64,000 bases of DNA, taken from NCBI GenBank assembly GCA_964455085.1, contig CAYVYJ010000008.1, positions 1,514 to 65,513 on the forward strand, given 5' to 3'. Made by a program: the position numbers and the translations under genes. The notes beneath the pieces are model-generated. The model was not told the DNA's origin. It was given only the letters and a program-made list of their open reading frames with translations, and made no database searches. Shown piece by piece: positions 1-64,000 of the stretch; the first letter of the stretch is position 1, and the number at the start of each line of letters is the position of its first letter. This stretch comes from an uncultured Planctomycetia bacterium. GTDB lineage: Bacteria; Omnitrophota; Gorgyraeia; Duberdicusellales; 4484-171.

Positions 1-333
1 CCGGCAACAACTAAGTAAATCCGATAGAACTGCATCTCTTCCCGTTTTTACAGGAACTTGCAACTCCACCATACTTAGTTGTTAGCAAGGCTAGACCTTG
101 CCTTATGGTAGAACTAAAACCCAATTATTTAATACCCAATAAATAATACAATACTTTACGAAATCGGTCAATTCAAATTAATGTAGACTCAAAAGTGGGA
201 TAGAGTTTGTGACCATCCAGTGACCAAAATTGAGCCAAGTAGCCAAAACAGGCAAGATTAATGCGAATGGACAAGATTGGAAAAGTGCTTGGTTTTAGGA
301 GTTAATCAAGAAAAGCATTGATGCTGTTGAAGA

Positions 334-365
334 AACAAAAAAGGACTGAATTGCATTTTCAGTCC
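334..365 (-). terminator. Intrinsic-terminator-like hairpin with U-run
   Basis: Minus strand reads GGACUGAA-AAUGCAA-UUCAGUCC (8-bp perfect stem, 7-nt loop) immediately followed by UUUUUUGUUUCUU. It lies downstream of the minus-strand gene ending at 611. Confidence 0.5.
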
Positions 366-393
366 CTCGCTCTACCACCTGAGCTACCTCGGC
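355..393 (-). tRNA. Truncated tRNA-Phe(GAA)-like 5' half; no intact 3' half found in window
   Basis: Minus strand GCCGAGG-UA-GCUC-AGGUGGUA-GAGC-G-AGGGA-CUGAAAA-U matches canonical tRNA-Phe positions 1 to 39 (acceptor 5' arm, D-arm, anticodon 5' stem, loop with GAA anticodon). The expected 3' stem UCCCU, T-arm GGUUCGAAUCC and 3' acceptor strand are absent. The sequence runs directly into the terminator-like hairpin. Confidence 0.4.
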
Positions 394-610
394 AATATTC
401 AAAACTCTTTATTTTCAAAGAAAGGTTTAAGACTATTGAAACGGAAGTTAATTATACCAGATTTATCTAAGGCTGCAATAAAGATTTTCTTATGTCGCTA
501 AAGGGTTTTTTGGCCTTATTATAAAAGATATAAAAGCTGCCAAAGCCTGTTTTGCTATGTCATCTATCAATACTTTCCCTTCTCTGCCGCTCCTGGTATC
601 TGGTATCACA

Positions 611-2221
611 CTAATAAATCTTATACAGTTTGTAGATCACTCCACCTAAATTATTGTAGAAGAACTTCTCAGCCTTTATTTTTTTCCCGATTCTTGACAC
701 TGCGACCCCAAGTATGTATTCATCTACTAAATCAAGACTCCCTCTTAAAAAATAGACGCTATCTTGTTTCTCTGAAAATTCGCTTATATAGTGCTTAATC
801 TTATACTCCGCAGGCTGACCCAGTGAAGAAAGTTTTACCCATTCAGGGTCTTGATTGCACCACCGTACAGTAATATTTTCCTTTGATAAAAACTGAACCA
901 GTTTACCTACCGCCCAATCATTAGAATATATTTTTTTTATCCCTTTACTTGATAAATATTCCATAACTTCATCAGTAACCTGAGACCACATATAGGTGTG
1001 GGTCCCAACCTTCTTCATATTCTGATAATAAGCCAAGCTAAAAATGATACCGCCTGTAATAACTATACAGAGAATAAACTTAACAATCGCACGAGCCAGT
1101 TGATAATCTGCTGCTTTCTTCAACAGAAAAGAGAAAAAACAGGCCATAACAATCTGAGGGAAAGGATAGATCATAAATAAATGTGTCGGATCGAGGTTGC
1201 TCGGTGTTAACGGTAACCCTAAAAATGTTATTCCCCAGATAAAACAATAAAGCTTCAATCCCTGTTTAACCTTAATAGAAATCACTCCGGGAACCACCAA
1301 AACATAGATAGCAAAAAAACAAGCTGCTACAAAGAGTACCGGCACCATGTGATTTGCTAGATTTAAAACGACTGGAATATCAAATGTTCCTAATTTATCA
1401 GTTAGACCAATATCACCCTTTAAGAAGTCATACAATTGCAAGACTCTAACCTTAAGATTTAGCAAGTAGTTGGCATTATCGACTCCTACGTAAGTACTAC
1501 TACCGGTGAGAAGGCGATAAAACAGCTTAACCGTCGCCCCTTTGGTTCTTATATTGTAGACAATTGTCATGCTATATCCTAATAAAAATGAAGCTACCAA
1601 AGCGACACTTTTAGACCAGCGAATCGGTAAAAGCGTTCGATAACCTTTAGAGACCAGAAAATACCCAATCATTCCAGTTAAATACCAAAAGAAATTAATT
1701 TTCGCGTGGCTTCCCACCCCAAAAAGAAATAAAGCCAGACAGGCATAGATGAGATTTTTGGTACTGATAAATCTGTTAAGCAAGTAGAGCCCTCCCCACA
1801 AACATAATAACAGCAAAATATATTCACTAAAAAAATTCAGCTTGCTTCCTTGCAGAAAAGGCGCTGATGTGCATAATAAAACAATTAACCATCCAGCGAT
1901 TTGTTTCCCCATCTGATCTCTCACTGTCAGATACAAAATAAAAAGCAACAACAAAGCATTGACCAACGCTGCCAGCCTTAATGCAAAAAGATTTAAACCA
2001 AACAAAGCAATGTATGGAGCTATAAAATAATGTTTTAACGCACCGGTATAGGCATGATACACTAGGGGGAGTTTGCGACCAGAAACGATATCACCAGCAA
2101 CAATACCGTCAGCAGCTTCTTCTGGATGTATAGGAGTAGCTACTAATGTAGTGGTGGAGAAAAAAATGTAAAGCGTTAGACAAAATATAACTAGATATTT
2201 TAAACTCAAGAATTTCTTCAT
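611..2221 (-). CDS. GT-C fold membrane glycosyltransferase (ArnT/PMT_2-like, polyprenyl-phosphate-sugar dependent) with C-terminal soluble domain
   Basis: 536 aa with about 11 predicted TM helices. N-terminal loop has PEEAADG...G motif resembling the DE/ExxA motif of GT39/GT83 enzymes. About 150 aa hydrophilic C-terminal domain. Start is 1 nt after the stop of the upstream radical SAM gene. Confidence 0.6.
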   Translation of the reverse strand: MKKFLSLKYLVIFCLTLYIFFSTTTLVATPIHPEEAADGIVAGDIVSGRKLPLVYHAYTGALKHYFIAPYIALFGLNLFALRLAALVNALLLLFILYLTVRDQMGKQIAGWLIVLLCTSAPFLQGSKLNFFSEYILLLLCLWGGLYLLNRFISTKNLIYACLALFLFGVGSHAKINFFWYLTGMIGYFLVSKGYRTLLPIRWSKSVALVASFLLGYSMTIVYNIRTKGATVKLFYRLLTGSSTYVGVDNANYLLNLKVRVLQLYDFLKGDIGLTDKLGTFDIPVVLNLANHMVPVLFVAACFFAIYVLVVPGVISIKVKQGLKLYCFIWGITFLGLPLTPSNLDPTHLFMIYPFPQIVMACFFSFLLKKAADYQLARAIVKFILCIVITGGIIFSLAYYQNMKKVGTHTYMWSQVTDEVMEYLSSKGIKKIYSNDWAVGKLVQFLSKENITVRWCNQDPEWVKLSSLGQPAEYKIKHYISEFSEKQDSVYFLRGSLDLVDEYILGVAVSRIGKKIKAEKFFYNNLGGVIYKLYKIY

Positions 2222-2222
2222 T

Positions 2223-3356
2223 TTAATTATTAATATTCCTTGTTATCTGTTGCAGCAATAATTTCCAGTTCCTAATACCGTATATCATGCTGGTAATAGC
2301 ACCACAACTCCATACACAAGGTAAACACTTCATTTCTCCTGCAAATTCCTGCACTTTTTTGAATTCAGGTTCTTTCTGCAACAACTTATAGTCATAATTA
2401 TAGTTTCGGATATTAAATTTTTTTACTTCGTTATATTTTTTCTCAAAGATGAACGGCTCACACATCGAAACTAACCCCTCAGGCATGATAACAGATAACT
2501 TTTTACCCGCCATACATCTGTAAATCATCTTTCCTGAGGAAAGCTGTTCTCCTATTATCTTATTGATCAAGAAAACATAATACTGATCAATTACTCCTTT
2601 TAAGCCTCGCCCGCGGCATAAGGATTTCTTGCGCACACTAAGGCAGAGTTTAAAAAACGATTTAATATATTTATCATCTTTCCTATGCTCACCACTATTT
2701 AATCTTTGATCAATCTGAAAATTATGGTAGTAATTCGCTTCACCCAGCGTTTCAATCAAATACTTACTTAACACAATAATTGTATCATAGTTATCTGCCA
2801 ACAATACTGTATTAATCACCAAATTAATATTTTTACACTGCTTCTTTAGGGTAATAATCCGACGACAAAGGTTAACTGCCTTCTCAAAACATCCTTGATA
2901 CCCTCTCATTCGATCATGAACCGCACCATAAGCATCCAGAGAAACTATCAGATTAACTGTCGCCAGAGGACATTCCTTGACAATCCATCCTATTTGATTT
3001 TCGATCCGTTCATCCATAATCCCGTTGGTAGGGATTGAAATTAATCGTGCTTTCGCATAGGTATAAAATGCTTTGGTTATTTTACCAATGTCCTCTCTTA
3101 GAAACGGCTCCCCTCCGCCAAGGACAACCTGAAAAACAGGTTTTATCTTTTTTGCTATGATTTCATATTCCGGAAATTTTAATAACTCCCTATGCTTATA
3201 TTCGTTTTTATTACGGGATAACCTAGTATTAAAGCAGAAAGGACACTCGGCGTTGCATTGATCGGTAACAAATAAAATGACCTGGGCTAAATTCCCAGGC
3301 CAAAAGGCAGTAAAAAAACTTCTAGCAAAGGCTATCGTCCTCAATAATCTTTTCAT
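2223..3356 (-). CDS. Radical SAM enzyme with C-terminal SPASM/twitch-like cysteine cluster
   Basis: 377 aa. CNAECPFC (CxxxCxxC) radical SAM motif near the N-terminus and GGGEPF glycine-rich SAM motif. C-terminal cysteines C...C...CLPCVWSC are consistent with an auxiliary Fe-S (SPASM-type) domain. ATGA start/stop overlap with the upstream GT2 gene. Confidence 0.7.
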   Translation of the reverse strand: MKRLLRTIAFARSFFTAFWPGNLAQVILFVTDQCNAECPFCFNTRLSRNKNEYKHRELLKFPEYEIIAKKIKPVFQVVLGGGEPFLREDIGKITKAFYTYAKARLISIPTNGIMDERIENQIGWIVKECPLATVNLIVSLDAYGAVHDRMRGYQGCFEKAVNLCRRIITLKKQCKNINLVINTVLLADNYDTIIVLSKYLIETLGEANYYHNFQIDQRLNSGEHRKDDKYIKSFFKLCLSVRKKSLCRGRGLKGVIDQYYVFLINKIIGEQLSSGKMIYRCMAGKKLSVIMPEGLVSMCEPFIFEKKYNEVKKFNIRNYNYDYKLLQKEPEFKKVQEFAGEMKCLPCVWSCGAITSMIYGIRNWKLLLQQITRNINN

Positions 3357-4405
3357 TCCCGCCCTAACCGAAAGTATGCTTCCCTAGACGACACCCCTTG
3401 TAATAAATTACCCCCTGCCAAATAATGGATAATACCCCAGAAATATCCCAGCAGGATAACCGGTGTTACGGAAAAATATACCAAATACCAGCCTAGAAAA
3501 TACTTTTTAGGCATAAAGGACCAGATCAATTTATTCATGGCGCCAAATGATATTATAAATAAACTTAAACCGATAGAAAACCCCCAGACCCATACTCGCC
3601 AGTCAAGGAACAAAATAACTAAAGGACTTATTAATAGTAAAAATGCCGATATCCTCCGCCACTTCTCTGCAGGCGAAATCGATAAATCAGGAGTTGTGTC
3701 CATTTTTTTATCGACAATGGCTTGCACAAACGCGGTTAAAAAGTAACTTTTAAACAGTTTAAAGATGTTTGTCGGATAACAATGGCTATGATGTAATTCT
3801 CTGCTAAAATAAGAAATATACCCTAGATGATAACAACGGGTACCAAATTCTCCGTCTTCATTCATTGCTGTGTAGAGAGATTCATGAAAACCACCTGATT
3901 CTCTGAATCTATGTACTCTAATCCCCCCCAGGCGCGTGGTAAAAAACATGATCCGGCCTTCCCTGCTAGGGCTACCTGCGAGTATCTTCCTCATATAGTA
4001 GCTATGGTAAATCGAAGTATTATAAGCAATAGGGTTCTTTATTACTGGCTTAACATCGCTTATCGTGGATACACAATCTACCTGCTTCTTTGTCCGAAAT
4101 ATTTCGGCCATTTTCAGCAAAACATCAGAGTCATCCGGTAAAACTACGTCCGAATCTATAAAAACCAATATATCGCCCTTGGCCTGCAAAGCTCCGATAT
4201 TGCGAGCCCGAGCAGGACCGGCATGCACTTTACTTTCTATTACCTTCACCTGCTGATATTGCCGGGCAATATCCAGGGTATTGTCAACAGATGTATCGTC
4301 AACAACAATAATCTCATAATCTTTGAGCCTGGTTTTTAAAATGCTGTTGAGTAAATTGCCAATTACTAAAGAACTATTGTAGGTGGGTATTATAATCGAT
4401 ATCAT
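3353..4405 (-). CDS. GT2 polyprenyl-phosphate glycosyltransferase (GtrB/ArnC/Dpm1-like) with C-terminal TM anchors
   Basis: 350 aa. IIIPTYN...VDDTSVDNT...DSD GT-A signature and DxD. Two to three C-terminal TM helices as in GtrB/ArnC. First gene of a three-gene coupled unit. Confidence 0.75.
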   Translation of the reverse strand: MISIIIPTYNSSLVIGNLLNSILKTRLKDYEIIVVDDTSVDNTLDIARQYQQVKVIESKVHAGPARARNIGALQAKGDILVFIDSDVVLPDDSDVLLKMAEIFRTKKQVDCVSTISDVKPVIKNPIAYNTSIYHSYYMRKILAGSPSREGRIMFFTTRLGGIRVHRFRESGGFHESLYTAMNEDGEFGTRCYHLGYISYFSRELHHSHCYPTNIFKLFKSYFLTAFVQAIVDKKMDTTPDLSISPAEKWRRISAFLLLISPLVILFLDWRVWVWGFSIGLSLFIISFGAMNKLIWSFMPKKYFLGWYLVYFSVTPVILLGYFWGIIHYLAGGNLLQGVSSREAYFRLGRE

Positions 4406-4551
4406 TAGTTTTCGTCTCTGGTTAGCTTAAGCACTTCTGGGGGATTTTACGATGAGACAAAGCAAACGTGTAATATTCTGTACCGTCTCTTCATTTTTTG
4501 ATTATACTGCTCTAAAATTATTCTGTCAACATTAGGCCAGCCGAAAGCTGC

Positions 4552-4579
4552 TTGACTTGTTTGTATCAAGCTCTATAAT
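4552..4579 (+). promoter_or_regulatory. Sigma70-like promoter (TTGACT, 16 nt spacer, TATAAT) for the + strand B12-radical SAM gene
   Basis: Exact consensus-like -35 TTGACT at 4552-4557 and -10 TATAAT at 4574-4579 in the 299-bp divergent intergenic region. It is about 125 nt upstream of the ATG at 4705. Confidence 0.45.
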
Positions 4580-4704
4580 TTTACTAGGGTTAAATAGCTA
4601 TGTCCTTCCTTACCGTATCAACAACTGATTGAACATAAATTATGGGAAAAATTGCTTGCTTAGGGTAGTGCAGCATAAAGAAGTAATCCTATCAGAACGT
4701 CTAA

Positions 4705-6162
4705 ATGCGTATTTTACTAATCAATCCATCTCCTGATCTACAATCACTATTAGGAGCCGGTAAGTATTTTGTACAGAAATATGAACCTCTTGGTCTGCTC
4801 TATATTGCCGCGATATTGCAAGCAAATAACCATGATGTGTCAGTTATCGACGCCTATGCCGAAGATCTTTCACTGGAACAACTAAAGCTAAAGATTAGCC
4901 GTAGAGACCATGATATTATCGGTATTTCAACACTTACCTGTACTGGTGAAATTGTTTTCCTGTTGGGAAAATGGATCAAAAAAAATCTCCCCAAGACTAC
5001 GGTCGTTTTGGGAAATATTCATGCTTCAGTATATTCGAAACAGTATTTACAATTTAAATGTTGTGACCTAGTGGTGCATGGAGAAGGAGAAGAAATATTT
5101 CTTAAAATAGTGGCCTGGAAACAAGGGAAGATTAAGCTCGAAAACATACCTAGTATATCTTTTGCAGATAAAAACAATCAAGAGATTAGAACCGGAGGGG
5201 AAGCAAATGTCCAAGATTTAAATCAACTGTCACCTCCGGCAAGGGATTTACTCGACCAAAATCTCTACAATCTAACTGAAATTAGCAACCAGCTATATAT
5301 TGGAAGAAAAGGAATGGTAGCCAAGACCATGGTCACATCCAGAGGCTGCCCTAACCGCTGTACGTTTTGTGTAGTTCACGGAGAACGCTCCCAACGGTTC
5401 ATCGATCCTGCCAAAGTTGTCGACGAAATGGAAATGTTGCAGAAAAAGTACAACGCATCCTACATTACCTTCATGGATCCTTGTTTCTTCGGTAACACTG
5501 CAAGAGTACTAGCTATCTGTTCTGAAATCATAAAAAGAGGTCTAAAGATACACTGGGGGGCAGACGCCCATATTAATTTTATGACTAAAGAGATAATAGA
5601 ATCTATCGCCGCGGCCGGATGCTACGAACTTCAATTCGGGATAGAATCAGGGGTTCAAAGACTTCTTAATGTAATTAAAAAAGGAACAAATATACAACAA
5701 ATTAGTAAAACAATAGATTTGATAAAAAAACACTCCAAAATAAAGCTGGGGGGATTGTTTATACTGGGCTTACCCGAAGAAACCTATCAAGATTCGCTGC
5801 AAACCATTCGATTTGCTAAAAGATTACCTCTGGATATTGCGCAATTTAGTATCCTAGTTCCTTATCCGGGGTCTTTTTTGTTTGAACAATTGAGAAAGGA
5901 AAAAGCTATTGACACCGGAATTGGTGAAGGCGGTAAGTTAGATACCTCTGTCTGGAGGCGCTATTTATCCTACATATCGTTTACTGAAAACGAGCCCATT
6001 TGGGTAACACCTAGGCTATCGGCAGATCAACTTAAATATCTTCAGAAACGGGCTCAACGCGAATTTTACCTGCGGCCGAAACAAATCTTCCGCCACATAA
6101 GAAGAATCCGCCCTTCAAATATCGTCAGAATAATCAAAATCATCTCCAAGGGATTCTTCTAA
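4705..6162 (+). CDS. Class B (B12-binding domain) radical SAM enzyme, probable C-methyltransferase/tailoring enzyme
   Basis: 485 aa. N-terminal Rossmann-like B12-binding region (MRILLINP...). SRGCPNRCTFC CxxxCxxC motif. Paralogous to the ORF at 52957..54366. Confidence 0.75.
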   Translation: MRILLINPSPDLQSLLGAGKYFVQKYEPLGLLYIAAILQANNHDVSVIDAYAEDLSLEQLKLKISRRDHDIIGISTLTCTGEIVFLLGKWIKKNLPKTTVVLGNIHASVYSKQYLQFKCCDLVVHGEGEEIFLKIVAWKQGKIKLENIPSISFADKNNQEIRTGGEANVQDLNQLSPPARDLLDQNLYNLTEISNQLYIGRKGMVAKTMVTSRGCPNRCTFCVVHGERSQRFIDPAKVVDEMEMLQKKYNASYITFMDPCFFGNTARVLAICSEIIKRGLKIHWGADAHINFMTKEIIESIAAAGCYELQFGIESGVQRLLNVIKKGTNIQQISKTIDLIKKHSKIKLGGLFILGLPEETYQDSLQTIRFAKRLPLDIAQFSILVPYPGSFLFEQLRKEKAIDTGIGEGGKLDTSVWRRYLSYISFTENEPIWVTPRLSADQLKYLQKRAQREFYLRPKQIFRHIRRIRPSNIVRIIKIISKGFF

Positions 6163-6308
6163 TTACGCAACTTCTCTCTGCAATAGGCTTACTTAGATAA
6201 ATACTGCTGGTAATCTTTGTTGCCTACAAATAAGTCAAACCAAATTAAAAAGTTCAAAATGCACCATAAGGGGCGCCCGTAATCTTTTTTTTTATTGCTA
6301 TGATCTTC

Positions 6309-8117
6309 CTAAAATCTTTGGACTGCGTCGGGATTGAGAATTCCGGTTCGTTCAATGTTCTTTTTTGAAAAATACTTCTGGGCTACAGACCTGAATTCAT
6401 TCATAAACCAAAGTGAATGCGGCATCTCAAGCCCCATATTGGTTCTTCGCAATATTTTTCTCGGTAGCGTATCTTTCATCGCCAACTTTTGAATATATCT
6501 CCTGTTAAAACCACAGTTTCTGACCTTCAGATGCGGCGGAATCTTGCTGGCAAACTCCGCGACTATCCTATCCATATAAGGAAACCGCGCCTCTATGGAG
6601 TGGGCCATAATAGAGCGATCGTTCTTCACCATAAGATCCCCCACAAAGTAATACTTTATATCGATTAATGATATTTTACTCAAATCATCGTCAAATAATA
6701 AACTATCAAAAAGATCGTTAAAAAACGAATTTGTTGACCGGAAGTTCGAATATTGCGGCAATAAATCCTTCTTCTCTTGGTCTGAGAAAACATGTCGCCA
6801 GAACAAATGAGCTTCAGGGATACTTTTTTCTGCGCCGGCTGTAAAACGTTTCAGTAAAAAATCAAAGCTTAATTTCTCATATGATGTTGGCACCATCTGC
6901 ACAAATTTTCTGATAATCTTTCTGATGAAAGCAGGAGAATACTTCCTGTATAACTTTCTCATCAAATATGCACCATGAGTTTCGTAGGCGTTAAATACCT
7001 CATCACCCCCCTCACCGGAGAGAAGGACAGAGACGTACTTCTTGGCTTCTTTAGCCATAAGAAATGAGGGAATAACCGCCCCGTTCCCACTGGGCTCATC
7101 CATATATGCCATCTGGACAATGAGATTATCAATAACGTCTTGGGGATCTACGACAATTTCATGGTGAATCGACCGGGCAAAACCAGCCATAAATCTTTGA
7201 TAGTAAGATTCATCAAAACTAGATTGATTCATCTTGATGGAAAAAGTATGAATCGTATTGCTTACTCCTAATTCTTTTGCTAGGGCTAATAAGGAACTGG
7301 TATCAACCCCACCGGATAAAGTAAGCCCTACAGGAACATCGGAAATAAGATTTCTGCGCACTGAATCTAACAATATATCATGCAATTGATGAGCAGTTTC
7401 ATTAACTGGTAATGAATAATCGGGTTGATAGTCCAGCCTATAGTACTCTCTTTCCTGAAACGAATTACCTAGGCAATCTATCTCTACAAGATGACTATCT
7501 GGTAACTCCTGTATTGATTTAAAAGGGGGCAGCTTCCCAGGAATATAGGCTAAAGAGAAAAAATGATATATCGCCGCAGGATCAATTTTATAACTGAATG
7601 AAGCAAGCTTAAGAAAAGACTTGATCTCCGAAGAGAAGTATAATCGATCCCTCTTAACCATGTAAAACAGCGGCCGGATACCAAAGAAATCCCGGACTAA
7701 ATATATCTTACCAATTTTTTTATCGTATAACGCAAAAGCAAACATCCCGGAAAGATGCTTGAGAAAATTAATCCCCAGCTCTTCATAAAGGTGTATAACA
7801 ACTTCGGTATCAGAAGTAGAGCGAAACCGGTATTTGTCATCTAATTTGAAATTCTTTTTTAGTTCTTTGAAATCAGTTACCTCTCCGTTGTAGGTTATCC
7901 AAACCGTTTTATCCTCATTAGACATCGGTAAATGAGCATTTTCGGATAAATCAATAATATTTAGGCGGGTATTGCCGAAAACGCAATGGGGGCTAACGAA
8001 GGTATCAATTGAGTCAGGCCCTCTATGTTTAAGGATAGCTGTCATCTGCTCAGCTTCCTTAATATCATTATCGTTGATTTTTGAACCCAAAGATACAATG
8101 CCGGCAATGCCACACAT
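6309..8117 (-). CDS. asnB: Asparagine synthase (glutamine-hydrolysing) family amidotransferase
   Basis: 602 aa. N-terminal MCGIAG Ntn-amidotransferase nucleophile Cys2. SGGVDTS/SGGxDS PP-loop ATP pyrophosphatase motif. Confidence 0.85.
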   Translation of the reverse strand: MCGIAGIVSLGSKINDNDIKEAEQMTAILKHRGPDSIDTFVSPHCVFGNTRLNIIDLSENAHLPMSNEDKTVWITYNGEVTDFKELKKNFKLDDKYRFRSTSDTEVVIHLYEELGINFLKHLSGMFAFALYDKKIGKIYLVRDFFGIRPLFYMVKRDRLYFSSEIKSFLKLASFSYKIDPAAIYHFFSLAYIPGKLPPFKSIQELPDSHLVEIDCLGNSFQEREYYRLDYQPDYSLPVNETAHQLHDILLDSVRRNLISDVPVGLTLSGGVDTSSLLALAKELGVSNTIHTFSIKMNQSSFDESYYQRFMAGFARSIHHEIVVDPQDVIDNLIVQMAYMDEPSGNGAVIPSFLMAKEAKKYVSVLLSGEGGDEVFNAYETHGAYLMRKLYRKYSPAFIRKIIRKFVQMVPTSYEKLSFDFLLKRFTAGAEKSIPEAHLFWRHVFSDQEKKDLLPQYSNFRSTNSFFNDLFDSLLFDDDLSKISLIDIKYYFVGDLMVKNDRSIMAHSIEARFPYMDRIVAEFASKIPPHLKVRNCGFNRRYIQKLAMKDTLPRKILRRTNMGLEMPHSLWFMNEFRSVAQKYFSKKNIERTGILNPDAVQRF

Positions 8118-8170
8118 ATTTAATTTATTCTTTTTCTAGGGCTGAAAAAACAGGTTTTTTAATATAATCA

Positions 8171-9292
8171 TTACTGGTATTCCTTAACCATATCCCTCAC
8201 TGTCTTGGCAATAGCCAGAGAACTAGTTAAGCCTGGTGACTCAATACCAATAAGGTTTATTAAGCCGGGAAAACCATTATCGGCTTCATCCTTGATTAAA
8301 AAATCTCTAAAATCCTCACCCGGCCCCTGAAGTTTAGGTCTTATTCCCGATGTATCCGGTCCTAAATCTTCCAAGTTAATAAAGGGTAGCATCGGTTTAA
8401 CATCTTGGCAAAAGGCTCTATTTTTAGATTGATCAATGTCATAATTAATCTCATCTATATATTCATCGTCAGGCCCCAGACGCAGGCCTCCGGCTAAGTC
8501 TAAAGTAGCATGTATCCCTAATCCTGAACCCTCTTGCTTGGGGAGCGGATATATTAATCTATTAATTAATTTTGCTTTGTTATTATGAACCCTGAAGTAA
8601 TCACCTTTGGAGTATTTTATTTTGTATTCATCTTGCTTAATACCCGCCATTGCGGCTACTTTGTCAGAATTTAAGCCCGCGGCATTAATTAAGATTCGAG
8701 TCGATAAGCTAAATGATCCCTCTTGTTTATCCTCTACTGAAAGCTCAAAGCCATCACTAATTTTATCTACGCCGACTAATTCCGTATTATAAACTATTTC
8801 ACCGCCTCGTTCTTTAAACTCTAAAAGTAGCTTCTTGAGTAAAGTATGGGAATCTATAATGCCGGTAGAAGGTGAGAATATGGCTGAGTTTGCTCTTATC
8901 CGGGGCTCAATTTTCCTTATCTCGACTGGCGAAAGTATTTCTAAATCCCTTAGGCCGTTAGCTAAACCATTTTGAAAAAGTTTCTCTAACTCACCTTGCC
9001 TCTGGTTGTCAGTTATGACAATAAGCTTACCGATTTTTTTATATCCGATATTATTTTTCTGGCAATAGGTATAAAGCAACTCCTTACCCTCAAGACAAGT
9101 CTCGGCTTTAAGAGAATTCTCCGGGTAATAAATTCCAGCGTGGATTACCTCACTATTTCGTGAACTTGTCTCCTGGCCAAAGGAAGGATTTTTCTCAACT
9201 ACTAAAATATCCTTACAGTCTCCTGAAAGCTCTCTGGCTACCGCTAAGCCGATTATCCCTGCACCGACGATAGTAACTGCAACTCTCTCCAT
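8171..9292 (-). CDS. FAD-dependent oxidoreductase (DAO family, L-2-hydroxyglutarate oxidase-like)
   Basis: 373 aa. N-terminal VTIVGAGIIGLAVAREL Rossmann dinucleotide-binding motif and EVIHAGIYYP motif typical of LhgO/glycerol-3-P dehydrogenase-like DAO enzymes. Confidence 0.7.
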   Translation of the reverse strand: MERVAVTIVGAGIIGLAVARELSGDCKDILVVEKNPSFGQETSSRNSEVIHAGIYYPENSLKAETCLEGKELLYTYCQKNNIGYKKIGKLIVITDNQRQGELEKLFQNGLANGLRDLEILSPVEIRKIEPRIRANSAIFSPSTGIIDSHTLLKKLLLEFKERGGEIVYNTELVGVDKISDGFELSVEDKQEGSFSLSTRILINAAGLNSDKVAAMAGIKQDEYKIKYSKGDYFRVHNNKAKLINRLIYPLPKQEGSGLGIHATLDLAGGLRLGPDDEYIDEINYDIDQSKNRAFCQDVKPMLPFINLEDLGPDTSGIRPKLQGPGEDFRDFLIKDEADNGFPGLINLIGIESPGLTSSLAIAKTVRDMVKEYQ

Positions 9293-9309
9293 GATGTCAA
9301 TAATTTCAC

Positions 9310-9747
9310 TTATTGTTTAAGATCTGACTCTTCTTCCACCTTGAGTCTAGGAGATACCCTTCCCTCCAGGTGGTCAAAAATCACCGCTGCTGCAAATTCA
9401 GCAAGTAAGTAATTAAGTGACGCTACTTCTACCTGAGTTCTCCGCTCATCTAATCGATTAAAAAATATTGCCACCTCAGTCGATTCGGCGCATTGTGCAA
9501 AAACGCTAGTAAAATCATAAACCACAATAAAGCCCTCTTCCTGGCTGCCGCGGTAGAAGTTAGTCCCTATTTCTTTTAGCTGGCTGTTAACTTTTTTATA
9601 GCAGGCAGGAAGGTCTTTATCAAAAACTTTGCTGTAAACTTTACCCTTTTCTCTAAACGGTTTAATTCCGGCACCGAAGAGACGGCTTAATTCCAGCGGC
9701 GAGCAACCCAAAGCGAAAATAAGAAAAAGAAAAAATATTTTCCTCAT
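9310..9747 (-). CDS. Lipoprotein, unknown function
   Basis: 145 aa with signal peptide and lipobox LGC|S. No recognisable catalytic motifs. Confidence 0.55.
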   Translation of the reverse strand: MRKIFFLFLIFALGCSPLELSRLFGAGIKPFREKGKVYSKVFDKDLPACYKKVNSQLKEIGTNFYRGSQEEGFIVVYDFTSVFAQCAESTEVAIFFNRLDERRTQVEVASLNYLLAEFAAAVIFDHLEGRVSPRLKVEEESDLKQ

Positions 9748-9753
9748 TCTGGC

Positions 9754-10020
9754 CTAATCTTTTACTCTTTCTCTTCTGTAAACTAATACAAAGATGAGTA
9801 CTAAGGTAAAAAGAACAAAATTTATAATATTAAATGTCCGCCAAACTAAATCTTCAGACACAAATCCATCCGGGGCCATCAAGACAAAACATAGCCACAC
9901 ACCTATTGCCCAATAGATACTAATATCCCGGGATGATTTCCGTTTTATTATTCTCAAGATCAGCGGTATATTCCAAAAGGGAAGGATAATCGCTGCGATA
10001 AGTGCCACTTTTTCTGCCAT
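9754..10020 (-). CDS. Small two-TM membrane protein (possibly LAB_N lipid-A-biosynthesis N-terminal-like)
   Basis: 88 aa with two hydrophobic helices separated by a basic loop. Weak resemblance to small LpxB-N-terminal-like membrane proteins. Confidence 0.4.
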   Translation of the reverse strand: MAEKVALIAAIILPFWNIPLILRIIKRKSSRDISIYWAIGVWLCFVLMAPDGFVSEDLVWRTFNIINFVLFTLVLIFVLVYRRERVKD

Positions 10021-10093
10021 TTACTAGTTTTGTTTTAGATAAATTTACCTCACCGAAGACGGCAGACCTATTAACCGCCTCCGCTTAAACCGA

Positions 10094-10249
10094 TTACTTT
10101 TTAAGTAAAGTTAATATTTCTTCAAGCTGTTTGGATATCTTCGATAAAATATCCATCTGTTCGCGCTGGGAACGCTCCTGCTTTTCCTGGAGCTGTTTTG
10201 CCTGATTAGCCATTTTCGACAAATCTCCTAATTTGCCTAAATCAAACAT
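10094..10249 (-). CDS. Unannotated small ORF (51 aa) with strong RBS; coiled, Q/K/E-rich
   Basis: Minus-strand ATG at 10249 is preceded by AGGAGG 5 nt upstream. It reads MFDLGKLGDLSKMANQAKQLQEKQERSQREQMDILSKISKQLEEILTLLKK and stops at 10094. Below the 60-aa cutoff of the ORF track. Confidence 0.4.
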   Translation of the reverse strand: MFDLGKLGDLSKMANQAKQLQEKQERSQREQMDILSKISKQLEEILTLLKK

Positions 10250-10320
10250 AGATCCTCCTTTTGAACTGATTCGGTTTAGGTTAAACCTAACCTTATTGAC
10301 TGATCAAAAGCTGACAGACT

Positions 10321-11469
10321 TCATTTGGCTTTAGTGAAAGATTTAAGTGACTTGAGGTAATTACGATAATTAGAGCTTATTTCTCCTAGGCTATCAAATC
10401 CAAATTTATCCAAAAAACTCTCAGTTATGGCAATTGCTGACATACTTTCAGCAATAAGGCCGCAAGCAACTATCGCACAAACATCTGAACGCACAACTGG
10501 TGCTTTTTGAGCTTTCTTGGTAATAATATTTACTGAATCAAGTGGTTTAGCCAAAGTAGCAATCGGTTTCATAGCCAGCCTTAAGATAATTGGTAATCCT
10601 GTAGAAATACCCCCCTCGATGCCGCCGGAATTATTGGTCTTTCTGGTAAAACCTTTATTGACTGTGTAATATATCGCATCGTGAGTGAGTGACCCACTTT
10701 TTTTGGCGTAGTCAAAACCTAAACCTATCTCAACCCCTTTAACCGCAGGAATACCCATTAAATAAGAACTAAGTTTAGCATCCAGGCGGCGATCAAAGTG
10801 CATGAAACTCCCAACTCCTGCAGGCACACCTTCTATCCAAAGCTCAACTACTCCACCTAAGCTGTCCCCGGCCTCTTTTGCTTCAGCAATCTCTTCAATC
10901 ATTAGCTTCTCTTTATTCTTATCGAGACAATTTAATTTTGACCCCTTAATTTTATTAATAATCTCATTTATGCTCCTAGGTTGCTTTTGAGAAGAAATGC
11001 CTCCCAGGCTGAGAGTGAAACTGGCAATCTTTATTCCGAAGTTTAAAAGAAATTGTTTACATATAGCACCAGCAGAGACTCTGGCTACTGTTTCCCGGGC
11101 CGAAGCTCTTTCGAGAATATTCCTCATATCTGTTTCTTGATACTTTAAGGCACCGGCTAAATCAGCATGCGAAGGTCTCGGCACAGAAAGAGAAGATAAG
11201 CTATCTTTAGCTTGAGTAAATATCTTGGTATCTTTATTTTTGACCAGTATAGCTATCGGGCTACCTAAAGTTATTTTGTTGCGCAGGCCGGATACAATCT
11301 TAACTCTATCCTGCTCTATTGACATCCGCTTTCCTCTCCCTTCACCAGAGGCCCGCTTCTTTAACTCTTCATTGACGAATTTCTGATCAACCTTTACTCC
11401 TTTAGGAAATCCTTCCAGAATCGCCACAATATACTCCCCATGGGATTCGCCAGCAGTTAAAATTCGCAC
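10321..11469 (-). CDS. aroC: Chorismate synthase
   Basis: 382 aa. N-terminal RILTAGESHG and GxSxxGR motifs typical of AroC. Confidence 0.9.
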   Translation of the reverse strand: MRILTAGESHGEYIVAILEGFPKGVKVDQKFVNEELKKRASGEGRGKRMSIEQDRVKIVSGLRNKITLGSPIAILVKNKDTKIFTQAKDSLSSLSVPRPSHADLAGALKYQETDMRNILERASARETVARVSAGAICKQFLLNFGIKIASFTLSLGGISSQKQPRSINEIINKIKGSKLNCLDKNKEKLMIEEIAEAKEAGDSLGGVVELWIEGVPAGVGSFMHFDRRLDAKLSSYLMGIPAVKGVEIGLGFDYAKKSGSLTHDAIYYTVNKGFTRKTNNSGGIEGGISTGLPIILRLAMKPIATLAKPLDSVNIITKKAQKAPVVRSDVCAIVACGLIAESMSAIAITESFLDKFGFDSLGEISSNYRNYLKSLKSFTKAK

Positions 11470-11482
11470 CTTTTCCTCCTTT

Positions 11483-12304
11483 TCAAAATATAAAACTCAC
11501 TATTTTGTTTCCCCAGAAAAATACAATCACAGTAGCTAAGGACAAATAAGGCAGATAAGGTATCAAGTGTGATCTTTTAAAGATAAGGGCAAAGATCGAG
11601 TAGAGTAAGGCTATAAAAGGAGCAATAAAAAACACCAGAACTACCGCTTTTATCCCTAAAAATACACCTACCATTCCCATAAAATCCACATCACCTAAAC
11701 CCAAAGATTCCCTTTCTCCTTCAATTGACTCTTTTTTACGCAACTTAAGATAAAAATCAATAAAAATATCGCCAAAGAACTTAAAAAGATAAGTAAAGCC
11801 AAAGCCAAAAAGCAGACCTTTAAACGCTGCATAAAGAGGCAATGCTCCTAAGTCAAAGACTCCGGTTCTAAGAAGCTGTGAGGTAGGCCAAAGACTAAAG
11901 AGCAGCCCGATGATGATTCCTAAAAAGCATAAGTGTACAGGAATCGCATGGTAATCAATATCAATAAAAGAAACTACTAATAACAGGGCAAAGAGAAACA
12001 TATATTTTAATAGTTCCAGGCCAAAACCTAACTTTAAATAAAGCGCCAGAAAGAATGCGCCGCTGATAAGCTCGACTAAGGGATACCTAAAGGATATTCT
12101 TTTCTGGCAACTGCGACAGCGGCCGCCTAAGAGAAGATAACTAATTAAAGGAATATTGTCATGCCATTTAACCGGAGTTTTACACTTGGGACAAAAAGAA
12201 CCAGGAGTAATAATCGATTTCTCTTGGGGGAAGCGATGAATGCAGACATTAAGAAAGCTACCCAGACAACTACCAAAAATAAATATCCATATCCTTGTAC
12301 TCAT
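11483..12304 (-). CDS. pilD: Type IV prepilin leader peptidase (A24 family)
   Basis: 273 aa. N-terminal tetra-Cys zinc motif CPKC...CRSC followed by polytopic membrane domain with conserved Asp-containing regions. 4-nt overlap with aroE. Confidence 0.8.
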   Translation of the reverse strand: MSTRIWIFIFGSCLGSFLNVCIHRFPQEKSIITPGSFCPKCKTPVKWHDNIPLISYLLLGGRCRSCQKRISFRYPLVELISGAFFLALYLKLGFGLELLKYMFLFALLLVVSFIDIDYHAIPVHLCFLGIIIGLLFSLWPTSQLLRTGVFDLGALPLYAAFKGLLFGFGFTYLFKFFGDIFIDFYLKLRKKESIEGERESLGLGDVDFMGMVGVFLGIKAVVLVFFIAPFIALLYSIFALIFKRSHLIPYLPYLSLATVIVFFWGNKIVSFIF

Positions 12305-13167
12305 CTCTTTGTAAACCCGCCTTCAATTGCTCCCCACATTGCTTCTACTATTTTAGCATAAGGCACTTGAGTTCCTGTGAAATAAATAAAAGAAAAAGCT
12401 CCTTGGTAAACCAACATCCCCAGTCCATTAGAATGCTCTAAGCCTTTAGCTTTGGCGAGTGACAATAACTTAGTTGAAGCCGGATTATAGATAAGGTCAT
12501 AAATAAATAAATCTTCATGCAACATACCCTCATCTACCAGGCAAGGATCATCGCCTTTTAAACCTACAGGAGTTGCATTTACAAGCAAGTCTTTATGCCT
12601 GATATCTAATCCTGTGACCGTATCCACTATTGATAGCTTAAGATCCGGGAAAATTTCTTCAAGCAGTTTACCAACACTCTCTGACTTATCCCGCTCAAGG
12701 TCAAAGATAGCTATCTCCTCTGCACCCTTTTTGGCTAGAGAGTAAGCTACCGCCTTCCCCGCTCCTCCGGCACCCAATAAGGCTATTCTCTTCTTACGTG
12801 GCGCAAAACCTACTTTATTCAGATGCCTCAAGAATCCAGCCACATCGGTATTATATCCTTTTAATTTTCCGTCTTTCCTTACTATAGTGTTCACAGTTCG
12901 TATCTCCTTGGCGTAAGGAGCTGTATTATCCAGCTCGATGAGATTGAAATCCAAAACTTTCTCTTTGTAAGGAACAGTGACGTTTAATCCCCAGATATTC
13001 TCTCTTTCCAAACTCCCCAAGAAAGATGCAAGCTCCTGGGGTTGCTTTTGAAATAGCTGGTATTGGCCAGGAATATTTAATTTTCTGAAGACAGCATTAT
13101 GCATCCGGGGGGAGAAAGAATGTTCCAGGGGATAACCAAGTAAACCGTATATTTTAGAAGAACTCAT
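12301..13167 (-). CDS. aroE: Shikimate dehydrogenase
   Basis: 288 aa. N-terminal YGLLGYPLxHSxSP shikimate-binding motif and GAGGAGKA NADP Rossmann motif. Confidence 0.9.
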   Translation of the reverse strand: MSSSKIYGLLGYPLEHSFSPRMHNAVFRKLNIPGQYQLFQKQPQELASFLGSLERENIWGLNVTVPYKEKVLDFNLIELDNTAPYAKEIRTVNTIVRKDGKLKGYNTDVAGFLRHLNKVGFAPRKKRIALLGAGGAGKAVAYSLAKKGAEEIAIFDLERDKSESVGKLLEEIFPDLKLSIVDTVTGLDIRHKDLLVNATPVGLKGDDPCLVDEGMLHEDLFIYDLIYNPASTKLLSLAKAKGLEHSNGLGMLVYQGAFSFIYFTGTQVPYAKIVEAMWGAIEGGFTKR

Positions 13168-13622
13168 ATTTTTTCCTTAAAGACAATACTCCAAAAATAA
13201 TCCCAGTGCTCCTTATTAAAATAAGAAAAAGGATTGGGATAATTGTATTTAAGGTGAGATTGTATCTCTTCTTGGGTACGGTATCGCTTCACTTTCGCAG
13301 ACTCTTGTTTTTCCTCAATAGGGTCATAAATTAAATTCCAGAATTCTGCCCATTGAGACGGGGTGAATTGGCCAAATACATCTTTAGCTAAATGGATAAG
13401 CTCACTTTCTCTGCTGATAAAACTCAAAGGGCGTCTCCTTTGAGGATTAAAGGTAAAAGATGTGTCCTGTTTAAAAGATTCTACCTTTGCTTTGGTAAAT
13501 TCCCGCAAGATATTAATCTTTGATCTTAAAAAACTTAACTTCTCTGTTTTATGAAAGTTAATTATAGCTAGGGCTAGGAAAATAACTGTGGCTATTCCGA
13601 TTAAATTCTTAATATACTTCAT
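13164..13622 (-). CDS. Hypothetical membrane-anchored protein
   Basis: 152 aa. Single N-terminal TM helix followed by an aromatic-rich soluble domain. 4-nt overlaps with both leuA (upstream) and aroE (downstream). Confidence 0.5.
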   Translation of the reverse strand: MKYIKNLIGIATVIFLALAIINFHKTEKLSFLRSKINILREFTKAKVESFKQDTSFTFNPQRRRPLSFISRESELIHLAKDVFGQFTPSQWAEFWNLIYDPIEEKQESAKVKRYRTQEEIQSHLKYNYPNPFSYFNKEHWDYFWSIVFKEKI

Positions 13623-15133
13623 CTAATTCGATTTAGAGCATCCAGATAGGCTTTCGCCGAAGATTCTAAAATATCTGTGCTCGAACCCCGGCCGCTAACC
13701 GTTTTACCCTTAACAACGATTTCCACCCTTACCCGGCCTTGAGCATCTTTTCCTCTGGTAATTGCATCAAGTTTATACCCAAGAAGTTTTGTTTTTATCC
13801 CTGTAATCTTATCAATTGCTCTATAACAGGCGTCTACCGGTCCATCACCGGTAGATTTTGCTTCCCGGACCTTTCCCTTATACCTAATTTTAATTTCGGC
13901 TTGAGGCAAAGTTCCGGTCTCGGTAACTACTTTTATTGAAACCAAATCATAAACCTTAACCCTTGGCTTTACCTGTTCTTCGGCTAAGGCAATTAAATCA
14001 TCATCAAAAACTTCCTTTTTCTTATCAGCCAGTTGTTTAAACTGTTTAAAAAGTACATCTATTCTGCCTTTGCTAAAATTAAAGCCCAGTTTTCCCAACC
14101 TCCTAGCCAGAGCATGTCTTCCAGAATGCTTTCCCAAAACTATCTGGCTTTTATCCACCCCTACATCCTTAGGGTTCATTATTTCATAAGTACTTCTCTT
14201 CTTAAGTATGGCATCTTGATGAATCCCCGACTCATGAGCAAAGGCGTTTCTACCCACAATAGCTTTATTAGGAGGAACAATGAATCCAGTAAGATTGCTT
14301 ACCAGACGGGAGGTATGAACAATCTCCTTAGTCTTTATACCAGTTACCAGATTGGCAAAAACATCTTTACGAGTATTCAGGGCCATTACTATCTCCTCTA
14401 GCGATGCATTACCGGCTCTCTCACCAATGCCGTTTATTGTACAATGCACTTGGCGGACTCCAGCTAAGACTGCCGAGAGAGAATTTGCAACAGCCATGCC
14501 CAAATCATCATGGCAGTGTATAGCAATAACTGCCTTGCCGATATTGGGAACATTGTCGCGGATATCAGAGATTAAGCTGTAGATCTCTTGAGGGTAAGAG
14601 TAGCCCACTGTATCAGGAATATTTATTGTTCTTGCCCCGTAAGCTATAGCTGTCTCAATTACCCGGAAAAGAAATTCTTTCCTTGAACGAGTAGCATCTT
14701 CAGGAGAAAACTCGATATCCCCACATAGATTGCGAGCCAGTTTAGTAGCGCCTTTAGCTAAAGCTAAAATCTCATCTTCAGCTTTTTTAAATTTGTACTT
14801 AAGGTGAATTTTTGAAGTAGCTAGAAAAATGTGGATACGGGGATTCTTTGCTCTCTTTAACGAATTTTGAGCTGCCGCAATATCCTTAGGCAAACATCTT
14901 GCCAGGGCGCAGATAGTACTTCCCTTAATATTCCGGGCAATAAGATCTACAGCCTTAGAGTCATCAGGGCTAGCAATAGGAAAACCAGCTTCGATTACGT
15001 CTACCCCTAACTTGGCCAGCTGATAGGCAACCTCTAACTTCTGTTCAGAAGTCAAAGTTGCCCCCGGAGCCTGCTCCCCGTCTCTTAAGGTAGTATCAAA
15101 AATAACAATTTTTTCTTTTGCCACTTCTTGCAC
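13619..15133 (-). CDS. leuA: 2-isopropylmalate synthase
   Basis: 504 aa. IFDTTLRDGEQ substrate-binding motif, HxH metal motif (HCHDDLG) and C-terminal LeuA regulatory domain. Confidence 0.85.
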   Translation of the reverse strand: MQEVAKEKIVIFDTTLRDGEQAPGATLTSEQKLEVAYQLAKLGVDVIEAGFPIASPDDSKAVDLIARNIKGSTICALARCLPKDIAAAQNSLKRAKNPRIHIFLATSKIHLKYKFKKAEDEILALAKGATKLARNLCGDIEFSPEDATRSRKEFLFRVIETAIAYGARTINIPDTVGYSYPQEIYSLISDIRDNVPNIGKAVIAIHCHDDLGMAVANSLSAVLAGVRQVHCTINGIGERAGNASLEEIVMALNTRKDVFANLVTGIKTKEIVHTSRLVSNLTGFIVPPNKAIVGRNAFAHESGIHQDAILKKRSTYEIMNPKDVGVDKSQIVLGKHSGRHALARRLGKLGFNFSKGRIDVLFKQFKQLADKKKEVFDDDLIALAEEQVKPRVKVYDLVSIKVVTETGTLPQAEIKIRYKGKVREAKSTGDGPVDACYRAIDKITGIKTKLLGYKLDAITRGKDAQGRVRVEIVVKGKTVSGRGSSTDILESSAKAYLDALNRIR

Positions 15134-15136
15134 CGG

Positions 15137-16126
15137 TTATTCCATCCAGGGCATCATTCCGCGGAGTTCCTTCCCAATTTTTTCAATCGGATGATTCTTT
15201 TCTTCTTCGGTTATTCTGTTGTAGTTTGGTCTACCTTCCTGATTCTCTTTTATCCACTCCCGAGCAAAAGAACCTGATTGAACTTCGCCAAGAATCTTCT
15301 TCATCTCCTCCCGAGTTTGTTTATTAACTATCCGCTTACCTCTGGTTATGTCGCCATATTCAGCAGTATCGGAAACTCTCTTTCTCATACCATAAATACC
15401 AGTCTTGTAAATAAGGTCAGTAATCAGTTTAAGTTCATGTAAACATTCAAAGTAAGCGATTTCCGGTTGATACCCGGCTTCGACTAAAGTGTCAAAACCA
15501 GCTTTTATCAACTCTGAAGTGCCCCCGCAAAGAACTGCCTGTTCACCAAAAAGATCAGTCTCGGTCTCTTCTTTAAAGGTAGTTTCAATAACACCGGCTC
15601 TTGTCCCACCGATAGCCTTAGCATAAGCTAAAGCTTTATTTCTAGCTTTGCCGCTAAAGTCCTGAAATACTGCGATTAAGCAAGGAACTCCCTTGCCTTG
15701 TTCGTACATCTCCCTTACCAAAGCACCCGGCCCCTTAGGCGCAACCATAAAAACATCAACGTTTTCCGGAGGTACAATTTGCTTAAAATGAATGTTAAAT
15801 CCGTGAGAAAATACTAAAGCATTGCCTTGTTTAAGGTTAGCCACTATAGAATTTTTATAGACCATACCCTGGACATGATCCTGGGTTAATATCTGGATGA
15901 TATCGGAAGCTGCTGCAGCATCTTCAGCAGACATAACCTCAAATCCGTCCTGTTTAGCTTGTTGATAGTTTGGTGTGCCTTTAAGTTCACTCACTAAAAC
16001 TCCCACTCCACTATCTCTTAAATTTAAAGCCTGACCCCGGCCCTGTATACCATAGCCAATAATAGCTATTTTAAGATTTTTAATTATATCCAGATTAGCA
16101 TCCTGATCATAATACATCTTAGCCAT
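15137..16126 (-). CDS. ilvC: Ketol-acid reductoisomerase
   Basis: The ORF track gives a start at 16141. The likely true start is MAKMYYD at 16126, with GAGGAGG RBS at 16134-16140. GYGxQG NADPH motif and class I KARI length. Confidence 0.9.
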
Positions 16127-16140
16127 CTTTAACCTCCTCA

Positions 16141-16212
16141 ATGAGACTTAGTCCGCCAAAGGCGGACTGTAGTCGAATTGATACTGAGGGTATGAAATAC
16201 CCGAAGTATCTT
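16141..16212. repeat. 72-nt structured intergenic repeat, copy A (two predicted hairpins), between ilvN and ilvC
   Basis: 65/72 nt identical to 29767-29838. Hairpin 1 AGUCCGCC-AAA-GGCGGACU. Hairpin 2 GGGUAU-GAAA-UACCC. Four of the 7 differences between copies are two compensatory pairs (C-G to U-A in hairpin 1, U-A to C-G in hairpin 2). Confidence 0.75.
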
Positions 16213-16213
16213 C

Positions 16214-16708
16214 TTACTTCCCGATTGCAATTCTCCCGGTCCTTACTAATTCTTTTAACTCTACACCCTTCAATTCTTTTAGAATTTCTTCTTCCTGGTA
16301 GTGATCCGAACAAATCTCTAAGAAATAATCCTCTTTAGTTTCCTCAATGATCTTTATTGGAAACTTCTTGACTAGTTTTTCTATAGTCTTTTTACTCTTT
16401 TTGCTTTTAACTATTTTGGCTAAAATCAGGTCTCGATCAATATAATCCCGACGGGTAAAGTCAATGACTGTAATTACATCAATTAACTTATGAAGTTGCT
16501 TTTTTATCTGTTCAAGAACCTTCTCATCCTGCGCGTCTACAACAATAGTCATACACGAGACAGAAGAATCTTCAGTTTCACCGACTGCTAAAGATTCAAT
16601 GTTATAGCCGCGGGCGCTAAACAAAGAAGAAACCCTTGCCAAAACTCCAAACCTGTTTTCAACTAAGGCTTGTATAGTATGACGCATTGTATTAAGCCAT
16701 ACCTCCAA
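16214..16708 (-). CDS. ilvN: Acetolactate synthase small (regulatory, ACT domain) subunit
   Basis: 164 aa. N-terminal ACT domain ([26 protein letters not shown]) typical of IlvH/IlvN. Overlaps the ilvB stop. Confidence 0.85.
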
Positions 16709-18368
16709 TCATTCGGTTAATGGCCTCTCCGGCCGGCACCATAGGAAATACGTTCTCCTCGGGTTCAATCAAAAAATCAGCCAAAACAGAACCTTTAAAT
16801 TTAAGGATTTCCTCTATTGCCTTCTTTACTTCGCTTACTTTCTTTACCTGTATGCCCTTTATCCCATAACCTTGGGCAACTTTCACAAAATCAGGATTCT
16901 TTAAGGGTGTTCCTGAATAACGCCGGTTATAAAAAAGCTCCTGCCATTGTCTAACCATTCCTAGGTAACCGTTATTCAAAATGATTATCTTGATCTTTAA
17001 ATTATAGGTATTCAAAGTAGCTAATTCCTGGATATTCATTTGTATCGAACCATCACCGGCAATAACAATCACTTCTTTCTTAGGGTTAGCTATCTTGGCT
17101 CCGATTGCCGCCGGGAAACCATAACCCATTGTTCCCAAACCGCCACTGGAGAGGAAATGACGAGGGTAATCAAACTTATAAAACTGTGATGCCCACATCT
17201 GATTTTGTCCTACTTCAGTGGTAATAATAGCCTTACCCTTGGTTTGGTGGTAAAGTTCTTCAATAACGTATTGCGGTTTAATTTTACCGGTCTTCTTATA
17301 TTTATATTTAAGCGGGTGCTTCTTCTTCCACTCTTTTATTTTCTTGTGCCAGTTTTCTAGATCAACTAATTTAGTCTCATCGACCTCTTCGGTGAGCTGA
17401 CCAACGATATTCTTAGCATCACCGACAATCGGAACATCAACGTTTATAGTCTTACTTATCGATGTAGGGTCAATATCAATATGAACTATCTTTGCCCCAG
17501 GGGCAAAAGCATCTAATTTTCCAGTAACTCGGTCATCGAAACGGGAACCAACCGAAATCAAAAGGTCACTCTCAGTAACTGCCAAATTAGCATATACAGT
17601 TCCGTGCATGCCCGGCATACCTAAAGATAGTTGATGGGTAGAAGGGAATCCTCCCAATCCCATAAGGGTAGTTGTGACCGGGATATTGGTTTTTTCAGCA
17701 AATCTTAATAACTCCTCACAAGCTCCCGCTATAATAACCCCTCCTCCGGCCATAATAACCGGCTTCTTAGAATTATAGATAAGTTTAAGTACTTTTTTTA
17801 TTTGTCCGGGATGTCCAAAATGAGTTGGACTATAACTTCTCATCTTTATTTTCTTAGGATAGTTAAAATCTGCCTCTTGTATCTGTGTATCAACCGGTAA
17901 ATCAATAACTATTGGCCCAGGCCTTCCGGTACTAGCTAGATAAAAAGCTTCTTTTACGATATAGGCAATATCCTTGGCATCCTTTATCAGATAATTATAC
18001 TTACTTATCGAACGGGTTATCCCGGTTACATCGGCTTCTTGAAAGGCGTCATTACCGATTAAAGATGTTTTTACCTGGCCGGTAATAGCTATAATCGGCA
18101 CAGAATCCATATGGGCAGTGGCAATACCAGTAGTCAAGTTAGTCGCCCCGGGCCCTGATGTAGCCACACAAACTCCTACCCTGCCTGTAGAACGAGCATA
18201 ACCATCAGCAGCATGAGCGGCTGCCTGCTCATGACGGGTCAAAATAAATTTTATCGGAGAATCATAGAGATAATCAAATAAAGGTATGACTGTCCCGCCG
18301 GGATAGCCAAAAATCACCTCTACTCCCTCCCGAATCAAACTCTCAATTAGAATTTTAGCACCTTTCAT
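16692..18368 (-). CDS. ilvB: Acetolactate synthase large subunit (ThDP-dependent)
   Basis: 558 aa. ThDP-binding GDGS...NN motif and N-terminal Pyr domain (GYPGG). Length and context are typical. Confidence 0.9.
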
Positions 18369-18467
18369 CTCTCTACTTTCCCTATATTTAGACTAGGCTT
18401 TAGCTAACCCCAATTATATCATTGCTTATTAAAAAAACAATAAGAAAGGATAAGCCTTAAGCTTTCC

Positions 18468-20039
18468 TTATTTTGGAGAGTCTTTAAGGAGTTTATACTC
18501 AACGCTATCGGATAAAGCCTGCCAAGATGCCTCAATAATATTTTCTGAAACACCAATAGTTGACCAGCTATCTTCCTTGTCCTGGGATTGAATCAAAACT
18601 CTCACCTTTGTTGCGGTCCCGCCTTTCTCATCAAGCACTCTAACCTTAAAATCAGTAAGGTGCATCCCAGAGAGTGTTGGATAAAACTTAGATAAAGCCT
18701 TTCTCAAAGCGTTGTCTAAAGCGTTGACCGGACCATCACCAAGAGAGGTTGTATGCTCTAATTTCCCGTTAATCTTCAACCTTATTATTGCCTCTGAAAC
18801 TAACTTGTTATCTTCACCTTTTTCAACAACAACTTTAAATCCCAGCAAATCAAAAAAGTTTTTATATTTCTTAAATTCTTTCTGAAGCAGCAGTTTAAAA
18901 GAACCTTCAGCAGCTTCAAACTGATATCCTTCTCTTTCTAACCTTTGGATCAGTTGATGTAAATTCTTAGCCTTATCTGACTTCTTATCTAAATCAAACT
19001 CTAGCTCTTTCGCCTTTACTACTAAAGTAGACTTACCAGCCAGTTCTGAAACAATAAGCTTCCGCTTATTCCCTACTAAAGCCGGATCAATATGCTCATA
19101 GGCCCGGGGATTTTTTATAACTGCATCAATATGTACTCCTCCTTTATGAGCAAAAGCGCTGTGACCTACAAAAGGATGATTATCGCGATGGACCATATTA
19201 GAGACTTCACTTACAAAATGCGAAAGATGGGTTAATTCAGCTAACCTTTTAGCAGATATAACCTTTTTCCCCATCTTAAGCTGCAATATGCTGATTATGG
19301 TCACTAAGTCAGCATTCCCACACCTTTCCCCGTAACCATTCATAGTCCCCTGGATCTGTATACAACCCTCATCTACACAAACTATCGAATTTGCCACTGC
19401 CAACCCTAAATCATTGTGGCAATGCACCCCAAAAGTGGCCAAAGAAAGTTTACTCTTTACCTCTTGAATTATTGTCTTAATTCCCCAAGGTAAATTTCCG
19501 CCATTGGTATCACAAAAAACAATTAGCTCAGCTCCCGACTCTTTAGCTACTCTTAAAGTCTTAAGGGCGTAACTGGGATCAGCCTTATACCCGTCAAAGA
19601 AGTGTTCAGCATCATAGAAGACACGTCTTCCTTTGCTTTTCAAGAAACTTATACTATCAGCAATAATCCTAAGATTATCATCAGGTTTTATCTTCAAAAC
19701 TTCTTTTACGTGTAAATTCCAGGTTTTACCGAAAATAGTAACACACTCAGTCTCGGAATCAAGTAGACTGATAAGATTCTGATCCTCCTTGGCCGGCTTT
19801 GAAGGATGAGCTGTAGAGCCAAAAGAGGTGAGTTTGCTATTTTTTAAAGAGTATTTCTTAAAATATTCAAAAAGCTCTTTATCCTTGGGATTAGAATAGG
19901 GCCAGCCACCCTCGATAAAATCAATGCCAAAATCATCTAACTTTTTGACGATATTGATCTTATCCTGACAGCTTAAAGAAATCCCTGGAGTTTGAGTTCC
20001 GTCCCTTAGGGTTGTATCGTAAATATATACTTTTTTCAT
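18468..20039 (-). CDS. cimA: Citramalate synthase / LeuA-family paralog
   Basis: 523 aa. IYDTTLRDGTQ and HCHNDLG motifs. C-terminal regulatory domain. A second LeuA-family member is in the same operon and the N-terminus is CimA-like. Confidence 0.7.
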   Translation of the reverse strand: MKKVYIYDTTLRDGTQTPGISLSCQDKINIVKKLDDFGIDFIEGGWPYSNPKDKELFEYFKKYSLKNSKLTSFGSTAHPSKPAKEDQNLISLLDSETECVTIFGKTWNLHVKEVLKIKPDDNLRIIADSISFLKSKGRRVFYDAEHFFDGYKADPSYALKTLRVAKESGAELIVFCDTNGGNLPWGIKTIIQEVKSKLSLATFGVHCHNDLGLAVANSIVCVDEGCIQIQGTMNGYGERCGNADLVTIISILQLKMGKKVISAKRLAELTHLSHFVSEVSNMVHRDNHPFVGHSAFAHKGGVHIDAVIKNPRAYEHIDPALVGNKRKLIVSELAGKSTLVVKAKELEFDLDKKSDKAKNLHQLIQRLEREGYQFEAAEGSFKLLLQKEFKKYKNFFDLLGFKVVVEKGEDNKLVSEAIIRLKINGKLEHTTSLGDGPVNALDNALRKALSKFYPTLSGMHLTDFKVRVLDEKGGTATKVRVLIQSQDKEDSWSTIGVSENIIEASWQALSDSVEYKLLKDSPK

Positions 20040-20060
20040 CTAACCTTTACCCTTTAACAC

Positions 20061-21302
20061 TTATGAATTTATTTTATCCAATTTAAATCCCTTGTGAAGC
20101 GCTTTTAAGGCTTTCTTGCCTACCCCTTTCTTTACCACGCAAGAGATGCTAATCTCTGAAGTTGAAATCATATCAATATTAATCTTATTTTTGGCTAAGA
20201 TTGAAAAACACTTTGCTGCTACTCCGGAATGAGTCTTCATCCCCACCCCCACGACAGAAACCTTAGCTATAGTCTCATCAGAAATAACTTCTCCAGCACC
20301 AATACGCTTGGAAATACCTTTTGAAATTTTAAGCGTCTTGATTAGATTATTTTTGGGGACGGTGAAAGAGATATCAGTTGCTTTTCTATGGCTTACATTC
20401 TGAACAATCATATCTATATTAATGTTCTGCCGACTCAACTCTTTAAACATATGGGCGGCAATTCCTGGTCTATCCGGAACGTTACACAAAGTTATTTTGG
20501 CCTCATTGCTGGTAAGAGTTATTCCCCTTACCACCGGTTCCTCTATTAATGGTGTCTTTCCCATAATTATTGTTCCCTCCTTTTTAGTAAAGCTACCCTT
20601 CACCTGTATCGGGATATTAAACTTCTTTGCTACCTCAACTGCCCTGGTGTGCATAACTTGGGCTCCACGAGATGCAAGCTCCAGCATTTCATCAAAAGTA
20701 ATATATTTTAATTTTTTTGCGTTAAGTACAATTCGCGGATCAGCAGTATAAATTCCTTCAACATCAGTATAAATCTCACATAAATCTGCCTTCAAAGCTA
20801 CAGCTAAAGCTACAGCGCTTAGGTCTGAGCCACCACGACCCAAAGTGGTTATCTCTAAGGCCGTACTTAAGCCTTGAAACCCGGCCACAATAACAATATT
20901 ACCATTTCGTAATTCTCTCTTTATGCGGTTAGTCTCGATCTTTAAAATCTTAGCCTGGGTATGATAGGTGTCGGTGATTATTCCAATCTGAGGCCCGGTA
21001 AATGATATTGCCCCTTTGCCTCTCTTATGAATCGCCATAGCCAACAAGGAACAAGAAATCTGCTCGCCAGTAGATATTAACATATCCATTTCGCGCTCCG
21101 AAGGATGAGGATTTATCTTCTTGGCCAAACTAACTAAATCATTAGTAGTACCCCCCATTGCCGAAATAACAACTACCACCCTATTGCCCTGCTTAGCGTA
21201 AGCAATAACTTTCTGGGCAGCTTTTTCTATCTTTGCGATATCAGCTACTGAGCTACCGCCGTATTTCTGAATAACCAATTTATTTTTTAATTTGCTCGAC
21301 AT
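20061..21302 (-). CDS. lysC: Aspartate kinase
   Basis: 413 aa. KYGGSS N-terminal kinase motif, amino-acid kinase fold and two C-terminal ACT domains. Confidence 0.9.
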   Translation of the reverse strand: MSSKLKNKLVIQKYGGSSVADIAKIEKAAQKVIAYAKQGNRVVVVISAMGGTTNDLVSLAKKINPHPSEREMDMLISTGEQISCSLLAMAIHKRGKGAISFTGPQIGIITDTYHTQAKILKIETNRIKRELRNGNIVIVAGFQGLSTALEITTLGRGGSDLSAVALAVALKADLCEIYTDVEGIYTADPRIVLNAKKLKYITFDEMLELASRGAQVMHTRAVEVAKKFNIPIQVKGSFTKKEGTIIMGKTPLIEEPVVRGITLTSNEAKITLCNVPDRPGIAAHMFKELSRQNINIDMIVQNVSHRKATDISFTVPKNNLIKTLKISKGISKRIGAGEVISDETIAKVSVVGVGMKTHSGVAAKCFSILAKNKINIDMISTSEISISCVVKKGVGKKALKALHKGFKLDKINS

Positions 21303-21401
21303 TTTATCTCATTCTTCCTTTAGTATCACTCATTTTACACTTATCCACTAACAAAGGCAATACCCCCCAACTCGCTCACTGTGATGCTCACCCTTGAAGT
21401 T

Positions 21402-22970
21402 TTAATCAGAACGGAGTTTTGCTAATTTCCTGAATTCCAATATTCCTAAAATACCAAAAACTATAAGAGCTAAAGATATTCCCGAAAGAAGATAATTACC
21501 ATCGCCCATGAAATCTGCTATTTTAAAACCTAAAGCAAAGATAGTTATCAATACCATTATAATAGCAGGAATAAGAGTAATTTTGTAGTTTTTTTTCCGA
21601 TAAAACAACCATCCGCTAACTACGACTAAAGCTAAACCAGCTACCAACTGATTAGATGCCCCAAACATTGGCCAAAGAATCTGCCATTTATTCATTACAG
21701 CTAAATACCCGGCAACCAGAACAACTACTAAGGTAGCCAGCCACTTATTATTTACTCCAAACAACTCTTGGGTTATAAGACGGGTTATCCGGGTTGCAGT
21801 ATCAAGAGTGGTCAAGATAAAAGCATTAAGAATCACTAAAGCAATGATCTGGGCATTATTGCCTAATAAGAATCCTACTTTGGCAAACCCCAAGGAAAAG
21901 ATTTCAGCGTAAGTCTTCTCTTGCGGTATATCTTTTAATCCAAAGGCTATTGAGAATAAAACTATCACTGCTAAAATACCTTCTAAAATCATGGCTCCAT
22001 AACCCACTTTAAGGGCGTCTTTCTCGCTATTTAACTGTTTACAGGTTGTTCCGCTAGCAACCAGGGAATGAAAACCAGATATTGCTCCGCAAGCTACGGT
22101 TATAAACATTATCGGGAAAAGATAACCAGCCGGGGCACTAAAACTAATCAGCTTTGCGCCGCTAAGCGGAAAGGGCTTGAGAATAATCCCGATGAAAGCT
22201 ACGATAATACCGAAAAATAGTAAAAAACTAGCTAAATAATCCCGGGGTTGAAGCAGGATATTTACCGGGATTATCGAAGCAAAAAAAGCATAAATAAAAA
22301 GAACAATAATCCAAAATGTATAAGGGTCAGCTAATTTTATTTGTAAAGGATAAAATCGACTCCAAAAAATCAAAATCCCTAAACAACTGATTCCGATTAA
22401 AGTGGCTAAAACAATATTTACTCTTAGCTTATAAATTAAGAACCCAATAACCATAGCAACCGGAATTAAGCCTAAAGAGGAACCTACTATCTGAGGTTGA
22501 CTAATAAAACTTTTGGCACAAATGGCAGCAAAAACAGCAATAACAACAATTAAGGCAAACCATAAGAATATCAGAAAAAACATGCTTCCTCTCTTAGAGG
22601 TGTACTTCCGGGAAAGCTGCCCAATACTTACTCCCTCCTCGCGCAGCGAAATCATAAGAGTAGAGAAGTCATGTACTGCCCCGATAAAAATAGTTCCCAG
22701 AATAATCCAGATCAGTGTGCCTAACCAACCCCACCAGATATAAGCTAAAATCGGTCCGATAATCGGCCCAGCTCCGGCAATAGAGGCAAAATGATGGCCA
22801 AAGATAACCAGCCAGTTTTTTGCCGGAACATAGTCAACACCATCATATTTAGTGTGGGCTGGTGTTCTCCTTGCCGGGTCAATGCCAAATACTTTAGCCA
22901 CAAAACGACCATAGAAAAGGTAGCCGCCGATAAGTGAACTAATCGCCAAGATAAAAAGGATTGTGCTCAT
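21402..22970 (-). CDS. cstA: Carbon starvation protein A family transporter
   Basis: 522 aa polytopic membrane protein with CstA N-terminal signature (WFLISGAGPI-like region). Confidence 0.7.
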   Translation of the reverse strand: MSTILFILAISSLIGGYLFYGRFVAKVFGIDPARRTPAHTKYDGVDYVPAKNWLVIFGHHFASIAGAGPIIGPILAYIWWGWLGTLIWIILGTIFIGAVHDFSTLMISLREEGVSIGQLSRKYTSKRGSMFFLIFLWFALIVVIAVFAAICAKSFISQPQIVGSSLGLIPVAMVIGFLIYKLRVNIVLATLIGISCLGILIFWSRFYPLQIKLADPYTFWIIVLFIYAFFASIIPVNILLQPRDYLASFLLFFGIIVAFIGIILKPFPLSGAKLISFSAPAGYLFPIMFITVACGAISGFHSLVASGTTCKQLNSEKDALKVGYGAMILEGILAVIVLFSIAFGLKDIPQEKTYAEIFSLGFAKVGFLLGNNAQIIALVILNAFILTTLDTATRITRLITQELFGVNNKWLATLVVVLVAGYLAVMNKWQILWPMFGASNQLVAGLALVVVSGWLFYRKKNYKITLIPAIIMVLITIFALGFKIADFMGDGNYLLSGISLALIVFGILGILEFRKLAKLRSD

Positions 22971-24160
22971 TTAGTAAGGAAATATTTAAGTAAATCCGTA
23001 CCTTTATCAAAATAGAGTGAACTATTCTGAGCTTCTCTCTCCGAGTATGAAGATAAATCATCTTTGTCTATTCCCGAACCAGAGATTAAGAAAGGTACCG
23101 GTTCAGCGGTATGGGTCCTTATACTGATAGGGGTGGGATGGTCTGGAGTAATTAGAATTCGGAAATCTTTATTCTTTAGCCTCTCCACTATGGTACCGAC
23201 AATGAGTTTATCTATCCGCTCAAGACAAGCTATTTTCATCCGCAAGTCTTGGTTATGGCCAGCCTCATCAGTAGCTTCTATGTGAACAAAGACAAAATCA
23301 CAATCTTCTAAGGCTGCCAGAGCCGCTTCTGCCTTACCCAGATAATTAGTATCGTAGTAGCCATTGGCACCTTCGACTTCTGGCACTTTCAGCCCAATTA
23401 TTTTTCCGATACCCTTGATTAAATCTACGGCTGAGATAACTGCGCCCTTAATGCCAAATTCAGTTTCAAAGAGCGGCATTGTCGGCTTGCCACCGCAACC
23501 CCAAAGCCAAATCATATTAGCCGGATTTTCGCCCAGATCTATTCTCACCTTATTGATCTCATGGGCAGCGAGAAAATCTTTAGAACGATTCATCAGGTCG
23601 GTAATAACCTCATTGCCCTTACCCCGCGGCAGACTTCGAGATATTTCCTTACCCATGATATCGTGAGGAGCAAGATACTTTAGTTTATCTAACCCTAAAT
23701 CCACTCCTCCCCGAATAACCATAAGGTTACGGTAACTAGTCCCGAAAAAAAACTGAATTTTGTCGGTCTTTAGATTATCATTGATGCAATCAATAAGGAT
23801 TTTAGCTTCTTTATCGGTTATATGTCCTCCGCTATAATCCTGGAGTTTACCTTCAGCTTCAGTGATAAGATTGCAACGAAAAGCTAAGTCTCTCTCACCT
23901 AATTCTACCCCCAAATTCACAGCCTCCAGCGGACCCCGGCCGGTATAGTAGATTTCCGGGTCATAACCAAGCAAAGAAAGATTAGCAATATCACTAGAAG
24001 GGGTAAATCCGCGGGGAATGGTCTTGGCTCTTCCTAATATCCCGGATTTAGCCAAGGAATCCATAAAGGGGATATCAGCCACCTCAAAAGGTGTCTTTGC
24101 TCCTAAAATATCAAGGGGATAATCGCTGGCACCGTCAGGAATAACTACAATATACTTCAT
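22967..24160 (-). CDS. apgM: Cofactor-independent phosphoglycerate mutase, archaeal-type
   Basis: 397 aa. IVVIPDGASD N-terminus and metalloenzyme phosphopentomutase/ApgM-like core (HIEATDEAGH). Confidence 0.8.
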   Translation of the reverse strand: MKYIVVIPDGASDYPLDILGAKTPFEVADIPFMDSLAKSGILGRAKTIPRGFTPSSDIANLSLLGYDPEIYYTGRGPLEAVNLGVELGERDLAFRCNLITEAEGKLQDYSGGHITDKEAKILIDCINDNLKTDKIQFFFGTSYRNLMVIRGGVDLGLDKLKYLAPHDIMGKEISRSLPRGKGNEVITDLMNRSKDFLAAHEINKVRIDLGENPANMIWLWGCGGKPTMPLFETEFGIKGAVISAVDLIKGIGKIIGLKVPEVEGANGYYDTNYLGKAEAALAALEDCDFVFVHIEATDEAGHNQDLRMKIACLERIDKLIVGTIVERLKNKDFRILITPDHPTPISIRTHTAEPVPFLISGSGIDKDDLSSYSEREAQNSSLYFDKGTDLLKYFLTK

Positions 24161-24299
24161 TGTTAAGCTTATTAACTTCTTACTGGTTTAAGTTATAGGA
24201 GAACTAACCTCTTTCCAACAGACCTTTATGGGTCTTATCAGAGTTTAATACAAAGAATATCTCCTTGCAAGATATTTTTCTAGTGATATATTCTATACT

Positions 24300-25061
24300 A
24301 TGATCAAGCAAGGAGATCTAATATTCCTCTATAACGATGAAAAAAGGAACTTCCTCCTTAAGGCCGAAGTAAAAACTCTCCACACTGACAAGGGTTTCTT
24401 AAAAATCGGCTCGCTTATCGGCAAAGAATTCGGCCAAAAAACAGAGACAAATCTAGGGTTCCCCTTCTATATCCTCCGCCCTTACCTCTATGAGCTGGTA
24501 ATGAAAGTGAGAAGAAAAACACAAATCCTTTATCCCAAAGATATTGGAATGATTCTTCTTCGGGGAAACATCTTTCCGGGAGCTAAGGTAATTGAGTCCG
24601 GCATAGGTAGCGGGGCATTAACTACGGCTTTGGCTAATTTCGTCAGGCCCAACGGCCGAGTCTATAGTTACGAACGAAATAAAGAATTTCTGGAAAATGC
24701 TAAGAAAAACTTAGAAAAAAATGGCTTAAGTGAATGGGTGGAACTCAAACATCAGGAAATTACCACTGAATTCGATGAAAAAGAAGCTGACTTTGTAATG
24801 ATTGATATTGGAAGCCCCTGGGAATTGATTGACGCTGCTTATAAATCACTAAAAGGGGGTTGCCGGCTTGCTACAATATGTCCCACCTTTGAACAACTTA
24901 CGAAAACTGTATTTAGTCTGGAAGAAAAAGGATTTGTCAATATTGAAACTATGGAAATTCTCCTGCGGAGAATTCTGGTAAGAAGAGGAAAAACCCGGCC
25001 GGAACAACGGATGCCCTGTCATACTGGCTGGTTAGTCTTCGCAACAAAAATTATTCTCTAG
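24300..25061 (+). CDS. trmI: tRNA (adenine58-N1)-methyltransferase
   Basis: 253 aa. GSGSGALT SAM-binding motif, TrmI/Gcd14 architecture. Sole + strand gene in a divergent position to apgM. Confidence 0.75.
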   Translation: MIKQGDLIFLYNDEKRNFLLKAEVKTLHTDKGFLKIGSLIGKEFGQKTETNLGFPFYILRPYLYELVMKVRRKTQILYPKDIGMILLRGNIFPGAKVIESGIGSGALTTALANFVRPNGRVYSYERNKEFLENAKKNLEKNGLSEWVELKHQEITTEFDEKEADFVMIDIGSPWELIDAAYKSLKGGCRLATICPTFEQLTKTVFSLEEKGFVNIETMEILLRRILVRRGKTRPEQRMPCHTGWLVFATKIIL

Positions 25062-25929
25062 TATCAAACTTATCTAAATCAGGCTTGGGCAAAGAATCGT
25101 AAGTAGGAATTTTCCTGCCGATAAAATAAGGGTAATCTAAAAATAGCTTTTCCCATAAACTACTTCTTTTGGGACCACAAATTCCTCTGCCAGAAGAGAG
25201 GATAAAAACTACCATCTCCTTTACTTCAGGAGAATCAATCTTCTTTAAATTTTCCAAAGCAGTTTTAAGGGGCAAGTCCTTACGGTAAAGGAAGTTATGG
25301 GCTTTTCTAATTTGACTTATCTGGTTAGCTTTAAAGCTTGCTCGCCTTAGGCCTACTGAATTGAGCCCCCAGATTCGGGAGTCTCCTACTAACAGCATAA
25401 AGGGAAGGATATCCTGGTTAACCCTGGAGAGACCTCCAACCATTGCTAACCTGCCAATCCTTACGAATTGATGGATAACTACATTTCCGGAAATAAAGAC
25501 CTTATCTTGAATTTCAACGTGACCGGCAACCAGAGTACCATTACAAATAACAATATTATTGGCTAACTTACAATCATGGGCAATATGTGAACAGGCCATA
25601 AGAAAATTACTGTCGCCTAAGAAGGTAGCCTTATCGGGAGAACTTGCGCAATTGATCGTAACATACTCCCGGATAATATTATTTTTTCCGATATAAACTT
25701 TACCCTTAGAGACTCTGGACTCTAAAACCTGGGGGGCTTCACCAATAACGCTACCGCTGCCAATAAAGGTATTATCACCAATATAAGTATTGGCCTTTAA
25801 GTGCACAAAAGCAGAAACCCTTACCCCCCGACCTAGATGAACCCCTCCTTCGATATAAGTATAAGGACCTATGCTTACCTCTTCTCCTAAAATTACATCT
25901 TTTTCGATAATTGCTTTAGGATGAATCAT
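25051..25929 (-). CDS. lpxA: Acyl-ACP--UDP-GlcNAc O-acyltransferase with about 30-aa C-terminal extension
   Basis: 292 aa. N-terminal MIHPKAIIEKDVILGEEVSIGPYTYIEG and hexapeptide LbH repeats throughout. The C-terminal helical domain is extended relative to typical 262-aa LpxA. Confidence 0.85.
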   Translation of the reverse strand: MIHPKAIIEKDVILGEEVSIGPYTYIEGGVHLGRGVRVSAFVHLKANTYIGDNTFIGSGSVIGEAPQVLESRVSKGKVYIGKNNIIREYVTINCASSPDKATFLGDSNFLMACSHIAHDCKLANNIVICNGTLVAGHVEIQDKVFISGNVVIHQFVRIGRLAMVGGLSRVNQDILPFMLLVGDSRIWGLNSVGLRRASFKANQISQIRKAHNFLYRKDLPLKTALENLKKIDSPEVKEMVVFILSSGRGICGPKRSSLWEKLFLDYPYFIGRKIPTYDSLPKPDLDKFDTRE

Positions 25930-26660
25930 TGTAAATCCCCATTTTTTAAAATAGTAACTTTACCGGCTAATGAAATGAATTCTAAACGCAAAGGAATCTT
26001 TTTTTCTTTATCTAACCAGAGATTAAATCTTCTTGCGCCTTTTCCAACCAGAAAGTAAGTATCCCGGTTTTCACCATTGGCCTTCAAGACTCTCTCCCTT
26101 ACCATCTTTATTTTTATCTTTTGAGTGGGAAGGTTAAAGCCCATCCATTTACCTGGCGTAAGCGTTAAGTCTTGAGGGAAAAAATAGAGAAGTTCCAAGA
26201 TATTATGGATTGGTTTGTCTTGGTAAATGACCCTCTCTCTATTTTTGGAATTACTTTTATTGATCCTAATATACCCGACATCTTGGTTGTAAGTTTCAGA
26301 AATCTTTTCCTTTCGGCCAAAGAAAACGATATCCCTCTCAACTCTTAGGGGAAGACCGGTTCTACTATCAAGGAAAACTTTTTCTTTCCCGGCTAAACTT
26401 AGAAGCTTAAGGATTTTTGTATTTGAATTCAGTAAAAGAATATCAGCAGTTACCCCGTTAATATCTTCTTGCCCTAAATACTCCCATTCGATATAACCAG
26501 AGGGAATTCCGTTAAAATTAACCTTATAAACCAGTTTATCCTGGTCTTTGAACCTTGCACCAATGTTTTCTCCGGAAACAAAACCGGCACCCGCTACAGT
26601 TATTGCCAAAAACATAACCCCACCAATAATAGAAGCAAAATTAAATCTCCTCATCTTCAC
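25926..26660 (-). CDS. Exported protein of unknown function
   Basis: 244 aa with signal peptide (AITVAGAGFVSG), predicted beta-rich. 4-nt overlap with lpxA start. Confidence 0.5.
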   Translation of the reverse strand: MKMRRFNFASIIGGVMFLAITVAGAGFVSGENIGARFKDQDKLVYKVNFNGIPSGYIEWEYLGQEDINGVTADILLLNSNTKILKLLSLAGKEKVFLDSRTGLPLRVERDIVFFGRKEKISETYNQDVGYIRINKSNSKNRERVIYQDKPIHNILELLYFFPQDLTLTPGKWMGFNLPTQKIKIKMVRERVLKANGENRDTYFLVGKGARRFNLWLDKEKKIPLRLEFISLAGKVTILKNGDLQ

Positions 26661-26672
26661 CTTAGGCCAATC

Positions 26673-28547
26673 TTAAAAAGAGACCAGTTTTTTGATCTCA
26701 TCTAACTTCTCTCTAGCAGCCAGCTCTCCTCTTTTAATAAATTCCGCTATCTTTTCAAATTCCATCCACCCTAACCCTTCGAGGTTAGTATGAATAACTA
26801 TATCAGCAATCTTGGCTGCCTGTTCCACAAATTGCTGCTGCATGGTTTCAATGCTTCCGAAAATAAAATCAAAAATATGAAAACGGCTACGTGTACGATT
26901 TATTCTTAAGGCTTGTTCGGACGAAAGAGATATATTAGAAGCAATTATCTTATGAGCATCATAATTTAAGAGAACCTTTGTCGGCAAGGGATTTAAGATC
27001 CCTCCATCTAGGAGAATATCCTTCTTGAAATTCACCGGTTCAAAGATACCGGGAAAAGCACAGCTAGCTGCTACAGCCTTATAAAGAAGCCCTTTGTCTA
27101 AAATTATCGATTTTCGCTTAAGAAAATCAAAGGCAACTATTTTAAGGTTGTGTTTTAAATCATAGAATGTCATGTCCTTGAAAATATTCCTAAATATACT
27201 CTCGAGCCTCTTAGCTCTCATAATCCCTCTAAAAGGGAAAGAGAAACCAGTCAGTGAGAATTTGTTAATTTTCTTCCCGAATTGATTGGAAAGTTTTTCG
27301 ATATCATCAACACTAAAACCAGCCGCCCAAAGAGCAGCAATTATTGCTCCGATACTTGAGCCACAAATAACATCTATGACTATATTATTTTGTACTAAAA
27401 CTTTTAGTACACCGATATGCGAAAACCCATAGGCAGCTCCGCTACCTAAGGCTATACCTAAGGTAACTTCACCAATTTCACGGGATATTCTTCGCAAAGT
27501 CTTAATATATTGCTGATCACTAACAGAAGGCAGAGTAGCATAAATCGGGTGATTAATCAACTTTTGCTTCTTGGCAAGTAGCAGACCTTCCTGATTAAAG
27601 CTTTCAGTAATAATAACTTTGATCTTTTCCTGATTCAAAGGGTTATGGGCCTTTAATTCCTTTAGCAGGGATGCACCCTTACTCAACTCCCTTTTTTGAG
27701 GAAAAAGAATAAAGTGTATTTGATGGGCAGATATGATAAAATCGTCAAAGTGTTTTTCTAAAAATTTATGGGGAATCTCATAAAGAATAAAGTGATAACT
27801 TTCGGAAAGAAAGTTTAGAAGGGGAAGAAAATTATCTCCAATATCAGCCCTTATGTAAAGATAAGCGACTTTACTCTTTATAATATACTTATCTAAAGAG
27901 CCCTCACTGAAAACCTTTAAAGATAAAATATTATTGCGCTTATTCGTAAGCGAGACCTCAGGAATAAAATGAGCAATTTCAGCCCCGGGAGGAATAATCT
28001 GAATACAGATAATGTCTTTTTTGGTCTGTTCCTTTAATCTTACTCCTAAATCAAACATGTAGCGAGTCTTGCCAGCTAAAGGACTCCCCATGATTCCTAT
28101 TTTTTTGGATTGGAATATCTTCTTAGGCTTAAATCGGGATTTCACTCTTTGAGATAGAATGCGTGCGAAATCCAAAGAAAGATAAGGATTCATCTTTAAA
28201 AATTCTTTAAAGGCTTTTTTCTCTGTCTGCAAAACGAGAGAAGTTTCGATTGATTTTGTAGTTACTGAATGCGGATCATCAGTGAGTAAAGAGATTATCC
28301 CGAAACAGGTGCCGCGCTTTAAGATCTCTATCTTACGATGCTTTGATCCGGATTGAGTTAAAACTGCAATTCTTCCCTTAATCAGAAAGTAGAGATAGTC
28401 TGGAAGGTCCTTTTCGTTATAAATTACCTGGTCATTTCTGTATTCTCTGACTTCAGATATACTAATTAATCTACTTATCTGATGCTTGCCTAAAGCATTG
28501 AATGGCGGGCTGTTACTAATAATTAATCTTATCTCCTTATCACTCAT
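26673..28547 (-). CDS. Cyclic-nucleotide-binding domain fused to patatin-like phospholipase (NTE-like)
   Basis: 624 aa. N-terminal CAP/cNMP-binding beta-barrel (about residues 10-135). C-terminal patatin domain with GxGxxG oxyanion region GIALGSGAAYG, GSSIG nucleophile Ser motif (GxSxG) and DGG catalytic Asp. Confidence 0.8.
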   Translation of the reverse strand: MSDKEIRLIISNSPPFNALGKHQISRLISISEVREYRNDQVIYNEKDLPDYLYFLIKGRIAVLTQSGSKHRKIEILKRGTCFGIISLLTDDPHSVTTKSIETSLVLQTEKKAFKEFLKMNPYLSLDFARILSQRVKSRFKPKKIFQSKKIGIMGSPLAGKTRYMFDLGVRLKEQTKKDIICIQIIPPGAEIAHFIPEVSLTNKRNNILSLKVFSEGSLDKYIIKSKVAYLYIRADIGDNFLPLLNFLSESYHFILYEIPHKFLEKHFDDFIISAHQIHFILFPQKRELSKGASLLKELKAHNPLNQEKIKVIITESFNQEGLLLAKKQKLINHPIYATLPSVSDQQYIKTLRRISREIGEVTLGIALGSGAAYGFSHIGVLKVLVQNNIVIDVICGSSIGAIIAALWAAGFSVDDIEKLSNQFGKKINKFSLTGFSFPFRGIMRAKRLESIFRNIFKDMTFYDLKHNLKIVAFDFLKRKSIILDKGLLYKAVAASCAFPGIFEPVNFKKDILLDGGILNPLPTKVLLNYDAHKIIASNISLSSEQALRINRTRSRFHIFDFIFGSIETMQQQFVEQAAKIADIVIHTNLEGLGWMEFEKIAEFIKRGELAAREKLDEIKKLVSF

Positions 28548-28551
28548 AAAA

Positions 28552-29763
28552 CTAGATTTCCAATCTATTTTCTTTAATTATCGTACTATAAGTAGCGGAA
28601 AAAGGCTTAGGAGTACGTTTAAAAGTCTTGTAGTCAACTCCGGCTAAGCCGAAACAGGGACCAAATCCCTTATCCCACTCGAAATTATCGATTAGAGACC
28701 ACCAAAGATAGCCTCTTATATCTACCCCTTCATTTATTGCTGCCGCTAAACTCCTCAAGTGTCTAATTAGAAAATCTTCATAAAGGGAATTTTCATATTC
28801 AGCAGTTCCGTTTTCGGTAATTATTATCGGCAAATTATATCTGGCTATTTTTTTAAGCAATCGGTAAAACCCTTGAGGATAAATATTCCAGCCAAGATAA
28901 TTTTTTCTTCCCCTCTTCGGTTTATAATCTGATTCTGCGCCGAATAAATCTTTAAACTTAGAGAACTCGCGACAGTAGTAATTTATAGCCAGGAAGTCTA
29001 AAGCATTCCGTTTGGTCAAGTAGTCAAGGAGCCAAAAATTAAAGTAACGGCTACGCAAACTGGCGCTTAAGGAGTTTAACCATAAGTTAAGGCCCGGGTG
29101 AGGCGAAAATACTCTTAAGCTCTTAGCTATGGAGACCTGTGCTGGAAGCGCACTTCCCTGATATATTCTCTTTAGTTCCTGATAGCCAGTGAGGTAAGCG
29201 GCTATAATATTATTCAAGACTCGCTTAGCCTGCTTAAACGACTTCACCCCTGGCGGCCAAATACCCCTAACAAAACTATTATAGATATAAACCAGAGGTT
29301 CGTTAAAAATAACCCAAAACTCTACCTTTTCTCTTAAAGCCTCTACTGTTTTGATTAAAAAATTTAAGAAATAATCAACATTTTTGGCTTCCAACCACCC
29401 CCCTCTTTTAACAAACCAAAGCGGATTGGTGAAGTGATGAAGAGTAATTATTGGTTTTAACTTATATTTAATCAAAGTATCCACTACTTCTTTGTAATGT
29501 GCAAGCTCCTGCTGCGAAAAATAAGAAGCATCGGGGTGGATTCTTGACCACTCCAGAGATATTCTTAAACTATTTAGATTAAAGCTGCTGGCGAGTTGGA
29601 AATCTTTTTTAAAAAGGCGATAGTGGTGACAAGCAGACCCCGCGACTCCCAATCCCTTTTCTTTTTCCCAAAGATACCAGTCACAATTAAAGTTTTCTCC
29701 TTCACATTGGTAACTGGAAAGAGCGGCTCCCCACAAAAAAGAAGAAGGAAATTGTATCTGCAT
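28552..29763 (-). CDS. GH1 family beta-glucosidase
   Basis: 403 aa. N-terminal FLWGAALSSYQCEG and catalytic nucleophile ITENG motif (TENG). NEP acid/base region present. Confidence 0.85.
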   Translation of the reverse strand: MQIQFPSSFLWGAALSSYQCEGENFNCDWYLWEKEKGLGVAGSACHHYRLFKKDFQLASSFNLNSLRISLEWSRIHPDASYFSQQELAHYKEVVDTLIKYKLKPIITLHHFTNPLWFVKRGGWLEAKNVDYFLNFLIKTVEALREKVEFWVIFNEPLVYIYNSFVRGIWPPGVKSFKQAKRVLNNIIAAYLTGYQELKRIYQGSALPAQVSIAKSLRVFSPHPGLNLWLNSLSASLRSRYFNFWLLDYLTKRNALDFLAINYYCREFSKFKDLFGAESDYKPKRGRKNYLGWNIYPQGFYRLLKKIARYNLPIIITENGTAEYENSLYEDFLIRHLRSLAAAINEGVDIRGYLWWSLIDNFEWDKGFGPCFGLAGVDYKTFKRTPKPFSATYSTIIKENRLEI

Positions 29764-29766
29764 TTA

Positions 29767-29838
29767 ATGAGACTTAGTCCGTCAAAGACGGACTGTAGTC
29801 GAATTAATACTGTGGGCATGAAATGCCCGCAGTATCTT
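29767..29838. repeat. 72-nt structured intergenic repeat, copy B, between tandem-ACT gene and GH1 gene
   Basis: See copy A. Hairpin 1 AGUCCGUC-AAA-GACGGACU. Hairpin 2 GGGCAU-GAAA-UGCCC. It fills the intergenic gap exactly (GH1 start 29763, ACT stop 29855). Confidence 0.75.
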
Positions 29839-29854
29839 ATATAGGCCTTAAAAC

Positions 29855-30250
29855 TTAACCAGAAATTATCTGTAAAGCTTTGTCATTATTATCGGAGGAA
29901 AACACAATGGTCGCTGAGGTGCCCGGTTCATAAGTTGTCCCATGTATGGCGCAAAGGTTAATATTATTATCTTTTAGCTTAGAAGCAAGAAAATGAAGTT
30001 GCCCTATCTTATCAGCCATCTCAACAATTATTACTTCTTTCTCATCCACACTTCCCTTACTCAGGAGTATTTCTTTTACCTTTAAGTTATCAGAGGTTAT
30101 CAATTTAAAGAATGCCTTACCAGAATCAGCCCAGGCTGCTATTGACCTGATGTTAATCCCACTATTCTTAATTGCACCAGTTACATCTTCCAACAAACCT
30201 ACTTTGTCTTCTCCGATGAAAAGAATCTCTTTTGCCTTTACCGCCTTCAT
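29855..30250 (-). CDS. Tandem ACT-domain protein
   Basis: 131 aa, two about 65-aa ACT-like ligand-binding repeats (GEDKVGLLEDVTGAIKNSGINI; EMADKIGQLHFLASKL). Confidence 0.6.
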   Translation of the reverse strand: MKAVKAKEILFIGEDKVGLLEDVTGAIKNSGINIRSIAAWADSGKAFFKLITSDNLKVKEILLSKGSVDEKEVIIVEMADKIGQLHFLASKLKDNNINLCAIHGTTYEPGTSATIVFSSDNNDKALQIISG

Positions 30251-30398
30251 TGTCCACCTCCTTATTTAACCAAAATATCAGGTAATTAATAAGTGGAAGA
30301 ATTCTACCATTTTGGATTTCCCCTGTCAATGCTCGGCTCCCACTTAGGAAATAAATTTCTCTAACCCAAAATTAACCTTTTGTGGTAAGATAATTGCT

Positions 30399-32366
30399 GT
30401 GAAAAGTTATAAATTAAAGACTAACTATCAAGGGGCGGCTGTTGATTACCAGAAAAACTTAAATCCTCAACAGTTAAAGGTAGTTAAAGAGGCTGAAGGA
30501 CCCTCTTTAGTTTTAGCTGGAGCCGGCAGCGGCAAAACCAGAGTTTTAATCTACCGTTTAGCTTATCTGCTTGAGAAAGGAATTCCGCCTCAGAATATTC
30601 TCCTAGTAACCTTTACTAATAAGGCAGCAAATGAGATGACTAACCGGGCAGAAATCCTTCTTAAGTCATCGCTTAAGAATCTTTGGGCCGGAACATTTCA
30701 CCATGTGGGTAATGTCACCTTAAGAAAGGAAGCACAAATCTTAAACTATTCTCCTAATTTCACCATAGCTGATAAAGAAGATGCCAAAGATTTAATTGAA
30801 GATTGTCTTGAAGATTTAGGCTTTTACAAACGTGAGAAAATGTTCCCGAAAAAAGGACTTATCTATAATATTTATTGTTTAGCTGCTAATTCTCAAGAGT
30901 CACCTGAAGCAACCATAGCTAACCGATATCCCCATATCCAAGAATATGCACCCCAGATAAAGAAAATTATCGCCAGATACCAAAAGAAGAAGAAACAAGC
31001 CAATATTATGGATTTCACTGACCTGCTCACTAACTGGTTATCAGTCCTGCAAAATAAAGAAACTTGCCAGGAGTACACCAAAAATTTTCACTATATACTG
31101 GTTGATGAATACCAGGATACAAACAAGCTGCAGTTTGAAATTCTAAAAATCCTCTCCTCTTATCATAAAAATATCCTTGTGGTCGGTGATGATGCTCAAT
31201 CAATATATTCTTTCCGAGCTGCTGACATAAATAATATTCTCGATTTCCCTAAAACATTTGAAGGAACTAAAATATTTAAACTCCAGATAAATTACCGCTC
31301 TCCCCCTCCAATACTCTCACTGGCTAACGAAATCATACGACATAACATAAATCAATTTCCCAAAGAATTAGAAGCCATAAAGAAAGGCGGAGAGATTCCC
31401 TCTGTTGTAAAAACAAAAGATGTTTATCAACAAGCAAGGTTTATCGGCCAAAAAATATTAGAGCTAAACCGAGAAGGCATACCTTTGAAGGAAATAGCAA
31501 TTCTTTTCCGCTCACGGTTCCAGGCTTTAGAGCTGGAAATGGAACTCTTGAAAAGGAATATCCCTTACCTGGTCCGGGGAGGTTTAAGGTTTTTTGAACA
31601 GGCCCATATAAAAGATGCTTTAAGTTATCTAAAAATAATTATTAACTCCCAGGATGAATTATCTTTTAAGCGGGCAATTTGTCTGCATAAAGGAATCGGG
31701 AGGAGCTTTGCTTATAAAATTTGGGATAAACTGATTAATCAGAAAAAAAGTGTTGCTGATGTCAGGAGAATCCTGCCTTCAAGACAGCGAGAAGGATTCA
31801 AGGAATTTACAGATATCTGCGAGGCTTTAAAAAAACTCAGGAATCCTGAAAGCTGTTTAAGAAGAATAATCGAAACTTACCAAGATTACTGCCATCTTTC
31901 ATTTGATAATTCCGAGGAGAGAATACTTGATCTAGAAGAGCTGGCTAAGATGGCTTCTACCTATTCAACTACCAAGGAATTTCTCCTTGATTTAGGCTCC
32001 TTTGAAGAATTTAAGGGTGAAACCATACTAAGTGGTTATGAAAAAGAAGATACTTTAGTCCTCTCCACCATCCATCAGGCCAAAGGATTAGAGTGGGAGG
32101 TAGTTTTTATTATTGGTTTCTGTGAATATAGCTTTCCCCACCCCAAAGCCCTTGATTCCCAAAATAACCTCGAGGAAGAAAGAAGATTATTTTATGTTGC
32201 TGCAACCCGGACTAAATCAAACCTTCATATAACTTACCCCCAGACAAAGTATACATTCAAAAATGGGCTAATTATTACCCGCCCCTCAATGTTCCTTTAT
32301 GAGTTGCCAAACCAAACTTATGAGGAGATAATAGTAGAAGAAGATCAAGGAGCAGGCATATTATGA
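30399..32366 (+). CDS. UvrD/PcrA/Rep-family ATP-dependent DNA helicase
   Basis: 655 aa. Walker A AGAGSGKT, helicase motifs II (VDEYQDT), III, IV, V and VI (VAATRT). Confidence 0.85.
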   Translation: MKSYKLKTNYQGAAVDYQKNLNPQQLKVVKEAEGPSLVLAGAGSGKTRVLIYRLAYLLEKGIPPQNILLVTFTNKAANEMTNRAEILLKSSLKNLWAGTFHHVGNVTLRKEAQILNYSPNFTIADKEDAKDLIEDCLEDLGFYKREKMFPKKGLIYNIYCLAANSQESPEATIANRYPHIQEYAPQIKKIIARYQKKKKQANIMDFTDLLTNWLSVLQNKETCQEYTKNFHYILVDEYQDTNKLQFEILKILSSYHKNILVVGDDAQSIYSFRAADINNILDFPKTFEGTKIFKLQINYRSPPPILSLANEIIRHNINQFPKELEAIKKGGEIPSVVKTKDVYQQARFIGQKILELNREGIPLKEIAILFRSRFQALELEMELLKRNIPYLVRGGLRFFEQAHIKDALSYLKIIINSQDELSFKRAICLHKGIGRSFAYKIWDKLINQKKSVADVRRILPSRQREGFKEFTDICEALKKLRNPESCLRRIIETYQDYCHLSFDNSEERILDLEELAKMASTYSTTKEFLLDLGSFEEFKGETILSGYEKEDTLVLSTIHQAKGLEWEVVFIIGFCEYSFPHPKALDSQNNLEEERRLFYVAATRTKSNLHITYPQTKYTFKNGLIITRPSMFLYELPNQTYEEIIVEEDQGAGIL

Positions 32367-32839
32367 TTAAAAAACTAAAAAAAATTATAACTATTTTGGG
32401 GAAGAGCAAAAAAACTCTTGCTTTAGCTGAATCGGCTAGCGGAGGTTATGCTTCCTATCTGTTGACTAAAACTCCCGGAGCATCAAAGGTATTTAAAGGT
32501 GCTATCATTGCTTATTCTTTAGGTAGTAAGAGTAAGTTTTTTAAAATTTCTCACCCTTCTTTGCTAAAAACCCAAGGCGTATCAAAAAAAATAGCTTTAA
32601 AATTAGCAACCGGGGTACGAAAAAAGTTCAATGCTGATATTGGTGCTTCTTTAGTGGGATTTGCCGGGCCTCAAACAAAAAAAGGAGTGAAGGCCGGTAC
32701 TACTTTTATAGCCCTCTGCAGCAGGAATCAAAAAATAGTCAAAAAAATAGTAGTTAAAGGAAGTCGCGATACTATCAGGAAAAAAACCAGTGCTCATCTA
32801 ATCAATCTAATTTATAAATCACTATTGCCCAAGGCTTAA
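32363..32839 (+). CDS. CinA C-terminal domain / nicotinamide-nucleotide amidohydrolase (PncC-like)
   Basis: 158 aa. LALAESASGG...AYS motif of the CinA_C domain. 4-nt overlap with helicase stop. Confidence 0.75.
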   Translation: MIKKLKKIITILGKSKKTLALAESASGGYASYLLTKTPGASKVFKGAIIAYSLGSKSKFFKISHPSLLKTQGVSKKIALKLATGVRKKFNADIGASLVGFAGPQTKKGVKAGTTFIALCSRNQKIVKKIVVKGSRDTIRKKTSAHLINLIYKSLLPKA

Positions 32840-32860
32840 TGTCAGCTAAACTACTAAATT

Positions 32861-33409
32861 ATGAGAACCTTTATAGCAATTGAGCTGCCCGGATACTTAA
32901 AAGACAAACTAACTAGATTAATAAAGGACTTCACAGAGTGTGACCTTGCCTTTAGATGGGTAAACGTGAAAAACCTTCATCTCACCTTAAAGTTTTTAGG
33001 AGATATAGAGTTGAGTCAAATTGATCAAGTCAAACAAGTGATTCTTGAGGTAGCCGGCAGTTTCAAAGCATTTACAATCAGTTTTGACAACTTTGGTTTC
33101 TTTCCTAACCAGAGAAGACCAAGGATATTCTTTGTCGGCGCAAGTAAAAAAGGACTTCTTGAAGATATGGCTAGAAAAATAGAAGACGAGCTAGAAATCT
33201 TGGGCTTTAAAAAGGGAGGTCGATTCAAATCTCATGTAACCTTAGCCAGGATAAAGGATCTCAAGAACATTGATTGTCTAAAAAATAAAATTAAGCAGAT
33301 TAACTTAAGCGAGGCTTCTCCCGTAGCAGCAATAACCTTTTATAAGAGCATCCTTACCAGGGAAGGTCCGATTTATGAAGAAATCTTCAGGAGCAACCTG
33401 ACTACCTGA
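32861..33409 (+). CDS. thpR: RNA 2',3'-cyclic phosphodiesterase (2H family, LigT/ThpR)
   Basis: 182 aa. Two H-x-T/S-x motifs (HLTLKF and HVTLAR) spaced about 80 aa apart, diagnostic of the 2H phosphoesterase fold. Confidence 0.8.
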   Translation: MRTFIAIELPGYLKDKLTRLIKDFTECDLAFRWVNVKNLHLTLKFLGDIELSQIDQVKQVILEVAGSFKAFTISFDNFGFFPNQRRPRIFFVGASKKGLLEDMARKIEDELEILGFKKGGRFKSHVTLARIKDLKNIDCLKNKIKQINLSEASPVAAITFYKSILTREGPIYEEIFRSNLTT

Positions 33410-33840
33410 AGGATTAGGTTAGCATAAATTCCCGCCACCAAATCATCACCAACGACTCCTCTTGCACCCTTAAGACGTTCCATTCTGTCAGCCGGGGGAA
33501 TCTTAAGCATATCTAACATTCGAAAAAGAAAGAAGGCAGAAATTATGAATTCTACTCGCTTAGGGATAAAAAGCAAGGTAATCAGCATACCCGAAAAATC
33601 ATCAATGACTATTCTTTTACAATCCTTCACTCCGAATATTTCCTCAGCTCTAGCCGAGGCCGGAAAAGAAAGAATTAAAGAAAGCAAGGTGAAGAGAAAA
33701 AAGTAAATAGAATTCCCTAGGATAAGAAAGACAAGAACCGCCACTAGACAGGAAGCAGTTCCCGGACAAAGAGGAGTAAATCCCACCCCAAAAAGCGTGG
33801 CTATGCTTAAATTAATCTTATCAAACAATGACTTAATCAT
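33373..33840 (-). CDS. pgpA: Phosphatidylglycerophosphatase A
   Basis: 155 aa membrane protein with PgpA signature (GSGFFPxAPGT-like N-terminus, DDxxAG). Confidence 0.75.
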   Translation of the reverse strand: MIKSLFDKINLSIATLFGVGFTPLCPGTASCLVAVLVFLILGNSIYFFLFTLLSLILSFPASARAEEIFGVKDCKRIVIDDFSGMLITLLFIPKRVEFIISAFFLFRMLDMLKIPPADRMERLKGARGVVGDDLVAGIYANLILQVVRLLLKISS

Positions 33841-33852
33841 CTTATCAACAAT

Positions 33853-34419
33853 TTAAAATGTTCTGATGGCTTGACGGTTCACCCAAAAATAGTAGGCGCC
33901 GGAAAAAAGGGTAATGACTACAATGTACCACATTAAGATTGGGATCAGTTTTCCGTAGAAGAAAATAGCAACCGGACTGGCCGGAAAAATCTTCCTAAAG
34001 ATAAGCGTAAAAAGGACAATAAATATTCCCAAAACCTGCGATAGGGTTTTATGCTTACCCAGCCTTCTTGCCTCCAAGGTAACCCCCTTATTTAAACCGT
34101 ATAATCTTAAACCGGTAATAATAAATTCCCGAAACATTATTAAACTCACCATCCAGGTATTTATAATACCTAATTCTAAAAAAGCACAGAATACCCCGAT
34201 AATAAGTATTTTATCGGCAATAGGATCTAAGATCTTACCTAAATCCGAGATTAAATTTCTTCGCCGGGCTAAATAGCCGTCCAAAAAATCGGTTATCGAA
34301 GCTAAACAAAAGACGATAAAGGCGACAATGAGTGAGATGAGGCTGTTCTTAAGTATGAAACCTATACAGACAAAAGAAAGCATTATCCGTAGAATGGTAA
34401 GTTTATTAGGCGTATTCAT
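33853..34419 (-). CDS. pgsA: CDP-diacylglycerol--glycerol-3-phosphate 3-phosphatidyltransferase
   Basis: 188 aa. CDP-alcohol phosphatidyltransferase motif DFLDGYLAR...G...DPIADK. Confidence 0.85.
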   Translation of the reverse strand: MNTPNKLTILRIMLSFVCIGFILKNSLISLIVAFIVFCLASITDFLDGYLARRRNLISDLGKILDPIADKILIIGVFCAFLELGIINTWMVSLIMFREFIITGLRLYGLNKGVTLEARRLGKHKTLSQVLGIFIVLFTLIFRKIFPASPVAIFFYGKLIPILMWYIVVITLFSGAYYFWVNRQAIRTF

Positions 34420-34514
34420 CTCTTAGTTACAATAATTTTCTCTATGTATTTATTATCTTTTTTGTATAAAACTCTGTTATTCATAACGGATAACGATGGA
34501 TCCAATTTTGCACC

Positions 34515-34580
34515 TGCCTGTCGGCAGACAGGCAATCTGCGGTTGAGGCTTAGCCTCAACCGGCTCCGCCTTAGGCGGAG
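34515..34580 (-). terminator. Cluster of three consecutive GC-rich stem-loops downstream of rimO (complex terminator or structured element)
   Basis: Hairpins UGCCUGUC-GGCA-GACAGGCA (34515-34534), GGUUGAGGC-UUA-GCCUCAACC (34541-34561), CUCCGCC-UUA-GGCGGAG (34564-34580). Perfect 7-9 bp stems in an otherwise AT-rich spacer between rimO stop (34599) and pgsA start (34419). Confidence 0.5.
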
Positions 34581-34598
34581 ATTGGATACATCTCTTAG

Positions 34599-35873
34599 CT
34601 ATTGGGCAACAAGATCGTAATCAAGACAATCGATTATTTTCACTCTATAGAAATCACCGATCTTTAAGCCTTTTTTCTTTAAGAATATTGCGCCGTCAAC
34701 ATCAGGAGCATCATATTGACTTCTGGCTATAGTTACATCAGAGTCTTTGGCTTCGACGAGAACATTTAATTCCTGATTAAGAAATCTCCTATTTACTTCA
34801 TTGGCAATTTTTCGCTGTTGTTCCATAACCTGACTAAGACGTCTCTTTTTTGTATTCGGATGCACCTGGGGCGAAAATCCATAGGCTTGAGTGCCTTCTT
34901 CCCGAGAATAGATGAATCCGCCTAAACGTTCAAATTTAATATCATTTAAGAAGCCTAATAGTTCTTTAAACTCTTTTTCGCTCTCAGTAGGAAAACCGAC
35001 AATCACTGAGCTCCTGATAACACAACCAGGGATACCTTCTCTTATTCTCTGGACTAAATCTATTGTCTGCTTCCGGGTAATTCCTCGGTTCATCAACTTT
35101 AAAATTCTATCATTGATATGTTGAATAGGCAAATCAATATATTTACAAATCCGCTCTTCATTAGCTATCAATTCAATTAAAGAATTATTAAAATGCTTAG
35201 GGTGAGTATAAATTAACCTTATCCATCTTATGTTTTTAGTTACCTTCAGAATTTCTCTCAAAAGCTCAGTTAAATCGCCCTCGGGCTTTAAGTCCTTACC
35301 CCAGCTGGTAATATCTTGACCAATAATATTTAATTCTGCGAGGCCCTGCTTATCCAAATATCTTACTTCTTTTATGATCTCCTGGCTAAACTTACTATGT
35401 AAGGAGCCCTTAATCAGGGGGATCGCGCAAAAACTACATCTGTTCAAACACCCTTCGCATATCTTTAAAAAACTCACCTGATTAGGAGAAGATAATTTGC
35501 CTCTTTTAGTGAATCCGCGACCAAATTTCACCAAACCCTGCCATTCGTCGATTAAAGGAAATGAGTTCTCTAGCTCCTTCTGGTATCTTTCTACTAAACA
35601 TCCTAAAACTATTATTCTCCTTACCCTGGCTTTTTTCTTTAAATCTACTGCTTCAGCTATTACTTTTAAAGACTCCTTCTTGGCATTATCGATAAAACCA
35701 CAGGTATTTACAATTAGTAAATCGACAATCTTAGTCTTTTTCTTATTATCTAGAAACAAGGAAGTTGGGGAAGTAAAAACATAACCCTGATTAGTGAATT
35801 GAGGAATAAGAATCTCTGAATCATAGGTATTGCGAAAACACCCTAAGGAAATAATCGAGAATGCTCTTGGCAT
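34599..35873 (-). CDS. rimO: Ribosomal protein S12 methylthiotransferase (MiaB-family MTTase with TRAM domain)
   Basis: 424 aa. N-terminal LGCxxNxxDSE RimO-type MTTase motif. CEGCLNRCSFC radical SAM motif. C-terminal TRAM domain. Confidence 0.75.
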   Translation of the reverse strand: MPRAFSIISLGCFRNTYDSEILIPQFTNQGYVFTSPTSLFLDNKKKTKIVDLLIVNTCGFIDNAKKESLKVIAEAVDLKKKARVRRIIVLGCLVERYQKELENSFPLIDEWQGLVKFGRGFTKRGKLSSPNQVSFLKICEGCLNRCSFCAIPLIKGSLHSKFSQEIIKEVRYLDKQGLAELNIIGQDITSWGKDLKPEGDLTELLREILKVTKNIRWIRLIYTHPKHFNNSLIELIANEERICKYIDLPIQHINDRILKLMNRGITRKQTIDLVQRIREGIPGCVIRSSVIVGFPTESEKEFKELLGFLNDIKFERLGGFIYSREEGTQAYGFSPQVHPNTKKRRLSQVMEQQRKIANEVNRRFLNQELNVLVEAKDSDVTIARSQYDAPDVDGAIFLKKKGLKIGDFYRVKIIDCLDYDLVAQ

Positions 35874-35874
35874 A

Positions 35875-36618
35875 TTATTTATCGACTACTATTCCTGAAG
35901 GTGTTATCTTGAGACTCTTTATCGGTTTACGCAAAGAGCTTAAGGTGGGGATAGCTCTGCCATTTACCTCCAAAGCTATGGCTAAACCGTCACGGATCAT
36001 CAGTTCTATCTCTTTTTCTCCTTGCCAGGTCTCTCTAGCCCCTTTCCTGAGAACTCCTTCAAAAAGGATCTCTTTATCAACTCTAACTTTAAGAAAACAA
36101 TTCTTCTTAGCAACAAGAGTTACTACTAACTCCTCAGCTAAAGGGGCGATCGGAACTAACTCCTCACTTGATTCTTCAGTAGCCTTTGGGGAGGCAGTGA
36201 AAATAAGCGAAACCTTTCTGATTAGAAAACTGCCAAGCGCAAGAAAACCCCAAAGTAAGATTATCCCTGCCAATATAAGAAAAATTTTTCTCTTAACCTC
36301 GGGAGGTATCTGTTTTATTATCCGCCCTATACCTCCTAAGATATTACTTTCTCTTATCTTTCTTAATTTTGACTTATCTCTGCCTTGAGGTTTAAGGCCA
36401 GCCAGATCATCCAAAGCGTTCCCGATATCTACCTTTAAAAATGCAGCATAAATCTTTACAAAGCCTTTAAGGTAGGTAGGGTTTATGGTGGTTAGATTAC
36501 CCTCTTCAATATCCCTGATCATTGAAGGATGCAGTTTGGTTTTCTCAACAACATATTCAATACTATAACCTAGCTCTCCTCGCTTATCCCTCAATTTATT
36601 ACAGATCTCTTTGATCAT
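35875..36618 (-). CDS. rodZ: RodZ-like cytoskeleton protein (HTH_XRE + TM + DUF4115)
   Basis: 247 aa. N-terminal XRE-type HTH, central TM helix, C-terminal beta domain. Overlaps ftsK stop. Confidence 0.65.
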   Translation of the reverse strand: MIKEICNKLRDKRGELGYSIEYVVEKTKLHPSMIRDIEEGNLTTINPTYLKGFVKIYAAFLKVDIGNALDDLAGLKPQGRDKSKLRKIRESNILGGIGRIIKQIPPEVKRKIFLILAGIILLWGFLALGSFLIRKVSLIFTASPKATEESSEELVPIAPLAEELVVTLVAKKNCFLKVRVDKEILFEGVLRKGARETWQGEKEIELMIRDGLAIALEVNGRAIPTLSSLRKPIKSLKITPSGIVVDK

Positions 36619-38855
36619 GCCTGCTCCTCCTGCTCCAGGTAGCTCTCAGGGTCAACTAGGATCTCCCGGGCTTTGGAACCGCAAAAAGGACCAACAATAC
36701 CATCCTGTTCCATTAAATCTAGGAGTCTGGCTGCCCGGGTATAACCTACCCGCATTCTTCGCTGCAACAGAGATGCCGAAGCCTGACGTGCCTGTAAAAT
36801 AACTTTTACGGCCTCATCAAAAAGCTCATCCCCTTCTATATCTATAGCTCTCTTTTTCTCACTCTCAGCAATAGCTTTCTCGTAAATAGGCTTGCCTTGT
36901 TCCCGGATAAAATTAGCAACAATATCAATATCTTCATCGTCAATTAATGAACCTTGAGCCCGAATTAACTTTACTGCTCCCGGCTTTAAGAATAATAAAT
37001 CACCTTTACCGATAAGCTTATCAGCTCCCATCATATCCAAGACTGTCCGGGAATCAACTTTTGATGATACTTTGAATGATATCCGGGCCGGAAAATTAGC
37101 TTTAATTACACCGGTAATTACATCTACCGATGGCCTTTGAGTAGCCAGGATAAGGTGAATGCCTACAGCCCGGGAAAGCTGAGCCAACCGTTGGATTGTA
37201 ACCTCAATGCTTTCTCTGGCTACTATCATCAAATCAGCCAGCTCATCAACAATAATTATAATATAGGGAAGTTTAGCCTCACTCTTATGGCTGCTATTAT
37301 AAGCATCTATATTTCGGCACCCCTCACTGGCTAAGGTTTGATACCTTCGCTCCATCTCCTCTACGGCCCAATTCAGGGCAGCAAAAGCTTTCTTGGCATC
37401 AGAGATAATCGGATGTATAAGATGAGGAATACCAGCAAAAGATGCCAACTCTACCATTTTTGGATCAACCATAATGAACTTAACTTCATCGGGCTTAGCC
37501 TTAAAAATTATTGAAGAAATTAAAGAGTTAACACAAACAGTCTTACCGGCACCAGTGGCCCCGGCAATTAAAAGGTGAGGCATATCATTAAGGTCGGCAA
37601 CAACCGGATTTCCCGATACATCTTTTCCAATTGCCAGAGTAAGTTTAGAACTTGCTTTAATAAATGCCTTCTCTTCTAACACTTCACGCAAATAAACAAG
37701 GTGTTTCTTCATATTGGGAATCTCAACCCCTACTGTACCTCTGCCGGGAAGAGGAGCAACAACCCTAACCTGTGAAGACTTCATCGCTAAAGCAATATCA
37801 TCAGCTAAGGCAGAAATCCTATTTATTTTTACTCCGGCCTGCGGCTGAAGTTCATACATAGTAACGACCGGCCCTCTCTGTACACTAACCACCTTAGCCA
37901 TTACACCAAAATTGGAAAGAGTAGTTTCCAAATTTTTAATATTACCTTCTATGTTCTCTTTTGCCTCCCGCTGGTCAGGGAAAGGCGGAACTTTTAAAAG
38001 TCCCGGATAAGGTAGCTTATAGGTGGCGGAATCAAAGGTCTTGCCTCCAGAATTTTCTAAATCTTCGATCTTCTTTTTTGCTTTATCTCTGCTAATCGGT
38101 CTGAGACTGCTCTTTGTTACTGAATTAGAGCTATCTACTCCCAAGGGATGCGACAGATCTTCCTTAAGGGATGAATCAACTTTAGGAGCGTAAACTTTTA
38201 TCTCCGGTTTTATCTTTGAATCTGCCCTGGCTGTGATATCTTTCGGACTCACTTGAAGTCTCCTCCGCTTAGTGATAACCTTACTTTCTCTTGCCTGCCT
38301 TAAATCATTTAAGAAATCAACAAGTTTAACTATGAGGTTTTTTACTCCTCTTACGATATCAACAAAGAAAAAACCGAAAAATAAAATAGCATTTACCGCT
38401 AAAAGCAGAAAAATTGTAAGAAAAGACCCAAAGGCTAAATATTTTTTGAAGAATGAAGCCAGAAAGAATCCGATGACTCCGGCAACAGCAAATACTTCAG
38501 ATTCGACTTTGGGAAATAATCCGATAAATGCCGAAAGAAATATAATGAAGAATAGAAAAGCTAGGATATTAATAACTTTACTCTTCCCCAGTCCGGAGAA
38601 ACGTAAAAAGCCTAACTTATCTAAACTTAAGAAGAAGAGAGAGAAAGGTATAAAGTAAGCCGCAAAACCAAGGATAAAACGAAGAAAAAAGGCTAAATAA
38701 GCCCCACCAATACCAATAAAATTAGAAATAGTTTCCGGGGCAGGAGAAGTAAGGAGTTTGATATCTTTGGGGGTGTAAGAAACTAAGCTCAAACCCACCA
38801 ATATAGCTACAAGAAACAGGATGGTACTCTTCAGGAAAGAAGAGAGGTGCCTCAT
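36615..38855 (-). CDS. ftsK: DNA translocase FtsK/SpoIIIE
   Basis: 746 aa. N-terminal 4-5 TM helices, linker, RecA-like motor with Walker A GATGAGKT, C-terminal gamma (winged helix) domain. Confidence 0.9.
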   Translation of the reverse strand: MRHLSSFLKSTILFLVAILVGLSLVSYTPKDIKLLTSPAPETISNFIGIGGAYLAFFLRFILGFAAYFIPFSLFFLSLDKLGFLRFSGLGKSKVINILAFLFFIIFLSAFIGLFPKVESEVFAVAGVIGFFLASFFKKYLAFGSFLTIFLLLAVNAILFFGFFFVDIVRGVKNLIVKLVDFLNDLRQARESKVITKRRRLQVSPKDITARADSKIKPEIKVYAPKVDSSLKEDLSHPLGVDSSNSVTKSSLRPISRDKAKKKIEDLENSGGKTFDSATYKLPYPGLLKVPPFPDQREAKENIEGNIKNLETTLSNFGVMAKVVSVQRGPVVTMYELQPQAGVKINRISALADDIALAMKSSQVRVVAPLPGRGTVGVEIPNMKKHLVYLREVLEEKAFIKASSKLTLAIGKDVSGNPVVADLNDMPHLLIAGATGAGKTVCVNSLISSIIFKAKPDEVKFIMVDPKMVELASFAGIPHLIHPIISDAKKAFAALNWAVEEMERRYQTLASEGCRNIDAYNSSHKSEAKLPYIIIIVDELADLMIVARESIEVTIQRLAQLSRAVGIHLILATQRPSVDVITGVIKANFPARISFKVSSKVDSRTVLDMMGADKLIGKGDLLFLKPGAVKLIRAQGSLIDDEDIDIVANFIREQGKPIYEKAIAESEKKRAIDIEGDELFDEAVKVILQARQASASLLQRRMRVGYTRAARLLDLMEQDGIVGPFCGSKAREILVDPESYLEQEEQA

Positions 38856-40936
38856 TATTTTGCTTGCTTTAAGCTAAGTCTAATTTTTCCTTGGGGATCA
38901 ATTCCGATGACTTTTGCTTTCAGAATGTCTCCTTCTTTTAAAAAACTTTCTACATCTTTAACAAATTCATTAGAAAGCTCAGAGACATGGATTAAACCGC
39001 TCTTTCCCGGTGCAATTTCGCAAAATGCACCAAAATTAACTATTTTTTCAACTTTAACCTCGTAAATTTCTCCGATTTCTATATCCTTAACTAAATTAGT
39101 AATCTGTTTTACAGCTCGTTCTAAATCTTCAGCTGTCTGGGCTGCTACTGAAACTACGCTTGTCTCATCATCAATATCCACAGTAACATTATTTTCCCGT
39201 TGAATTCGCTTTATTATCTTCCCGCCAGGGCCAATAATCGCGCCAATCTTATCGGGATTTACGGCAAATGACTTTATCTTCGGTGCATATTCTGAAAGTT
39301 CGTTTCGTGATGAAGATATAGCCTTCTTCATCGCATCTAAGATGGATAAGCGCGCTTCTTTGGCTCTTTCTAAAGTTTCTTCGATAATCTCAAATGTCAA
39401 CCCGTCTATTTTTGTATCTAATTGAATAGCATTAATGCCATTGACAGTTCCGGCAACTTTAAAATCCATATCACCATAATGGTCTTCGGCTCCAGCAATG
39501 TCAGTAAGAATCTTATAGTCTTTATCTTTACTAATTAAACCTATGGCAATCCCAGCTACTGCTTCTTTTATCGGGACACCGGCATCCATCAGTGATAATG
39601 AACTGGCGCATACCGAAGCCATGGATGAGGAGCCATTGGATTCTAAAATCTCCGAGACTACCCGAATAGTATAAGGAAACTTCTCCTTGGAAGGGATTAT
39701 TGGAACCAGTGATTTTTCAGCCAAAGCACCGTGGCCGATATCTCTTCGAGAAGGGCCGCGCATAAATTTTACCTCACCGACACTAAAAGGGGGGAAACTG
39801 TAGTGCAGCATAAAATGCTTTGAACTCTCTCCCTCTAAAGCCTCGATAAACTGGGCATCAGAACTAGTTCCCAAAGTTGTAATTGCTAAAGATTGAGTTT
39901 GCCCCCGGGTAAAAGTGGCTGAACCATGGGTACGCGGCAAAGCCTTAGCTACACACTCAATCGACCGGATATCTTTAAGAGACCTACCGTCAGGCCGCTT
40001 ATCCTCTTTTAATATTTTCCTGCGTAAAACTTCTTCCCCTAAAGCATCTAATCCATTCTCTATGTCTTGGTCAGTAACTCCCGACTCCTCACTTACTAAT
40101 TCTTCCTTTAACGAAGAAGCTATCTGGTTTATAAATGCTCCCTTTTCTTCTTTGCTGGGTAAACTATAAGATTCTTCTATTCTCGCACCAACCTTACTGC
40201 GCAGGTTATTCAATAGCTCTTTATCTACTCCAGATAAAGAAACTTCCTTTTTATCCTTACCCGCCTTCTTCCTAAATTCGTGCTGTAATTTAATTATTTC
40301 TTTTATAAAAGGATGAGCGAATTTTATTGCTCCTAAAACCTCTTTCTCTGGTATCTGGTTAAATCCACCTTCAAGCATTATTATTTTGTTGTCCGTCCCT
40401 ACCACTACTAAATCTATAGGGGAACCTTCTCGCTCCTCATAAGTAGGATTAACCACAAACTTATCTTTGACTTTCGCCACCCTTACTGCTCCCACAGGAT
40501 TAACAAAAGGAATATCTGAGATGAGAAGTGCACAACTGGCAGCATTGACGGCTAAAATATCAGGATCATTCTCACCATCACTGGATAAAACCATGGCAAT
40601 GATCTGAACTTCATTGGTCATCCCTTGAGGGAAAAGGGGTCTTAAGGGACGGTCAATAAGGCGAGCGGTAAGTATCTCTTTATCTTTAGGTCTACCTTCT
40701 TTTTTGAAAAACCCACCGGGGATTTTCCCCATAGCATAGGTCCTCTCTTGATACTCTACCATTAAAGGAAAAAACCCTCTACCAGCAGATGCATCTTGGG
40801 ACATACAAGTAGTGGCTAAAACAACCGTATCCCCATAAGAGACACTAATACTGCCATTTGCTTGTTTAGCCCATTTGCCGGTTGAGAAAACAAAAGGATT
40901 CTTTCCTAAATTGGGAATAGATAACGAAGTAACCAT
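38855..40936 (-). CDS. pnp: Polyribonucleotide nucleotidyltransferase (PNPase)
   Basis: 693 aa. Two RNase PH domains, KH and S1 C-terminal domains. Immediately downstream of rpsO as in the conserved rpsO-pnp arrangement. Confidence 0.95.
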   Translation of the reverse strand: MVTSLSIPNLGKNPFVFSTGKWAKQANGSISVSYGDTVVLATTCMSQDASAGRGFFPLMVEYQERTYAMGKIPGGFFKKEGRPKDKEILTARLIDRPLRPLFPQGMTNEVQIIAMVLSSDGENDPDILAVNAASCALLISDIPFVNPVGAVRVAKVKDKFVVNPTYEEREGSPIDLVVVGTDNKIIMLEGGFNQIPEKEVLGAIKFAHPFIKEIIKLQHEFRKKAGKDKKEVSLSGVDKELLNNLRSKVGARIEESYSLPSKEEKGAFINQIASSLKEELVSEESGVTDQDIENGLDALGEEVLRRKILKEDKRPDGRSLKDIRSIECVAKALPRTHGSATFTRGQTQSLAITTLGTSSDAQFIEALEGESSKHFMLHYSFPPFSVGEVKFMRGPSRRDIGHGALAEKSLVPIIPSKEKFPYTIRVVSEILESNGSSSMASVCASSLSLMDAGVPIKEAVAGIAIGLISKDKDYKILTDIAGAEDHYGDMDFKVAGTVNGINAIQLDTKIDGLTFEIIEETLERAKEARLSILDAMKKAISSSRNELSEYAPKIKSFAVNPDKIGAIIGPGGKIIKRIQRENNVTVDIDDETSVVSVAAQTAEDLERAVKQITNLVKDIEIGEIYEVKVEKIVNFGAFCEIAPGKSGLIHVSELSNEFVKDVESFLKEGDILKAKVIGIDPQGKIRLSLKQAK

Positions 40937-40940
40937 TCTA

Positions 40941-41201
40941 TTAAATTTTAAGCTCCTTTACAACCTCTCCGTAACTTTGAGGGTCTTTACCTTTAAGGTA
41001 AGTAAGCAGACGACGGCGTCTTCCGATGAGGATTAAAAGGCCTCGGCGGGAATGAAAATCCTTCTTGTGCTTCTTGAGGTGCTCGGTAAGATAGCTTACT
41101 CTCTCACTAAGCAAAGCAATCTGCACTGCTGCTGAACCTGTGTCTTCCACATGCTCCTTAAACTTATCGATTATTTTCTTCTTTTTAGTCTTATTTATCA
41201 T
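40941..41201 (-). CDS. rpsO: 30S ribosomal protein S15
   Basis: 86 aa. [20 protein letters not shown] motif typical of S15. Confidence 0.95.
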
Positions 41202-41381
41202 AATATAACCTCTATAATACCCTTATAGTATTAATCTGTCAACCCTATTGACTAATAGCTTTTACTCAAAAATAAGGCGGGATCTGCTAATAACCGCTTC
41301 TTTTAAGCGGTATTATTGTAACAGAAGTATGGCTAAGGGTCAACTCCTGTTTTTAGGGTCAAAATTGACTCTATCTAGGGC

Positions 41382-42080
41382 TTATCCAATAAGATTATAC
41401 TTAATGATGGCCGCCAAGGTCTTTAGCCCGTCTCGCCAGCCGATCTTCTTACCTTGGGCATAAGTTCTTCCGCTATAAGAGATGCCAACTTCATAAATCC
41501 TACACTTTAATTTTGCCACTTTTGCAGTAATTTCCGGATCAAACTCGAATCCACTCTCCTGCAAAGAAATTTTATCCAGGATATCTTTCTTAAAAACTTT
41601 ATAGCAAGTCTCTACATCTGTAAGGTTAAGGTTGGTAAATATATTGGAAAGAAGCGTAAGAAATTTGTTCCCCATCATATGCCAAAAATATAAAACCCTA
41701 TGCTCCTGGGAACCCACAAATCTTGAACCATAGACTACATCGGCCTTACCATCTAAAATGGGTTTAATTAACCGTTTATACTCCTGGGGGTCATATTCTA
41801 AATCCGCATCCTGAACAATAACTATATCTCCGCAAGCTTCCTTGAATCCGCTCCGCAGGGCTGCTCCCTTACCCAGATTTCTGTCGTGATAAATTACCTT
41901 GGTTACCTTTTGCTCTATCTCATTCTTAATAATATCTTTTGTTCCGTCAGTAGAACCATCGTCAATTAAAATTATCTCTTTATTAACTATAGAGGTGTTT
42001 CTTACTCGATCCACCAACTCCTTTACAAACTCTTTTTCGTTAAAACAAGGTATAACTATTGATAACAGAAAATTATCCAT
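41382..42080 (-). CDS. GT2 polyprenyl-phosphate sugar synthase (Dpm1-like, soluble)
   Basis: 232 aa. SIVIPCFNE...DDGSTDGT...QDADL GT-A motifs. No TM segments. Confidence 0.75.
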
Positions 42081-42112
42081 TTTCTACTCCTATTATTAAT
42101 TAAGTTAACACT

Positions 42113-43264
42113 TTATCCGTAAAATTTTAAATGAGCCAGCAAAGAATTTATACCACATATAAGAAGGAAGCCAATATAGAATATATTAAGCCCCAGGTAT
42201 AAAGGCTTAATTTTCCTAAAAGAACCAATAGCTTTTATAATGAAATAAAAAACAAAAGGTGCAAAAAATAGGGTTATTCTCTCGCCGGTAAAAGGGTATT
42301 TCTTCAATAGCCCTAAAACAATTAGTTCCAGAAAGATAACCATACCGATTGTATCGATACTCATAATCCTAAATTTATCCTTTCGGATAGATTTAATACC
42401 GCACCTAAACAGTGAGATTATAAAGAAGGGGATAAAAACAGACGCAGTTCTCCTGAAGAAAGTGCTATTACCAAACCACCAGACTGTTAACTTCCGTAAC
42501 CCTTCTCCGAATGACTTAAAGAAATAATAAAAGGATTTAGTGGATATGAAATAATCGTCCCAATACATGAAAAGATCCCTGATGAGGAGATCGTGTCTTA
42601 AATCGAACCAATAAGCAAAAATTATAACTGCAAAAGAAATAGCTGTGTAACCTAAAATTAAGGGTAAGATTTTACGATTTTTCCTAACCCAAGATAAAAA
42701 ATTGTAAACAACAATCCAAAAGACAAAAAAGCTACCATACGATAAAAGAAGTGTAAAAGGCAATAGCAACGTTATGATGATAAAAGGCTTCGAGGGTTGG
42801 CTATTTACAAACCGCCTCTGATGAATAAAATAAAGACAAAAGATTCCCACAACTAAAACATCAAGTGAATAGGGCTTTAACTCTGCCGCATAATAACTGA
42901 AGGCGTAACTGTTAGCAAAAGAAAATAAAACCAGCAGAAATTGCCATTTATTAGATAGTGACCCCTTGTATAATTTTTTCCAAATAAAAAACGCACCAAG
43001 CATACTTATTAACGAAAAAAATCTTAAAGAAAGAATGCTATAGTTAAACATTTTAGAAAAAATCTTAATTATAATAAGATAGACTCTGGGAAACACCTGG
43101 CAGTGTTCAAGAGGCCCGAGGAGCTGAGCGGCCTTAAAGGTTTCTATATTTTTAAAAACAGAATCTTCATCAACCCAAAGAGGTCTTGCCGAGAAATAGT
43201 GCACAAAACAGAGAAAAATAAACCAGATTATACAAAAAATGAGTAAAATTCTATACTTTCCCAT
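42113..43264 (-). CDS. GT-C fold membrane glycosyltransferase (ArnT/GT83-like)
   Basis: 383 aa, about 10 TM helices. First periplasmic loop has RPLWVDEDSVF, matching the RxLWxxDE motif of ArnT-type polyprenyl-P-sugar transferases. Confidence 0.6.
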   Translation of the reverse strand: MGKYRILLIFCIIWFIFLCFVHYFSARPLWVDEDSVFKNIETFKAAQLLGPLEHCQVFPRVYLIIIKIFSKMFNYSILSLRFFSLISMLGAFFIWKKLYKGSLSNKWQFLLVLFSFANSYAFSYYAAELKPYSLDVLVVGIFCLYFIHQRRFVNSQPSKPFIIITLLLPFTLLLSYGSFFVFWIVVYNFLSWVRKNRKILPLILGYTAISFAVIIFAYWFDLRHDLLIRDLFMYWDDYFISTKSFYYFFKSFGEGLRKLTVWWFGNSTFFRRTASVFIPFFIISLFRCGIKSIRKDKFRIMSIDTIGMVIFLELIVLGLLKKYPFTGERITLFFAPFVFYFIIKAIGSFRKIKPLYLGLNIFYIGFLLICGINSLLAHLKFYG

Positions 43265-43272
43265 TTTAGAAG

Positions 43273-43494
43273 TTATTTCAGGTCCTCTTTTGAGTCTTTT
43301 TCAAACTCTTTAACAATTTTTCTTACCTCTAACTCGGTTTTTGTTATTTTTTCCCGGCAGAGCTTGATAAGTTCTATCGCCCTTTTTACTTTTAAAGCCA
43401 CATCGTCAACATCAATTTGTTCTGATTCAAGTTCAGCCAGTATCTTATTTAGCTCTTGGGAAGCTTCAGTGTATTTTATAGCTTTTTTACCCAT
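43273..43494 (-). CDS. xseB: Exodeoxyribonuclease VII small subunit
   Basis: 73 aa helical protein with XseB-like LEELExIVxxLE-type motif (LNKILAELESEQIDVDD). Confidence 0.8.
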   Translation of the reverse strand: MGKKAIKYTEASQELNKILAELESEQIDVDDVALKVKRAIELIKLCREKITKTELEVRKIVKEFEKDSKEDLK

Positions 43495-44837
43495 TATCCC
43501 TCCTCATTCTTCACTTTATTTTTTATACTTCTTACTCTGGATACTATACTTCCTTGGTAAAGAACTGTTTCGATTAAATCGCTCTCCTTAACATCATTAA
43601 TAAATTTTAATGCTTTCCCCCCTTTAAAAGTTATCGAATAACCCCGCTTCAAGGTATTTTTGGGGGAAAGAATTCTCACCTTTCCGTCTAAATACTTTAG
43701 ATAATCTTGAGAATTCTTAAATATCTTATCCAATGATGAACTTAAAATTTCGCTACTTCTTTTAAGCATTTGTTGCTTCTGGGTTAAAATAACTTTTAAG
43801 GTACTTAAAATATTATGCTTCTTTTCTAAAAGCGCCTCTTGATGAGTCCTAAAATAAACTGACGATAAAGATTCGGTTTTGGCTGCTAAACTTTGTAGCT
43901 GCGCTTTTTCCCCGGAGATAAAATCTTTACTCCGGTTAAGAATTGTCTCTTCTAAATAATCTAAATTCTCTACTACCGCTCTTAATCGCTCAACTAATAT
44001 TCCAGCAACTTTAGTAGGAGTTTTACAAAAAGTATGAGCAACCATATCAGTAATCGTAGTATTTATCTGATGGCCAATGGCTGAGACAACTGGAAATTTT
44101 AAACCGGCAATACTTTCTGCAATCTTTTTATTATCAAAATAAGCTAAGTCGGCGGTTGAACCGCCACCACGGGTGATTACTACCAAGTCTAAATTGGCTG
44201 AAGATAAACTATTAAAAAAATATAAAGCGCCAGTTACATCCTTCTCTACTGATTTACCCTGCATATGAGAGTCTTTAACTAGAATCTTAAACCCATAGCC
44301 ACTATTTTTTAGTTCATTAATAAAGTCATGGTAAGCTGCTGAGCCAAAAGCAGTTATCAAACCGACCCTTAAGGGAATGGTTGGAAAAGGCCATAATTTA
44401 TTCTTCTCCAGAAGACCGTGCTTTTTTAAGTCTTCAATAATTTTAAGACGGTTCTGGGCTATCCGGCCAAGCGTATAAACTGTATCAACATCAACAACCA
44501 CCAAGCTATATTGGCCGGTGGGTGGATGTAGACTTACTTCACATAAAAATTTTACCTCAATATCATTTTTTAGTTCAAAACCCCCTTGGGCCTCTTTAAT
44601 CCGCCTCTGAATCAGTGGCTTTCTGCCGGCAAATAAAGCTACCTTTACTTTGGCAACAATTCTGTCACCTTCGGCTTCCTTTTCTACTAATTCGAAGTAA
44701 ATATGTTTTTTACTTCGTTCTGGGCGCAAGCCCTGAATCTCGCCACAAACCCAGATACTTTGGGGAAATGCTTCCTGGATAAGACCACGAACAACAGTGT
44801 TTAGCTCTAAGACTGTAAAAACTTTTTCTATATCCAT
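43494..44837 (-). CDS. xseA: Exodeoxyribonuclease VII large subunit
   Basis: 447 aa. N-terminal OB-fold, central catalytic domain, C-terminal coiled-coil. Start overlaps xseB (unusual order xseA-xseB directly coupled). Confidence 0.85.
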   Translation of the reverse strand: MDIEKVFTVLELNTVVRGLIQEAFPQSIWVCGEIQGLRPERSKKHIYFELVEKEAEGDRIVAKVKVALFAGRKPLIQRRIKEAQGGFELKNDIEVKFLCEVSLHPPTGQYSLVVVDVDTVYTLGRIAQNRLKIIEDLKKHGLLEKNKLWPFPTIPLRVGLITAFGSAAYHDFINELKNSGYGFKILVKDSHMQGKSVEKDVTGALYFFNSLSSANLDLVVITRGGGSTADLAYFDNKKIAESIAGLKFPVVSAIGHQINTTITDMVAHTFCKTPTKVAGILVERLRAVVENLDYLEETILNRSKDFISGEKAQLQSLAAKTESLSSVYFRTHQEALLEKKHNILSTLKVILTQKQQMLKRSSEILSSSLDKIFKNSQDYLKYLDGKVRILSPKNTLKRGYSITFKGGKALKFINDVKESDLIETVLYQGSIVSRVRSIKNKVKNEEG

Positions 44838-44862
44838 ATAAGTATTTGTCTTATATTTTTTA

Positions 44863-45948
44863 TTAATACTCTAGTAAACCTTTAGCTGAATTAAATACCT
44901 CATCTACAGTAATATCTTTAAGACACTTTAAATCTCTCAAACATTTCGTGAGTCTAAACCTCTGGTAACAAGGCCGGCAGGACAAATCTTTTTTTATCAC
45001 AACATGTTTCTGAAGATTTTCAGGGTACGGTCCGTAAACTGCCTCGCTCACCGGGCCAAAAATTGAAACTGTTCTTATTCCTGAAAATACACCCATATGT
45101 ACTGGGCCACCGTCATTGGCAATTAACAGGGCTGATCTTTGAAGTAGGGCCAAGAAATCAAGCAAAGGCAAATCTATGGCCTTCACCGGCTTATTTTGCA
45201 TCAGGCCTTCTATAGCCTCAATAGTTTCTCTTTCGCTACTGCTTCCGGCCAGAATAATCCGCACCCCACATTGATTAATCAGCTTATCAGCTAACTCCGC
45301 GAACTTAATTCTGGGCCAGTGCTTACGATAAGAGTCGCGTCCCCAGCTCACTCCGCCACAAGGCGTAATCGCGATAAGCGAATCATCAGCCCCAATGCCT
45401 TGTTGGTTTAAGAAATTTGCTGCCTGATTCTTTTGAGTTGCAGTTAAGTTTAACTGAACCTTGCGATACTCGGGCTTAAGGCCTAGCAGTTTCAGAAGTT
45501 CCAGGTAATACTCGATGACGTGTTTGGCTTCATACCCTTTAAGGCTAATCTTCTTAGTTAAAAATCTTCCCCGCTTTTTATAATCATAACCGATTCTTTG
45601 TTTTATCCCCGCAGCCCAGGCGAAAAATCCAAACTGTGAATTTAAAGATAGGTCTATTACAATATCGATGTTTTCTTTTTTTATCTCGGAGATAAAACTC
45701 CCTATTTTCCTGACCCAGGAAAATAGGGACCTTCTCTTAACAGCCTCAAATTCATCTCGCTCATAGACAAAAGTCTTATTGATCAGGATAAAATTTTCTA
45801 ATAGGGCTTGAGTCCTCCGATTGCAGAGGTAAAAAATCTTGCTGGAAGGAAAGTTTTCTTTTAAGTTACTTATAAGCGGTAAAGAGAATAAAACATCTCC
45901 GATACCAAAGGGATTTATTATCAAGAAAGACTTCAGCCTATCTTCCAT
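44863..45948 (-). CDS. GT9 family glycosyltransferase (LPS heptosyltransferase-like)
   Basis: 361 aa. N-terminal LIINPFGIGDVLFSLPLI motif characteristic of ADP-heptose:LPS heptosyltransferases. Confidence 0.75.
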   Translation of the reverse strand: MEDRLKSFLIINPFGIGDVLFSLPLISNLKENFPSSKIFYLCNRRTQALLENFILINKTFVYERDEFEAVKRRSLFSWVRKIGSFISEIKKENIDIVIDLSLNSQFGFFAWAAGIKQRIGYDYKKRGRFLTKKISLKGYEAKHVIEYYLELLKLLGLKPEYRKVQLNLTATQKNQAANFLNQQGIGADDSLIAITPCGGVSWGRDSYRKHWPRIKFAELADKLINQCGVRIILAGSSSERETIEAIEGLMQNKPVKAIDLPLLDFLALLQRSALLIANDGGPVHMGVFSGIRTVSIFGPVSEAVYGPYPENLQKHVVIKKDLSCRPCYQRFRLTKCLRDLKCLKDITVDEVFNSAKGLLEY

Positions 45949-46723
45949 TCTTAATTAAATCTCTATATTTAGCGTAGCTAGTAATCTGATAAAGCGAAGC
46001 AAAGTAAGCTACCATAAAACCAATAAACCCGTCGCGGTAACCTCTCTTAGCAATAAAAGCTCTTAGGAACCTATCGCCGGTGCGCCAGAGGGCATGAACA
46101 AAATTCATCTTATAACCTGCCTTTTTTGGGTCACTCTTGGACAATTTGTACCACTTCTTAGCTTCTAAAGTAGTTTGATTATTAAGCTTGCTCAAGAAAA
46201 TTGCCCAATCCTTGTAAGTATAGTGGATTAAATCACCCCTTAGATGTCCGCATTCACCGATTAAATCAGCCCGAGGGTGAACTTCTACCTCTTCCCACTT
46301 AAATTTATCTCTGCGGAATAACTTTAATTGGGCTGAAGGATATAACCCTCCCCAGCGTACCCAATAATCACCGATAAAGTTTCTTCGGGGTATAGTAAAA
46401 GCATTCACGGCCGGGTGCGAAGCAAGAGTTACTTCAATCTCACTCTTTAACTCCTCAGTCAGCCGTTCATCAGCATCAAGACTTAAAACCCACTGATTAC
46501 TTGCCTGAGAGTAGGCCCAATTCCTATGCCGCCCCTCTATATCCATCTTCCGCACTAAAACCTTTGCACCCAGGCTTTGAGCAAAGCTGCGGGTATTATC
46601 AATCGACTGATCATCAACAACAATTACCTGATCTGCCCACTCCCCTACTGACTTTATGCAATCAACAATTCTCTCTTGTTCATCCTTAGTAAGAATCACT
46701 ATTGATAATGGAATCTTACTCAT
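45938..46723 (-). CDS. GT2 glycosyltransferase
   Basis: 261 aa. SIVILTKDE...DDQSIDNT...DADE GT-A motifs. Confidence 0.75.
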   Translation of the reverse strand: MSKIPLSIVILTKDEQERIVDCIKSVGEWADQVIVVDDQSIDNTRSFAQSLGAKVLVRKMDIEGRHRNWAYSQASNQWVLSLDADERLTEELKSEIEVTLASHPAVNAFTIPRRNFIGDYWVRWGGLYPSAQLKLFRRDKFKWEEVEVHPRADLIGECGHLRGDLIHYTYKDWAIFLSKLNNQTTLEAKKWYKLSKSDPKKAGYKMNFVHALWRTGDRFLRAFIAKRGYRDGFIGFMVAYFASLYQITSYAKYRDLIKNGR

Positions 46724-47439
46724 CCTCTCCTCCCTCTAAAAGAAAACAAATTTAGAAAATTTTTCATAACTACCCAAGAATACAACTTTATATAGACCGG
46801 AATTAGTTTCATCATCTTAAAACTGGATTCACCTTCCTGTCGGGAATTCCAGACTGTAGGTATTTCAGTAATCTTGAATCCTTTAAGGTAGGCTTTAAGT
46901 GGAATTTCCATGGAAATCTCAAAACTTTCAGCCTCCAAATCAATCGCCTCAATGATCTCTCGCTTATACATCTTAAATGAATTAGTAATATCATGAGTTG
47001 GTACTCCTAAAATATAAATGATTCGTCCGGCTAAGCTAGATAAAAAAGTCTTAACTGACGGTCCACCTATTTTTTGGCCACCCCGCATATAGCGAGAACC
47101 ACAGACAATATCATAACCCTGATTGATTTTTTGATACATCTTATTAATTAAGACAGGATCATCACATAAATCAGCCATAACCGAAACAATCAACTCACCC
47201 CTTGCAGCTTTAAAACCAGTTAGCAGTGTATTAGCAAAACCTCTAGGTTCATTATTATCGACTAAGATGATATTTTTATAACGCTTCCTTAATTCTTCTA
47301 CTATCACCCTGGTATTATCGCTGGAATGATCATTAACTACTACAACCTCATAATCTACGGTTAAAGCATCGATAAGGCGAATGATCACCTCTCTGATGCT
47401 CTTCTCCTCATTGTGTGCCGGAATAACTACAGATACCAT
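46720..47439 (-). CDS. GT2 polyprenyl-phosphate sugar synthase (Dpm1-like)
   Basis: 239 aa. VSVVIPAHNE...NDHSSDNT...DLCDDP motifs. Immediately downstream of and abutting a large GT-C-like membrane protein. Confidence 0.75.
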   Translation of the reverse strand: MVSVVIPAHNEEKSIREVIIRLIDALTVDYEVVVVNDHSSDNTRVIVEELRKRYKNIILVDNNEPRGFANTLLTGFKAARGELIVSVMADLCDDPVLINKMYQKINQGYDIVCGSRYMRGGQKIGGPSVKTFLSSLAGRIIYILGVPTHDITNSFKMYKREIIEAIDLEAESFEISMEIPLKAYLKGFKITEIPTVWNSRQEGESSFKMMKLIPVYIKLYSWVVMKNFLNLFSFRGRRG

Positions 47440-49484
47440 TATTTAATTACCTTATAAATTCGAGCATCAGGGTTATTCAAAACTAATTGGAATTTATCAG
47501 AATGTACCTGGGCCCAAAGACCTTCTACCGGTGTATACCTCTCTTCAAGTATATAAACAAAGAGATAATCTGTATTCTCTCCAACCAGATTTCGATACCA
47601 GCGGTTAAAATCAGCTTTACCGCGATAGTTCTCACTTCTCCTTAATACTCTATCAATATGATCATAGCGATATTCTTTCCAATTTAGATTGCCTTGAGGA
47701 TAAAGGTGGAGTTGGGCTGGATGAATATTATTTACTGATACGTAGTAGACATCATTTTTCAAACCTGTCCCGTATAAAGGAAAGGGAACCGGCCGGCCGG
47801 TATAAGCAATTCTTTGGGCTTTAGTGTTATCATTCAACCACTGCCAAGCCTTCATTGCTCCTTCCCAATAAGGAGCGTGACTGAGGTAACGCTGATACTC
47901 ATGATTAAGATACCACTGCTGGCCAATAACAAGACTTAAACTAAGAATAATGAATAACGAAGAAGTCATAGTTACCCTGACTTTTCGCCTTTTAAAACGC
48001 TTGATAAATAGTGGTAAGATAAGAAAAAACGAAACCGTCGCCAGTAAAGAAAATCCTAACTCCCAATATCCGCAGAATTCCGCTATTGAAGTCAGAAAAC
48101 AGATAACCACTAGTGCCCGTATTGCTTTTGAGGGAACTTTTAAAGTCTTTAAGAGATAGGTGGCCATAACCGAGCCGACAGCAAGATAAGGATAGAGAAA
48201 TCTGGTCCAGAGCTGAGGGATAATAAAAGTAAAAATAGCGAAAAGAATGGCCGGAAGCAGGGATAAATAAACTAAGGGAAAACTTAATTTTATTCCCTTA
48301 CTTCTAATTAGAATTATCGGAAAGGCTAAAAAGGTAGCAGGAAATATCAAAATCAGCAGCTGTAGTCCCATACCTTCATGGAAGAACAATTTTCCTAAAT
48401 TATAACCTTCATAGGTCCAACGGACCAGATAGGTAGCGGTGGGCATCACCCCTTTAAAAACAGTTTTTCCCATTAAAACCGCCTTTAAAGGAAATAAGGG
48501 GTTACCGCTAAGAATAAAATTTCTTATATAGCCATAACCGCCAAACAAGGCAATAAGCCCCAGGAACAAAGAGCCATAGCCAACCAATCTTAAACCTTTA
48601 GAGTTTTTAACTAGGATATAAATGAAAAATAATCCTAAAGCTAAACTATAGGCTAAGCTTAAAGTCTTAGTCCCAAAAAATAGCCCAAAGGATATCCCGG
48701 AAATAATTAAGTACCTTAGATTAAACTTCCTATTTAAACTAAATAGAAGATTTAAAGTAGTGAGCAAAAGTGCAGTCATCATAATGTCGGCATAACCAAC
48801 CTCAATCTGTTTAAAAAAGTTAGGAGTAATTACAAACAGACCGGCTGAATAAAATGCCAGCTCCCGAGAAAGGTTGAACTTTCTGGCAATTGCAAAGCAA
48901 GCTATAAAGGAAAGTATAAGAAATGGTATCTGGCCCAAATCAGCGATAAGAACATTCTTAAAAGGGGCGATTAACCAAAAATAATAAAGACAATTATTTA
49001 TCGGATAATAGGTCGGTGTGGGATCATCAGAGATAGTAGGGGGGTTATAGAGATTACCTTGCTTTAGCCACTCAACCGGAAAGGTAAAGTGATAATTAAG
49101 GCTATCCCAGCCAAAAGGAGGGTTTATAAGGTTAAAAATTCCCTTTACTAAAATAAAACCTAAGATACAGGCCAGACAGAATAAAATCACCTTATTTTCA
49201 GTTATCCAACTAAAATCCCTTCTGCCTGCTGCGTATAAAATTTCGTTTTTATTTCGTAAGATAAAACTGACTACTAAGAAGATAAAAAAGTTTACTAAGA
49301 TCAGATTACCCAAGAAAAGCTTACCAAAGATACCTAAAATCATCTCAGTAAGTATGATCTGGGCCAGAAACAGAAGCGAAAAATTACATATCCGATCAGA
49401 AAGGTTGGGACAATAGAAAGCTTTTCTTACGATACGGGCAGAAGTAAAAGCAACAATGAGATTAAGAATAAGGAAATTAATCAT
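47439..49484 (-). CDS. Large polytopic membrane protein, putative GT-C-fold glycosyltransferase
   Basis: 681 aa. At least 12 TM helices in N-terminal 500 aa (loop with GWDSLNYH), C-terminal about 170-aa soluble aromatic-rich domain. Abuts the downstream Dpm1-like GT2 gene (stop at 47439 adjoins its start). Confidence 0.5.
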   Translation of the reverse strand: MINFLILNLIVAFTSARIVRKAFYCPNLSDRICNFSLLFLAQIILTEMILGIFGKLFLGNLILVNFFIFLVVSFILRNKNEILYAAGRRDFSWITENKVILFCLACILGFILVKGIFNLINPPFGWDSLNYHFTFPVEWLKQGNLYNPPTISDDPTPTYYPINNCLYYFWLIAPFKNVLIADLGQIPFLILSFIACFAIARKFNLSRELAFYSAGLFVITPNFFKQIEVGYADIMMTALLLTTLNLLFSLNRKFNLRYLIISGISFGLFFGTKTLSLAYSLALGLFFIYILVKNSKGLRLVGYGSLFLGLIALFGGYGYIRNFILSGNPLFPLKAVLMGKTVFKGVMPTATYLVRWTYEGYNLGKLFFHEGMGLQLLILIFPATFLAFPIILIRSKGIKLSFPLVYLSLLPAILFAIFTFIIPQLWTRFLYPYLAVGSVMATYLLKTLKVPSKAIRALVVICFLTSIAEFCGYWELGFSLLATVSFFLILPLFIKRFKRRKVRVTMTSSLFIILSLSLVIGQQWYLNHEYQRYLSHAPYWEGAMKAWQWLNDNTKAQRIAYTGRPVPFPLYGTGLKNDVYYVSVNNIHPAQLHLYPQGNLNWKEYRYDHIDRVLRRSENYRGKADFNRWYRNLVGENTDYLFVYILEERYTPVEGLWAQVHSDKFQLVLNNPDARIYKVIK

Positions 49485-50688
49485 GTTTAGTTACTAATAA
49501 TTTATTATGCACCACTGCTAGACCGATAATTATCCAAAACAGAGACTGAATTCGCTCATCCCATATATTATCCACTATATTTACTATAACAAAAGCTAAG
49601 AAACCGGTAAATAATCCATACCATAGTAAATCCTTCTTTGATGATAAGAATACTTTAAAGGTCCGCTTAAGGAACCAGAAATAAACCAACAGACCCAATA
49701 GACCAGCTTCTACAGCAATTAATAAATACCAGCAGTGAGGATTGGCTTTAATAACCAAAGGTGATTGAGTATATTTTTTAGCTATTTGAACGCTTGTTGT
49801 ATTTATCCCCTTTCCTAAAATAGGATTTTTTGCGGTCTCAAGCAAATACTCCTTCCATATAGCAACTCTTCCCCCTTGATCATAGAATACAGCATTAACG
49901 CCAGTAATAATTCTTCCTTTAAAAATAGGTGAAAAAAATACACTAGATATCACCAGCAGCAGCAGAATAGGTATAATTCGGACTATTTTTAGTTTACTAA
50001 AAAATAAAGTAATACTAAGGCTGGCGATTAAGGCAGCCCAGGAGATAAGCGAGCAGCTGATGAATAAACATATCAGGAATAACCAAAAAAGAATTAAGCC
50101 ATATACCTTAACTCTTTTCTTCTTGCTGCTGAATAAGAAAGACAATATTATCGGCGAAAGTAAAATAAGAAATGCACCAAAAGGGTTTAAGCCGCTAAAA
50201 TAGCCCCTTACCCAGGTTCCTTTAATCGGATAGGAACGCAAGAAATCAACGCCAGTCACAAACTGCCAGATACCATCGATAAATATTATTCCTAAAGATA
50301 CCGAAAATATTCCCAATACTATCCTTAATTTCTTTCGAGAGTCAATAATATCTACGGTGAAGAAATATAGCATAATATATTGGACCCACTTAGTGAAAAA
50401 GGTTCTTAGGCTCTTAGCCGGAGCAAAACTATTAAAAATCGTAAGGAATAATACAGTCAGCATAACTACAATCGGTAAATTTAGAGTTGTCTTGGGAAAG
50501 TACTCTTTTATTTTCCATTTCTTTACTAAAAAGTTTTCAATAACCCAAAGAAGAAATATCAACCCAAAAGTTACTTCGATAACTGCCTTAGACATTGCCA
50601 CAAAGGCAATTAGCAGGCAAAAAATATAAAACTTAATATTTCGCAAATGGTTAACTGCTGAAATGCTCTGATCAAGCATCACTGTCAT
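49477..50688 (-). CDS. O-antigen ligase/polymerase (WaaL/Wzy_C)-like membrane protein
   Basis: 403 aa, about 10-11 TM helices with a larger periplasmic loop in the C-terminal half. No diagnostic motif can be read with certainty. Confidence 0.45.
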   Translation of the reverse strand: MTVMLDQSISAVNHLRNIKFYIFCLLIAFVAMSKAVIEVTFGLIFLLWVIENFLVKKWKIKEYFPKTTLNLPIVVMLTVLFLTIFNSFAPAKSLRTFFTKWVQYIMLYFFTVDIIDSRKKLRIVLGIFSVSLGIIFIDGIWQFVTGVDFLRSYPIKGTWVRGYFSGLNPFGAFLILLSPIILSFLFSSKKKRVKVYGLILFWLFLICLFISCSLISWAALIASLSITLFFSKLKIVRIIPILLLLVISSVFFSPIFKGRIITGVNAVFYDQGGRVAIWKEYLLETAKNPILGKGINTTSVQIAKKYTQSPLVIKANPHCWYLLIAVEAGLLGLLVYFWFLKRTFKVFLSSKKDLLWYGLFTGFLAFVIVNIVDNIWDERIQSLFWIIIGLAVVHNKLLVTKHD

Positions 50689-51895
50689 CTCTCCTTTGTT
50701 TATTCTTCCCTAGAGCTTCGGTTTCAGAGAAAGCCCGATTGAAAATATTTTCTGCTAAGCAAAATGGCCTAAACATCTTAATCCCTTCACGATAGTTTTG
50801 GAAGTCCTCTTCGCTGGCAATAATCTTTTTTACCGCTGAAATAAAATCACTAATACGATACTCAATAACCTCACCAGCACCGGTTTCAGAGATAAGCTCG
50901 GAAACGTAAGGTGCAGAAGTAATAATAGTCGGTAATCCTAATAAGGCGTATAATTTTGGTTTGCCAGGATCAGCATAAAGTGAATTATCGCTTTCATCTC
51001 CGGTCCAAGTAGCTAAACCCACCATGCACTGGGAGAGTATAGTATAAGCGTATTTATCATCACGGATAAATCCCTGAAATATGAAGTGTTTATTTAACTC
51101 CTTATCTTTAACTTTCCTTTTTAGTTGAGCAGCATAGGGGCCATCCCCGATTATGCGAACTTTTATTTCCGGGAATTCTCTAATTAGTTCAGGGATAGCA
51201 TCTATAACCATCTGCAGCCCTTGATTTTCAGAAAGAGTCCCTATAAACCCTAAACTCCAGCGCTCTCTGTCCTCAAGGGATAAATCATAAGAGATACCCG
51301 GTGCATAACCCAAAGGAACAATTACCTCACCATAAGAATCAGCAGCTAATCCTGAATAATGCTGGCGGGCCCACTTAATACGGGGAGATATATGCCATAC
51401 AGTATCAACGCTCCTAATAATTAATTTATCGATATTCCTAAACATAATATTAATTAACCAATTAAAGTTAATTCTCTTAGGGGGTGGATAGTAATCGAGG
51501 CAGTAGTAAACTACCCTTTCTACCTTACCTAACTTCTTTAAAATTAACCCGAGCATTGTAGAAAAAGTGGCAACTCCGATAAAAAGATCAAATTTTTTAT
51601 TTAATCTCCTCACCGCTTTAAAAAAAGAATAGATATATACTAAAAAAGAGAAACAAATGCGCACTTGAGTTAAGACACTCATTTTTCCTACCTTATAGCT
51701 AGGGAGACTAAATTCTCTTTTCTTTACACCTTGCTCATAAAGGGTGCAGCGCGATTCATTATAAGAAGCAAAAGGACTCATTACTCCGATGACCCCCAAA
51801 GAATGTGCTTTTTTGCAGAGATAATCCTCTAAAGCCTCTGTACGGCTGGTTTTTAGCTGGCCGGCTATTAAAACTTTTAGTTTTCCTAAATCCAT
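50672..51895 (-). CDS. GT4 (GT-B fold) glycosyltransferase
   Basis: 407 aa. C-terminal IIGDGPYAAQLKR...E motif resembling the GT4 EX7E region. Confidence 0.7.
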   Translation of the reverse strand: MDLGKLKVLIAGQLKTSRTEALEDYLCKKAHSLGVIGVMSPFASYNESRCTLYEQGVKKREFSLPSYKVGKMSVLTQVRICFSFLVYIYSFFKAVRRLNKKFDLFIGVATFSTMLGLILKKLGKVERVVYYCLDYYPPPKRINFNWLINIMFRNIDKLIIRSVDTVWHISPRIKWARQHYSGLAADSYGEVIVPLGYAPGISYDLSLEDRERWSLGFIGTLSENQGLQMVIDAIPELIREFPEIKVRIIGDGPYAAQLKRKVKDKELNKHFIFQGFIRDDKYAYTILSQCMVGLATWTGDESDNSLYADPGKPKLYALLGLPTIITSAPYVSELISETGAGEVIEYRISDFISAVKKIIASEEDFQNYREGIKMFRPFCLAENIFNRAFSETEALGKNKQRRDDSDA

Positions 51896-51902
51896 AATCT
51901 AT

Positions 51903-52952
51903 CTAAAAATATCTCTTCCACCTCTCGGCCCCAGGATTTAAGAAGAAATCAATTGAAGATATAATTTTTTCGGACCTTTTAAGCATTCTGCTGACTATTT
52001 CTGAATCTCTAACTTTTCTAAAATCTTGAACTTTCCCTTTCATAACTAAAGTGTCTTTAAGGTGTAACAGATTCCAGACAATTGCTTTAGGCCCGGACAT
52101 TGCAATTCTATACTTATGTATTAATATAAAGAATAGCATCTCTAAGAATAATATGAACAAGTAAGAGGGCAAAATTAAAGCCAAGTAACCCCAGGAATAG
52201 TTTTTAAGTAAGGTTCTGAAAGTATTTCGTTCTGAAATGTATCTCTTCTGAGCTCTGTTGTGGGTTTTACTTAATGTTGCACTCACCCGATGATAAAGAT
52301 AAGCCTTTGGCTCAGCCACAACCCTAAAACCAGCTAAATGCGCCCGCCAGGAAAGATCAATATCATCAGCCAAAGTTAAATAATCAGGGTCGTAGCCTCC
52401 GATTATTGAAAGCAAACTCTTGCGTATAAACATTGCCCCGCCAAAAGAAAAGAACACATCTGTTACCTGAGCATATTGGCCAAGGTCTTTTTCATTTATA
52501 CCCCGGGAAAAAGGGAAACCAAAAATATCAATATCCGCACCAACGCTATCAATCTCATCGACAAGTTCCTCATCCTTTATCCGCAGCATCTTTACAGTAC
52601 AGATACCAATAGTTTCATCTGACTGGCAACGCGCAACTAGATGATTCAATATATGGGGATCAAACTCCATATCATTACTGACCCAAAAGATATATTCGCC
52701 TTTTGCTTGAGCGATTGCTACATTACTGCCTTCAGCTGTACCGAGGTTGGTTTCATTCTGGATTACCTTAAGCTCAGGATAATTTTCCCTAACAAACTCA
52801 ATACTCCCGTCAGTTGAGGCATTATCAACAATTATTACCTCGTAATTAGGGTATTTAAGATTACTTAGGCTGGGTAAATACTTCTTTAAGAGTTCTTTAC
52901 CATTCCAGGTTACATTGACAACGCTAACTAAAGGGCTACTTTTATCAACCAT
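51903..52952 (-). CDS. GT2 glycosyltransferase
   Basis: The ORF track gives a start at 53009. That start overlaps the upstream gene by 53 nt, so the internal Met (MVDKSSPLVSVVNV) at 52952 is the more likely start. NVTWNGKE...VDNASTDGS...DDID motifs. Confidence 0.7.
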   Translation of the reverse strand: MVDKSSPLVSVVNVTWNGKELLKKYLPSLSNLKYPNYEVIIVDNASTDGSIEFVRENYPELKVIQNETNLGTAEGSNVAIAQAKGEYIFWVSNDMEFDPHILNHLVARCQSDETIGICTVKMLRIKDEELVDEIDSVGADIDIFGFPFSRGINEKDLGQYAQVTDVFFSFGGAMFIRKSLLSIIGGYDPDYLTLADDIDLSWRAHLAGFRVVAEPKAYLYHRVSATLSKTHNRAQKRYISERNTFRTLLKNYSWGYLALILPSYLFILFLEMLFFILIHKYRIAMSGPKAIVWNLLHLKDTLVMKGKVQDFRKVRDSEIVSRMLKRSEKIISSIDFFLNPGAERWKRYF

Positions 52953-52956
52953 AGGT

Positions 52957-54366
52957 TTAATTTGTTGACTGGTATTCTTTAATGAGATTCTTTTTGAAAA
53001 AAACTGCAATAACTTTTTTGAAGGCGTAGATAAAAGTGCTACGTGATCTAAAGTAACCCATAAAAGTCCTGGGCCGTAAGTAAAATCTAAGAATAGCTCT
53101 CTTTCGAACTCCCTCCAGCTCTTCTGTAGTCATGCCCTTGGGAGCATAAACAACTTTATTTTGAGCAACCAGGCTAAAATCATAATCTTCAGGCAATTCT
53201 TTGCTGGCAATAAGAGCATTTGTGGCTTCAGTAGCCGGTAAAGGCTGAAAAGCCGTAAAGCTAGCCTCTCTGATACCAAGCTTTAAGGCTAATTTTATTG
53301 TCTTCTCCATCTCCTCTCTGGTCTCACTGGGATAACCTAATATAAAATAACCATTTGGCTCAAATCCCATTCTATTCATTAGATTAACCTTTGCCCAAAC
53401 CATATCTAAGTTTATCTCTTTCTTCATCAATTTAAGAATACGCTCTGAACCAGACTCTATTCCCAGAACTATTGCTCGCTCAAAACCAGCTTCTTTCATG
53501 GCTTCTAGCAGTTCTTGGTCAATAAAATCTAATCTCATACCTACGCCTAAAGTAAAACAGGCTTTAAAGTTCTCTCTCTCTATTCTTTGGCAAAAATCCA
53601 TTATGAATTTCTTGGTTACGCCAAACCCCTCATCTTCTATAACAAACCTCTTTATACCGTATTCTCTCTGCAAAAAATGTAGTTCAGCAAATATATGGTC
53701 TAGCCCTCTTCTTCGCAAGCGTTGTCCAGAGGTAACTTTAGCAGCACAAAAAGTACATGAATAAGGACAACCCCGAGAGAAAAATACCGGAACAGTATTA
53801 GGACCCATGCTTAAGTATTTAAAGTACTCTGAAGGTTTAATTAGATCCCAAGCTGGAAAACCATATTCTTCAATATTTTCAGGGAAGTAAGGCTCATTTA
53901 TCCGAATCGTATTATTTTCGCGATAGATAAGACCGGGGACTTGAGAAAAGTTTTTATCTCCGGAATCAAGAGCTTTTACTAATTGTCTTAGGGGAATCTC
54001 ACCTTCACCACTGACAGCAAAATCAACTTTTTCAAAATTCTTTAAAACCTTATTGGGAAGAGAAGATACATGAGGGCCGCCTAAGACGATTATAGTCTTT
54101 GGTAATTCCTTCTTAACCATATCGACCATTTTTTTCACAAAAGGAATCGATATCGAAAACAGGCTAATACCAATTAAATCCGGAGAAATTTTTTTAACCT
54201 CTTGAAGAAACTTCTTATAATTATAATTATCTTTTAAACAATCAAGGATAGATACTTGATGTCCACTCTCTTTTACTGCAGTTGCAAGATAACCTAAACC
54301 AGCAGGTGGGTATGATTCCCCGGAAATGCCAAAATCCTTAAAAGGTTGAACTAATAGTATTTTCAT
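52957..54366 (-). CDS. Class B (B12-binding domain) radical SAM enzyme, paralog of 4705..6162
   Basis: 469 aa. N-terminal B12-binding fold (MKILLVQP...). SRGCPYSCTFC motif. Alignable with the + strand paralog along its length. Confidence 0.75.
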   Translation of the reverse strand: MKILLVQPFKDFGISGESYPPAGLGYLATAVKESGHQVSILDCLKDNYNYKKFLQEVKKISPDLIGISLFSISIPFVKKMVDMVKKELPKTIIVLGGPHVSSLPNKVLKNFEKVDFAVSGEGEIPLRQLVKALDSGDKNFSQVPGLIYRENNTIRINEPYFPENIEEYGFPAWDLIKPSEYFKYLSMGPNTVPVFFSRGCPYSCTFCAAKVTSGQRLRRRGLDHIFAELHFLQREYGIKRFVIEDEGFGVTKKFIMDFCQRIERENFKACFTLGVGMRLDFIDQELLEAMKEAGFERAIVLGIESGSERILKLMKKEINLDMVWAKVNLMNRMGFEPNGYFILGYPSETREEMEKTIKLALKLGIREASFTAFQPLPATEATNALIASKELPEDYDFSLVAQNKVVYAPKGMTTEELEGVRKRAILRFYLRPRTFMGYFRSRSTFIYAFKKVIAVFFKKNLIKEYQSTN

Positions 54367-55028
54367 TTCTCTAAAACTTTTTTGCCTGTTTTCGAAACAA
54401 CTACCATTTGGCCTTGAGGTATAAAACCAAAATATGTACGATTTTTCTTATAGCGGATTACTTCAAATCCCTTCTGCCTAAGCAGACCTGATAAATTATT
54501 TTTAGTAAAATAACGAATATGAGGCGTAGTAGGATAAAAATACTTATCAAGAGATATCAGGATGATAATAAACAACTTCAGACGCGTTAACTGAGAAGTA
54601 GCTATTAACAGATGGCCATTTGATTTTAAAACTCTGTTTGTTTCTTCAAGCAAAGTCTCTGTATCCAAAATGTGTTCAAGAACGTCAATCATAAATATCG
54701 CATCAAATGATTCGTCAGGGTAAGTAAATTTACTGCTTTCCCCTAATAGTTGAAAGTCGATTTCTGGATAGCTGTTCTTTGCTTTATTGATAGCAATTTC
54801 GGAACAATCAATCCCGCAAACTGAACTGCAATATTTACTAGCTATATATGTAAATTCTCCCTGACCACATCCAAAATCTAAAATCTTACCCTTAATAAAC
54901 GGTTTAAAAAAACTTAAATGGCGGTTAAAATTATCTTCTGTCCATTTTCCAGGAGAGCGGTCAAAAGGATTTATTTTTATATGCCCATCTTCCCAATAAC
55001 GTTTATAAAATGTCTTTTCTCCGCCCAT
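54363..55028 (-). CDS. Class I SAM-dependent methyltransferase
   Basis: 221 aa. ILDFGCGQG motif I and acidic motif II (DCSE). Confidence 0.75.
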   Translation of the reverse strand: MGGEKTFYKRYWEDGHIKINPFDRSPGKWTEDNFNRHLSFFKPFIKGKILDFGCGQGEFTYIASKYCSSVCGIDCSEIAINKAKNSYPEIDFQLLGESSKFTYPDESFDAIFMIDVLEHILDTETLLEETNRVLKSNGHLLIATSQLTRLKLFIIILISLDKYFYPTTPHIRYFTKNNLSGLLRQKGFEVIRYKKNRTYFGFIPQGQMVVVSKTGKKVLEK

Positions 55029-55056
55029 CTATCCTCCTATCTTATTGATACCTTTC

Positions 55057-56016
55057 TTATACTTTTACCTGTTCGCTAATCCACTTGTATGTTTTCTCTA
55101 AGCCCTCTTCTAAACTAATTTGAGGCTCCCAGCCAAGTACTTCACGCAATTTTGTATTATCGCTGTTTCTTCCTCTTACCCCTTGAGGTTTTGAAAGGTC
55201 ATACTTCTTGGTTATTTTCTTGCCGGAAATTTTAGCTATAATATCCACTAATTCATCTACGGTAACCAGCCTATCTTGGCCTAAATTAAGGGGCTGCAGA
55301 TAATCAGATTGCATCAGCCGGTATATTCCTTCGACGCAATCATCAATGTAGCAGAAAGAACGACTCTGCTTCCCATCACCCCAAACTTCTATCTTATCTT
55401 CATCTTTAGCTAAGGCAATTTTACGGCAGATTGCTGCCGGAGCCTTTTCTCTTCCACCCTCATATGTTCCTAAGGGTCCAAAGATATTATGGAAACGGAC
55501 TGAATGAGTTTTAAAACTATAATCTTCTGTATAATATTGACAAGCCAGCTCAGAGAATAGTTTCTCCCAGCCATAACCTGGTTCAGCGTCTGCCGGGTAT
55601 GCGTCCTCTTCTTTTAACATCTTTACATCAGGGCTCTTTTGTAAATACATCGGGTAAATGCAAGCTGAACTTGTATAGAGGTATCTTTTTACCTTGTTTT
55701 TCCTAGCTGCCTCTAGCATATGCAAATTTATTAAAGCATTGTTTCTGAAAATCTCAGCATGAGAAGAAGTAATATAACCTATACCACCCATATCAGCAGC
55801 CAGCTGATAGACTTCATCTATTCTTTCGCAGGCCTCCATACAATTATCAAATTCACGTAAGTCCAACAATTTAAAATCATCAGCAGCAGTTTCTTCAAAC
55901 TCAGGATTCTTTATATCATCACCTCTGACCCAGTAACCTTTTTTCTTTAAATATTTAACCAGATGGTGTCCAATAAATCCTCCAGCACCGGTAACTAAAA
56001 CCCGTTTTCTCGCCAT
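55057..56016 (-). CDS. GDP-mannose 3,5-epimerase-like SDR (plant GME homolog)
   Basis: 319 aa. VLVTGAGGFIGHHL Rossmann motif. Long stretches recalled as matching plant GME: LAADMGGIGYI, SSACIYP, GWEKL, FHNIFGP, GGREKAPAAICRK. Confidence 0.7.
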   Translation of the reverse strand: MARKRVLVTGAGGFIGHHLVKYLKKKGYWVRGDDIKNPEFEETAADDFKLLDLREFDNCMEACERIDEVYQLAADMGGIGYITSSHAEIFRNNALINLHMLEAARKNKVKRYLYTSSACIYPMYLQKSPDVKMLKEEDAYPADAEPGYGWEKLFSELACQYYTEDYSFKTHSVRFHNIFGPLGTYEGGREKAPAAICRKIALAKDEDKIEVWGDGKQSRSFCYIDDCVEGIYRLMQSDYLQPLNLGQDRLVTVDELVDIIAKISGKKITKKYDLSKPQGVRGRNSDNTKLREVLGWEPQISLEEGLEKTYKWISEQVKV

Positions 56017-56026
56017 AATTCCCTCT

Positions 56027-57358
56027 CTAATTTTTTCCTTCTCCTAAATATTTAATATTTATCTTAAAATTCTTATCTCTAAATATCCCCCAACAATCAA
56101 AAATAACTAAATCTTTTTTGCAAACAGACAAATCGATCTCTCTGAACTCATCCCAGGGAGTTGTGATTAATAGAATATCGGCTTCTTCTGCACAGGCCTG
56201 GCTATTATTAGCATACCTGACCCCATCACCAAAAACACCCCTGGCTGCATCTAAACTCTGGGGGTCATAAACCATTATTCTGTAACCCTGGTTAATTAAC
56301 AGCTCTACAATATCTATAGCTTGTGAATCTTCAATGATTGGTGTATTCGGTTTATAAGAGAGTCCCAAGACCCCGATAAGAACATTCTCACTTTTCTTGC
56401 CTGACTGACCAATCAAATTCTTTACTATATTTTCAATTCTCCGTACCTGATCTTGGTTAACCTCGTCAACCATCTCAGCTAACTTTGCTTTTTGTCCAAC
56501 TTTTCTGGCAAAAGCAGCGAAGGCTACGTTATCACGCGGAAAACATGGCCCGCCAAAACCCAAACCGGGTTTTAAGTATTTTCTTCCGATACGAGTATCC
56601 ATTCCGATTGCCCTGGTAATAGCTTGAGAGTTGGCTCCGGGAACTTTCTCACAAACCGAAGCTAAAGAATTTGCATAAGTTATCTTCATGGTCACGTAAC
56701 AATTAAGTGAAATTTTGGCAATCTCAGCACTGACCAGATTCATCCTCCCAAACTTAGGATTATTCTCACAGGTTCTCTTATGGATTTCCTCCAAGATATC
56801 TCCGTCCTTTTTGCTGAACTCCCCGATTAGAATAAAGTCAGGGTTTAAGAAATCATGGATTACACTTCCTAAAGCAATAAACTCAGGATTATAAGCTATC
56901 CCAAAATCCTTACCGCATTTTTTCCCCGATATTCCTTCCAAGATAAATTTTCCCACATGTTCAGTAGTCCCGGGCATGACGGTTGAAGTAATAGCTACCA
57001 GATGGTAGCTATTTTTATTCTTCAAAGCTGAGCCGATTGCTTTTAGTGATTCCTCTAGCTGCTGATTGGAAAATGAACCATCAGCTTCTGAAGGTGTAGC
57101 AACAACGATAAAAGTTACATCAGAATTATTAATCGCTTGGCTGTAATCAGTCGTTGCTTGTAAATTACCTTTACACGCCTCAAGAAACGCAGTTAACCCG
57201 GTTTCACTAACTGGGTTCTTCCCCTTATTAATCAAGTCTACTCTCTGAGCATCAATATCCACTCCAACCACCTTATAGCCCTTGCTGGCAAAACAGGCAG
57301 CCGAGCATAAACCCAGTTTACCTAAACCAATTACCGATATTGAATTAATATTCTTCAT
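56027..57358 (-). CDS. Nucleotide-sugar 6-dehydrogenase (UDP-glucose/GDP-mannose dehydrogenase family)
   Basis: 443 aa. N-terminal ISVIGLGKLGL NAD motif. Catalytic Cys region GFGGPCFPRD. Confidence 0.85.
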   Translation of the reverse strand: MKNINSISVIGLGKLGLCSAACFASKGYKVVGVDIDAQRVDLINKGKNPVSETGLTAFLEACKGNLQATTDYSQAINNSDVTFIVVATPSEADGSFSNQQLEESLKAIGSALKNKNSYHLVAITSTVMPGTTEHVGKFILEGISGKKCGKDFGIAYNPEFIALGSVIHDFLNPDFILIGEFSKKDGDILEEIHKRTCENNPKFGRMNLVSAEIAKISLNCYVTMKITYANSLASVCEKVPGANSQAITRAIGMDTRIGRKYLKPGLGFGGPCFPRDNVAFAAFARKVGQKAKLAEMVDEVNQDQVRRIENIVKNLIGQSGKKSENVLIGVLGLSYKPNTPIIEDSQAIDIVELLINQGYRIMVYDPQSLDAARGVFGDGVRYANNSQACAEEADILLITTPWDEFREIDLSVCKKDLVIFDCWGIFRDKNFKINIKYLGEGKN

Positions 57359-57512
57359 ATATATCCCTCCAGATAAAAACTAATTATAAGACTCTTCTAT
57401 TACCAAAGCATTGTTGAAGCCACAGACTTTTTCCACTAAATGAGTTTCGCCTCCACCGGTGTTCGGAGAAAAAACGGTGTCAAAATCAATATTCCCTTAC
57501 TATTCATATTTA

Positions 57513-59309
57513 TTATGATTTCTTTGATATCATAAAATTCTCAATTGCCATATATTCAAGACCAGAATTATCAAAAGTAAAAACGGCCTGTTCCAATGTC
57601 CCTACCAAAGGATAGCCATGCAAATTTAGGCTAGTATTAAGCAATCCTCCTATTCCAGTTAAGTTTTCAAAGTGTTTTAGAAGACGGTAATAGTCTGGGT
57701 CTATTTCTTGATTTAAAATCTGAGGCCGCAAGGTTTTATCTTTAGGGTGTATAGCGGCTAAAAGATGTTCTATGGCCAATGGAGTTGAATCAAAAGCAAT
57801 TATCATAAACCGTGAAGAATCTAGTATCCTATCCTTTAGTGAATCCCAATTCTTAATATACTTTGGCGCCCATTCTTGAAGAATTGTCGGTGCAAAAGGC
57901 ATCCAAAAATCCCTCATCTTGATCATATCATTAACTCTGTAAAAAGTTCTTATATCGGAAGGATTTCCTAAAATTGAACGATGCCCCAAAGCTCTTGCCC
58001 CGAACTCTCCTTTACCCTTAAACCTTGCGACTATCTCTTTGGAAGCAAGAAGGCAAGCTATTTTATCTTCCATATCATCAAAGAAATCAACTTTGTATTT
58101 TTGAAAATAACCCTTTTCTTTAAGAAACTTCTCTGCCTCTTGATTGTTATACTCTAAACCTAAATACATACTCCTAGGCAAGTGAGAGGTAGAATTATTT
58201 TCCATAGTTTGAAGGTAATATGCACCGAAGACAGTACTCTCGTCGCCAGCTGAAGGCATAAAATAGGCTTTATCGATATTATTGCTTTCCGAAATAATTT
58301 TATTCATTTTAACATTCAAAAATACTCCTCCGCTACAAGCTATTTTTCTAATACCGGTTTTCTCTACTGCCGCCTCAATCCATTCACAAACATAATTTTC
58401 TACTAACTTCTGTATCGCTGCAGAAACATTATCAAATCTAATACCGCTAAGTCTTTCTCTAAGGAAATTATGAGCTATATTAAGATTTATTTTGGATTTA
58501 AAAGTTAGGCTTTCCTTATCCAACCACACTAAATCTTTTAATCTATCATAAGCTAAAGAATAGTATTTAGGATCATTGACAAAGGCTGCTAACCCCATAA
58601 CTTTATACTCATGTTCGTTCGGCTTCATTCCCAAAAACTTAGTTACTTCTGAATACAGGAGCCCTAAAGAAGCTTCAAAGCCTGAAGAAGACACTAAAGA
58701 ATATTCATCTTTGCCTTTAGTCGAATCATAGATAAATATCTTAGCAAAAGACATATCTCCGGCACCATCCATTGAAATTAACAAATACTTATCTTTTTTC
58801 TCATTTAAGTTATAAAAAGAGACTGGGGAAAAACAATGACAGGTGTGATGGTCCATGTATTTTATTTTTGAATCCGGAATGGAAAAATTTCTATTTAAAA
58901 AGACTTCAAACTCTTTTTTGCAATTAGGGGATATAATTCTATTAAGAATAAAATTTCTTATACCTAACATAGAATTCTTTATCAAAGAGCACCTATAACC
59001 ACCTTTATATTCTAAATAATTCCAAATCGACCTTAGCCTGCTACGCGAGGCTTCTTCAATCAAATCCTTTTTGTCCGGAATAAACAAAAATAACATATTC
59101 TTCATAGGGTTAAGAAAACTTTCGATTTTATGGAAATCTTGGCCTAACTTACCAGAGAGGTATTTTATTGAATTATCAGGGGTACCTATGTAATTTTTGA
59201 TATTGGTAAGCTTCTCTTCCTGAAGGATAAAGGGAGGTTTCCCTTCTTCAAATAACCCTACGGTTGCATTATGCCCCGGATAGATAACTAAAACTTTTGA
59301 ACTATTCAT
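57513..59309 (-). CDS. Carbamoyltransferase (NodU/CmcH family)
   Basis: 598 aa. Two-domain architecture with HHxxH-like region (MDHHTCH) and C-terminal LNTSLN...PLV motif typical of NodU/CmcH O-carbamoyltransferases. Confidence 0.7.
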   Translation of the reverse strand: MNSSKVLVIYPGHNATVGLFEEGKPPFILQEEKLTNIKNYIGTPDNSIKYLSGKLGQDFHKIESFLNPMKNMLFLFIPDKKDLIEEASRSRLRSIWNYLEYKGGYRCSLIKNSMLGIRNFILNRIISPNCKKEFEVFLNRNFSIPDSKIKYMDHHTCHCFSPVSFYNLNEKKDKYLLISMDGAGDMSFAKIFIYDSTKGKDEYSLVSSSGFEASLGLLYSEVTKFLGMKPNEHEYKVMGLAAFVNDPKYYSLAYDRLKDLVWLDKESLTFKSKINLNIAHNFLRERLSGIRFDNVSAAIQKLVENYVCEWIEAAVEKTGIRKIACSGGVFLNVKMNKIISESNNIDKAYFMPSAGDESTVFGAYYLQTMENNSTSHLPRSMYLGLEYNNQEAEKFLKEKGYFQKYKVDFFDDMEDKIACLLASKEIVARFKGKGEFGARALGHRSILGNPSDIRTFYRVNDMIKMRDFWMPFAPTILQEWAPKYIKNWDSLKDRILDSSRFMIIAFDSTPLAIEHLLAAIHPKDKTLRPQILNQEIDPDYYRLLKHFENLTGIGGLLNTSLNLHGYPLVGTLEQAVFTFDNSGLEYMAIENFMISKKS

Positions 59310-60124
59310 TATCTTATTAGTGATTCTTTAAGATACAAAAAACCTGATACAATCTTTAAAAAATACATCCCTAAAGATAGTAATGGGTGTCTAAACAATT
59401 TTTTCCATTTACCTTTTTCAGAAAATACTCCAAAGTACCGATAAAAGAAACCTAATTGTTTTTTAATCGTTTTATCTTTTCTGCCCCATTTGTCTATATA
59501 CCTACTAAGATTTTTAGCATAGTAACCTTTTTTTTGTAAATATCTCTTAAAGCTGAACGCTTCTTCGCTATGATACAAAGGACTTTTAATTATACCTACT
59601 TCTCCTATCGCCCTAATCCTTCTATCAAGATCCCAATCTTCAGGCCCGGTTAGATTCTCGTCAAAGCCATCGATTTTTAAAAATTCATCTCTTCGAATAA
59701 ATCTTATACAATCTATTACTGTTGCATTATAAAAACTTCTTTCAAAATCTCTTATTTTAGTCCAGAATCCTCTACCAACTATCCTTTCCGGAATGTATAA
59801 AGCAATCAAGCTTTGACACTCACACATTTGTACACACTTACCTAAAACACCCTCCGATAAACTCATATCAGCATCCAGATATAAAATATACTTTCCCGAT
59901 GCTTCTTTGATACCTAAATTTCTCTGTACGCTTCTTTCAGGACCGTAATTAAAAACTTTATTGGTATATTTTTTTGCTATTTCTTTAGTCCTGTCGGTTG
60001 AATTATTATCAACAACGATTATTTCTATCTCAGTCTGCGGATAAATCTGTCCTTTAATCGAATTTAAACAATTCTCGATATTTTTTTCTTCGTTTTTGGT
60101 GGTAATTACTACTGAGACTAACAT
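59309..60124 (-). CDS. GT2 glycosyltransferase
   Basis: 271 aa. SVVITTKNEE...VDNNSTDRT...DADM motifs. Confidence 0.75.
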   Translation of the reverse strand: MLVSVVITTKNEEKNIENCLNSIKGQIYPQTEIEIIVVDNNSTDRTKEIAKKYTNKVFNYGPERSVQRNLGIKEASGKYILYLDADMSLSEGVLGKCVQMCECQSLIALYIPERIVGRGFWTKIRDFERSFYNATVIDCIRFIRRDEFLKIDGFDENLTGPEDWDLDRRIRAIGEVGIIKSPLYHSEEAFSFKRYLQKKGYYAKNLSRYIDKWGRKDKTIKKQLGFFYRYFGVFSEKGKWKKLFRHPLLSLGMYFLKIVSGFLYLKESLIR

Positions 60125-60182
60125 CTTTTAGATTAAACTATATTTTGGTAGTTGCTTGAAAATTACAGATAGGGAATTAATT

Positions 60183-61364
60183 TTACTTGCTAACATACCT
60201 CCTGCAAATCTCTGCTAATTTTTTTGCATAGCCCTCCCAGGTGTAACTCTTAGCCCTTAACCAGGCTTCTCGACCCATCTGCTCTGTCTTAACCTTATCG
60301 TTAAATATTTTATTAATACAATTTAGGAGTTCTTTAGAATTTCCTCTTTCCGGAAAATATCCCTGCACCCAGTTTTCAAACAAATCAGCAGCACCAGAGC
60401 CTTTAGGAATGATTATCGGACATCCGCAGGCCGCAGCTTCCAGTGACTGCATGCCAAAAGCTTCATGGACAGGATGAACATGAACCATAGCCTCTGAACA
60501 TAATTTCATAATCATCTCTTCATCTAAAGGACCAATCAATTTAACCCTATCTTCTAACTTTCTTTTTCTGACTTCTTTCTGAAACTCCCCACGCAGTGTT
60601 AGTGGGTGCCAAAAACCACCAATGGTTAATTTTATATCCTTTTGATTCAACCCCTCTAAAATGTCTAAAAAAACATTAGGGATATTTCCAATATCCCAAC
60701 GGTCGTAGGTAAGAATCATCTTTTTACGAGAAGAAAATGCAGGCAATTGGTCTTTCACGAAACATCCTGGCACCAATATCTCTAAGGGTTTCTTAGTTAA
60801 CCTCTTAAAATGCTGATGATGAAATTTACCGCTGGTAATTATTGCTTTTGCCTTGGCAAAGGCAAACTTATCCAATATCCTTGCCCCCAAATAAAGAAAA
60901 GGATACTTCCAACCAAATCTATTCTTGTATATTTTGCTAGCTGTAAAAGTAGCTGGATCCCAAACTAGTAATAAGAATGGTATTTTACAATGTTTTTTAA
61001 TATTTCGGGCAGCAAATGTACTATATTGACAATTTGCAATAATTAAATCAAATTCATTTCTCCTGATGCTTCGATGGGCAAAAAACCAGCTAGCAATATG
61101 GTGCAAAGAAAAGAATGACATTCCGGGAAACTTGAAATTTATTCTCTGAATCCATTTAGGAAACTTAGAAAATAAATACTTCACCTTCACGCCTTGAAGA
61201 TGAAAATCGTAATGCTCTTTATTATTCTTCCAATGGTCTTTCTCAATAATTATCAAGGCTTCTGCATTAAGGCCTAATTCCTTTAGTTTACGAATCGGCC
61301 AGCCGATAAGTTTGGGGGCACTTCCGGGAGCTATTTCATCAACTAAAATTCCTATTTTCATCAA
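60183..61364 (-). CDS. GT4 (GT-B fold) glycosyltransferase
   Basis: 393 aa. C-terminal E...E region (HPVHEAFGMQSLEAAACGCPII) characteristic of GT4. Confidence 0.7.
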   Translation of the reverse strand: MMKIGILVDEIAPGSAPKLIGWPIRKLKELGLNAEALIIIEKDHWKNNKEHYDFHLQGVKVKYLFSKFPKWIQRINFKFPGMSFFSLHHIASWFFAHRSIRRNEFDLIIANCQYSTFAARNIKKHCKIPFLLLVWDPATFTASKIYKNRFGWKYPFLYLGARILDKFAFAKAKAIITSGKFHHQHFKRLTKKPLEILVPGCFVKDQLPAFSSRKKMILTYDRWDIGNIPNVFLDILEGLNQKDIKLTIGGFWHPLTLRGEFQKEVRKRKLEDRVKLIGPLDEEMIMKLCSEAMVHVHPVHEAFGMQSLEAAACGCPIIIPKGSGAADLFENWVQGYFPERGNSKELLNCINKIFNDKVKTEQMGREAWLRAKSYTWEGYAKKLAEICRRYVSK

Positions 61365-61408
61365 ACTTTAATCTCCTTTGGAATCCTTAGTAACAAATAT
61401 TTTCTTAC

Positions 61409-62425
61409 TCATACTTTTCCCCCTCTTAAAAATTCTCTAATCATCTTCCTGCCTTCAGGCCTAGTCAAAGTAAGATAAATATAAGTTGCAGCTTGAAAAA
61501 AACTAACTACCGGGTGGTATAGCCAATAAATGTTTCTGTCGCGTATCATGAGCCATAAAGCATGGGCCAGGGAAAATACAGGGATAATACTATAAACGGC
61601 CCATAAAAAAACTTTGGTTTTAAAACCTCTACTGACAATCCAACCTAAATTTCGTGTTTTTCTCTGTTGCAGGAAGTGACTGACATAATTTCTCCTCCAC
61701 TTCGAAACCCACTGACTTAAAGAGCGCAAATGGTGATGGCAAACAAATAAATCCTTAAAATAGATTACTTTATTCTTACCACCCTCTATTAAAACTTGAA
61801 AAACATCATTGTCACCTAAGAAACCTTTTCTTAAAATGATATCTCGAACCCAAGCAGTCCTATAGGTAAGTCCATTTGCACCCCAGATAAGAGACCGTCC
61901 TTCCTCTATCTCGAACAAATAACCTGTTCTGCCATCAAAGTTCATTCGAGATGCCTTCTTTAAATAACGTCCGAGATTTTTGCTAATACAAAAAGAGAGT
62001 GGATCATTCTGAATGAGTTCATAATAGCGATTAATTTTAGAATCTCCTGGAGATGGAATCATCTTACACCAGAATGTAGAAATATCTTTGTCTGATAAAA
62101 AAATCTGATTAATCGTTTTTAGCCAATCTCTTCCCACTAAACTATTATCAGCGGCAAAGGCTACGAAAAGCTCTCCGGTTGCCTCTTTTGCTGCAATCTT
62201 TGCGCCAAAATCAGCTAATCTTTTAGGATTAGAAAAGATCTTTACGAATTTATACTTAGAAGCAATTTCTACTGTTTTATCTATTGACTCACCGTCAACA
62301 AGTAAAACTTCGATTTTATCCTGGGGGTAATCTTGACAAGCTATGCTATCCAAACATTCCTTAATCATCGCCTCTTCGTTGTAAACCGGAAGAGAGAAAC
62401 TAAATTTTAAAAATTTATCACTCAT
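61409..62425 (-). CDS. GT2 glycosyltransferase with C-terminal TM segment
   Basis: 338 aa. SFSLPVYNEE...VDGESIDKT GT-A N-terminus. C-terminal hydrophobic helix. Confidence 0.7.
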   Translation of the reverse strand: MSDKFLKFSFSLPVYNEEAMIKECLDSIACQDYPQDKIEVLLVDGESIDKTVEIASKYKFVKIFSNPKRLADFGAKIAAKEATGELFVAFAADNSLVGRDWLKTINQIFLSDKDISTFWCKMIPSPGDSKINRYYELIQNDPLSFCISKNLGRYLKKASRMNFDGRTGYLFEIEEGRSLIWGANGLTYRTAWVRDIILRKGFLGDNDVFQVLIEGGKNKVIYFKDLFVCHHHLRSLSQWVSKWRRNYVSHFLQQRKTRNLGWIVSRGFKTKVFLWAVYSIIPVFSLAHALWLMIRDRNIYWLYHPVVSFFQAATYIYLTLTRPEGRKMIREFLRGGKV

Positions 62426-62426
62426 A

Positions 62427-62696
62427 TTAACTTACCCCTTTAGAAATATCTTCAAGATTTGAAATTAGAAAATCCGGCTTCTCTTTATTTACCAACATCC
62501 TTGTCCTTATCCCGCTAGTTACGCCTATAAAACCGGCTTTTTTAAAAATCTTTGGCCACGAAGTCTTCTTCTTCTTCAGACCCCAAAAGGCTCTTTTCCC
62601 AAGCTTTAATTTGCCTCCAGCAATATCAAGAAATACCTTATAGTATCTCTTCGATACATCAAGAATTGGTCCGTCAAAATCAAAAAATATCTTCAA
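62427..62696 (-). pseudogene. Truncated HAD-superfamily hydrolase fragment (motif I only) or small HAD-like domain protein
   Basis: 89 aa. FDFDGPILD HAD motif I at the N-terminus. Motifs III/IV (K, DD) are not present. Overlaps upstream ATP-grasp stop by 4 nt. Confidence 0.35.
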
Positions 62697-63691
62697 GACA
62701 AACTCTTTTTCTTAGAAAATAAATATTTTTCTTCCCAATACCTCATCATGTAGCACCCATCTACAAAATCTAACTCTTGAGGAGTTAAATCTAAAGGGGT
62801 CTTCGACCCCAGATGCATTTTTATAAGCAATAAGGGCAGGTTAACTCCAGCTTCTACGGCAAGAGGGAGGCCGGCGCCAAACTTAGGATTAACTTCAATC
62901 AAATAAAAATCATTATTTCTCTCAATAAATTGGATGTTACAGGGTCCGTTTATATCAAATTTCTTAGCAATTTCCTTAGCCAGACTCATTAGTTTCTCAT
63001 TTTTAACAGTTTTCCCTTTAAAAATCTGCCCGGCTTTTACTACGATCCGTTCCCGAGGAATTGCCTGAAGGATTTCACCCTCTGGTGAAGCAAGAATGTC
63101 CACTGTATATTCTCTTCCTTCAATGCGTTCTTGCCATATATATTCTTTTATATTGCCAATTTGCAGGCCCTCAAGTTGTTTCTCATTCTCAATAAAGTAA
63201 AGGTCTTGACTACCACGCCCATTCAATGGCTTTATAACGCCTGGATATTGAGCGACATTTTCGTTTGAATTAATACCTATTTTAGCAGTATGCGGGCATC
63301 TGATATTATTCTTTTCACAAAACTGATAGGTTTGCCACTTATCATTAGTCCGTTTAACAACTTCTAAATCATTTACCAAAACTTTTATCCCTAACTTATC
63401 ATTAAATACTTTCTTCTCAGCAGCAAAAATCGCTAATTCTTCATCGATTATAGGAATTATTACCAAAACATTTTTATCTTTACAAATTTTCTTTATTTTA
63501 GGAATAAAATTTGAGTCGTTTGAGGCCGGGGTTATACAGTAGTCATTTGCCAGTTGAAATCCTGCTGAATATTCGCCCATATCAATAGCAATAATATTTA
63601 TGTCCAGTTCTTTCTGCTTACGCAAAGCCTTAATTACACTGATTGCTGGCGTAGAACCGGCACTGCTCACTAGAACATTAATCTTCTTCAT
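62693..63691 (-). CDS. ATP-grasp domain enzyme (carboxylate-amine ligase-like)
   Basis: 332 aa. N-terminal pre-ATP-grasp Rossmann-like region and central ATP-grasp fold (KP.GSG...E.IEG.EYTVD). Confidence 0.65.
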   Translation of the reverse strand: MKKINVLVSSAGSTPAISVIKALRKQKELDINIIAIDMGEYSAGFQLANDYCITPASNDSNFIPKIKKICKDKNVLVIIPIIDEELAIFAAEKKVFNDKLGIKVLVNDLEVVKRTNDKWQTYQFCEKNNIRCPHTAKIGINSNENVAQYPGVIKPLNGRGSQDLYFIENEKQLEGLQIGNIKEYIWQERIEGREYTVDILASPEGEILQAIPRERIVVKAGQIFKGKTVKNEKLMSLAKEIAKKFDINGPCNIQFIERNNDFYLIEVNPKFGAGLPLAVEAGVNLPLLLIKMHLGSKTPLDLTPQELDFVDGCYMMRYWEEKYLFSKKKSLS

Positions 63692-64000
63692 CTAATCAGT
63701 TACCTTTACTGCTTTACCGCCGCTGGCTATTGATTTTTTTGCTGCTCCTAATACCGCTACAGCATCTAGACCTCTCTTTAAATAGCTATTGGCGGCCTTT
63801 CCTTTTCTAACAAAACTGATAAAATCTTCACACTCTATTAACAAAGGCTCTCTTATCTTAATACTAGAAGCAATTTCTTGCCCAGATTTTATAATCATCT
63901 TAAATTCTTCAAAAGTATGATAAGGCTGCTCGTACTTTCGCTTCATGACCCGCTTATCATAAATCTTTATCGGATGAGTGTAATCTAAATCATTAAACAT
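63692..64000 (-). CDS. Hypothetical protein; ATG lies at the window edge, so the N-terminus may extend beyond 64000
   Basis: 102 aa ORF whose ATG is at 63998-64000, the last bases of the window. No recognisable motifs. Stop abuts the ATP-grasp start. Confidence 0.35.
   Translation of the reverse strand: MFNDLDYTHPIKIYDKRVMKRKYEQPYHTFEEFKMIIKSGQEIASSIKIREPLLIECEDFISFVRKGKAANSYLKRGLDAVAVLGAAKKSIASGGKAVKVTD

Follow-up and report, generated by a model that had tools for sequence, protein, structure and literature searches.

Gene organization of the locus

The window analyzed here is the whole 64,000-nucleotide stretch from an uncultured Planctomycetia bacterium (GCA_964455085.1 CAYVYJ010000008.1:1514-65513). 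Close to its beginning, three consecutive genes encode, in the direction of transcription, a membrane glycosyltransferase of the GT2 type (GT2), a radical SAM enzyme (rSAM), and a membrane glycosyltransferase of the GT-C type (Table 1). The open reading frames lie exactly where an earlier note on this DNA had placed them, and the tight packing that it described is found as claimed. Indeed, the GT2/rSAM junction (GAATGAAA) carries an ATGA stop/start overlap at 3353-3356, and the rSAM/GT-C junction reads TAA-A-ATG, with a 1-nt gap at 2222. The three flanking genes listed in the same note are likewise found, encoding a B12-binding rSAM (B12-rSAM), an AsnB-type amidotransferase, and an FAD oxidoreductase. 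The AsnB-type gene forms a separate transcription unit, convergent with the B12-rSAM gene.

Table 1. Features of the locus (positions counted from the first nucleotide of the window).
Feature	Position	Strand	Remarks
Membrane GT2 glycosyltransferase	3353-4405	minus	350 aa; PF00535
Radical SAM enzyme (rSAM)	2223-3356	minus	377 aa; PF04055
GT-C glycosyltransferase, PMT_2 clan	611-2221	minus	536 aa; PF13231
Sigma-70-type promoter consensus TTGACA-17-TATAAT	4501-4529	minus	12/12 match; ~96 nt upstream of GT2 start
Terminator-like hairpin and T-run	340-368	minus	~240 nt downstream of GT-C stop
B12-binding (class B) rSAM	4705-6162	plus	PF02310 and PF04055; divergent from GT2 unit
AsnB-type glutamine amidotransferase	6309-8117	minus	PF00733, PF13537, TIGR01536 at 399.5 bits
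DAO-type FAD oxidoreductase	8171-9292	minus	flanking gene
11/12 promoter consensus, B12-rSAM side	4552-4579		consensus match

The three genes are probably carried by one transcript, as judged from a promoter consensus ahead of GT2, the two tight junctions (ATGA overlap and 1-nt gap), and a hairpin beyond GT-C. The 12/12 promoter site is the single perfect one in the region; it was recognized by consensus alone, and promoter-like sites as a whole are no more numerous there than expected from shuffled sequence. The hairpin is partly made of a truncated tRNA-Phe-like 5' half (~395-357), which was rejected as a tRNA gene because neither ARAGORN nor Rfam finds an intact tRNA there. Three independent assemblies stop at the hairpin point near 340-368. 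Within the genes, terminator-like matches occur at chance level (6 found, 4.7 expected).

The GT2 glycosyltransferase

GT2 matches PF00535 above the gathering score (103.7 bits). Its N-terminal GT-A domain, in which D37, D84xD86, and E183-D184 are conserved, is followed by an interface helix and a bundle of hydrophobic helices at the C-terminus. The fold is that of the synthase/PcManGT type, with HAS, PcManGT, and BcsA as structural matches, and the protein therefore belongs with the membrane-integrated synthase-type GT2 enzymes (BcsA/HAS/PcManGT). Thus, of the GtrB/ArnC-like GT2 proposed earlier, the glycosyltransferase family stands and the GtrB/ArnC fold does not. Identity with the polyprenyl-phosphate-monosaccharide synthases GtrB, ArnC, and DPMS was rejected on structure, and since GT2 differs from all three, its acceptor could be other than polyprenyl-phosphate.

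A processive beta-glycan synthase (BcsA/HAS/PgaC/NodC) was also considered and rejected: QxxRW is missing from the conserved stretch that follows the ED motif (consensus HxHRYPTxFxRFxRxYF), and the family models score far below cutoff. No transmembrane helix precedes the GT-A domain of GT2, and no more than 3-4 helices follow at the C-terminus. By hydropathy, the GT-A domain is followed by what look like three hydrophobic segments, an arrangement that would place the C-terminus outside; this conflicts with a cytoplasmic rSAM in the fusion proteins described below, unless one segment is interfacial.

One of the closest known proteins is PcManGT, the membrane GT2 mannosyltransferase of Pyrobaculum calidifontis described as "minimal cellulose-synthase-like" (PDB 6YV7). 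The two proteins share the fold but only ~18% identity, and PcManGT has ~43 extra N-terminal residues. PcManGT is reportedly dependent on dolichyl-phosphate; we know of no rSAM partner for it.

The radical SAM protein

Motifs, family model, and fold all assign the second protein to the radical SAM superfamily. PF04055 is matched at 40.1 bits (cutoff 29.5), the cluster motif CX3CX2C (C34/C38/C41) is invariant in a 36-sequence alignment, and so are G81-G82-E83 of the SAM-binding motif GGEPF. The AF2 model has a pLDDT of 91. Foldseek matches it to SuiB, SkfB, DesII, anSME, PqqE, BtrN, and SpeY, and its sugar- or cyclitol-acting structural relatives are DesII, BtrN, SpeY, and AbmM; TM-scores to BtrN, SpeY, and anSME do not exceed 0.6, at 11-17% identity. 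By profile, the closest solved structures are CteB, SkfB, anSME, and SuiB.

The C-terminal cysteines follow the pattern C281-x17-C299 ... C344-x2-C347-x3-C351, and E300, adjacent to C299, is conserved. The earlier note had described a SPASM-like cysteine cluster. An auxiliary domain is indeed predicted, but probably of another class: PF13186 (SPASM) gives no match to rSAM at E <= 0.01, and a full SPASM domain was rejected, with five conserved C-terminal cysteines vs. the 7-8 of SPASM and no equivalents of anSME C255, C326/C330, and C348. The full SPASM signature, CX9-15GX4C ... CX2CX5CX3C ... C, goes with two auxiliary [4Fe-4S] clusters. PF13186 is present in more distant relatives. The sequence fits a Twitch-type pattern (a hairpin cysteine pair GX4C, then CX2C), and the profile of the C-terminal part can be aligned with the auxiliary domain of BtrN. 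rSAM may carry one Twitch-like auxiliary-cluster domain.

The CX3CX2C core and the hairpin pair followed by CX2C are shared with BtrN, SpeY, and anSME. C281, C299, C344, and C347 align with anSME C261, C276, C317, and C320, and E300 with anSME D277. BtrN (butirosin) and SpeY (spectinomycin) oxidize sugar-like cyclitols. Unlike these enzymes, rSAM has a fifth conserved cysteine (C351) and a helical insert (217-274), and it has a membrane GT2 as coupled or fused partner. Pairing with a sulfatase, as for anSME, was considered and rejected.

The GT-C glycosyltransferase

The third protein matches PF13231 (PMT_2) at 35.2 bits (cutoff 26.1) and has ~9-10 hydrophobic segments by hydropathy. An acidic EE motif (E34-E35) lies in the first loop after TM1, with E35 kept in at least 90% of the family. 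The relatives were collected by an exhaustive HMMER search, a word-indexed search having returned the query only. All 44 members match PMT_2, 8/44 match PMT (PF02366), and 4/44 match STT3. The GT-C assignment proposed in the earlier note is thus supported, within the PMT_2 clan. The suggested ArnT relationship is not: the window protein matches PF13231 and neither PF02366 nor ArnT, and PDB sequence and profile searches return noise only, although ArnT structures exist. Identity with ArnT (GT83) was therefore rejected. Characterized GT-C families use polyprenyl-phosphate-linked sugar donors on the extracytoplasmic face.

Conservation and fusion of the GT2-rSAM pair

Counts for the close family are based on six metagenomic contexts. 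GT2 and rSAM are adjacent, with a stop/start overlap, in 6/6 distinct close relatives, so that the packing is not due to chance, and the neighborhood check proposed in the earlier note comes out in favor of a conserved GT2-rSAM adjacency. Three other sequencing runs, assembled independently, gave the same gene arrangement. Gene order in the close family is always GT2 then rSAM. At three loci (L034, L043, and L062), the two proteins are fused in a single GT2-TM-rSAM open reading frame.

A scan of genome contigs with the rSAM alignment recovered relatives encoded on at least 519 stretches, with no more than 31% identity among the matches listed; the matches listed include neither the window's own genome nor the close family. 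The nearest named homologues are from Omnitrophota, and the best 80 of the at least 519 relatives are spread over many phyla, mostly uncultivated and anaerobic. Neighborhoods were compared across ~80 distant loci. GT2 is the top neighbor family there (26/81 upstream, 16/82 downstream, and 13/141 second neighbors), and the order is reversed, rSAM then GT2, in 14 loci. Other neighbors are GT4, SDR, NDP-sugar epimerases/dehydratases, methyltransferases, rSAM, B12-rSAM, MatE, and Wzx, the last two gene types being found at a few distant loci. No flippase gene (GtrA, MATE, Wzx, or SMR-type) was found in 1-4700 of the window.

An orthologous arrangement including GT-C is found at L003. GT-C is missing at most loci, the closest relative included. 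Therefore, the three-gene unit initially proposed reduces to a conserved GT2-rSAM pair, of which GT-C is an optional partner and not a fixed third member. GT-C-superfamily proteins neighbor the pair at ~20 loci (PMT_2, YfhO, PTPS_related, STT3-like, PF19528, and multi-TM proteins with TPR), with three paralogs at L003 and two at the fusion locus L034.

The B12-rSAM is likely an accessory tailoring enzyme. Its ortholog (52% identity) adjoins GT2-rSAM at L007/L008, and paralogs adjoin the pair at L005 and at many distant loci. No NCBIfam family reaches cutoff for it (BchE 173 bits); it matches the HpnJ model over the full length, below threshold (154.6 vs. 577.6 bits). Membership of the ladderane B12-rSAM family was considered and rejected. 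The AsnB-type amidotransferase is likewise likely an accessory enzyme, with orthologs (53-67% identity) adjoining the pair at L003 (in the same operon), L005, and L009/L010.

A possible mechanism and its alternatives

In three-component periplasmic glycosylation systems, auxiliary epimerases tailor a lipid-linked sugar between its synthesis and its transfer by a GT-C enzyme; polyprenyl-phosphoribose synthase/MATE/GT136 with an epimerase is one of them (PMC11127046). Like GtrA/B/C, CsbB/GtcA/YfhO, and ArnC/ArnD/ArnEF/ArnT, the present locus brings together a cytoplasmic-face membrane glycosyltransferase, a putative tailoring enzyme, and a GT-C enzyme in one probable operon, and GT-C enzymes are again found beside the pair in other lineages, in some cases with more than one paralog. 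In contrast to these systems, the putative tailoring enzyme here is an rSAM, for which we found no precedent among them, GT2 has the synthase/PcManGT fold, no flippase gene was found, and GT-C is optional. Donor tailoring combined with GT-C enzymes is also known in mycobacteria (DprE1/E2 with Emb/Aft).

Our tentative reading, held with slightly less than even confidence, is that GT2 and rSAM form a membrane-associated sugar-transfer and tailoring module, with GT-C acting downstream at this locus. Judging from its fold, GT2 would use a nucleotide sugar to glycosylate an acceptor embedded in the membrane, at the cytoplasmic face; this acceptor would most likely be polyprenyl-phosphate or a polyprenyl-linked glycan. 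The conserved coupling and the fusions show that rSAM, with its one predicted Twitch-type auxiliary cluster, partners GT2; it would abstract hydrogen from the transferred sugar in order to tailor it. An alcohol-to-carbonyl oxidation of the anSME/BtrN kind is the leading guess because the conserved carboxylate E300 beside a cluster ligand aligns with anSME D277; epimerization and ring rearrangement may be considered as well. Dehydrogenase activity is thus a guess from one aligned residue and the anSME mechanism. Given GT-C family chemistry, the downstream enzyme would transfer the product on the outer face to an envelope glycan, a protein, or a lipid. Finally, the B12-rSAM would add C-methylation or a rearrangement, and the AsnB-type enzyme would turn a carboxylate into an amide.

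A more specific version, possible though doubtful, is that rSAM, obligately complexed or fused with GT2, acts directly on the membrane-anchored sugar and gives a new class of lipid-linked donor installed by GT-C. The sugar could then be a polyprenyl-phosphate-linked monosaccharide or a terminal sugar lodged in the half-tunnel of GT2, and the donor a keto, epimerized, or carbocyclic sugar. Hosts would include Omnitrophota, Elusimicrobia, Planctomycetota, Acidobacteriota, and DPANN archaea.

It is unlikely that rSAM instead modifies a soluble nucleotide-sugar donor before transfer, coupling and fusion serving only to pass a labile NDP-keto or NDP-deoxy sugar on to GT2. DesII, BtrN, SpeY, and AbmM, which among sugar-acting enzymes are structurally closest to rSAM, all use soluble substrates, the reversed gene order in 14 distant loci fits this sequence of events, and NDP-sugar epimerase/dehydratase genes are frequent among the neighbors. 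However, in the three fusions rSAM follows the membrane bundle at its C-terminus and is not attached to the GT-A domain, which points to the membrane side, and the invariable order of the close family also argues against a soluble donor. Remodeling of a glycolipid head group, in which GT2 would glycosylate a membrane lipid, rSAM would rearrange the sugar, and GT-C would be unrelated or secondary, appears distinctly unlikely. The lipids concerned could be diacylglycerol, ceramide, hopanoid, or carotenoid, and the rearrangement, for example, a ring contraction to a cyclitol. In HpnI/K/J, which makes the hopanoid cyclitol ether, and in the calditol synthase Cds, an rSAM remodels a lipid-bound sugar, and ring contraction has been proposed for Cds and HpnJ (PMC13459092). 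As in those pathways, a glycosyltransferase would put a sugar on a lipid for an rSAM to rearrange, and here a B12-rSAM with a full-length but below-cutoff HpnJ match adjoins the pair. In addition, GT2 relatives match PF13506 (GT21, ceramide glucosyltransferase type), a few weakly match HpnI (4/53), HpnB, and CruG, and the best PDB sequence match of the single rSAM protein, weak (26 bits) and limited to the core, is the lipid-acting GDGT-MAS. Against this, HpnI, HpnJ, and related models all stay below cutoff, genes for hopanoids or tetraethers are absent from the vicinity, and the neighborhoods contain mainly GT4, Wzx, Wzm/Wzt, Wzy_C, GT-C, and NDP-sugar enzymes, an envelope-polysaccharide context, and not lipid synthesis. 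An HpnI/HpnJ pair was rejected on the HpnJ score and because no shc or hpn genes were seen in the loci.

GT2 could also be a minimal processive synthase (HAS, PgaC, NodC, or MftF-like) extruding a poly- or oligosaccharide whose chain or primer rSAM modifies. This is very unlikely, given the lack of QxxRW, a helix count too low for a complete channel, and neighbors that include no partners of the PilZ, BcsB, or PgaB-D type. Maturation of a RiPP, cofactor, or protein that is later glycosylated, as for MftC/MftF or anSME, has some points of contact with the data: the closest profile structures of rSAM are peptide-modifying enzymes, PMT-type GT-C enzymes glycosylate proteins, and mycofactocin clusters combine a SPASM-class rSAM with a synthase-like membrane GT2, the MftF model outscoring every other curated model for part of the GT2 family (best 1e-40). 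It is nevertheless extremely improbable. A search of seven close loci found no conserved small open reading frame outside the coding regions, in line with the earlier statement that no precursor peptide lies nearby; the cross-locus matches are only shadow frames inside the two genes, and the intergenic frames of the window, compared for conservation among the close loci, are short and mostly TTG-initiated. No peptidase, PqqD/RRE, export, or other RiPP family was seen among ~300 neighbors, and neither the alignment nor the AF2 model contains an N-terminal RRE domain on rSAM, since the core begins at residue ~25. A RiPP maturase system was rejected on these grounds. Unlike mycofactocin loci, these have no equivalents of MftA, MftB, MftD, or MftE, and MftC/MftF membership was rejected for the window proteins (GT2 55 bits, MftF cutoff 280; rSAM 41 bits, MftC cutoff 265).

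Significance

A literature search found no described GT2-rSAM(-GT-C) system. To our knowledge, nearly all known sugar-tailoring rSAM enzymes come from soluble antibiotic pathways, and envelope glycans are diversified by NAD/FAD-dependent or PLP-dependent enzymes. The product of the GT2-rSAM pair is probably an unusual cell-surface sugar that has yet to be described. As a conserved and sometimes fused unit, it would bring radical chemistry into envelope glycan assembly, and direct action on a membrane-anchored sugar, if true, would make this the first rSAM shown within a lipid-linked glycan donor pathway, as far as we could find. In annotation, this rSAM clade should not be labeled as peptide maturases. 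Finally, with two genes, the pair is tractable in a heterologous host and could reveal new surface sugars in bacteria and archaea that are ultra-small and little understood.

Organization of the Three-Gene Unit

The three-gene unit is real. Open reading frames for a membrane GT2, a radical SAM enzyme (rSAM) and a GT-C enzyme are found on the minus strand where the earlier note had placed them, and its reading of the junctions holds: GT2 and rSAM share an ATGA overlap (GAATGAAA), and rSAM and GT-C are separated by a 1-nt gap (TAA-A-ATG). The flanking genes that it named (B12-rSAM, AsnB-type amidotransferase, and a DAO-type FAD oxidoreductase) are also present, with support from Pfam or family models. 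A perfect TTGACA-17-TATAAT consensus precedes the GT2 start by about 96 nt, back-to-back with an 11/12 promoter site of the divergent B12-rSAM gene, and a hairpin with a T-run is located about 240 nt past the GT-C stop. These signals, which are consensus matches and not proof, are compatible with one three-gene transcript. The arrangement was recovered by independent assembly in three other sequencing runs.

Features of the window and of related loci (L-numbers denote relative loci)
Feature	Position	Strand	Remarks
GT2	3353-4405	-	350 aa; PF00535, 1.3e-29
rSAM	2223-3356	-	377 aa; PF04055, 5.6e-10, exceeds cutoff
GT-C	611-2221	-	536 aa; PF13231 (PMT_2), 1.8e-8, exceeds cutoff
B12-binding rSAM	4705-6162	+	flanking gene
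AsnB-type amidotransferase	6309-8117	-	flanking gene
DAO-type flavoprotein	8171-9292	-	flanking gene
SemiSWEET-like small membrane protein	9754-10020	-	88 aa; PF03083, 22 bits, just under cutoff; NF037968, 21 bits
tRNA-like segment	340-395	-	
Second envelope-glycan locus	44863-55028	-	GT9 heptosyltransferase, two GT2s, unassigned 681-aa protein, Wzy_C protein, GT4
Membrane GT21-like GT2	51903-53009	-	start overlaps B12-rSAM end by 53 nt
B12-rSAM	52957-54366	-	coupled to GT21-like GT2; followed by SAM methyltransferase
GT2-rSAM fusion	L034:8933-11035		Omnitrophota MAG
GT2-rSAM fusion	L043:8966-11047		Omnitrophota MAG
GT2-rSAM fusion	L062:3-1946		Elusimicrobia MAG
GT-C paralogs	L003:52-2070, 2288-3964, 9113-10741		PMT_2 clan
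Ten successive ORFs	L001:2565-6845		39-237 aa, no Pfam match

The SemiSWEET-like ORF is located upstream of the DAO-type gene and of a 145-aa predicted lipoprotein. The segment GCCGAGGTAGCTCAGGTGGTAGAGCGAGGGACTGAAAAT resembles a tRNA-Phe(GAA) in its 5' half: acceptor arm, D-arm and anticodon stem-loop are recognisable. It has no 3' half, folds back as a terminator-like hairpin with a T-run, and is not called as an intact tRNA by ARAGORN or Rfam. Because three independent assemblies of the locus all stop exactly there, about 245 bp past the GT-C stop, this point suggests a repeat or variable junction, for example an old integration scar.

The GT2-rSAM Pair in Close and Distant Relatives

With its close relatives, the rSAM forms a small clade that has no name and consists of metagenomic sequences only (13 clusters reach at least 39% identity, and one of them is labelled Omnitrophica); a far larger second tier of relatives lies at 23-31% identity. 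In all six distinct close contexts examined, a GT2 ortholog is found directly upstream of rSAM, with overlapping stop and start codons. GT-C is present in L003/L004 and absent from L001, L005, L007, and L009/L010. The closest relative, L001, shares 83% and 78% identity with the two proteins of the pair and has nothing else in common with the entire 64-kb window; hence, the two genes behave like one cassette. Beside the pair, AsnB orthologs (53-67% identity) are found in L003, L005, and L009/L010, and B12-rSAM genes in L005 and L007/L008; the DAO-type gene does not recur. The gene context of L001 is wholly unlike that of the window: the ten ORFs listed in the table precede the pair, and three further ORFs, then the housekeeping genes uppS-cdsA-dxr, follow it.

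In species-representative genomes, at least 519 candidate stretches encode rSAM relatives. Among the best 80 of these, taken as loci, Omnitrophota are commonest, followed by Planctomycetota, Elusimicrobia, Acidobacteriota, Myxococcota, Chloroflexota, and DPANN archaea. Of the 69 loci uninterrupted by contig ends, 32 have a GT2 match on the same strand as rSAM within 400 bp, and 47 have one within 1 kb. Three loci carry single-ORF fusions, in the order GT2, hydrophobic bundle, rSAM, with both Cys motifs intact. Gene fusion and conserved translational coupling argue for a functional, and probably physical, partnership of GT2 and rSAM; no other conclusion of this work is as well supported. Of the triad that the earlier note proposed, GT2-rSAM adjacency recurs and GT-C is a facultative third member.

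GT2 heads an unbiased Pfam census that took in about 300 neighbours, first and second (26/81, 16/82, and 13/141). Next come further rSAM genes, 28 in number, 14 of them with a B12 domain and 6 with a SPASM domain, and then GT4/GT1, SDR and NDP-sugar epimerase/dehydratases, methyltransferases, PMT_2, MatE, and Asn_synthase. Radical SAM genes are extremely dense in some distant loci: three to six B12-rSAM and several SPASM/Twitch rSAM genes occur within 20 kb in L021 (Candidatus Brocadiaceae), L034, and L087, with glycosyltransferases interleaved among them in the latter two.

Within the window itself, an rSAM and a GT2 are coupled once more, namely the B12-rSAM and the GT21-like GT2 of the second envelope-glycan locus. 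This B12-rSAM and the one flanking the three-gene unit are paralogs over their full length (27% identity).

Nature of the rSAM Enzyme

A peptide substrate would be the usual expectation for a SPASM enzyme, and the earlier note had seen no precursor ORF nearby. Comparison of seven close loci agrees: every small ORF conserved between loci falls within the GT2 or the rSAM gene, read in another frame or from the complementary strand. Intergenic ORFs of the window are short, and most of them start with TTG. The rSAM lacks an N-terminal extension of the size of an RRE, and no RiPP-associated family occurs among the neighbours of the census.

The predicted model of rSAM, a confident one (pLDDT 91), places the enzyme in the SPASM/Twitch class. 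No solved structure is close to it: TM-scores are at most 0.63, with matches that include SuiB, SkfB, DesII, ChlB, EpeE, anSME, PqqE, BtrN, SpeY, and AbmM. The best profile matches are CteB, SkfB, MoaA, and anSME. C34/C38/C41, the GGEPFL motif, C281, C299, C344, and C347 are invariant in the alignment, and C351 and E300 are kept in at least 90% of sequences. C281/C299 align with C261/C276 of anSME, ligands of the Aux I hairpin, and C344/C347 with C317/C320; counterparts of anSME C255, C326/C330, and C348 are missing. Since only five C-terminal cysteines are available, two auxiliary clusters could not be fully ligated. The SPASM-like Cys cluster of the earlier note is probably Twitch-like, without the full two-cluster SPASM set. 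We take this pattern to be a BtrN-type Twitch arrangement with one extra cysteine. E300 aligns with anSME D277, the proposed general base. Because of this conserved carboxylate, a single residue, alcohol-to-carbonyl oxidation is our leading guess for the chemistry.

The GT-C Partner

Judged by its sequence, the downstream protein is a genuine PMT_2-clan GT-C. An exhaustive HMMER search gives 768 relatives (225 below 1e-10, the nearest at 29% identity), and all 44 aligned relatives match PMT_2, some also PMT or STT3. E35 is nearly invariant, within a DE-type motif just after TM1 (HPEEAADG in the window). For none of them is a related solved structure detectable by sequence. No evidence links the protein to ArnT. 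The earlier picture, in which a SPASM enzyme is inserted into a classical GtrB/ArnC-ArnT pair, has to be corrected on the points given here.

GT-C-superfamily proteins, or multi-TM proteins that carry TPR domains, are encoded near rSAM in about 20 contexts: the window, L003 (three paralogs), L011 (PF19528), L020 (STT3/PglB-like, its end only 1 bp away from the ORF of rSAM), L034 (two), L035 (YfhO), L043, L046, L053, L059, L061, L067, L085, L086, L092, and L009/L010/L072. As a raw count, GT-C beside rSAM is recurrent yet clearly facultative. In L003, the three paralogs surround AsnB-GT2-rSAM, two of them having no recorded Pfam match and being recognised via iterated search only; this layout is reminiscent of several GT-C enzymes drawing on one lipid-linked donor.

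A Possible Pathway

What is conserved is a membrane GT2 together with an rSAM, probably of Twitch type, and the two lie within envelope-glycan loci. The data establish that the two are coupled and at times fused, and they establish the fold classes, the conserved motifs and the content of the neighbourhoods. Family-model comparison found no curated family describing this pair, nor did the literature searched contain a published description. In the scheme that we infer, for acceptor, order of steps, chemistry and GT-C link alike, GT2 would load a sugar onto a membrane-anchored acceptor, rSAM would tailor the loaded sugar at the cytoplasmic face, and GT-C enzymes, where these occur, would take up the product on the outer side of the membrane; extra decoration may come from B12-rSAM and AsnB enzymes. 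This three-step route appears the most economical mechanism. Its logic has published analogues in three-component pentofuranose systems, with their auxiliary epimerases (PMC11127046), and in the remodelling of lipid-bound sugars by the rSAM enzymes HpnJ and Cds (PMC13459092). Finally, the natural single-polypeptide fusions would offer ready-made constructs for biochemistry.

What the first reader, a model, noticed from the sequence alone, without database searches (positions are those of the whole stretch)
16141..29838. Twice-occurring 72-nt intergenic element with compensatory base changes in two predicted hairpins (structured RNA / REP-like repeat)
16141-16212 and 29767-29838 are 65/72 identical. 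Four of the seven differences are paired. In hairpin 1, AGUCCGCC-AAA-GGCGGACU versus AGUCCGUC-AAA-GACGGACU (C:G to U:A). In hairpin 2, GGGUAU-GAAA-UACCC versus GGGCAU-GAAA-UGCCC (U:A to C:G). Covariation that preserves pairing argues for selection on RNA secondary structure rather than a recent neutral duplication. Both copies exactly fill an intercistronic gap inside minus-strand operons (ilvN|ilvC and ACT-protein|GH1). Both are directly downstream of an ACT-domain protein gene and directly upstream of the next start codon, so the element is transcribed within the mRNA. Candidate roles are an intercistronic processing/stability element, a cis-regulatory structure or a miniature repeat family. 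Both copies also create similar spurious + strand ORFs (MRLSP.K.DCSRI.T.GMK.P.YL).
Basis: seen in the sequence. Interest (0 to 1): 0.7.

Follow-up and report, generated by a model that had tools for sequence, protein, structure and literature searches.

The report
Small mobile hairpin repeat between genes
The two 72-base look-alikes are real copies of a widespread, previously uncatalogued family of small two-hairpin repeat elements that get inserted between genes in at least two bacterial phyla; they are not a regulator that belongs to the ilv operon.

Summary
The copies belong to a large family with a conserved core, NAAUGAGACUU[variable hairpin]GUAGUCGAAUUN, usually followed by a second hairpin. 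A pattern scan plus a covariation model found 144 copies in about 100 metagenome loci. The variable stem covaries strongly (0/500 shuffles), and no Rfam family matches. Hosts are Omnitrophota (the window), a Clostridia lineage and a contig from a bin labelled Planctomycetia.

The interpretation needs changing. G·U pairs and tandem G·A pairs show that the selected fold is on the + strand, antisense to both window operons. The element is an insertion: the same ilvN|ilvC junction is 2-12 nt in related species. In Clostridia the 69-nt core+hairpin-2 module is present or precisely absent inside another repeat. Copies occur in both orientations, in tandem arrays, between small accessory genes, and next to tRNAs flanked by 12-20-nt duplications of tRNA ends.

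Best reading: a non-autonomous mobile element whose single-strand fold serves its own propagation. On the mRNA it is a passive, REP-like hairpin block. The mobilising enzyme is unknown.

The parts
16138..16181 (+). Copy A, core hairpin. P1 is T16138-T16142 paired with A16177-A16181. The tandem G.A loop is 16143-44 with 16175-76. P2 is GACT 16145-48 paired with AGTC 16171-74. T16149 pairs with G16169 as a wobble, and T16170 is bulged. P3 is 16150-57 paired with 16161-68, with loop AAA 16158-60.
   Evidence: Sequence; fold; covariation-model hit of 65.3 bits, E 4e-15; family covariation.
16180..16210 (+). Copy A, hairpin 2: GATACT-GA-GGGTAT-GAA-ATACCC-GA-AGTATC, a stem interrupted by tandem G.A pairs. 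It is followed by TT(C), after which the ilvN stop codon (16214-16216 on the - strand) begins.
   Evidence: A strict search for stem-GA-hairpin-GA-stem finds it here and in 5 other family members, against 0/102 control positions. It is 100% identical to hairpin 2 of the copy at the same site in L136.
29764..29807 (+). Copy B, core hairpin, with the same architecture shifted by +13626. Its P1 is TTAAT/ATTAA. The P3 pair is T29782-A29788 where copy A has C-G.
   Evidence: covariation-model hit of 65.6 bits.
29807..29836 (+). Copy B, hairpin 2: ATACTGTGGGCAT-GAA-ATGCCCGCAGTAT. It is a continuous helix in which G-C and U.G replace the G.A/A.G loop of copy A.
16124..16139 (-). Translation start region of ilvC: SD GAGGAGG (16139-16133), spacer TTAAAG, ATG (16126-16124). 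It directly abuts the left end of copy A and overlaps the outer P1 pairs.
   Evidence: L136 has the same SD plus spacer (16/17 identical) together with the element, but the empty sites of its close relatives do not. In L109 a similar string precedes an unrelated gene.
29761..29763 (-). ATG of the GH1 gene, only 3-4 nt from the left end of copy B. No SD lies between the element and the start codon.
16214..16216 (-). TAA stop codon of ilvN, about 1-3 nt from the right end of copy A. The element fills the whole stop-to-SD gap.

Best explanation
Each copy is a complete ~73-nt unit (core hairpin plus hairpin 2) of a family of non-autonomous, insertion-prone structured repeats. These are comparable in kind to REP elements, to palindrome-rich MITEs, and to the small hairpin-ended derivatives of IS200/IS605 transposons (here called PATEs).

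Shown:
- The unit is a discrete insertion.
- The family is multi-copy and spans at least two phyla.
- Its fold is conserved by covariation on one strand only.
- It has no coding capacity and no linked gene.

Inferred:
- The strand-specific fold is the substrate that a trans-acting enzyme recognises while the element is single-stranded. The invariant foot (P1, tandem G.A, P2 GACU/AGUC, U.G plus bulged U) would be the recognition site, and P3 and hairpin 2 would be free to vary.
- I consider single-stranded DNA and an HUH/Y1-type transposase (as for REP-RAYT or IS200/IS605 derivatives) the most likely version. About one in three for this sub-step.
- The compensatory differences between copies A and B then arose among propagating source copies, not through selection at the two window sites.

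In the window the copies lie antisense in two stop-to-start gaps, the only places in tight operons where an insertion is tolerated. Their reverse complement is transcribed within the mRNA as two stable hairpins (-32 and -34 kcal/mol) just upstream of the next start site. There it can act only secondarily, like an intercistronic REP: as a barrier to 3' exonucleases or a modulator of downstream translation.
For: Family and structure:
- 112 metagenome stretches match the core pattern.
- The covariation model finds 144 copies, 101 of them distinct, including divergent cores.
- 90.4% of cells are paired, 15/18 pairs change on both sides, 0/500 shuffles reach the observed values, and slid controls reach only 23-47% paired.

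Strand:
- G.U about 36 versus A.C about 9, with tandem GA at P3 pairs 3/4.
- Apical loops are mostly 3-nt loops of the C-GAA-G / C-GCA-G type. From my own knowledge, these give unusually stable DNA mini-hairpins.

Insertion:
- The ilvN|ilvC gap is 87 nt with the element in the window and in 12 same-species contigs.
- It is 12, 10 and 2 nt (stop-SD-ATG) in L123, L137 and L138, and carries a different remnant in L122.
- The sister L121 (94% nt identity in ilvC) has an unrelated 102-nt AT-rich insert there.
- In the Clostridia lineage the 69-nt module is present about 60 times, and precisely absent 14 times, inside an otherwise identical host repeat (..TTCGCGG|AAAGAYTAGCGAGATA). At most 2 nt of junction homology is shared.

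Dispersal:
- There is no orientation bias against GC skew or gene direction (45 versus 54).
- Neighbours are housekeeping genes with no recurrent family.
- No Y1 transposase or integrase lies near any copy in the 0.97 Mb held.
- Tandem arrays occur in L006, L011, L016, L024, L080, L081, L090 and L108.

Hosts and catalogues:
- Hosts are Omnitrophota and Clostridia.
- No Rfam family reaches threshold.
- No promoter or terminator lies at the window copies.
Against: - No transposase or recombinase has been tied to the family, so mobility is inferred from presence/absence, not seen.
- IS200/IS605-type elements show a strong bias for the lagging-strand template. None is seen here, and in the window the folded strand is the leading-strand template.
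- Longer family members next to tRNAs are flanked by 12-20-nt direct repeats that start or end at the mature tRNA terminus. Peel-and-paste ssDNA transposition does not predict this.
- At the ilvN|ilvC site the window and the non-sister L136 share 38/38 nt of hairpin 2 plus P1, and 16/17 nt of SD plus spacer. Third codon positions nearby are only 55-59% identical, and P2-P3 is swapped. This needs recent lateral spread, very site-specific insertion, or local selection.
- Nine of ten independent tRNA-linked loci have the element co-oriented with the tRNA. That would also fit an expressed RNA.
Confidence: 0.6

Rival explanations
1. This is a structured RNA with a function of its own on the + strand: a small RNA or leader module related to the GA-cis motif. 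It would be made by co-transcription with tRNA operons or by read-through, and bound by a protein that recognises the helix-tandem-GA-helix foot. Copies inside operons would be silent or antisense by-products.
For: - The fold is strand-specific and the core is invariant while the stems covary, as in protein-binding RNAs.
- Nine of ten tRNA-linked loci are co-oriented with the tRNA. In L027 the native tRNA promoter must transcribe the element.
- The architecture (two hairpins, each framed by GA...GA) resembles Rfam GA-cis RF02987, which gives a sub-threshold hit on L053 (22.9 versus 34.7 bits).
- Hairpin 2 is conserved at the ilvN|ilvC site across lineages with diverged synonymous sites.
Against: - About half of all copies are antisense to every neighbouring gene.
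- No promoter lies next to the window copies.
- The module is precisely present or absent inside another repeat.
- Loops are mostly 3-nt loops rather than GNRA/UNCG tetraloops.
- The window copies give no GA-cis hit even at E <= 10.
Confidence: 0.17
2. One reading: a cis-acting element of the operon mRNA (- strand) that controls processing, stability or translation of ilvC and GH1, kept at these sites by selection.
For: - Both copies fill a stop-to-start gap exactly and are fixed in all 12 same-species contigs at each site.
- The - strand RNA also folds stably, and the ilvC SD stays largely unpaired.
- The left end abuts a reverse-complemented SD plus start codon in 10 of 81 unique flanks, against 0.5% at control positions.
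- Hairpin 2 and the SD/spacer are identical in the window and L136.
Against: - G.U and G.A statistics put the selected fold on the other strand.
- The element is missing from the same junction in the sister species and in four other relatives.
- The genes next to family copies are unrelated, and orientation is mixed.
- Copy B leaves GH1 with no SD at all, which is not what a translation-promoting element would do.
Confidence: 0.08
3. A folded-strand recombination site, working like an integron attC site. The conserved foot would be the recombinase-binding box, the bulged base an orientation mark, and P3 the variable terminal structure. Units and the genes between them would be shuffled as cassettes.
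For: - The architecture parallels attC: paired boxes, a small unpaired spacer, an extrahelical base, a variable top and strand specificity.
- In L044 three 195-nt copies lie among small accessory genes (Imm63, RelE-like toxin plus antitoxin; PLD, HNH and FkbM-type genes flank the array). In L020 copies precede DUF1353 and MazG-like genes.
- A half copy in L044 breaks at GGCT|GTAGTC, and a partial copy ends an array in L090 at GAGACT|. Both breaks are at the P2/P3 junction.
- P2-P3 is swapped between the window and L136 while the rest is identical.
Against: - There are no RYYYAAC/GTTRRRY boxes.
- No integrase lies in the DNA held around the arrays.
- Most copies are solitary, between housekeeping genes.
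- attC recombination does not create the 12-20-nt flanking duplications seen at tRNAs.
Confidence: 0.08
4. An ordinary cut-and-paste MITE moved as double-stranded DNA by a DDE transposase that recognises short terminal inverted repeats. The hairpins would be incidental.
For: - Longer members end in ...TTCATTA, the inverted copy of the left end TAATGA.
- They are flanked by direct repeats of 12-20 bp in L004, L027, L034, L059, L066 and L068.
Against: - A double-strand mechanism gives no reason for one-strand G.U/G.A bias or for covariation of P3.
- The repeat lengths are highly variable, and five of six coincide with tRNA termini.
- The short units, in the window and in the Clostridia host repeat, have no duplication longer than 2 nt.
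Confidence: 0.07

Closest known systems
REP / BIME / REPIN elements mobilised by RAYT (TnpA-REP) transposases
   Same: Both are short, imperfect, extragenic palindromes present in many copies. Both occur singly or in clusters and mosaics (strikingly so in the Clostridia contigs). Both sit in intercistronic gaps, where the transcribed hairpin can stabilise upstream mRNA. Both have a strand-specific fold with a bulge, and a GTAG tetranucleotide is present (CTGTAGTC).
   Different: Here GTAG lies 3' of the variable palindrome, not at the 5' foot. Arrays are direct, not inverted doublets. The core sequence is kept across phyla, whereas REPs are usually species-specific. No RAYT gene has been linked.
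IS200/IS605-derived miniature elements (palindrome-associated transposable elements, PATEs)
   Same: The unit has two imperfect hairpins of similar type, one at each end. Presence/absence is precise without a target duplication. One specific strand carries the structure.
   Different: There is no lagging-strand orientation bias. No fixed 4-5-nt target is seen to the left (only a loose C-T-Y). The hairpins reach the very ends of the unit. Long members carry 12-20-nt flanking repeats. No TnpA or TnpB is nearby.
GA-cis RNA motif (Rfam RF02987; Weinberg et al. 2017, PMC5737381 family list)
   Same: Both have two consecutive hairpins, each framed by conserved GA...GA, with CGAAG-type loops. My recollection, not checked here, is that GA-cis comes from Firmicutes and metagenomes. 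It is the only Rfam model that gives any signal.
   Different: The best score is 22.9 bits against a gathering score of 34.7, on one family member only. The window copies score nothing. The outer stem and flanks of GA-cis (AGGAGG...CCGACGA) do not align with P1/P2 of this family. GA-cis is annotated as a cis-regulatory or small RNA, with no function tested.
Integron attC sites
   Same: Both have a folded single-strand architecture with conserved paired boxes, a small unpaired spacer, an extrahelical base and a variable terminal stem. Some members separate small accessory genes in arrays.
   Different: The family has no R/L box consensus, no integrase and an extra second hairpin. Most copies are solitary in housekeeping operons.

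Membership tests
REP / RAYT system | Short, imperfect, extragenic palindrome present in many copies per genome | tested here: met
   There are 144 copies in about 100 loci, several per contig in the Clostridia lineage, and all are intergenic. Only 2 copies were found in the 64-kb window.
REP / RAYT system | Conserved GTAG/GTGG tetranucleotide at the 5' foot of the palindrome | tested here: not met
   GTAG is invariant, but it lies on the 3' side of the variable stem on the folded strand (CUGUAGUC).
REP / RAYT system | A RAYT (Y1 HUH transposase) gene flanked by REPs in the same genome | tested here: inconclusive
No complete genome could be searched.
IS200/IS605-derived miniature element (PATE) | Subterminal imperfect hairpins at both ends on one strand | tested here: met
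   The core hairpin and hairpin 2 make up the whole unit, and the structure is strand-specific.
IS200/IS605-derived miniature element (PATE) | Insertion without target duplication, and precise excision | tested here: met
   Empty and filled versions of the Clostridia host repeat differ by exactly the 69-nt module, with at most 2 nt of shared junction. The window insertions show no duplication. Longer members near tRNAs do carry 12-20-nt repeats.
IS200/IS605-derived miniature element (PATE) | Fixed 4-5-nt target immediately 5' of the left end, and orientation bias to the lagging-strand template | tested here: not met
   Left flanks share only a loose C-T-Y. On the element strand GC skew is positive in 45 loci and negative in 54.
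DDE-type MITE | Terminal inverted repeats plus a target-site duplication of fixed length | tested here: not met
   Long members have a 6-8-nt inverted terminus (TAATGA...TCATTA). Their direct repeats vary from 12 to 20 nt and are absent from the short units.
Integron attC | R''/R' boxes RYYYAAC...GTTRRRY, and an IntI integrase at the array | tested here: not met
   No such boxes exist in the core or in the 195-nt L044 unit. tblastn with IntI1 and XerD found only one tyrosine recombinase, in the control locus L123 at 20.7 kb.
GA-cis RNA (RF02987) | Score at or above the Rfam gathering threshold (34.7 bits) | tested here: not met
   The best hit is 22.9 bits, on L053. The window copies give no hit at E <= 10.
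Known self-cleaving ribozymes, riboswitches, T-box and leader RNAs | Match to any curated covariance model | tested here: not met
   Rfam 15 gives 0 hits at gathering score in the 64-kb window, and only tRNAs, a cspA thermoregulator and a group I intron elsewhere in the loci.
Operon-specific cis-regulatory mRNA element | Conserved at the orthologous position, in sense orientation, in related genomes | tested here: not met
   It is absent from ilvN|ilvC in L121, L123, L137 and L138. The selected fold is antisense.

The most novel reading that the evidence does not exclude
The family may be the footprint of a so-far undescribed mobility or recombination system that acts on a folded single strand (DNA, or RNA through reverse transcription) and targets gene boundaries. 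Four observations point that way.
- It lands exactly between a stop codon and the next start, with a ribosome-binding site at its antisense end.
- It lands in the D- or T-loop region of tRNA genes, with a duplication that runs precisely to the mature tRNA end.
- It builds tandem arrays and separates accessory-gene cassettes.
- Its variable stem appears to be exchanged at the P2/P3 junction while the rest stays identical across diverged species.

Each feature was observed here. None is explained by REP/RAYT, IS200/IS605, DDE MITEs or integrons as currently described.
Probability: 0.22. Interest if true: 0.8.

Novelty: new variant of a known kind. Interest (0 to 1): 0.58.

Why it matters
First, it is a caution. 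Compensatory substitutions between two copies prove selection on structure, but not a function at the place where the copies sit. Here the constraint most probably acts on the element's own propagation.

Second, the family is large, spans Omnitrophota and Clostridia, covaries strongly and is absent from Rfam. It is therefore a ready-made new entry for catalogues of RNA and DNA structures. It would also remove false 'riboswitch-like' calls in genomes assembled from metagenomes.

Third, several features make it a tractable lead to a recognition enzyme and possibly to a new insertion mechanism:
- a foot that barely varies while the stems covary;
- a ribosome-binding site abutting the antisense end;
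- duplications of tRNA ends;
- occupancy of the same site in non-sister lineages.

For the ilv operon itself the practical consequence is modest. A very stable hairpin block sits between ilvN and ilvC, and may shift their expression ratio.

Tried and rejected
- **Rfam:** a gathering-threshold scan of the window and of 16 loci, plus four E-value-mode scans, gave nothing except the sub-threshold GA-cis hit.
- **Genome collection:** my first pattern fixed the window's own P3 sequence, so it was too narrow.
- **Other collections:** viral contigs gave no copy with either pattern. Plasmids gave no similarity.
- **Literature:** searching for the core strings returned only primer coincidences. A MITE/tRNA search found nothing that matches. 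The supplement that describes GA-cis is not held.
- **Linked protein:** clustering of 533 neighbouring ORFs, Pfam on the largest clusters, and tblastn with transposases and integrases found no linked protein.
- **L044 array:** extending it through a neighbouring methyltransferase showed only ordinary genes beyond it.
- **Replication-strand explanation:** rejected, because there is no bias and the window and tRNA contexts point opposite ways.
- **Ideas considered from memory and dropped:** box C/D or K-turn RNA (no 3-nt bulge; P1 covaries right up to the GA pairs), hammerhead or hairpin ribozymes (core nucleotides missing), tRNA-like T-arm, CRISPR repeats, single-strand plasmid origins, and casposon-type integration. 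The casposon idea was not tested.
- **Coding potential:** the + strand ORFs are not conserved.
- **Errors to correct:** an earlier notebook entry gave the extra covarying pair as 16140/16181; the correct pair is 16139/16180. Searches were input errors (wrong strand notation and wrong start coordinate) and gave no result.

Full report
**1. The observation.**
Window 16141-16212 and 29767-29838 are 65/72 identical, and similarity stops within a few bases on either side. A degenerate 30-mer hits only these two places, with none expected by chance. Neither a fuzzy search nor a covariation model finds a third copy in the 64 kb.

On the + strand each copy folds into two hairpins.
- Copy A core hairpin: P1 T16138-T16142 with A16177-A16181; a 2x2 loop GA/GA; P2 GACU/AGUC; a U.G pair next to a bulged U (16170); P3 16150-57 with 16161-68.
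- Copy A hairpin 2: 16180-16210.
- Copy B is the same, shifted by 13626.

Six of them form three compensatory pairs. The other two replace a tandem G.A/A.G loop by G-C plus U.G. Folding energies are 7-9 standard deviations below shuffled sequence.

**2. It is one family among many copies.**
The only genome-collection scan used a pattern that was too narrow and gave one true relative, L002. A metagenome scan for TGAGACTTAG-N11-30-CTGTAGTCGAA returned 112 stretches.

Their alignment shows an invariant foot, NAAUGAGACUU...(G/U)UAGUCGAAUUN, around a stem of 11-30 variable bases. A covariation model built from 19 of them finds 144 copies in 100 sources, 101 of them distinct. These include divergent ones in which even the three basal P3 pairs covary: UAG/CUG becomes UGA/UCG, UCG/CGG or UGC/GCU.

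On that alignment:
- 90.4% of cells pair;
- 15 of 18 pairs change on both sides;
- no shuffle out of 500 reaches the observed values;
- sliding the partners drops pairing to 23-47%.

**3. Which strand.**
In P3, G.U outnumbers A.C by about 36 to 9. The recurrent internal loop is 5'-GA-3' opposite 5'-GA-3' in a pyrimidine-GA-purine context. On the other strand this would be UC/UC. The same U-GA-G...C-GA-A frame recurs at the P1/P2 junction, at the top of long P3 stems, and in hairpin 2 of a subset of copies.

The selected fold is therefore on the strand written TGAGAC..., which in the window is antisense to both operons.

Apical loops are mostly 3-nt loops such as C-GAA-G, C-GCA-G and C-GGA-G. 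From my own knowledge these are the loops of very stable DNA mini-hairpins, whereas functional RNAs favour GNRA or UNCG tetraloops. This is a hint towards DNA, not a proof. Both strands fold stably under either RNA or DNA parameters.

**4. It is an insertion.**
IlvC homologues identify the window as Candidatus Omnitrophota. All 12 same-species contigs carry both copies. The ilvN|ilvC junction in relatives reads as follows.

| Locus | Relation to the window (ilvC) | State of the junction |
|---|---|---|
| L123 | more distant clade | TAA-GGGAGG-AAAAAT-ATG, 12 nt, empty |
| L137 | more distant clade | 10 nt, empty |
| L138 | outlier | 2 nt, empty |
| L121 | sister, 94% nt identity | unrelated 102-nt AT-rich insert |
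| L122 | more distant clade | 48-nt remnant with a different hairpin 2 and no core |
| L136 | more distant clade, 81% nt identity | filled, see section 5 |

In the second host lineage (closest named MurE homologues are from Clostridia, 60-65% identity), the 69-nt module sits inside another repeat. The module is TAAATGAGAC...GAGTCGGG, that is, core plus hairpin 2. About 60 copies of that repeat contain it and 14 lack it precisely (GGTTAGCGAACCGCATTCGCGG|AAAGAYTAGCGAGATA). At most two bases are shared at the junction.

This defines the unit, and the two window copies are complete units.

**5. A puzzling case at the same site.**
L136 belongs to the clade of L123, L137 and L122 (88-92% nt identity in ilvC). 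It is only 81% identical to the window, and 55% at third codon positions. Yet it carries an element at ilvN|ilvC.
- 38/38 bases of P1' plus hairpin 2 are identical to copy A.
- 16/17 bases of SD plus spacer are identical to the window.
- P2 has covaried (AACU/AGUU).
- P3 is a wholly different hairpin.

Its closest relatives have empty sites with a different spacer. So either near-identical units entered the same junction independently, or a small patch moved laterally. In both cases the central hairpin was exchanged.

A similar string, TTGAGGAGGTAAAAGATG, precedes an unrelated gene next to the L109 copy. This suggests that, in this subfamily, the ribosome-binding site and spacer travel with the element.

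More generally, a reverse-complemented SD plus start codon abuts the left end in 10 of 81 unique flanks, against 0.5% at control positions. Copy B is the exception: it leaves GH1 with no SD.

**6. Other contexts.**
- **Orientation.** Relative to neighbouring genes and to GC skew it is about even, and neighbours are ordinary housekeeping genes.
- **tRNA genes.** Where a tRNA gene lies within 400 nt, 12 of 13 pairs (9 of 10 loci) are co-oriented.
- **Flanking repeats.** Longer members are bracketed by direct repeats of 20, 12, about 15, 17 and 19 nt in L004, L027, L059, L034 and L068. These repeats are the 5' or 3' terminal part of the adjacent tRNA. They run from the D- or T-loop to within one base of the mature end, so that one intact tRNA remains. 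L066 has a 12-nt non-tRNA repeat.
- **Termini.** These long members end in ...TTCATTA, an inverted copy of the left end.
- **Arrays.** Tandem arrays are common. L044 has three 195-nt copies among small accessory genes (Imm63, RelE-like toxin and antitoxin; PLD, HNH and FkbM-type genes flank the array). L020 has copies before DUF1353 and MazG-like genes.
- **Broken copies.** A half copy in L044 and the partial copy that ends the L090 array both break at the P2/P3 junction.
- **Enzymes.** No transposase or integrase lies near any copy in the 0.97 Mb held.

**7. Interpretation.**
The facts that bear most weight point to a non-autonomous mobile repeat:
- a discrete unit that is present or absent;
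- many dispersed copies in both orientations;
- no coding capacity;
- a fold selected on one strand whatever the local transcription direction.

Its structure would be needed for its own propagation as a single strand. Under this view the compensatory differences between copies A and B arose among source copies.

I rate this general statement at about 0.6. Within it, the ssDNA/HUH-transposase version (REP-RAYT or IS200/IS605-like) gets roughly one in three. The absence of a replication-strand bias and the tRNA-end duplications do not fit it.

In the window the practical effect is that each mRNA carries the reverse complement, two stable hairpins, between a stop codon and the next start. That is the situation of intercistronic REPs in enterobacteria, which from established knowledge can protect upstream mRNA and alter the expression ratio. 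This effect is inferred, not shown.

**8. Rivals.**
- **A + strand RNA with its own function.** This is favoured by the tRNA co-orientation, by the resemblance to GA-cis (22.9 versus 34.7 bits on one member) and by the conserved hairpin 2. It is disfavoured by the antisense copies, by the lack of promoters and by the precise presence/absence.
It is contradicted by the strand of the fold and by its absence in relatives.
- **An attC-like recombination site.** This fits the architecture, the arrays and the junction breakpoints, but it has no boxes and no integrase.
- **A DDE-type MITE.** This explains the termini and the repeats of long members, but not single-strand selection.

**9. Novelty and score.**
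No Rfam model covers the family, and nothing turned up in viral contigs, plasmids or the searchable literature.

In kind it is a small structured interspersed repeat, which is known. Several features are unusual, so I file it as a new variant of a known kind:
- a core conserved across at least two phyla;
- the tandem-GA architecture;
- a ribosome-binding site abutting the antisense end;
- the tRNA-end duplications;
- occupancy of the same site in non-sister lineages.

Interest is 0.58. A roughly one-in-five chance remains that it marks an undescribed mobility or recombination mechanism.

Noticed in passing
L121:9899-10000 and L121:9290-9424: The sister species of the window (94% nt identity in ilvC) has an unrelated 102-nt AT-rich insert at the same ilvN|ilvC junction, with tandem TCATTTA repeats and its own GGGGG ribosome-binding site. 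It also has a 135-nt AT-rich insert between ilvB and ilvN, where the window has about 4 nt. Intercistronic gaps of this operon seem to be insertion hot spots.
   Followed up: partly
L123:10991-11145: A 155-nt insert lies between ilvC and leuA, where the window has 3 nt. It is made of different small hairpins (CTTGCGAAGCAAG, GTTGAGGCGAAACCTCAAC) without the core. It may be another repeat family with the same GCGAAGC-type loops.
   Followed up: no
L021:2060-2660, L133 intergenic gaps, and the alignment: The Clostridia-lineage contigs have cell-wall (dcw) gene clusters whose intergenic gaps are swollen to 100-600 nt by mosaics of several nested repeat families. The related contig L132 has gaps of 3-40 nt. 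This is a BIME-like repeat landscape in an uncultured gut or sediment Clostridia lineage.
   Followed up: partly
window:29761-29767: The GH1 gene starts 3-4 nt after the element with no recognisable ribosome-binding site, although its N-terminus looks complete (MQIQFPSSFLWG...). How it is translated is unclear: by coupling, as a leaderless mRNA after processing, or by some other route.
   Followed up: no
L053:557-803: A group I intron scores 92 bits, E 8e-23, about 500 nt from an element copy.
   Followed up: no
L005:489-930: A match to the cspA thermoregulator (90 bits) lies in a Clostridia-lineage contig, an unexpected host for this enterobacterial family model.
   Followed up: no
window:1-64000: No Rfam family reaches threshold anywhere in the 64 kb. 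That includes the region upstream of the ilv-leu genes, where T-box or leader elements are common in other phyla. About 90% of the genes are on the - strand, and GC skew is negative on the + strand throughout.
   Followed up: partly
L027:253-291 and L058:3049-3074: Two minimal relatives of the core were found. L027 has TTAATGAG-hairpin-CGAATTAA without P2. L058 has CAATGACTGTAGTCGAATTG without P3. They could be ancestral or decayed forms, or empty recombination products.
   Followed up: no
L002:283-318: The only genome-collection hit is a 4.2-kb contig of a bin labelled Planctomycetia. Its element is again antisense between two co-oriented genes: it follows a glucose-6-phosphate-isomerase-like gene and abuts the SD of the next gene. 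The short contig may be mis-binned Omnitrophota.
   Followed up: no

What the first reader, a model, noticed from the sequence alone, without database searches (positions are those of the whole stretch)
26673..28547. cNMP-binding domain fused to a patatin-like phospholipase (NTE-like second-messenger-gated lipase)
The N-terminal CAP-type cyclic-nucleotide-binding beta-barrel is followed by an about 200-aa linker. Then comes a patatin domain with intact GxGxxG, GxSxG (GSSIG) and DGG catalytic motifs. Patatin phospholipases are used as nucleotide-activated effectors in CBASS (CapV), and neuropathy-target-esterase has cNMP domains fused to patatin. A single-chain sensor-effector of this kind in a small genome suggests cyclic-nucleotide-controlled membrane lipid hydrolysis (signalling, defence or lysis). 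No nucleotide cyclase is encoded adjacent, so the activating ligand is unknown.
Basis: partly seen in the sequence, partly recalled or inferred. Interest (0 to 1): 0.55.

Follow-up and report, generated by a model that had tools for sequence, protein, structure and literature searches.

The report
Three-domain regulated patatin lipase of Omnitrophota

Summary
The ORF at 26673-28547 (minus strand, 624 aa) is real. It carries a cNMP_binding domain (Pfam E 6e-17) and a patatin domain (E 2e-32) with intact GSGAAYG, GSSIG and DGG motifs. Three points change the picture.

1. The "200-aa linker" is a folded ParA/MinD-class P-loop NTPase domain. It has a Walker A motif (GSPLAGKT), and its model matches ParA, FlhG, MinD and NifH structures.
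2. The sensor's phosphate-binding cassette reads FG-I-ISLL..P-H-SVT. The ribose-contacting Glu is hydrophobic and the phosphate-contacting Arg is His in 83/83 orthologues. Canonical cAMP/cGMP gating is therefore doubtful.
3. The protein is a core gene of Candidatus Omnitrophota, with relatives in 333 species-representative genomes. A catalytically intact GH1 glycosidase lies directly upstream in 64/83 loci, and an exported small protein follows.

The neighbourhood is housekeeping. None of 50 scanned window ORFs is a cyclase or CD-NTase.

Best reading: a cytoplasmic lipid acyl-hydrolase for membrane-lipid or glycolipid turnover. Two regulatory modules probably gate it: a CNB-fold sensor with an unknown, probably non-cNMP ligand, and an ATP-dependent ParA-like switch.

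This is a new variant of the known CNB-patatin (NTE-like) theme, not CBASS- or Pycsar-like defence. Interest is moderate.

The parts
26673..28547 (-). Whole gene: 624-aa three-domain protein (CNB fold, ParA/MinD-like P-loop, patatin), including the stop codon at 26673-26675
   Evidence: ORF list. Pfam hits. AF2 model with pLDDT 81.4 and pTM 0.79. More than 290 full-length homologues.
28137..28547 (-). N-terminal CNB-fold (CAP/PKA-type) sensor domain, residues 1-137
   Evidence: PF00027 E 5.7e-17. Foldseek hits to CRP, GlxR, PKA and PKG CNB domains, rmsd 1.6-2.8 A.
28260..28304 (-). Non-canonical phosphate-binding cassette FGIISLLTDDPHSVT (residues 82-96): Ile84 replaces the canonical Glu and His93 replaces the canonical Arg
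   Evidence: Residue-by-residue alignment to Plasmodium PKA-R (FGELALL..(K/P)RAAT). Conservation is 53/53 and 83/83. Translation check.
27462..28136 (-).
   Evidence: AF2 model of the domain alone has pLDDT 84.5. Foldseek top hits are ParA-family 3ea0 (E 1.4e-8), FlhG 4rz2, MinD 4v02 and NifH, TM about 0.6. The domain profile hits 3ea0 at E 1.4e-3. Relatives pass Pfam AAA_31.
28065..28088 (-). Walker A motif GSPLAGKT (residues 154-161)
   Evidence: Sequence and translation. G159, K160 and T/S161 are conserved in about 48/53 close orthologues. The Lys is present in 68/83 across the phylum and is Arg in 12.
27777..27791 (-). Walker B-like strand FILYE (residues 253-257). The acidic residue is Glu in this clade and Asp in most of the family.
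   Evidence: Asp 76/83, Glu 7/83.
26676..27461 (-). C-terminal patatin-like acyl-hydrolase domain, residues 363-624 (RssA/PlpD/NTE-type)
   Evidence: PF01734 E 1.9e-32. PlpD 5fqu by sequence, E 6.7e-21. PlpD 5fya by structure, TM 0.83. Best NCBIfam model is RssA.
27426..27446 (-). Glycine-rich oxyanion-hole motif GSGAAYG (residues 368-374). Tyr occupies the place of the Arg found in PlpD (GGAARG).
   Evidence: Alignment to PlpD. Tyr in 67/83 orthologues and never Arg in the listed counts.
27348..27362 (-). Nucleophile elbow GSSIG with catalytic Ser398
   Evidence: Ser invariant in 83/83.
27000..27008 (-). DGG motif with catalytic Asp514
   Evidence: Asp invariant in 83/83.
28552..29763 (-). 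Conserved upstream operon partner: 403-aa cytoplasmic GH1 glycosidase, whose stop lies 4 nt before the target's ATG
   Evidence: PF00232 E 2.8e-70. Directly upstream on the same strand in 64/83 loci, mostly with a gap of -4 to +11 nt. NEP and ENG catalytic Glu invariant in 59/59. Junction sequence.
25926..26660 (-). Downstream partner: 244-aa exported DUF3108-like protein with an N-terminal signal or anchor. In the larger clade a ~155-aa lipoprotein takes its place.
   Evidence: PF11306 E 6.7e-5, below the cut-off. Conserved in the window's clade in L001-L005. N-terminal hydrophobic segments.
29855..30250 (-). First gene of the probable transcription unit: 131-aa ACT-domain-pair protein
   Evidence: Pfam ACT/ACT_8. 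Conserved upstream of GH1 in L001-L005. The best promoter-like site of the region lies at 30329-30301 on the minus strand (a consensus match only).
25051..25929 (-). LpxA (UDP-GlcNAc acyltransferase), overlapping the DUF3108-like gene by 4 nt. Its linkage to the target varies in other genomes.
   Evidence: Hexapep plus Acetyltransf_11. Near the target in L001 and L050 only.

Best explanation
The gene encodes a cytoplasmic, phylum-specific (Candidatus Omnitrophota) three-module lipid acyl-hydrolase.

Module 1, shown by sequence and model: a patatin domain of the RssA/PlpD/NTE type with an intact Ser398-Asp514 dyad. I infer that it deacylates a membrane lipid.

Module 2, fold shown and function inferred: a ParA/MinD-class P-loop domain with a classical Walker A motif. 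I infer that it binds ATP and acts as a nucleotide-dependent dimerisation or oligomerisation switch, possibly also a membrane-association switch, that positions or activates the lipase. The family lacks the 'signature' lysine of deviant Walker A motifs, and parts of the family have lost the Walker A lysine. Binding is therefore more likely to be its role than fast hydrolysis.

Module 3, fold shown and ligand unknown: a CNB-fold sensor. Its C-helix runs into the P-loop domain. Its binding cassette has invariantly replaced the two canonical cNMP contacts (Glu to Ile, Arg to His). I infer that it senses something other than cAMP or cGMP, or binds them only weakly.

The gene is co-transcribed with a catalytically intact cytoplasmic GH1 glycosidase upstream and an exported small protein downstream. 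The most likely role is housekeeping turnover or remodelling of membrane lipids, plausibly glycolipids, with GH1 removing the sugar head-group and patatin the acyl chains. This would be analogous to the lipid-homeostasis role of NTE. It is not a defence or suicide effector.
For: - Domains and motifs.
- Patatin fold closest to PlpD (TM 0.83). Best NCBIfam model is RssA.
- The middle domain is a confident alpha/beta fold matching ParA-family 3ea0, FlhG, MinD and NifH. Its profile hits 3ea0. Relatives pass the AAA_31/ParA/CbiA Pfam models, and many have these domains precomputed.
- Walker A GK[T/S] is kept in about 90% of close orthologues and the Lys in 68/83 phylum-wide.
- The PBC reads G-(I/M/L)-I-S..H-S in 53/53 and 83/83. 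The role of the invariant PBC Arg in neutralising and binding the cyclic phosphate is described in PMC2275311 and PMC10959531. CNB domains that have replaced this Arg bind other ligands: trypanosomatid PKA-R binds nucleosides (PMC10959531).
- Core-gene behaviour: relatives in 333 GTDB species representatives, and the best 80 are all Omnitrophota MAGs or SAGs. All source names are Omnitrophica/Omnitrophota, apart from one MAG labelled Aenigmatarchaeota.
- Synteny: GH1 directly upstream in 64/83 loci with gaps mostly -4 to +11 nt, and an exported small protein downstream in 58/77. GH1 catalytic glutamates are 59/59.
- Surroundings are housekeeping: ilv/leu genes, lysC, cstA, apgM, trmI, lpxA, uvrD, pgsA, pgpA, rodZ, ftsK.
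- No signal peptide or transmembrane segment.
Against: - Nothing has been tested biochemically. Substrate, ATP binding, oligomerisation and the CNB ligand are all inferred.
- A PBC that is invariant in 83/83 argues that the pocket is functional. His plus the retained Ser94 could still bind a phosphate, so weak or unusual nucleotide binding is not excluded.
- Part of the distant clade retains the PBC Glu ('FGE..PHS').
- In this window's clade the Walker B acidic residue is Glu, not Asp. Pfam finds no P-loop family in the window's own middle domain, so that domain is divergent and could be a pseudo-ATPase.
- The glycolipid idea rests only on gene adjacency.
- I did not measure how completely the gene covers all Omnitrophota genomes.
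Confidence: 0.55

Rival explanations
1. One reading: a cyclic-nucleotide (cAMP/cGMP) gated lipase. A cyclase encoded elsewhere in the genome makes the signal, the CNB domain binds it, and the patatin domain is released to hydrolyse membrane lipid (signalling or lysis).
For: - There is a genuine CNB fold with a strong Pfam score and structural matches to cAMP- and cGMP-binding domains.
- The PBC is under strong constraint: its Gly, Ser and His positions are invariant.
- In Drosophila SWS/NTE, mutating the CNB sites abolishes lipase function, and two of its three CNBs also lack the Arg (PMC12710771).
- His and Ser could in principle contact a phosphate.
Against: - Both hallmark contacts are missing in every orthologue (Glu replaced by Ile/Met/Leu, Arg replaced by His). 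The Arg is described as invariant and charge-neutralising in cNMP binders.
- No cyclase was found in 50 ORFs of the 64-kb window, nor as a recurrent neighbour in 85 loci.
Confidence: 0.2
2. An anti-phage or abortive-infection effector of the CBASS or Pycsar kind. A cyclic (oligo)nucleotide made on infection activates the patatin domain to destroy the membrane.
For: - PADLOC gives domain-level hits to phospholipase effectors (E 7e-15) and to the CNB part of PycTIR (E 4e-7).
- NCBIfam gives weak hits to the CBASS lipase and to an anti-phage phospholipase.
- The structure resembles CapE.
Against: - The scores are far below the family cut-offs: CBASS_lipase 40.7 against 200, DS2_1 43.9 against 400.
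- No CD-NTase or Pycsar cyclase is adjacent, either here or in 85 related loci.
- The gene is vertically conserved with stable synteny at 28-75% identity across a phylum. That is the opposite of the patchy, island-borne distribution of defence systems.
- CBASS lipases sense their ligand without a CNB domain (my own knowledge).
Confidence: 0.04
3. A largely structural or scaffolding protein. Both regulatory modules are degenerate (a pseudo-CNB and a pseudo-ATPase) and serve only as dimerisation or docking surfaces, for example for GH1 or for the membrane. The patatin domain would then be a constitutive housekeeping esterase without ligand control.
For: - The canonical PBC residues are lost.
- The Walker A Lys is replaced in 15/83 orthologues and in many members of the distant clade.
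- There is no signature lysine.
- The window's middle domain matches no Pfam P-loop model.
- Precedent (my own knowledge): the CNB-homology domains of KCNH channels bind no nucleotide.
Against: - The replaced PBC positions are themselves invariant (His 83/83, Ser 83/83, Ile 80/83). This points to a specific function rather than decay.
- Walker A GK[T/S] and an acidic Walker B residue are kept in the large majority.
Confidence: 0.18

Closest known systems
Neuropathy target esterase / PNPLA6 / Drosophila Swiss-cheese / yeast Nte1
   Same: CNB-fold domain(s) lie N-terminal to a patatin esterase in one chain. The role is housekeeping membrane-lipid homeostasis, not defence. Several of the NTE/SWS CNB sites also lack the PBC arginine, yet the CNB sites are needed for catalysis (PMC12710771). 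JGI annotates the homologues as 'NTE family protein'.
   Different: NTE has an N-terminal transmembrane segment and three CNB domains and is a eukaryotic ER membrane protein. It has no ParA/MinD-like P-loop domain. This protein has one CNB and no transmembrane segment, and it sits in a bacterial operon with GH1.
Mycobacterial CNB-patatin proteins Rv2565 and Rv3728
   Same: They are bacterial single-chain fusions of a cNMP-binding-type domain with a patatin/NTE-like esterase. A review lists them as esterases tied to cyclic-nucleotide signalling (PMC10865251).
   Different: No actinobacterial-type protein was identifiable among the 125 relatives of the P-loop domain, and every hit that carried a source name was Omnitrophota. 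The inserted ParA-like domain therefore appears absent from them. I did not test this directly on their sequences.
RssA (YchK) and PlpD patatin domains
   Same: These are the closest patatin relatives by sequence (RssA NCBIfam E 3e-30; PlpD 5fqu E 6.7e-21) and by structure (5fya, TM 0.83). They share the Ser-Asp dyad and the motif order.
   Different: RssA is a stand-alone domain, and PlpD is a secreted type Vd autotransporter with POTRA and beta-barrel parts. The score against RssA is 105 bits against a 272-bit equivalog cut-off. The Arg of PlpD's GGAARG motif is Tyr here.
ParA/MinD/FlhG/TadZ(CpaE) family of SIMIBI P-loop ATPases
   Same: The middle domain has the same fold, a Walker A motif and an acidic Walker B residue. 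The most distant sequence relatives are receiver-domain plus ParA-like proteins and a ParA-like plus T2SSE protein. Like TadZ/CpaE, a small N-terminal regulatory domain precedes the ATPase.
   Different: There is no 'signature' lysine of the deviant Walker A motif (KGGxxGK[ST]). The domain is embedded between two other domains rather than free-standing. It is very divergent, at 10-17% identity to solved structures. Its partner is a lipase, not a DNA, division or secretion apparatus.
CBASS patatin effectors (CapV, CapE) and Pycsar CNB-fused effectors
   Same: A patatin hydrolase (CBASS) or a CNB sensor fused to an effector (Pycsar) is controlled by a nucleotide second messenger. CapE shows structural similarity.
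   Different: There is no adjacent cyclase. The scores are well below the family cut-offs. The gene is a conserved core gene with housekeeping synteny. The PBC is non-canonical.
Trypanosomatid PKA regulatory subunits (nucleoside-binding CNB domains)
   Same: They set a precedent for CNB domains whose PBC arginine is replaced and which have switched to a different ligand (PMC10959531).
   Different: They keep the PBC glutamate and add a second one to bind the ribose. Here the glutamate is hydrophobic, so a nucleoside ligand is not implied either.

Membership tests
Patatin-like phospholipase (PF01734) | Profile score above the Pfam gathering threshold | tested here: met
   113.5 bits against 27.7, E 1.9e-32, profile positions 2-190 of 191.
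Patatin-like phospholipase (PF01734) | Glycine-rich oxyanion motif GxGxxG | tested here: met
   GSGAAYG at residues 368-374. G370 is invariant. The Arg/Lys often found before the last Gly is Tyr here.
Patatin-like phospholipase (PF01734) | GxSxG nucleophile and D-G-[GA] catalytic Asp (Ser-Asp dyad) | tested here: met
   GSSIG with Ser398 and DGG with Asp514. Both are 83/83 in orthologues.
Patatin-like phospholipase (PF01734) | Patatin fold | tested here: met
   The AF2 model matches PlpD 5fya (E 3.7e-16, TM 0.83), CapE and potato patatin.
Patatin-like phospholipase (PF01734) | Lipid acyl-hydrolase activity | not testable with these tools
   Needs an enzyme assay.
Cyclic-nucleotide-binding domain (PF00027, CAP/PKA type) | Profile score above threshold and the beta-barrel-plus-helices fold | tested here: met
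   61.9 bits against 27.5. Foldseek hits to CRP, GlxR, PKA, PKG and HCN CNB domains, rmsd 1.6-2.8 A.
Cyclic-nucleotide-binding domain (PF00027, CAP/PKA type) | PBC glutamate (the G-E motif) that binds the ribose 2'-OH | tested here: not met
   Ile84 aligns with the Glu of PKA-R. It is Ile/Met/Leu in 53/53 and 83/83. Glu is present only in part of the distant clade.
Cyclic-nucleotide-binding domain (PF00027, CAP/PKA type) | Invariant PBC arginine that binds the cyclic phosphate | tested here: not met
   His93 aligns with the Arg. It is His in 53/53 and 83/83, and in about 90% or more of the 46-sequence wide alignment. The role of the Arg is described in PMC2275311 and PMC10959531.
Cyclic-nucleotide-binding domain (PF00027, CAP/PKA type) | Actual binding of cAMP or cGMP | not testable with these tools
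   Needs ITC, DSF or a co-crystal.
ParA/MinD (SIMIBI) P-loop ATPases | SIMIBI alpha/beta fold | tested here: met
   The domain model (pLDDT 84.5) hits ParA-family 3ea0, FlhG, MinD, NifH and HypB, TM 0.5-0.63.
ParA/MinD (SIMIBI) P-loop ATPases | Walker A GxxxxGK[ST] | tested here: met
   GSPLAGKT at residues 154-161. Lys in 48/53 and 68/83.
ParA/MinD (SIMIBI) P-loop ATPases | 'Signature' lysine of the deviant Walker A (KGGxxGK[ST]) | tested here: not met
   The position is Ser, Phe, Pro or Ala in the close clade and mostly Ser in the phylum-wide set of 83, never a conserved Lys. A few distant members have a K-G-x-G-K motif.
ParA/MinD (SIMIBI) P-loop ATPases | Walker B hhhhD | tested here: inconclusive
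   The window has FILYE, with Glu. The family has Asp in 76/83 and Glu in 7/83.
ParA/MinD (SIMIBI) P-loop ATPases | Sequence-profile membership (AAA_31, CbiA or ParA above threshold) | tested here: inconclusive
   The window's own domain has no Pfam hit. Relatives P0132 and P0138 pass AAA_31 at 30.8 and 31.9 bits against 27. The family profile hits ParA-family 3ea0 at E 1.4e-3.
CBASS (CapV/CapE-type phospholipase effector) | Membership in the CBASS lipase family model | tested here: not met
   NF041079 scores 40.7 bits against a 200 cut-off.
CBASS (CapV/CapE-type phospholipase effector) | Adjacent CD-NTase gene | tested here: not met
   None within the window, and none as a recurrent neighbour in 85 loci.
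Pycsar (CNB-fused effector plus pyrimidine cyclase) | Adjacent cyclase gene and a patchy, defence-island distribution | tested here: not met
   No cyclase is present. The gene is conserved across a phylum with stable housekeeping synteny.
NTE / PNPLA6 family | CNB domain(s) N-terminal to a patatin esterase in one polypeptide | tested here: met
NTE / PNPLA6 family | N-terminal transmembrane anchor and three CNB domains | tested here: not met
   There is one CNB hit only. There is no TM-like segment; the highest hydropathy window is the catalytic core.
RssA (YchK) equivalog, NF007623 | Score above the equivalog cut-off | tested here: not met
   105.5 bits against 272. Only the patatin part (residues 361-539) matches.

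The most novel reading that the evidence does not exclude
This is a phylum-specific three-module switch of a kind not described before. A CNB-fold sensor has been re-tooled for a non-nucleotide ligand; its hydrophobic, His-containing cassette might bind a lipid, a fatty acid or a sugar-derived product of the pathway. A ParA/MinD-type ATP-dependent dimerisation module works with it to gate a patatin acyl-hydrolase. The hydrolase acts together with its co-translated GH1 glycosidase on membrane glycolipids, either the cell's own or those taken from a host or prey by these ultra-small bacteria.
Probability: 0.2. Interest if true: 0.65.

Novelty: new variant of a known kind. Interest (0 to 1): 0.42.

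Why it matters
CNB-patatin fusions (NTE/PNPLA6 and the mycobacterial Rv2565) are known, but how the CNB domains control the lipase is still unresolved, even for the human disease gene.

This family offers a compact, soluble bacterial version. It has one CNB-fold domain whose pocket has clearly been repurposed, and an inserted ParA/MinD-type ATP module that has not been described next to a patatin domain. I found no paper holding the terms together.

The gene is conserved across Omnitrophota, a large uncultured phylum of very small cells, and is locked to a GH1 glycosidase. It is therefore probably part of a core lipid or glycolipid pathway of that phylum.

It is also a practical warning for annotation. 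'cNMP-binding plus patatin' should not be read as cyclic-nucleotide-gated or CBASS-like without checking the binding cassette and the gene context.

Tried and rejected
- **CBASS/Pycsar reading:** rejected on family cut-offs, the absence of a cyclase, and phylum-wide synteny.
- **'Linker' reading:** rejected after AF2 and Foldseek.
- **Genome scan:** the first attempt with a 17-sequence alignment failed because no stretch was conserved enough. It was repeated with 4 sequences.
- **Cluster look-up of distant relatives:** returned no names or organisms. Taxonomy came from the genome scan and a second homologue search.
- **Whole-model Foldseek:** showed only the patatin and CNB domains. The middle domain had to be modelled on its own.
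- **Pfam on the window's middle domain alone:** no hit.
- **Terminator scan of the operon:** no more sites than in shuffled sequence, and only one strong promoter-like site.
- **Literature searches** for the fusion, for Omnitrophota plus patatin, and for Rv2565: nothing on this architecture.
- **Cyclase content of a whole Omnitrophota genome:** not testable here, because only loci could be fetched.
Full report
**Observation.** Pfam finds cNMP_binding at residues 34-118 (E 5.7e-17, 61.9 bits against a 27.5 cut-off) and Patatin at residues 366-526 (E 1.9e-32, 113.5 bits against 27.7). The three patatin motifs were verified by translation: GSGAAYG (nt 27426-27446), GSSIG (27348-27362) and DGG (27000-27008).

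**The 'linker' is a third domain.** The 225 residues between the two domains contain a classical Walker A motif, GSPLAGKT (residues 154-161), and a Walker-B-like strand, FILYE (253-257). AlphaFold2 with a 53-sequence alignment gives a confident whole-protein model (pLDDT 81.4, pTM 0.79), in which residues ~148-358 form a regular alpha/beta domain. Modelled alone (pLDDT 84.5), this domain's best PDB matches are a ParA-family ATPase (3ea0, E 1.4e-8), FlhG, MinD, the nitrogenase Fe protein, HypB and dethiobiotin synthetase, with TM about 0.5-0.63. That is the SIMIBI ParA/MinD class. A sequence profile of the domain hits the same ParA-family entry at E 1.4e-3. More distant relatives of the whole protein pass the Pfam AAA_31 threshold, with weaker ParA and CbiA hits, and many homologues carry these domains in precomputed annotation. 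The window's own copy is too divergent for any Pfam P-loop model.

**How the P-loop domain is distributed.** An exhaustive profile search of 1.84 billion representative proteins finds only 125 relatives of this domain. Most are 600-715 aa proteins with the domain at the same position, residues ~140-390. The weakest hits examined are receiver-domain plus ParA-like proteins and a ParA-like plus T2SSE protein. The family lacks the signature lysine of deviant Walker A motifs. The Walker A lysine is kept in 48/53 close orthologues and 68/83 phylum-wide (Arg in 12). The Walker B acidic residue is Asp in 76/83 and Glu in 7/83, including this window. In the most distant clade the lysine is often lost.

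**The sensor domain is a CNB fold without the canonical cNMP contacts.** The HMMER alignment to Plasmodium PKA-R places FG-I-ISLLTDDP-H-SVT against FG-E-LALL..(K/P)-R-AAT. The glutamate that binds the ribose 2'-OH is Ile84, and the arginine that binds the cyclic phosphate is His93. This is not a quirk of one sequence. In 53 orthologues at 47-75% identity the first position is Ile, Met or Leu (53/53) and the second is His (53/53). In 83 species-level orthologues taken from genome loci, Ile is 80/83, His 83/83 and the following Ser 83/83.

In a wider 46-sequence alignment reaching down to 26% identity, the His and Ser are at least 90% conserved, and some distant members regain the Glu but never the Arg. 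The arginine is described as invariant in cNMP-binding CNB domains, where it neutralises and hydrogen-bonds the phosphate (PMC2275311, PMC10959531). Trypanosomatid PKA regulatory subunits, which have replaced it, bind nucleosides instead of cAMP (PMC10959531).

Because the substituted residues are themselves invariant, I read the pocket as functional but repurposed, not decayed. The ligand is unknown.

**The patatin domain is intact and of the RssA/PlpD/NTE type.** The best sequence matches are the RssA model (E 3e-30, but 105 bits against a 272-bit equivalog cut-off) and PlpD (5fqu, E 6.7e-21). The best structural match is PlpD 5fya (TM 0.83 on the target), followed by CapE and potato patatin. 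Ser398 and Asp514 are invariant in 83/83. One difference may bear on substrate choice. The Arg of PlpD's GGAARG oxyanion motif is Tyr here (Tyr in 67/83, and Arg absent from the counts listed). There is no signal peptide or transmembrane segment, so the enzyme is cytoplasmic or peripherally membrane-bound.

**Distribution and context.** The first homologue search returns 292 proteins. The best 120 are nearly all full length, 559-635 aa and 48-75% identical. All that carry a source name are Candidatus Omnitrophica/Omnitrophota, apart from one MAG labelled Aenigmatarchaeota. A scan of one genome per GTDB species found 333 genomes encoding a relative. The best 80 are all Omnitrophota MAGs or SAGs, some labelled 'uncultured Planctomycetia/-ales' by the depositor. 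A second homologue search seeded with a 28%-identical member again returns only Omnitrophota names.

I called ORFs in 85 related loci plus the window and clustered the neighbours. A GH1 glycosidase is the immediately upstream gene on the same strand in 64 of 83 loci, and the intergenic distance is mostly -4 to +11 nt. In the window, the GH1 stop is 4 nt before the target's ATG. The GH1 acid/base (NEP) and nucleophile (ENG) glutamates are invariant in 59/59. Downstream lies an exported small protein: a ~155-aa protein with a lipobox-like motif in 35/52 members (52/77 loci), or, in the window's clade, a DUF3108-like protein with an N-terminal signal (6 loci). In the window's clade an ACT-pair gene precedes GH1.

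In the window, five tightly packed minus-strand genes (ACT, GH1, target, DUF3108-like, LpxA) follow the best promoter-like site of the region (a consensus match only). Everything within 12 kb on either side is housekeeping: ilvBHC, leuA, lysC, cstA, apgM, trmI, lpxA, uvrD, cinA, ligT, pgpA, pgsA, a MiaB-like gene, rodZ and ftsK. No nucleotide cyclase or CD-NTase domain occurs in any of the 50 ORFs scanned across the 64-kb window, and none appears as a recurrent neighbour elsewhere. Nucleotide independence itself remains untested.

**Mechanism.** What is shown:
- The architecture has three domains.
- The Ser-Asp dyad is intact.
- A Walker A/B P-loop domain of ParA/MinD fold is present.
- The PBC lacks the canonical contacts.
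- The gene forms a phylum-wide operon with GH1.

What I infer:
- The patatin domain deacylates a membrane lipid.
- The ParA-like domain binds ATP and works as a dimerisation or membrane-association switch, as its family does. Without the signature lysine it is probably a slow hydrolyser or a pure binder.
- The CNB-fold domain, whose C-helix leads directly into the P-loop domain, transmits the binding of an unknown, probably non-cNMP ligand.
- The pairing with an active cytoplasmic GH1 suggests glycolipid turnover: sugar removal plus deacylation, or coordinated carbon and lipid salvage.

ATP-modulated patatin enzymes have a precedent in iPLA2-beta, and oligomerisation-activated ones in CapE filaments (one search lists those structures). 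These parallels come from my own knowledge and from entry titles, not from tests. I put about 0.55 on this overall reading. The architecture and the 'not defence' part are much more secure than the ATP-switch and glycolipid parts.

**Rivals.**
- Canonical cNMP gating (0.2). The fold and the constrained pocket keep it alive, as does the SWS/NTE result that CNB sites lacking the Arg still matter (PMC12710771). The two missing contacts and the absence of any cyclase in the available context weaken it.
- CBASS/Pycsar-type defence effector (0.04). Family cut-offs, context and distribution contradict it.
- Constitutive esterase with degenerate pseudo-sensor and pseudo-ATPase modules (0.18). It fits the lost Lys in parts of the family, but it does not fit the invariance of the substituted PBC residues.

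**Comparison and novelty.** The theme of a CNB fold plus patatin is known from NTE/PNPLA6/SWS and from the mycobacterial Rv2565 and Rv3728 (PMC10865251), and databases already name these proteins 'patatin-like phospholipase family' or 'NTE family protein'. New here are the inserted ParA/MinD-class domain, the family-wide G-I..H-S cassette, the restriction to Omnitrophota and the fixed GH1 partnership. I found no paper describing any of this. I therefore class it as a new variant of a known kind. Interest is moderate: it is not the second-messenger-gated weapon that was proposed, but it is a clean and tractable case of a repurposed CNB sensor and an unexpected ATP module on a lipase, in a poorly known phylum.

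Noticed in passing
window 41382-63691 (minus strand): A long surface-glycan or LPS-type gene cluster: seven GT2, two GT4, a GT9 heptosyltransferase-like gene, a Wzy_C O-antigen-ligase-like gene, UDP-glucose dehydrogenase, an epimerase, a carbamoyltransferase, a B12-binding radical SAM enzyme, a SAM methyltransferase and an ATP-grasp enzyme. Two large ORFs inside it have no Pfam hit at E<=1e-5: 42113-43264 (383 aa) and 47439-49484 (681 aa).
   Followed up: no
L001 10584-11606 (-) and L002 10828-11850 (-): A 340-aa ParA/MinD-type ATPase carrying an AMPK1_CBM (glycogen-binding) domain sits two genes from the target in two related Omnitrophota genomes. In L002 it lies near a GH57 glycogen-type gene cluster. 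The fusion is unusual, and it is absent from the window.
   Followed up: no
window 28552-29763 (-), and GH1 genes in 64 related loci: The GH1 partner is short for its family (about 400-410 aa) and has no signal peptide. Both catalytic glutamates are invariant (59/59). Its fixed position directly upstream of the lipase across a phylum is unexplained.
   Followed up: partly
L046 and L054 (both from MAG JAKLQX01): One MAG carries two copies of the GH1-plus-target pair. They share no blastn-detectable DNA similarity. This is either true paralogy or a mixed bin.
   Followed up: partly
distant 680-710 aa clade (e.g. P0138, P0150, P0164; L006-L017): In this clade the Walker A lysine is frequently Arg, Ser or another residue, while the Walker B Asp is kept. 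Some members regain the PBC glutamate ('FGE..PHS') but never the arginine. The clade represented by L006-L013 also lacks the GH1 neighbour; four of those eight loci have thiolase-like and 3-hydroxyacyl-CoA-dehydrogenase-like genes downstream instead, as judged from the sequences by eye.
   Followed up: partly
window 13619-15133 (-) and 18468-20039 (-): Two LeuA-type (HMGL-like plus LeuA_dimer) synthases flank the ilvBHC genes. They are probably isopropylmalate synthase and a citramalate- or homocitrate-type paralogue.
   Followed up: no
window 4705-6162 (+) and 52957-54366 (-): Two B12-binding radical SAM enzymes. A further radical SAM protein at 2223-3356 lies next to a GT2 and a PMT_2-type glycosyltransferase.
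   Followed up: no
window 25051-25061: The 3' ends of lpxA (minus strand) and trmI (plus strand) overlap convergently by 11 nt, which shows how tightly the genome is packed.
   Followed up: no
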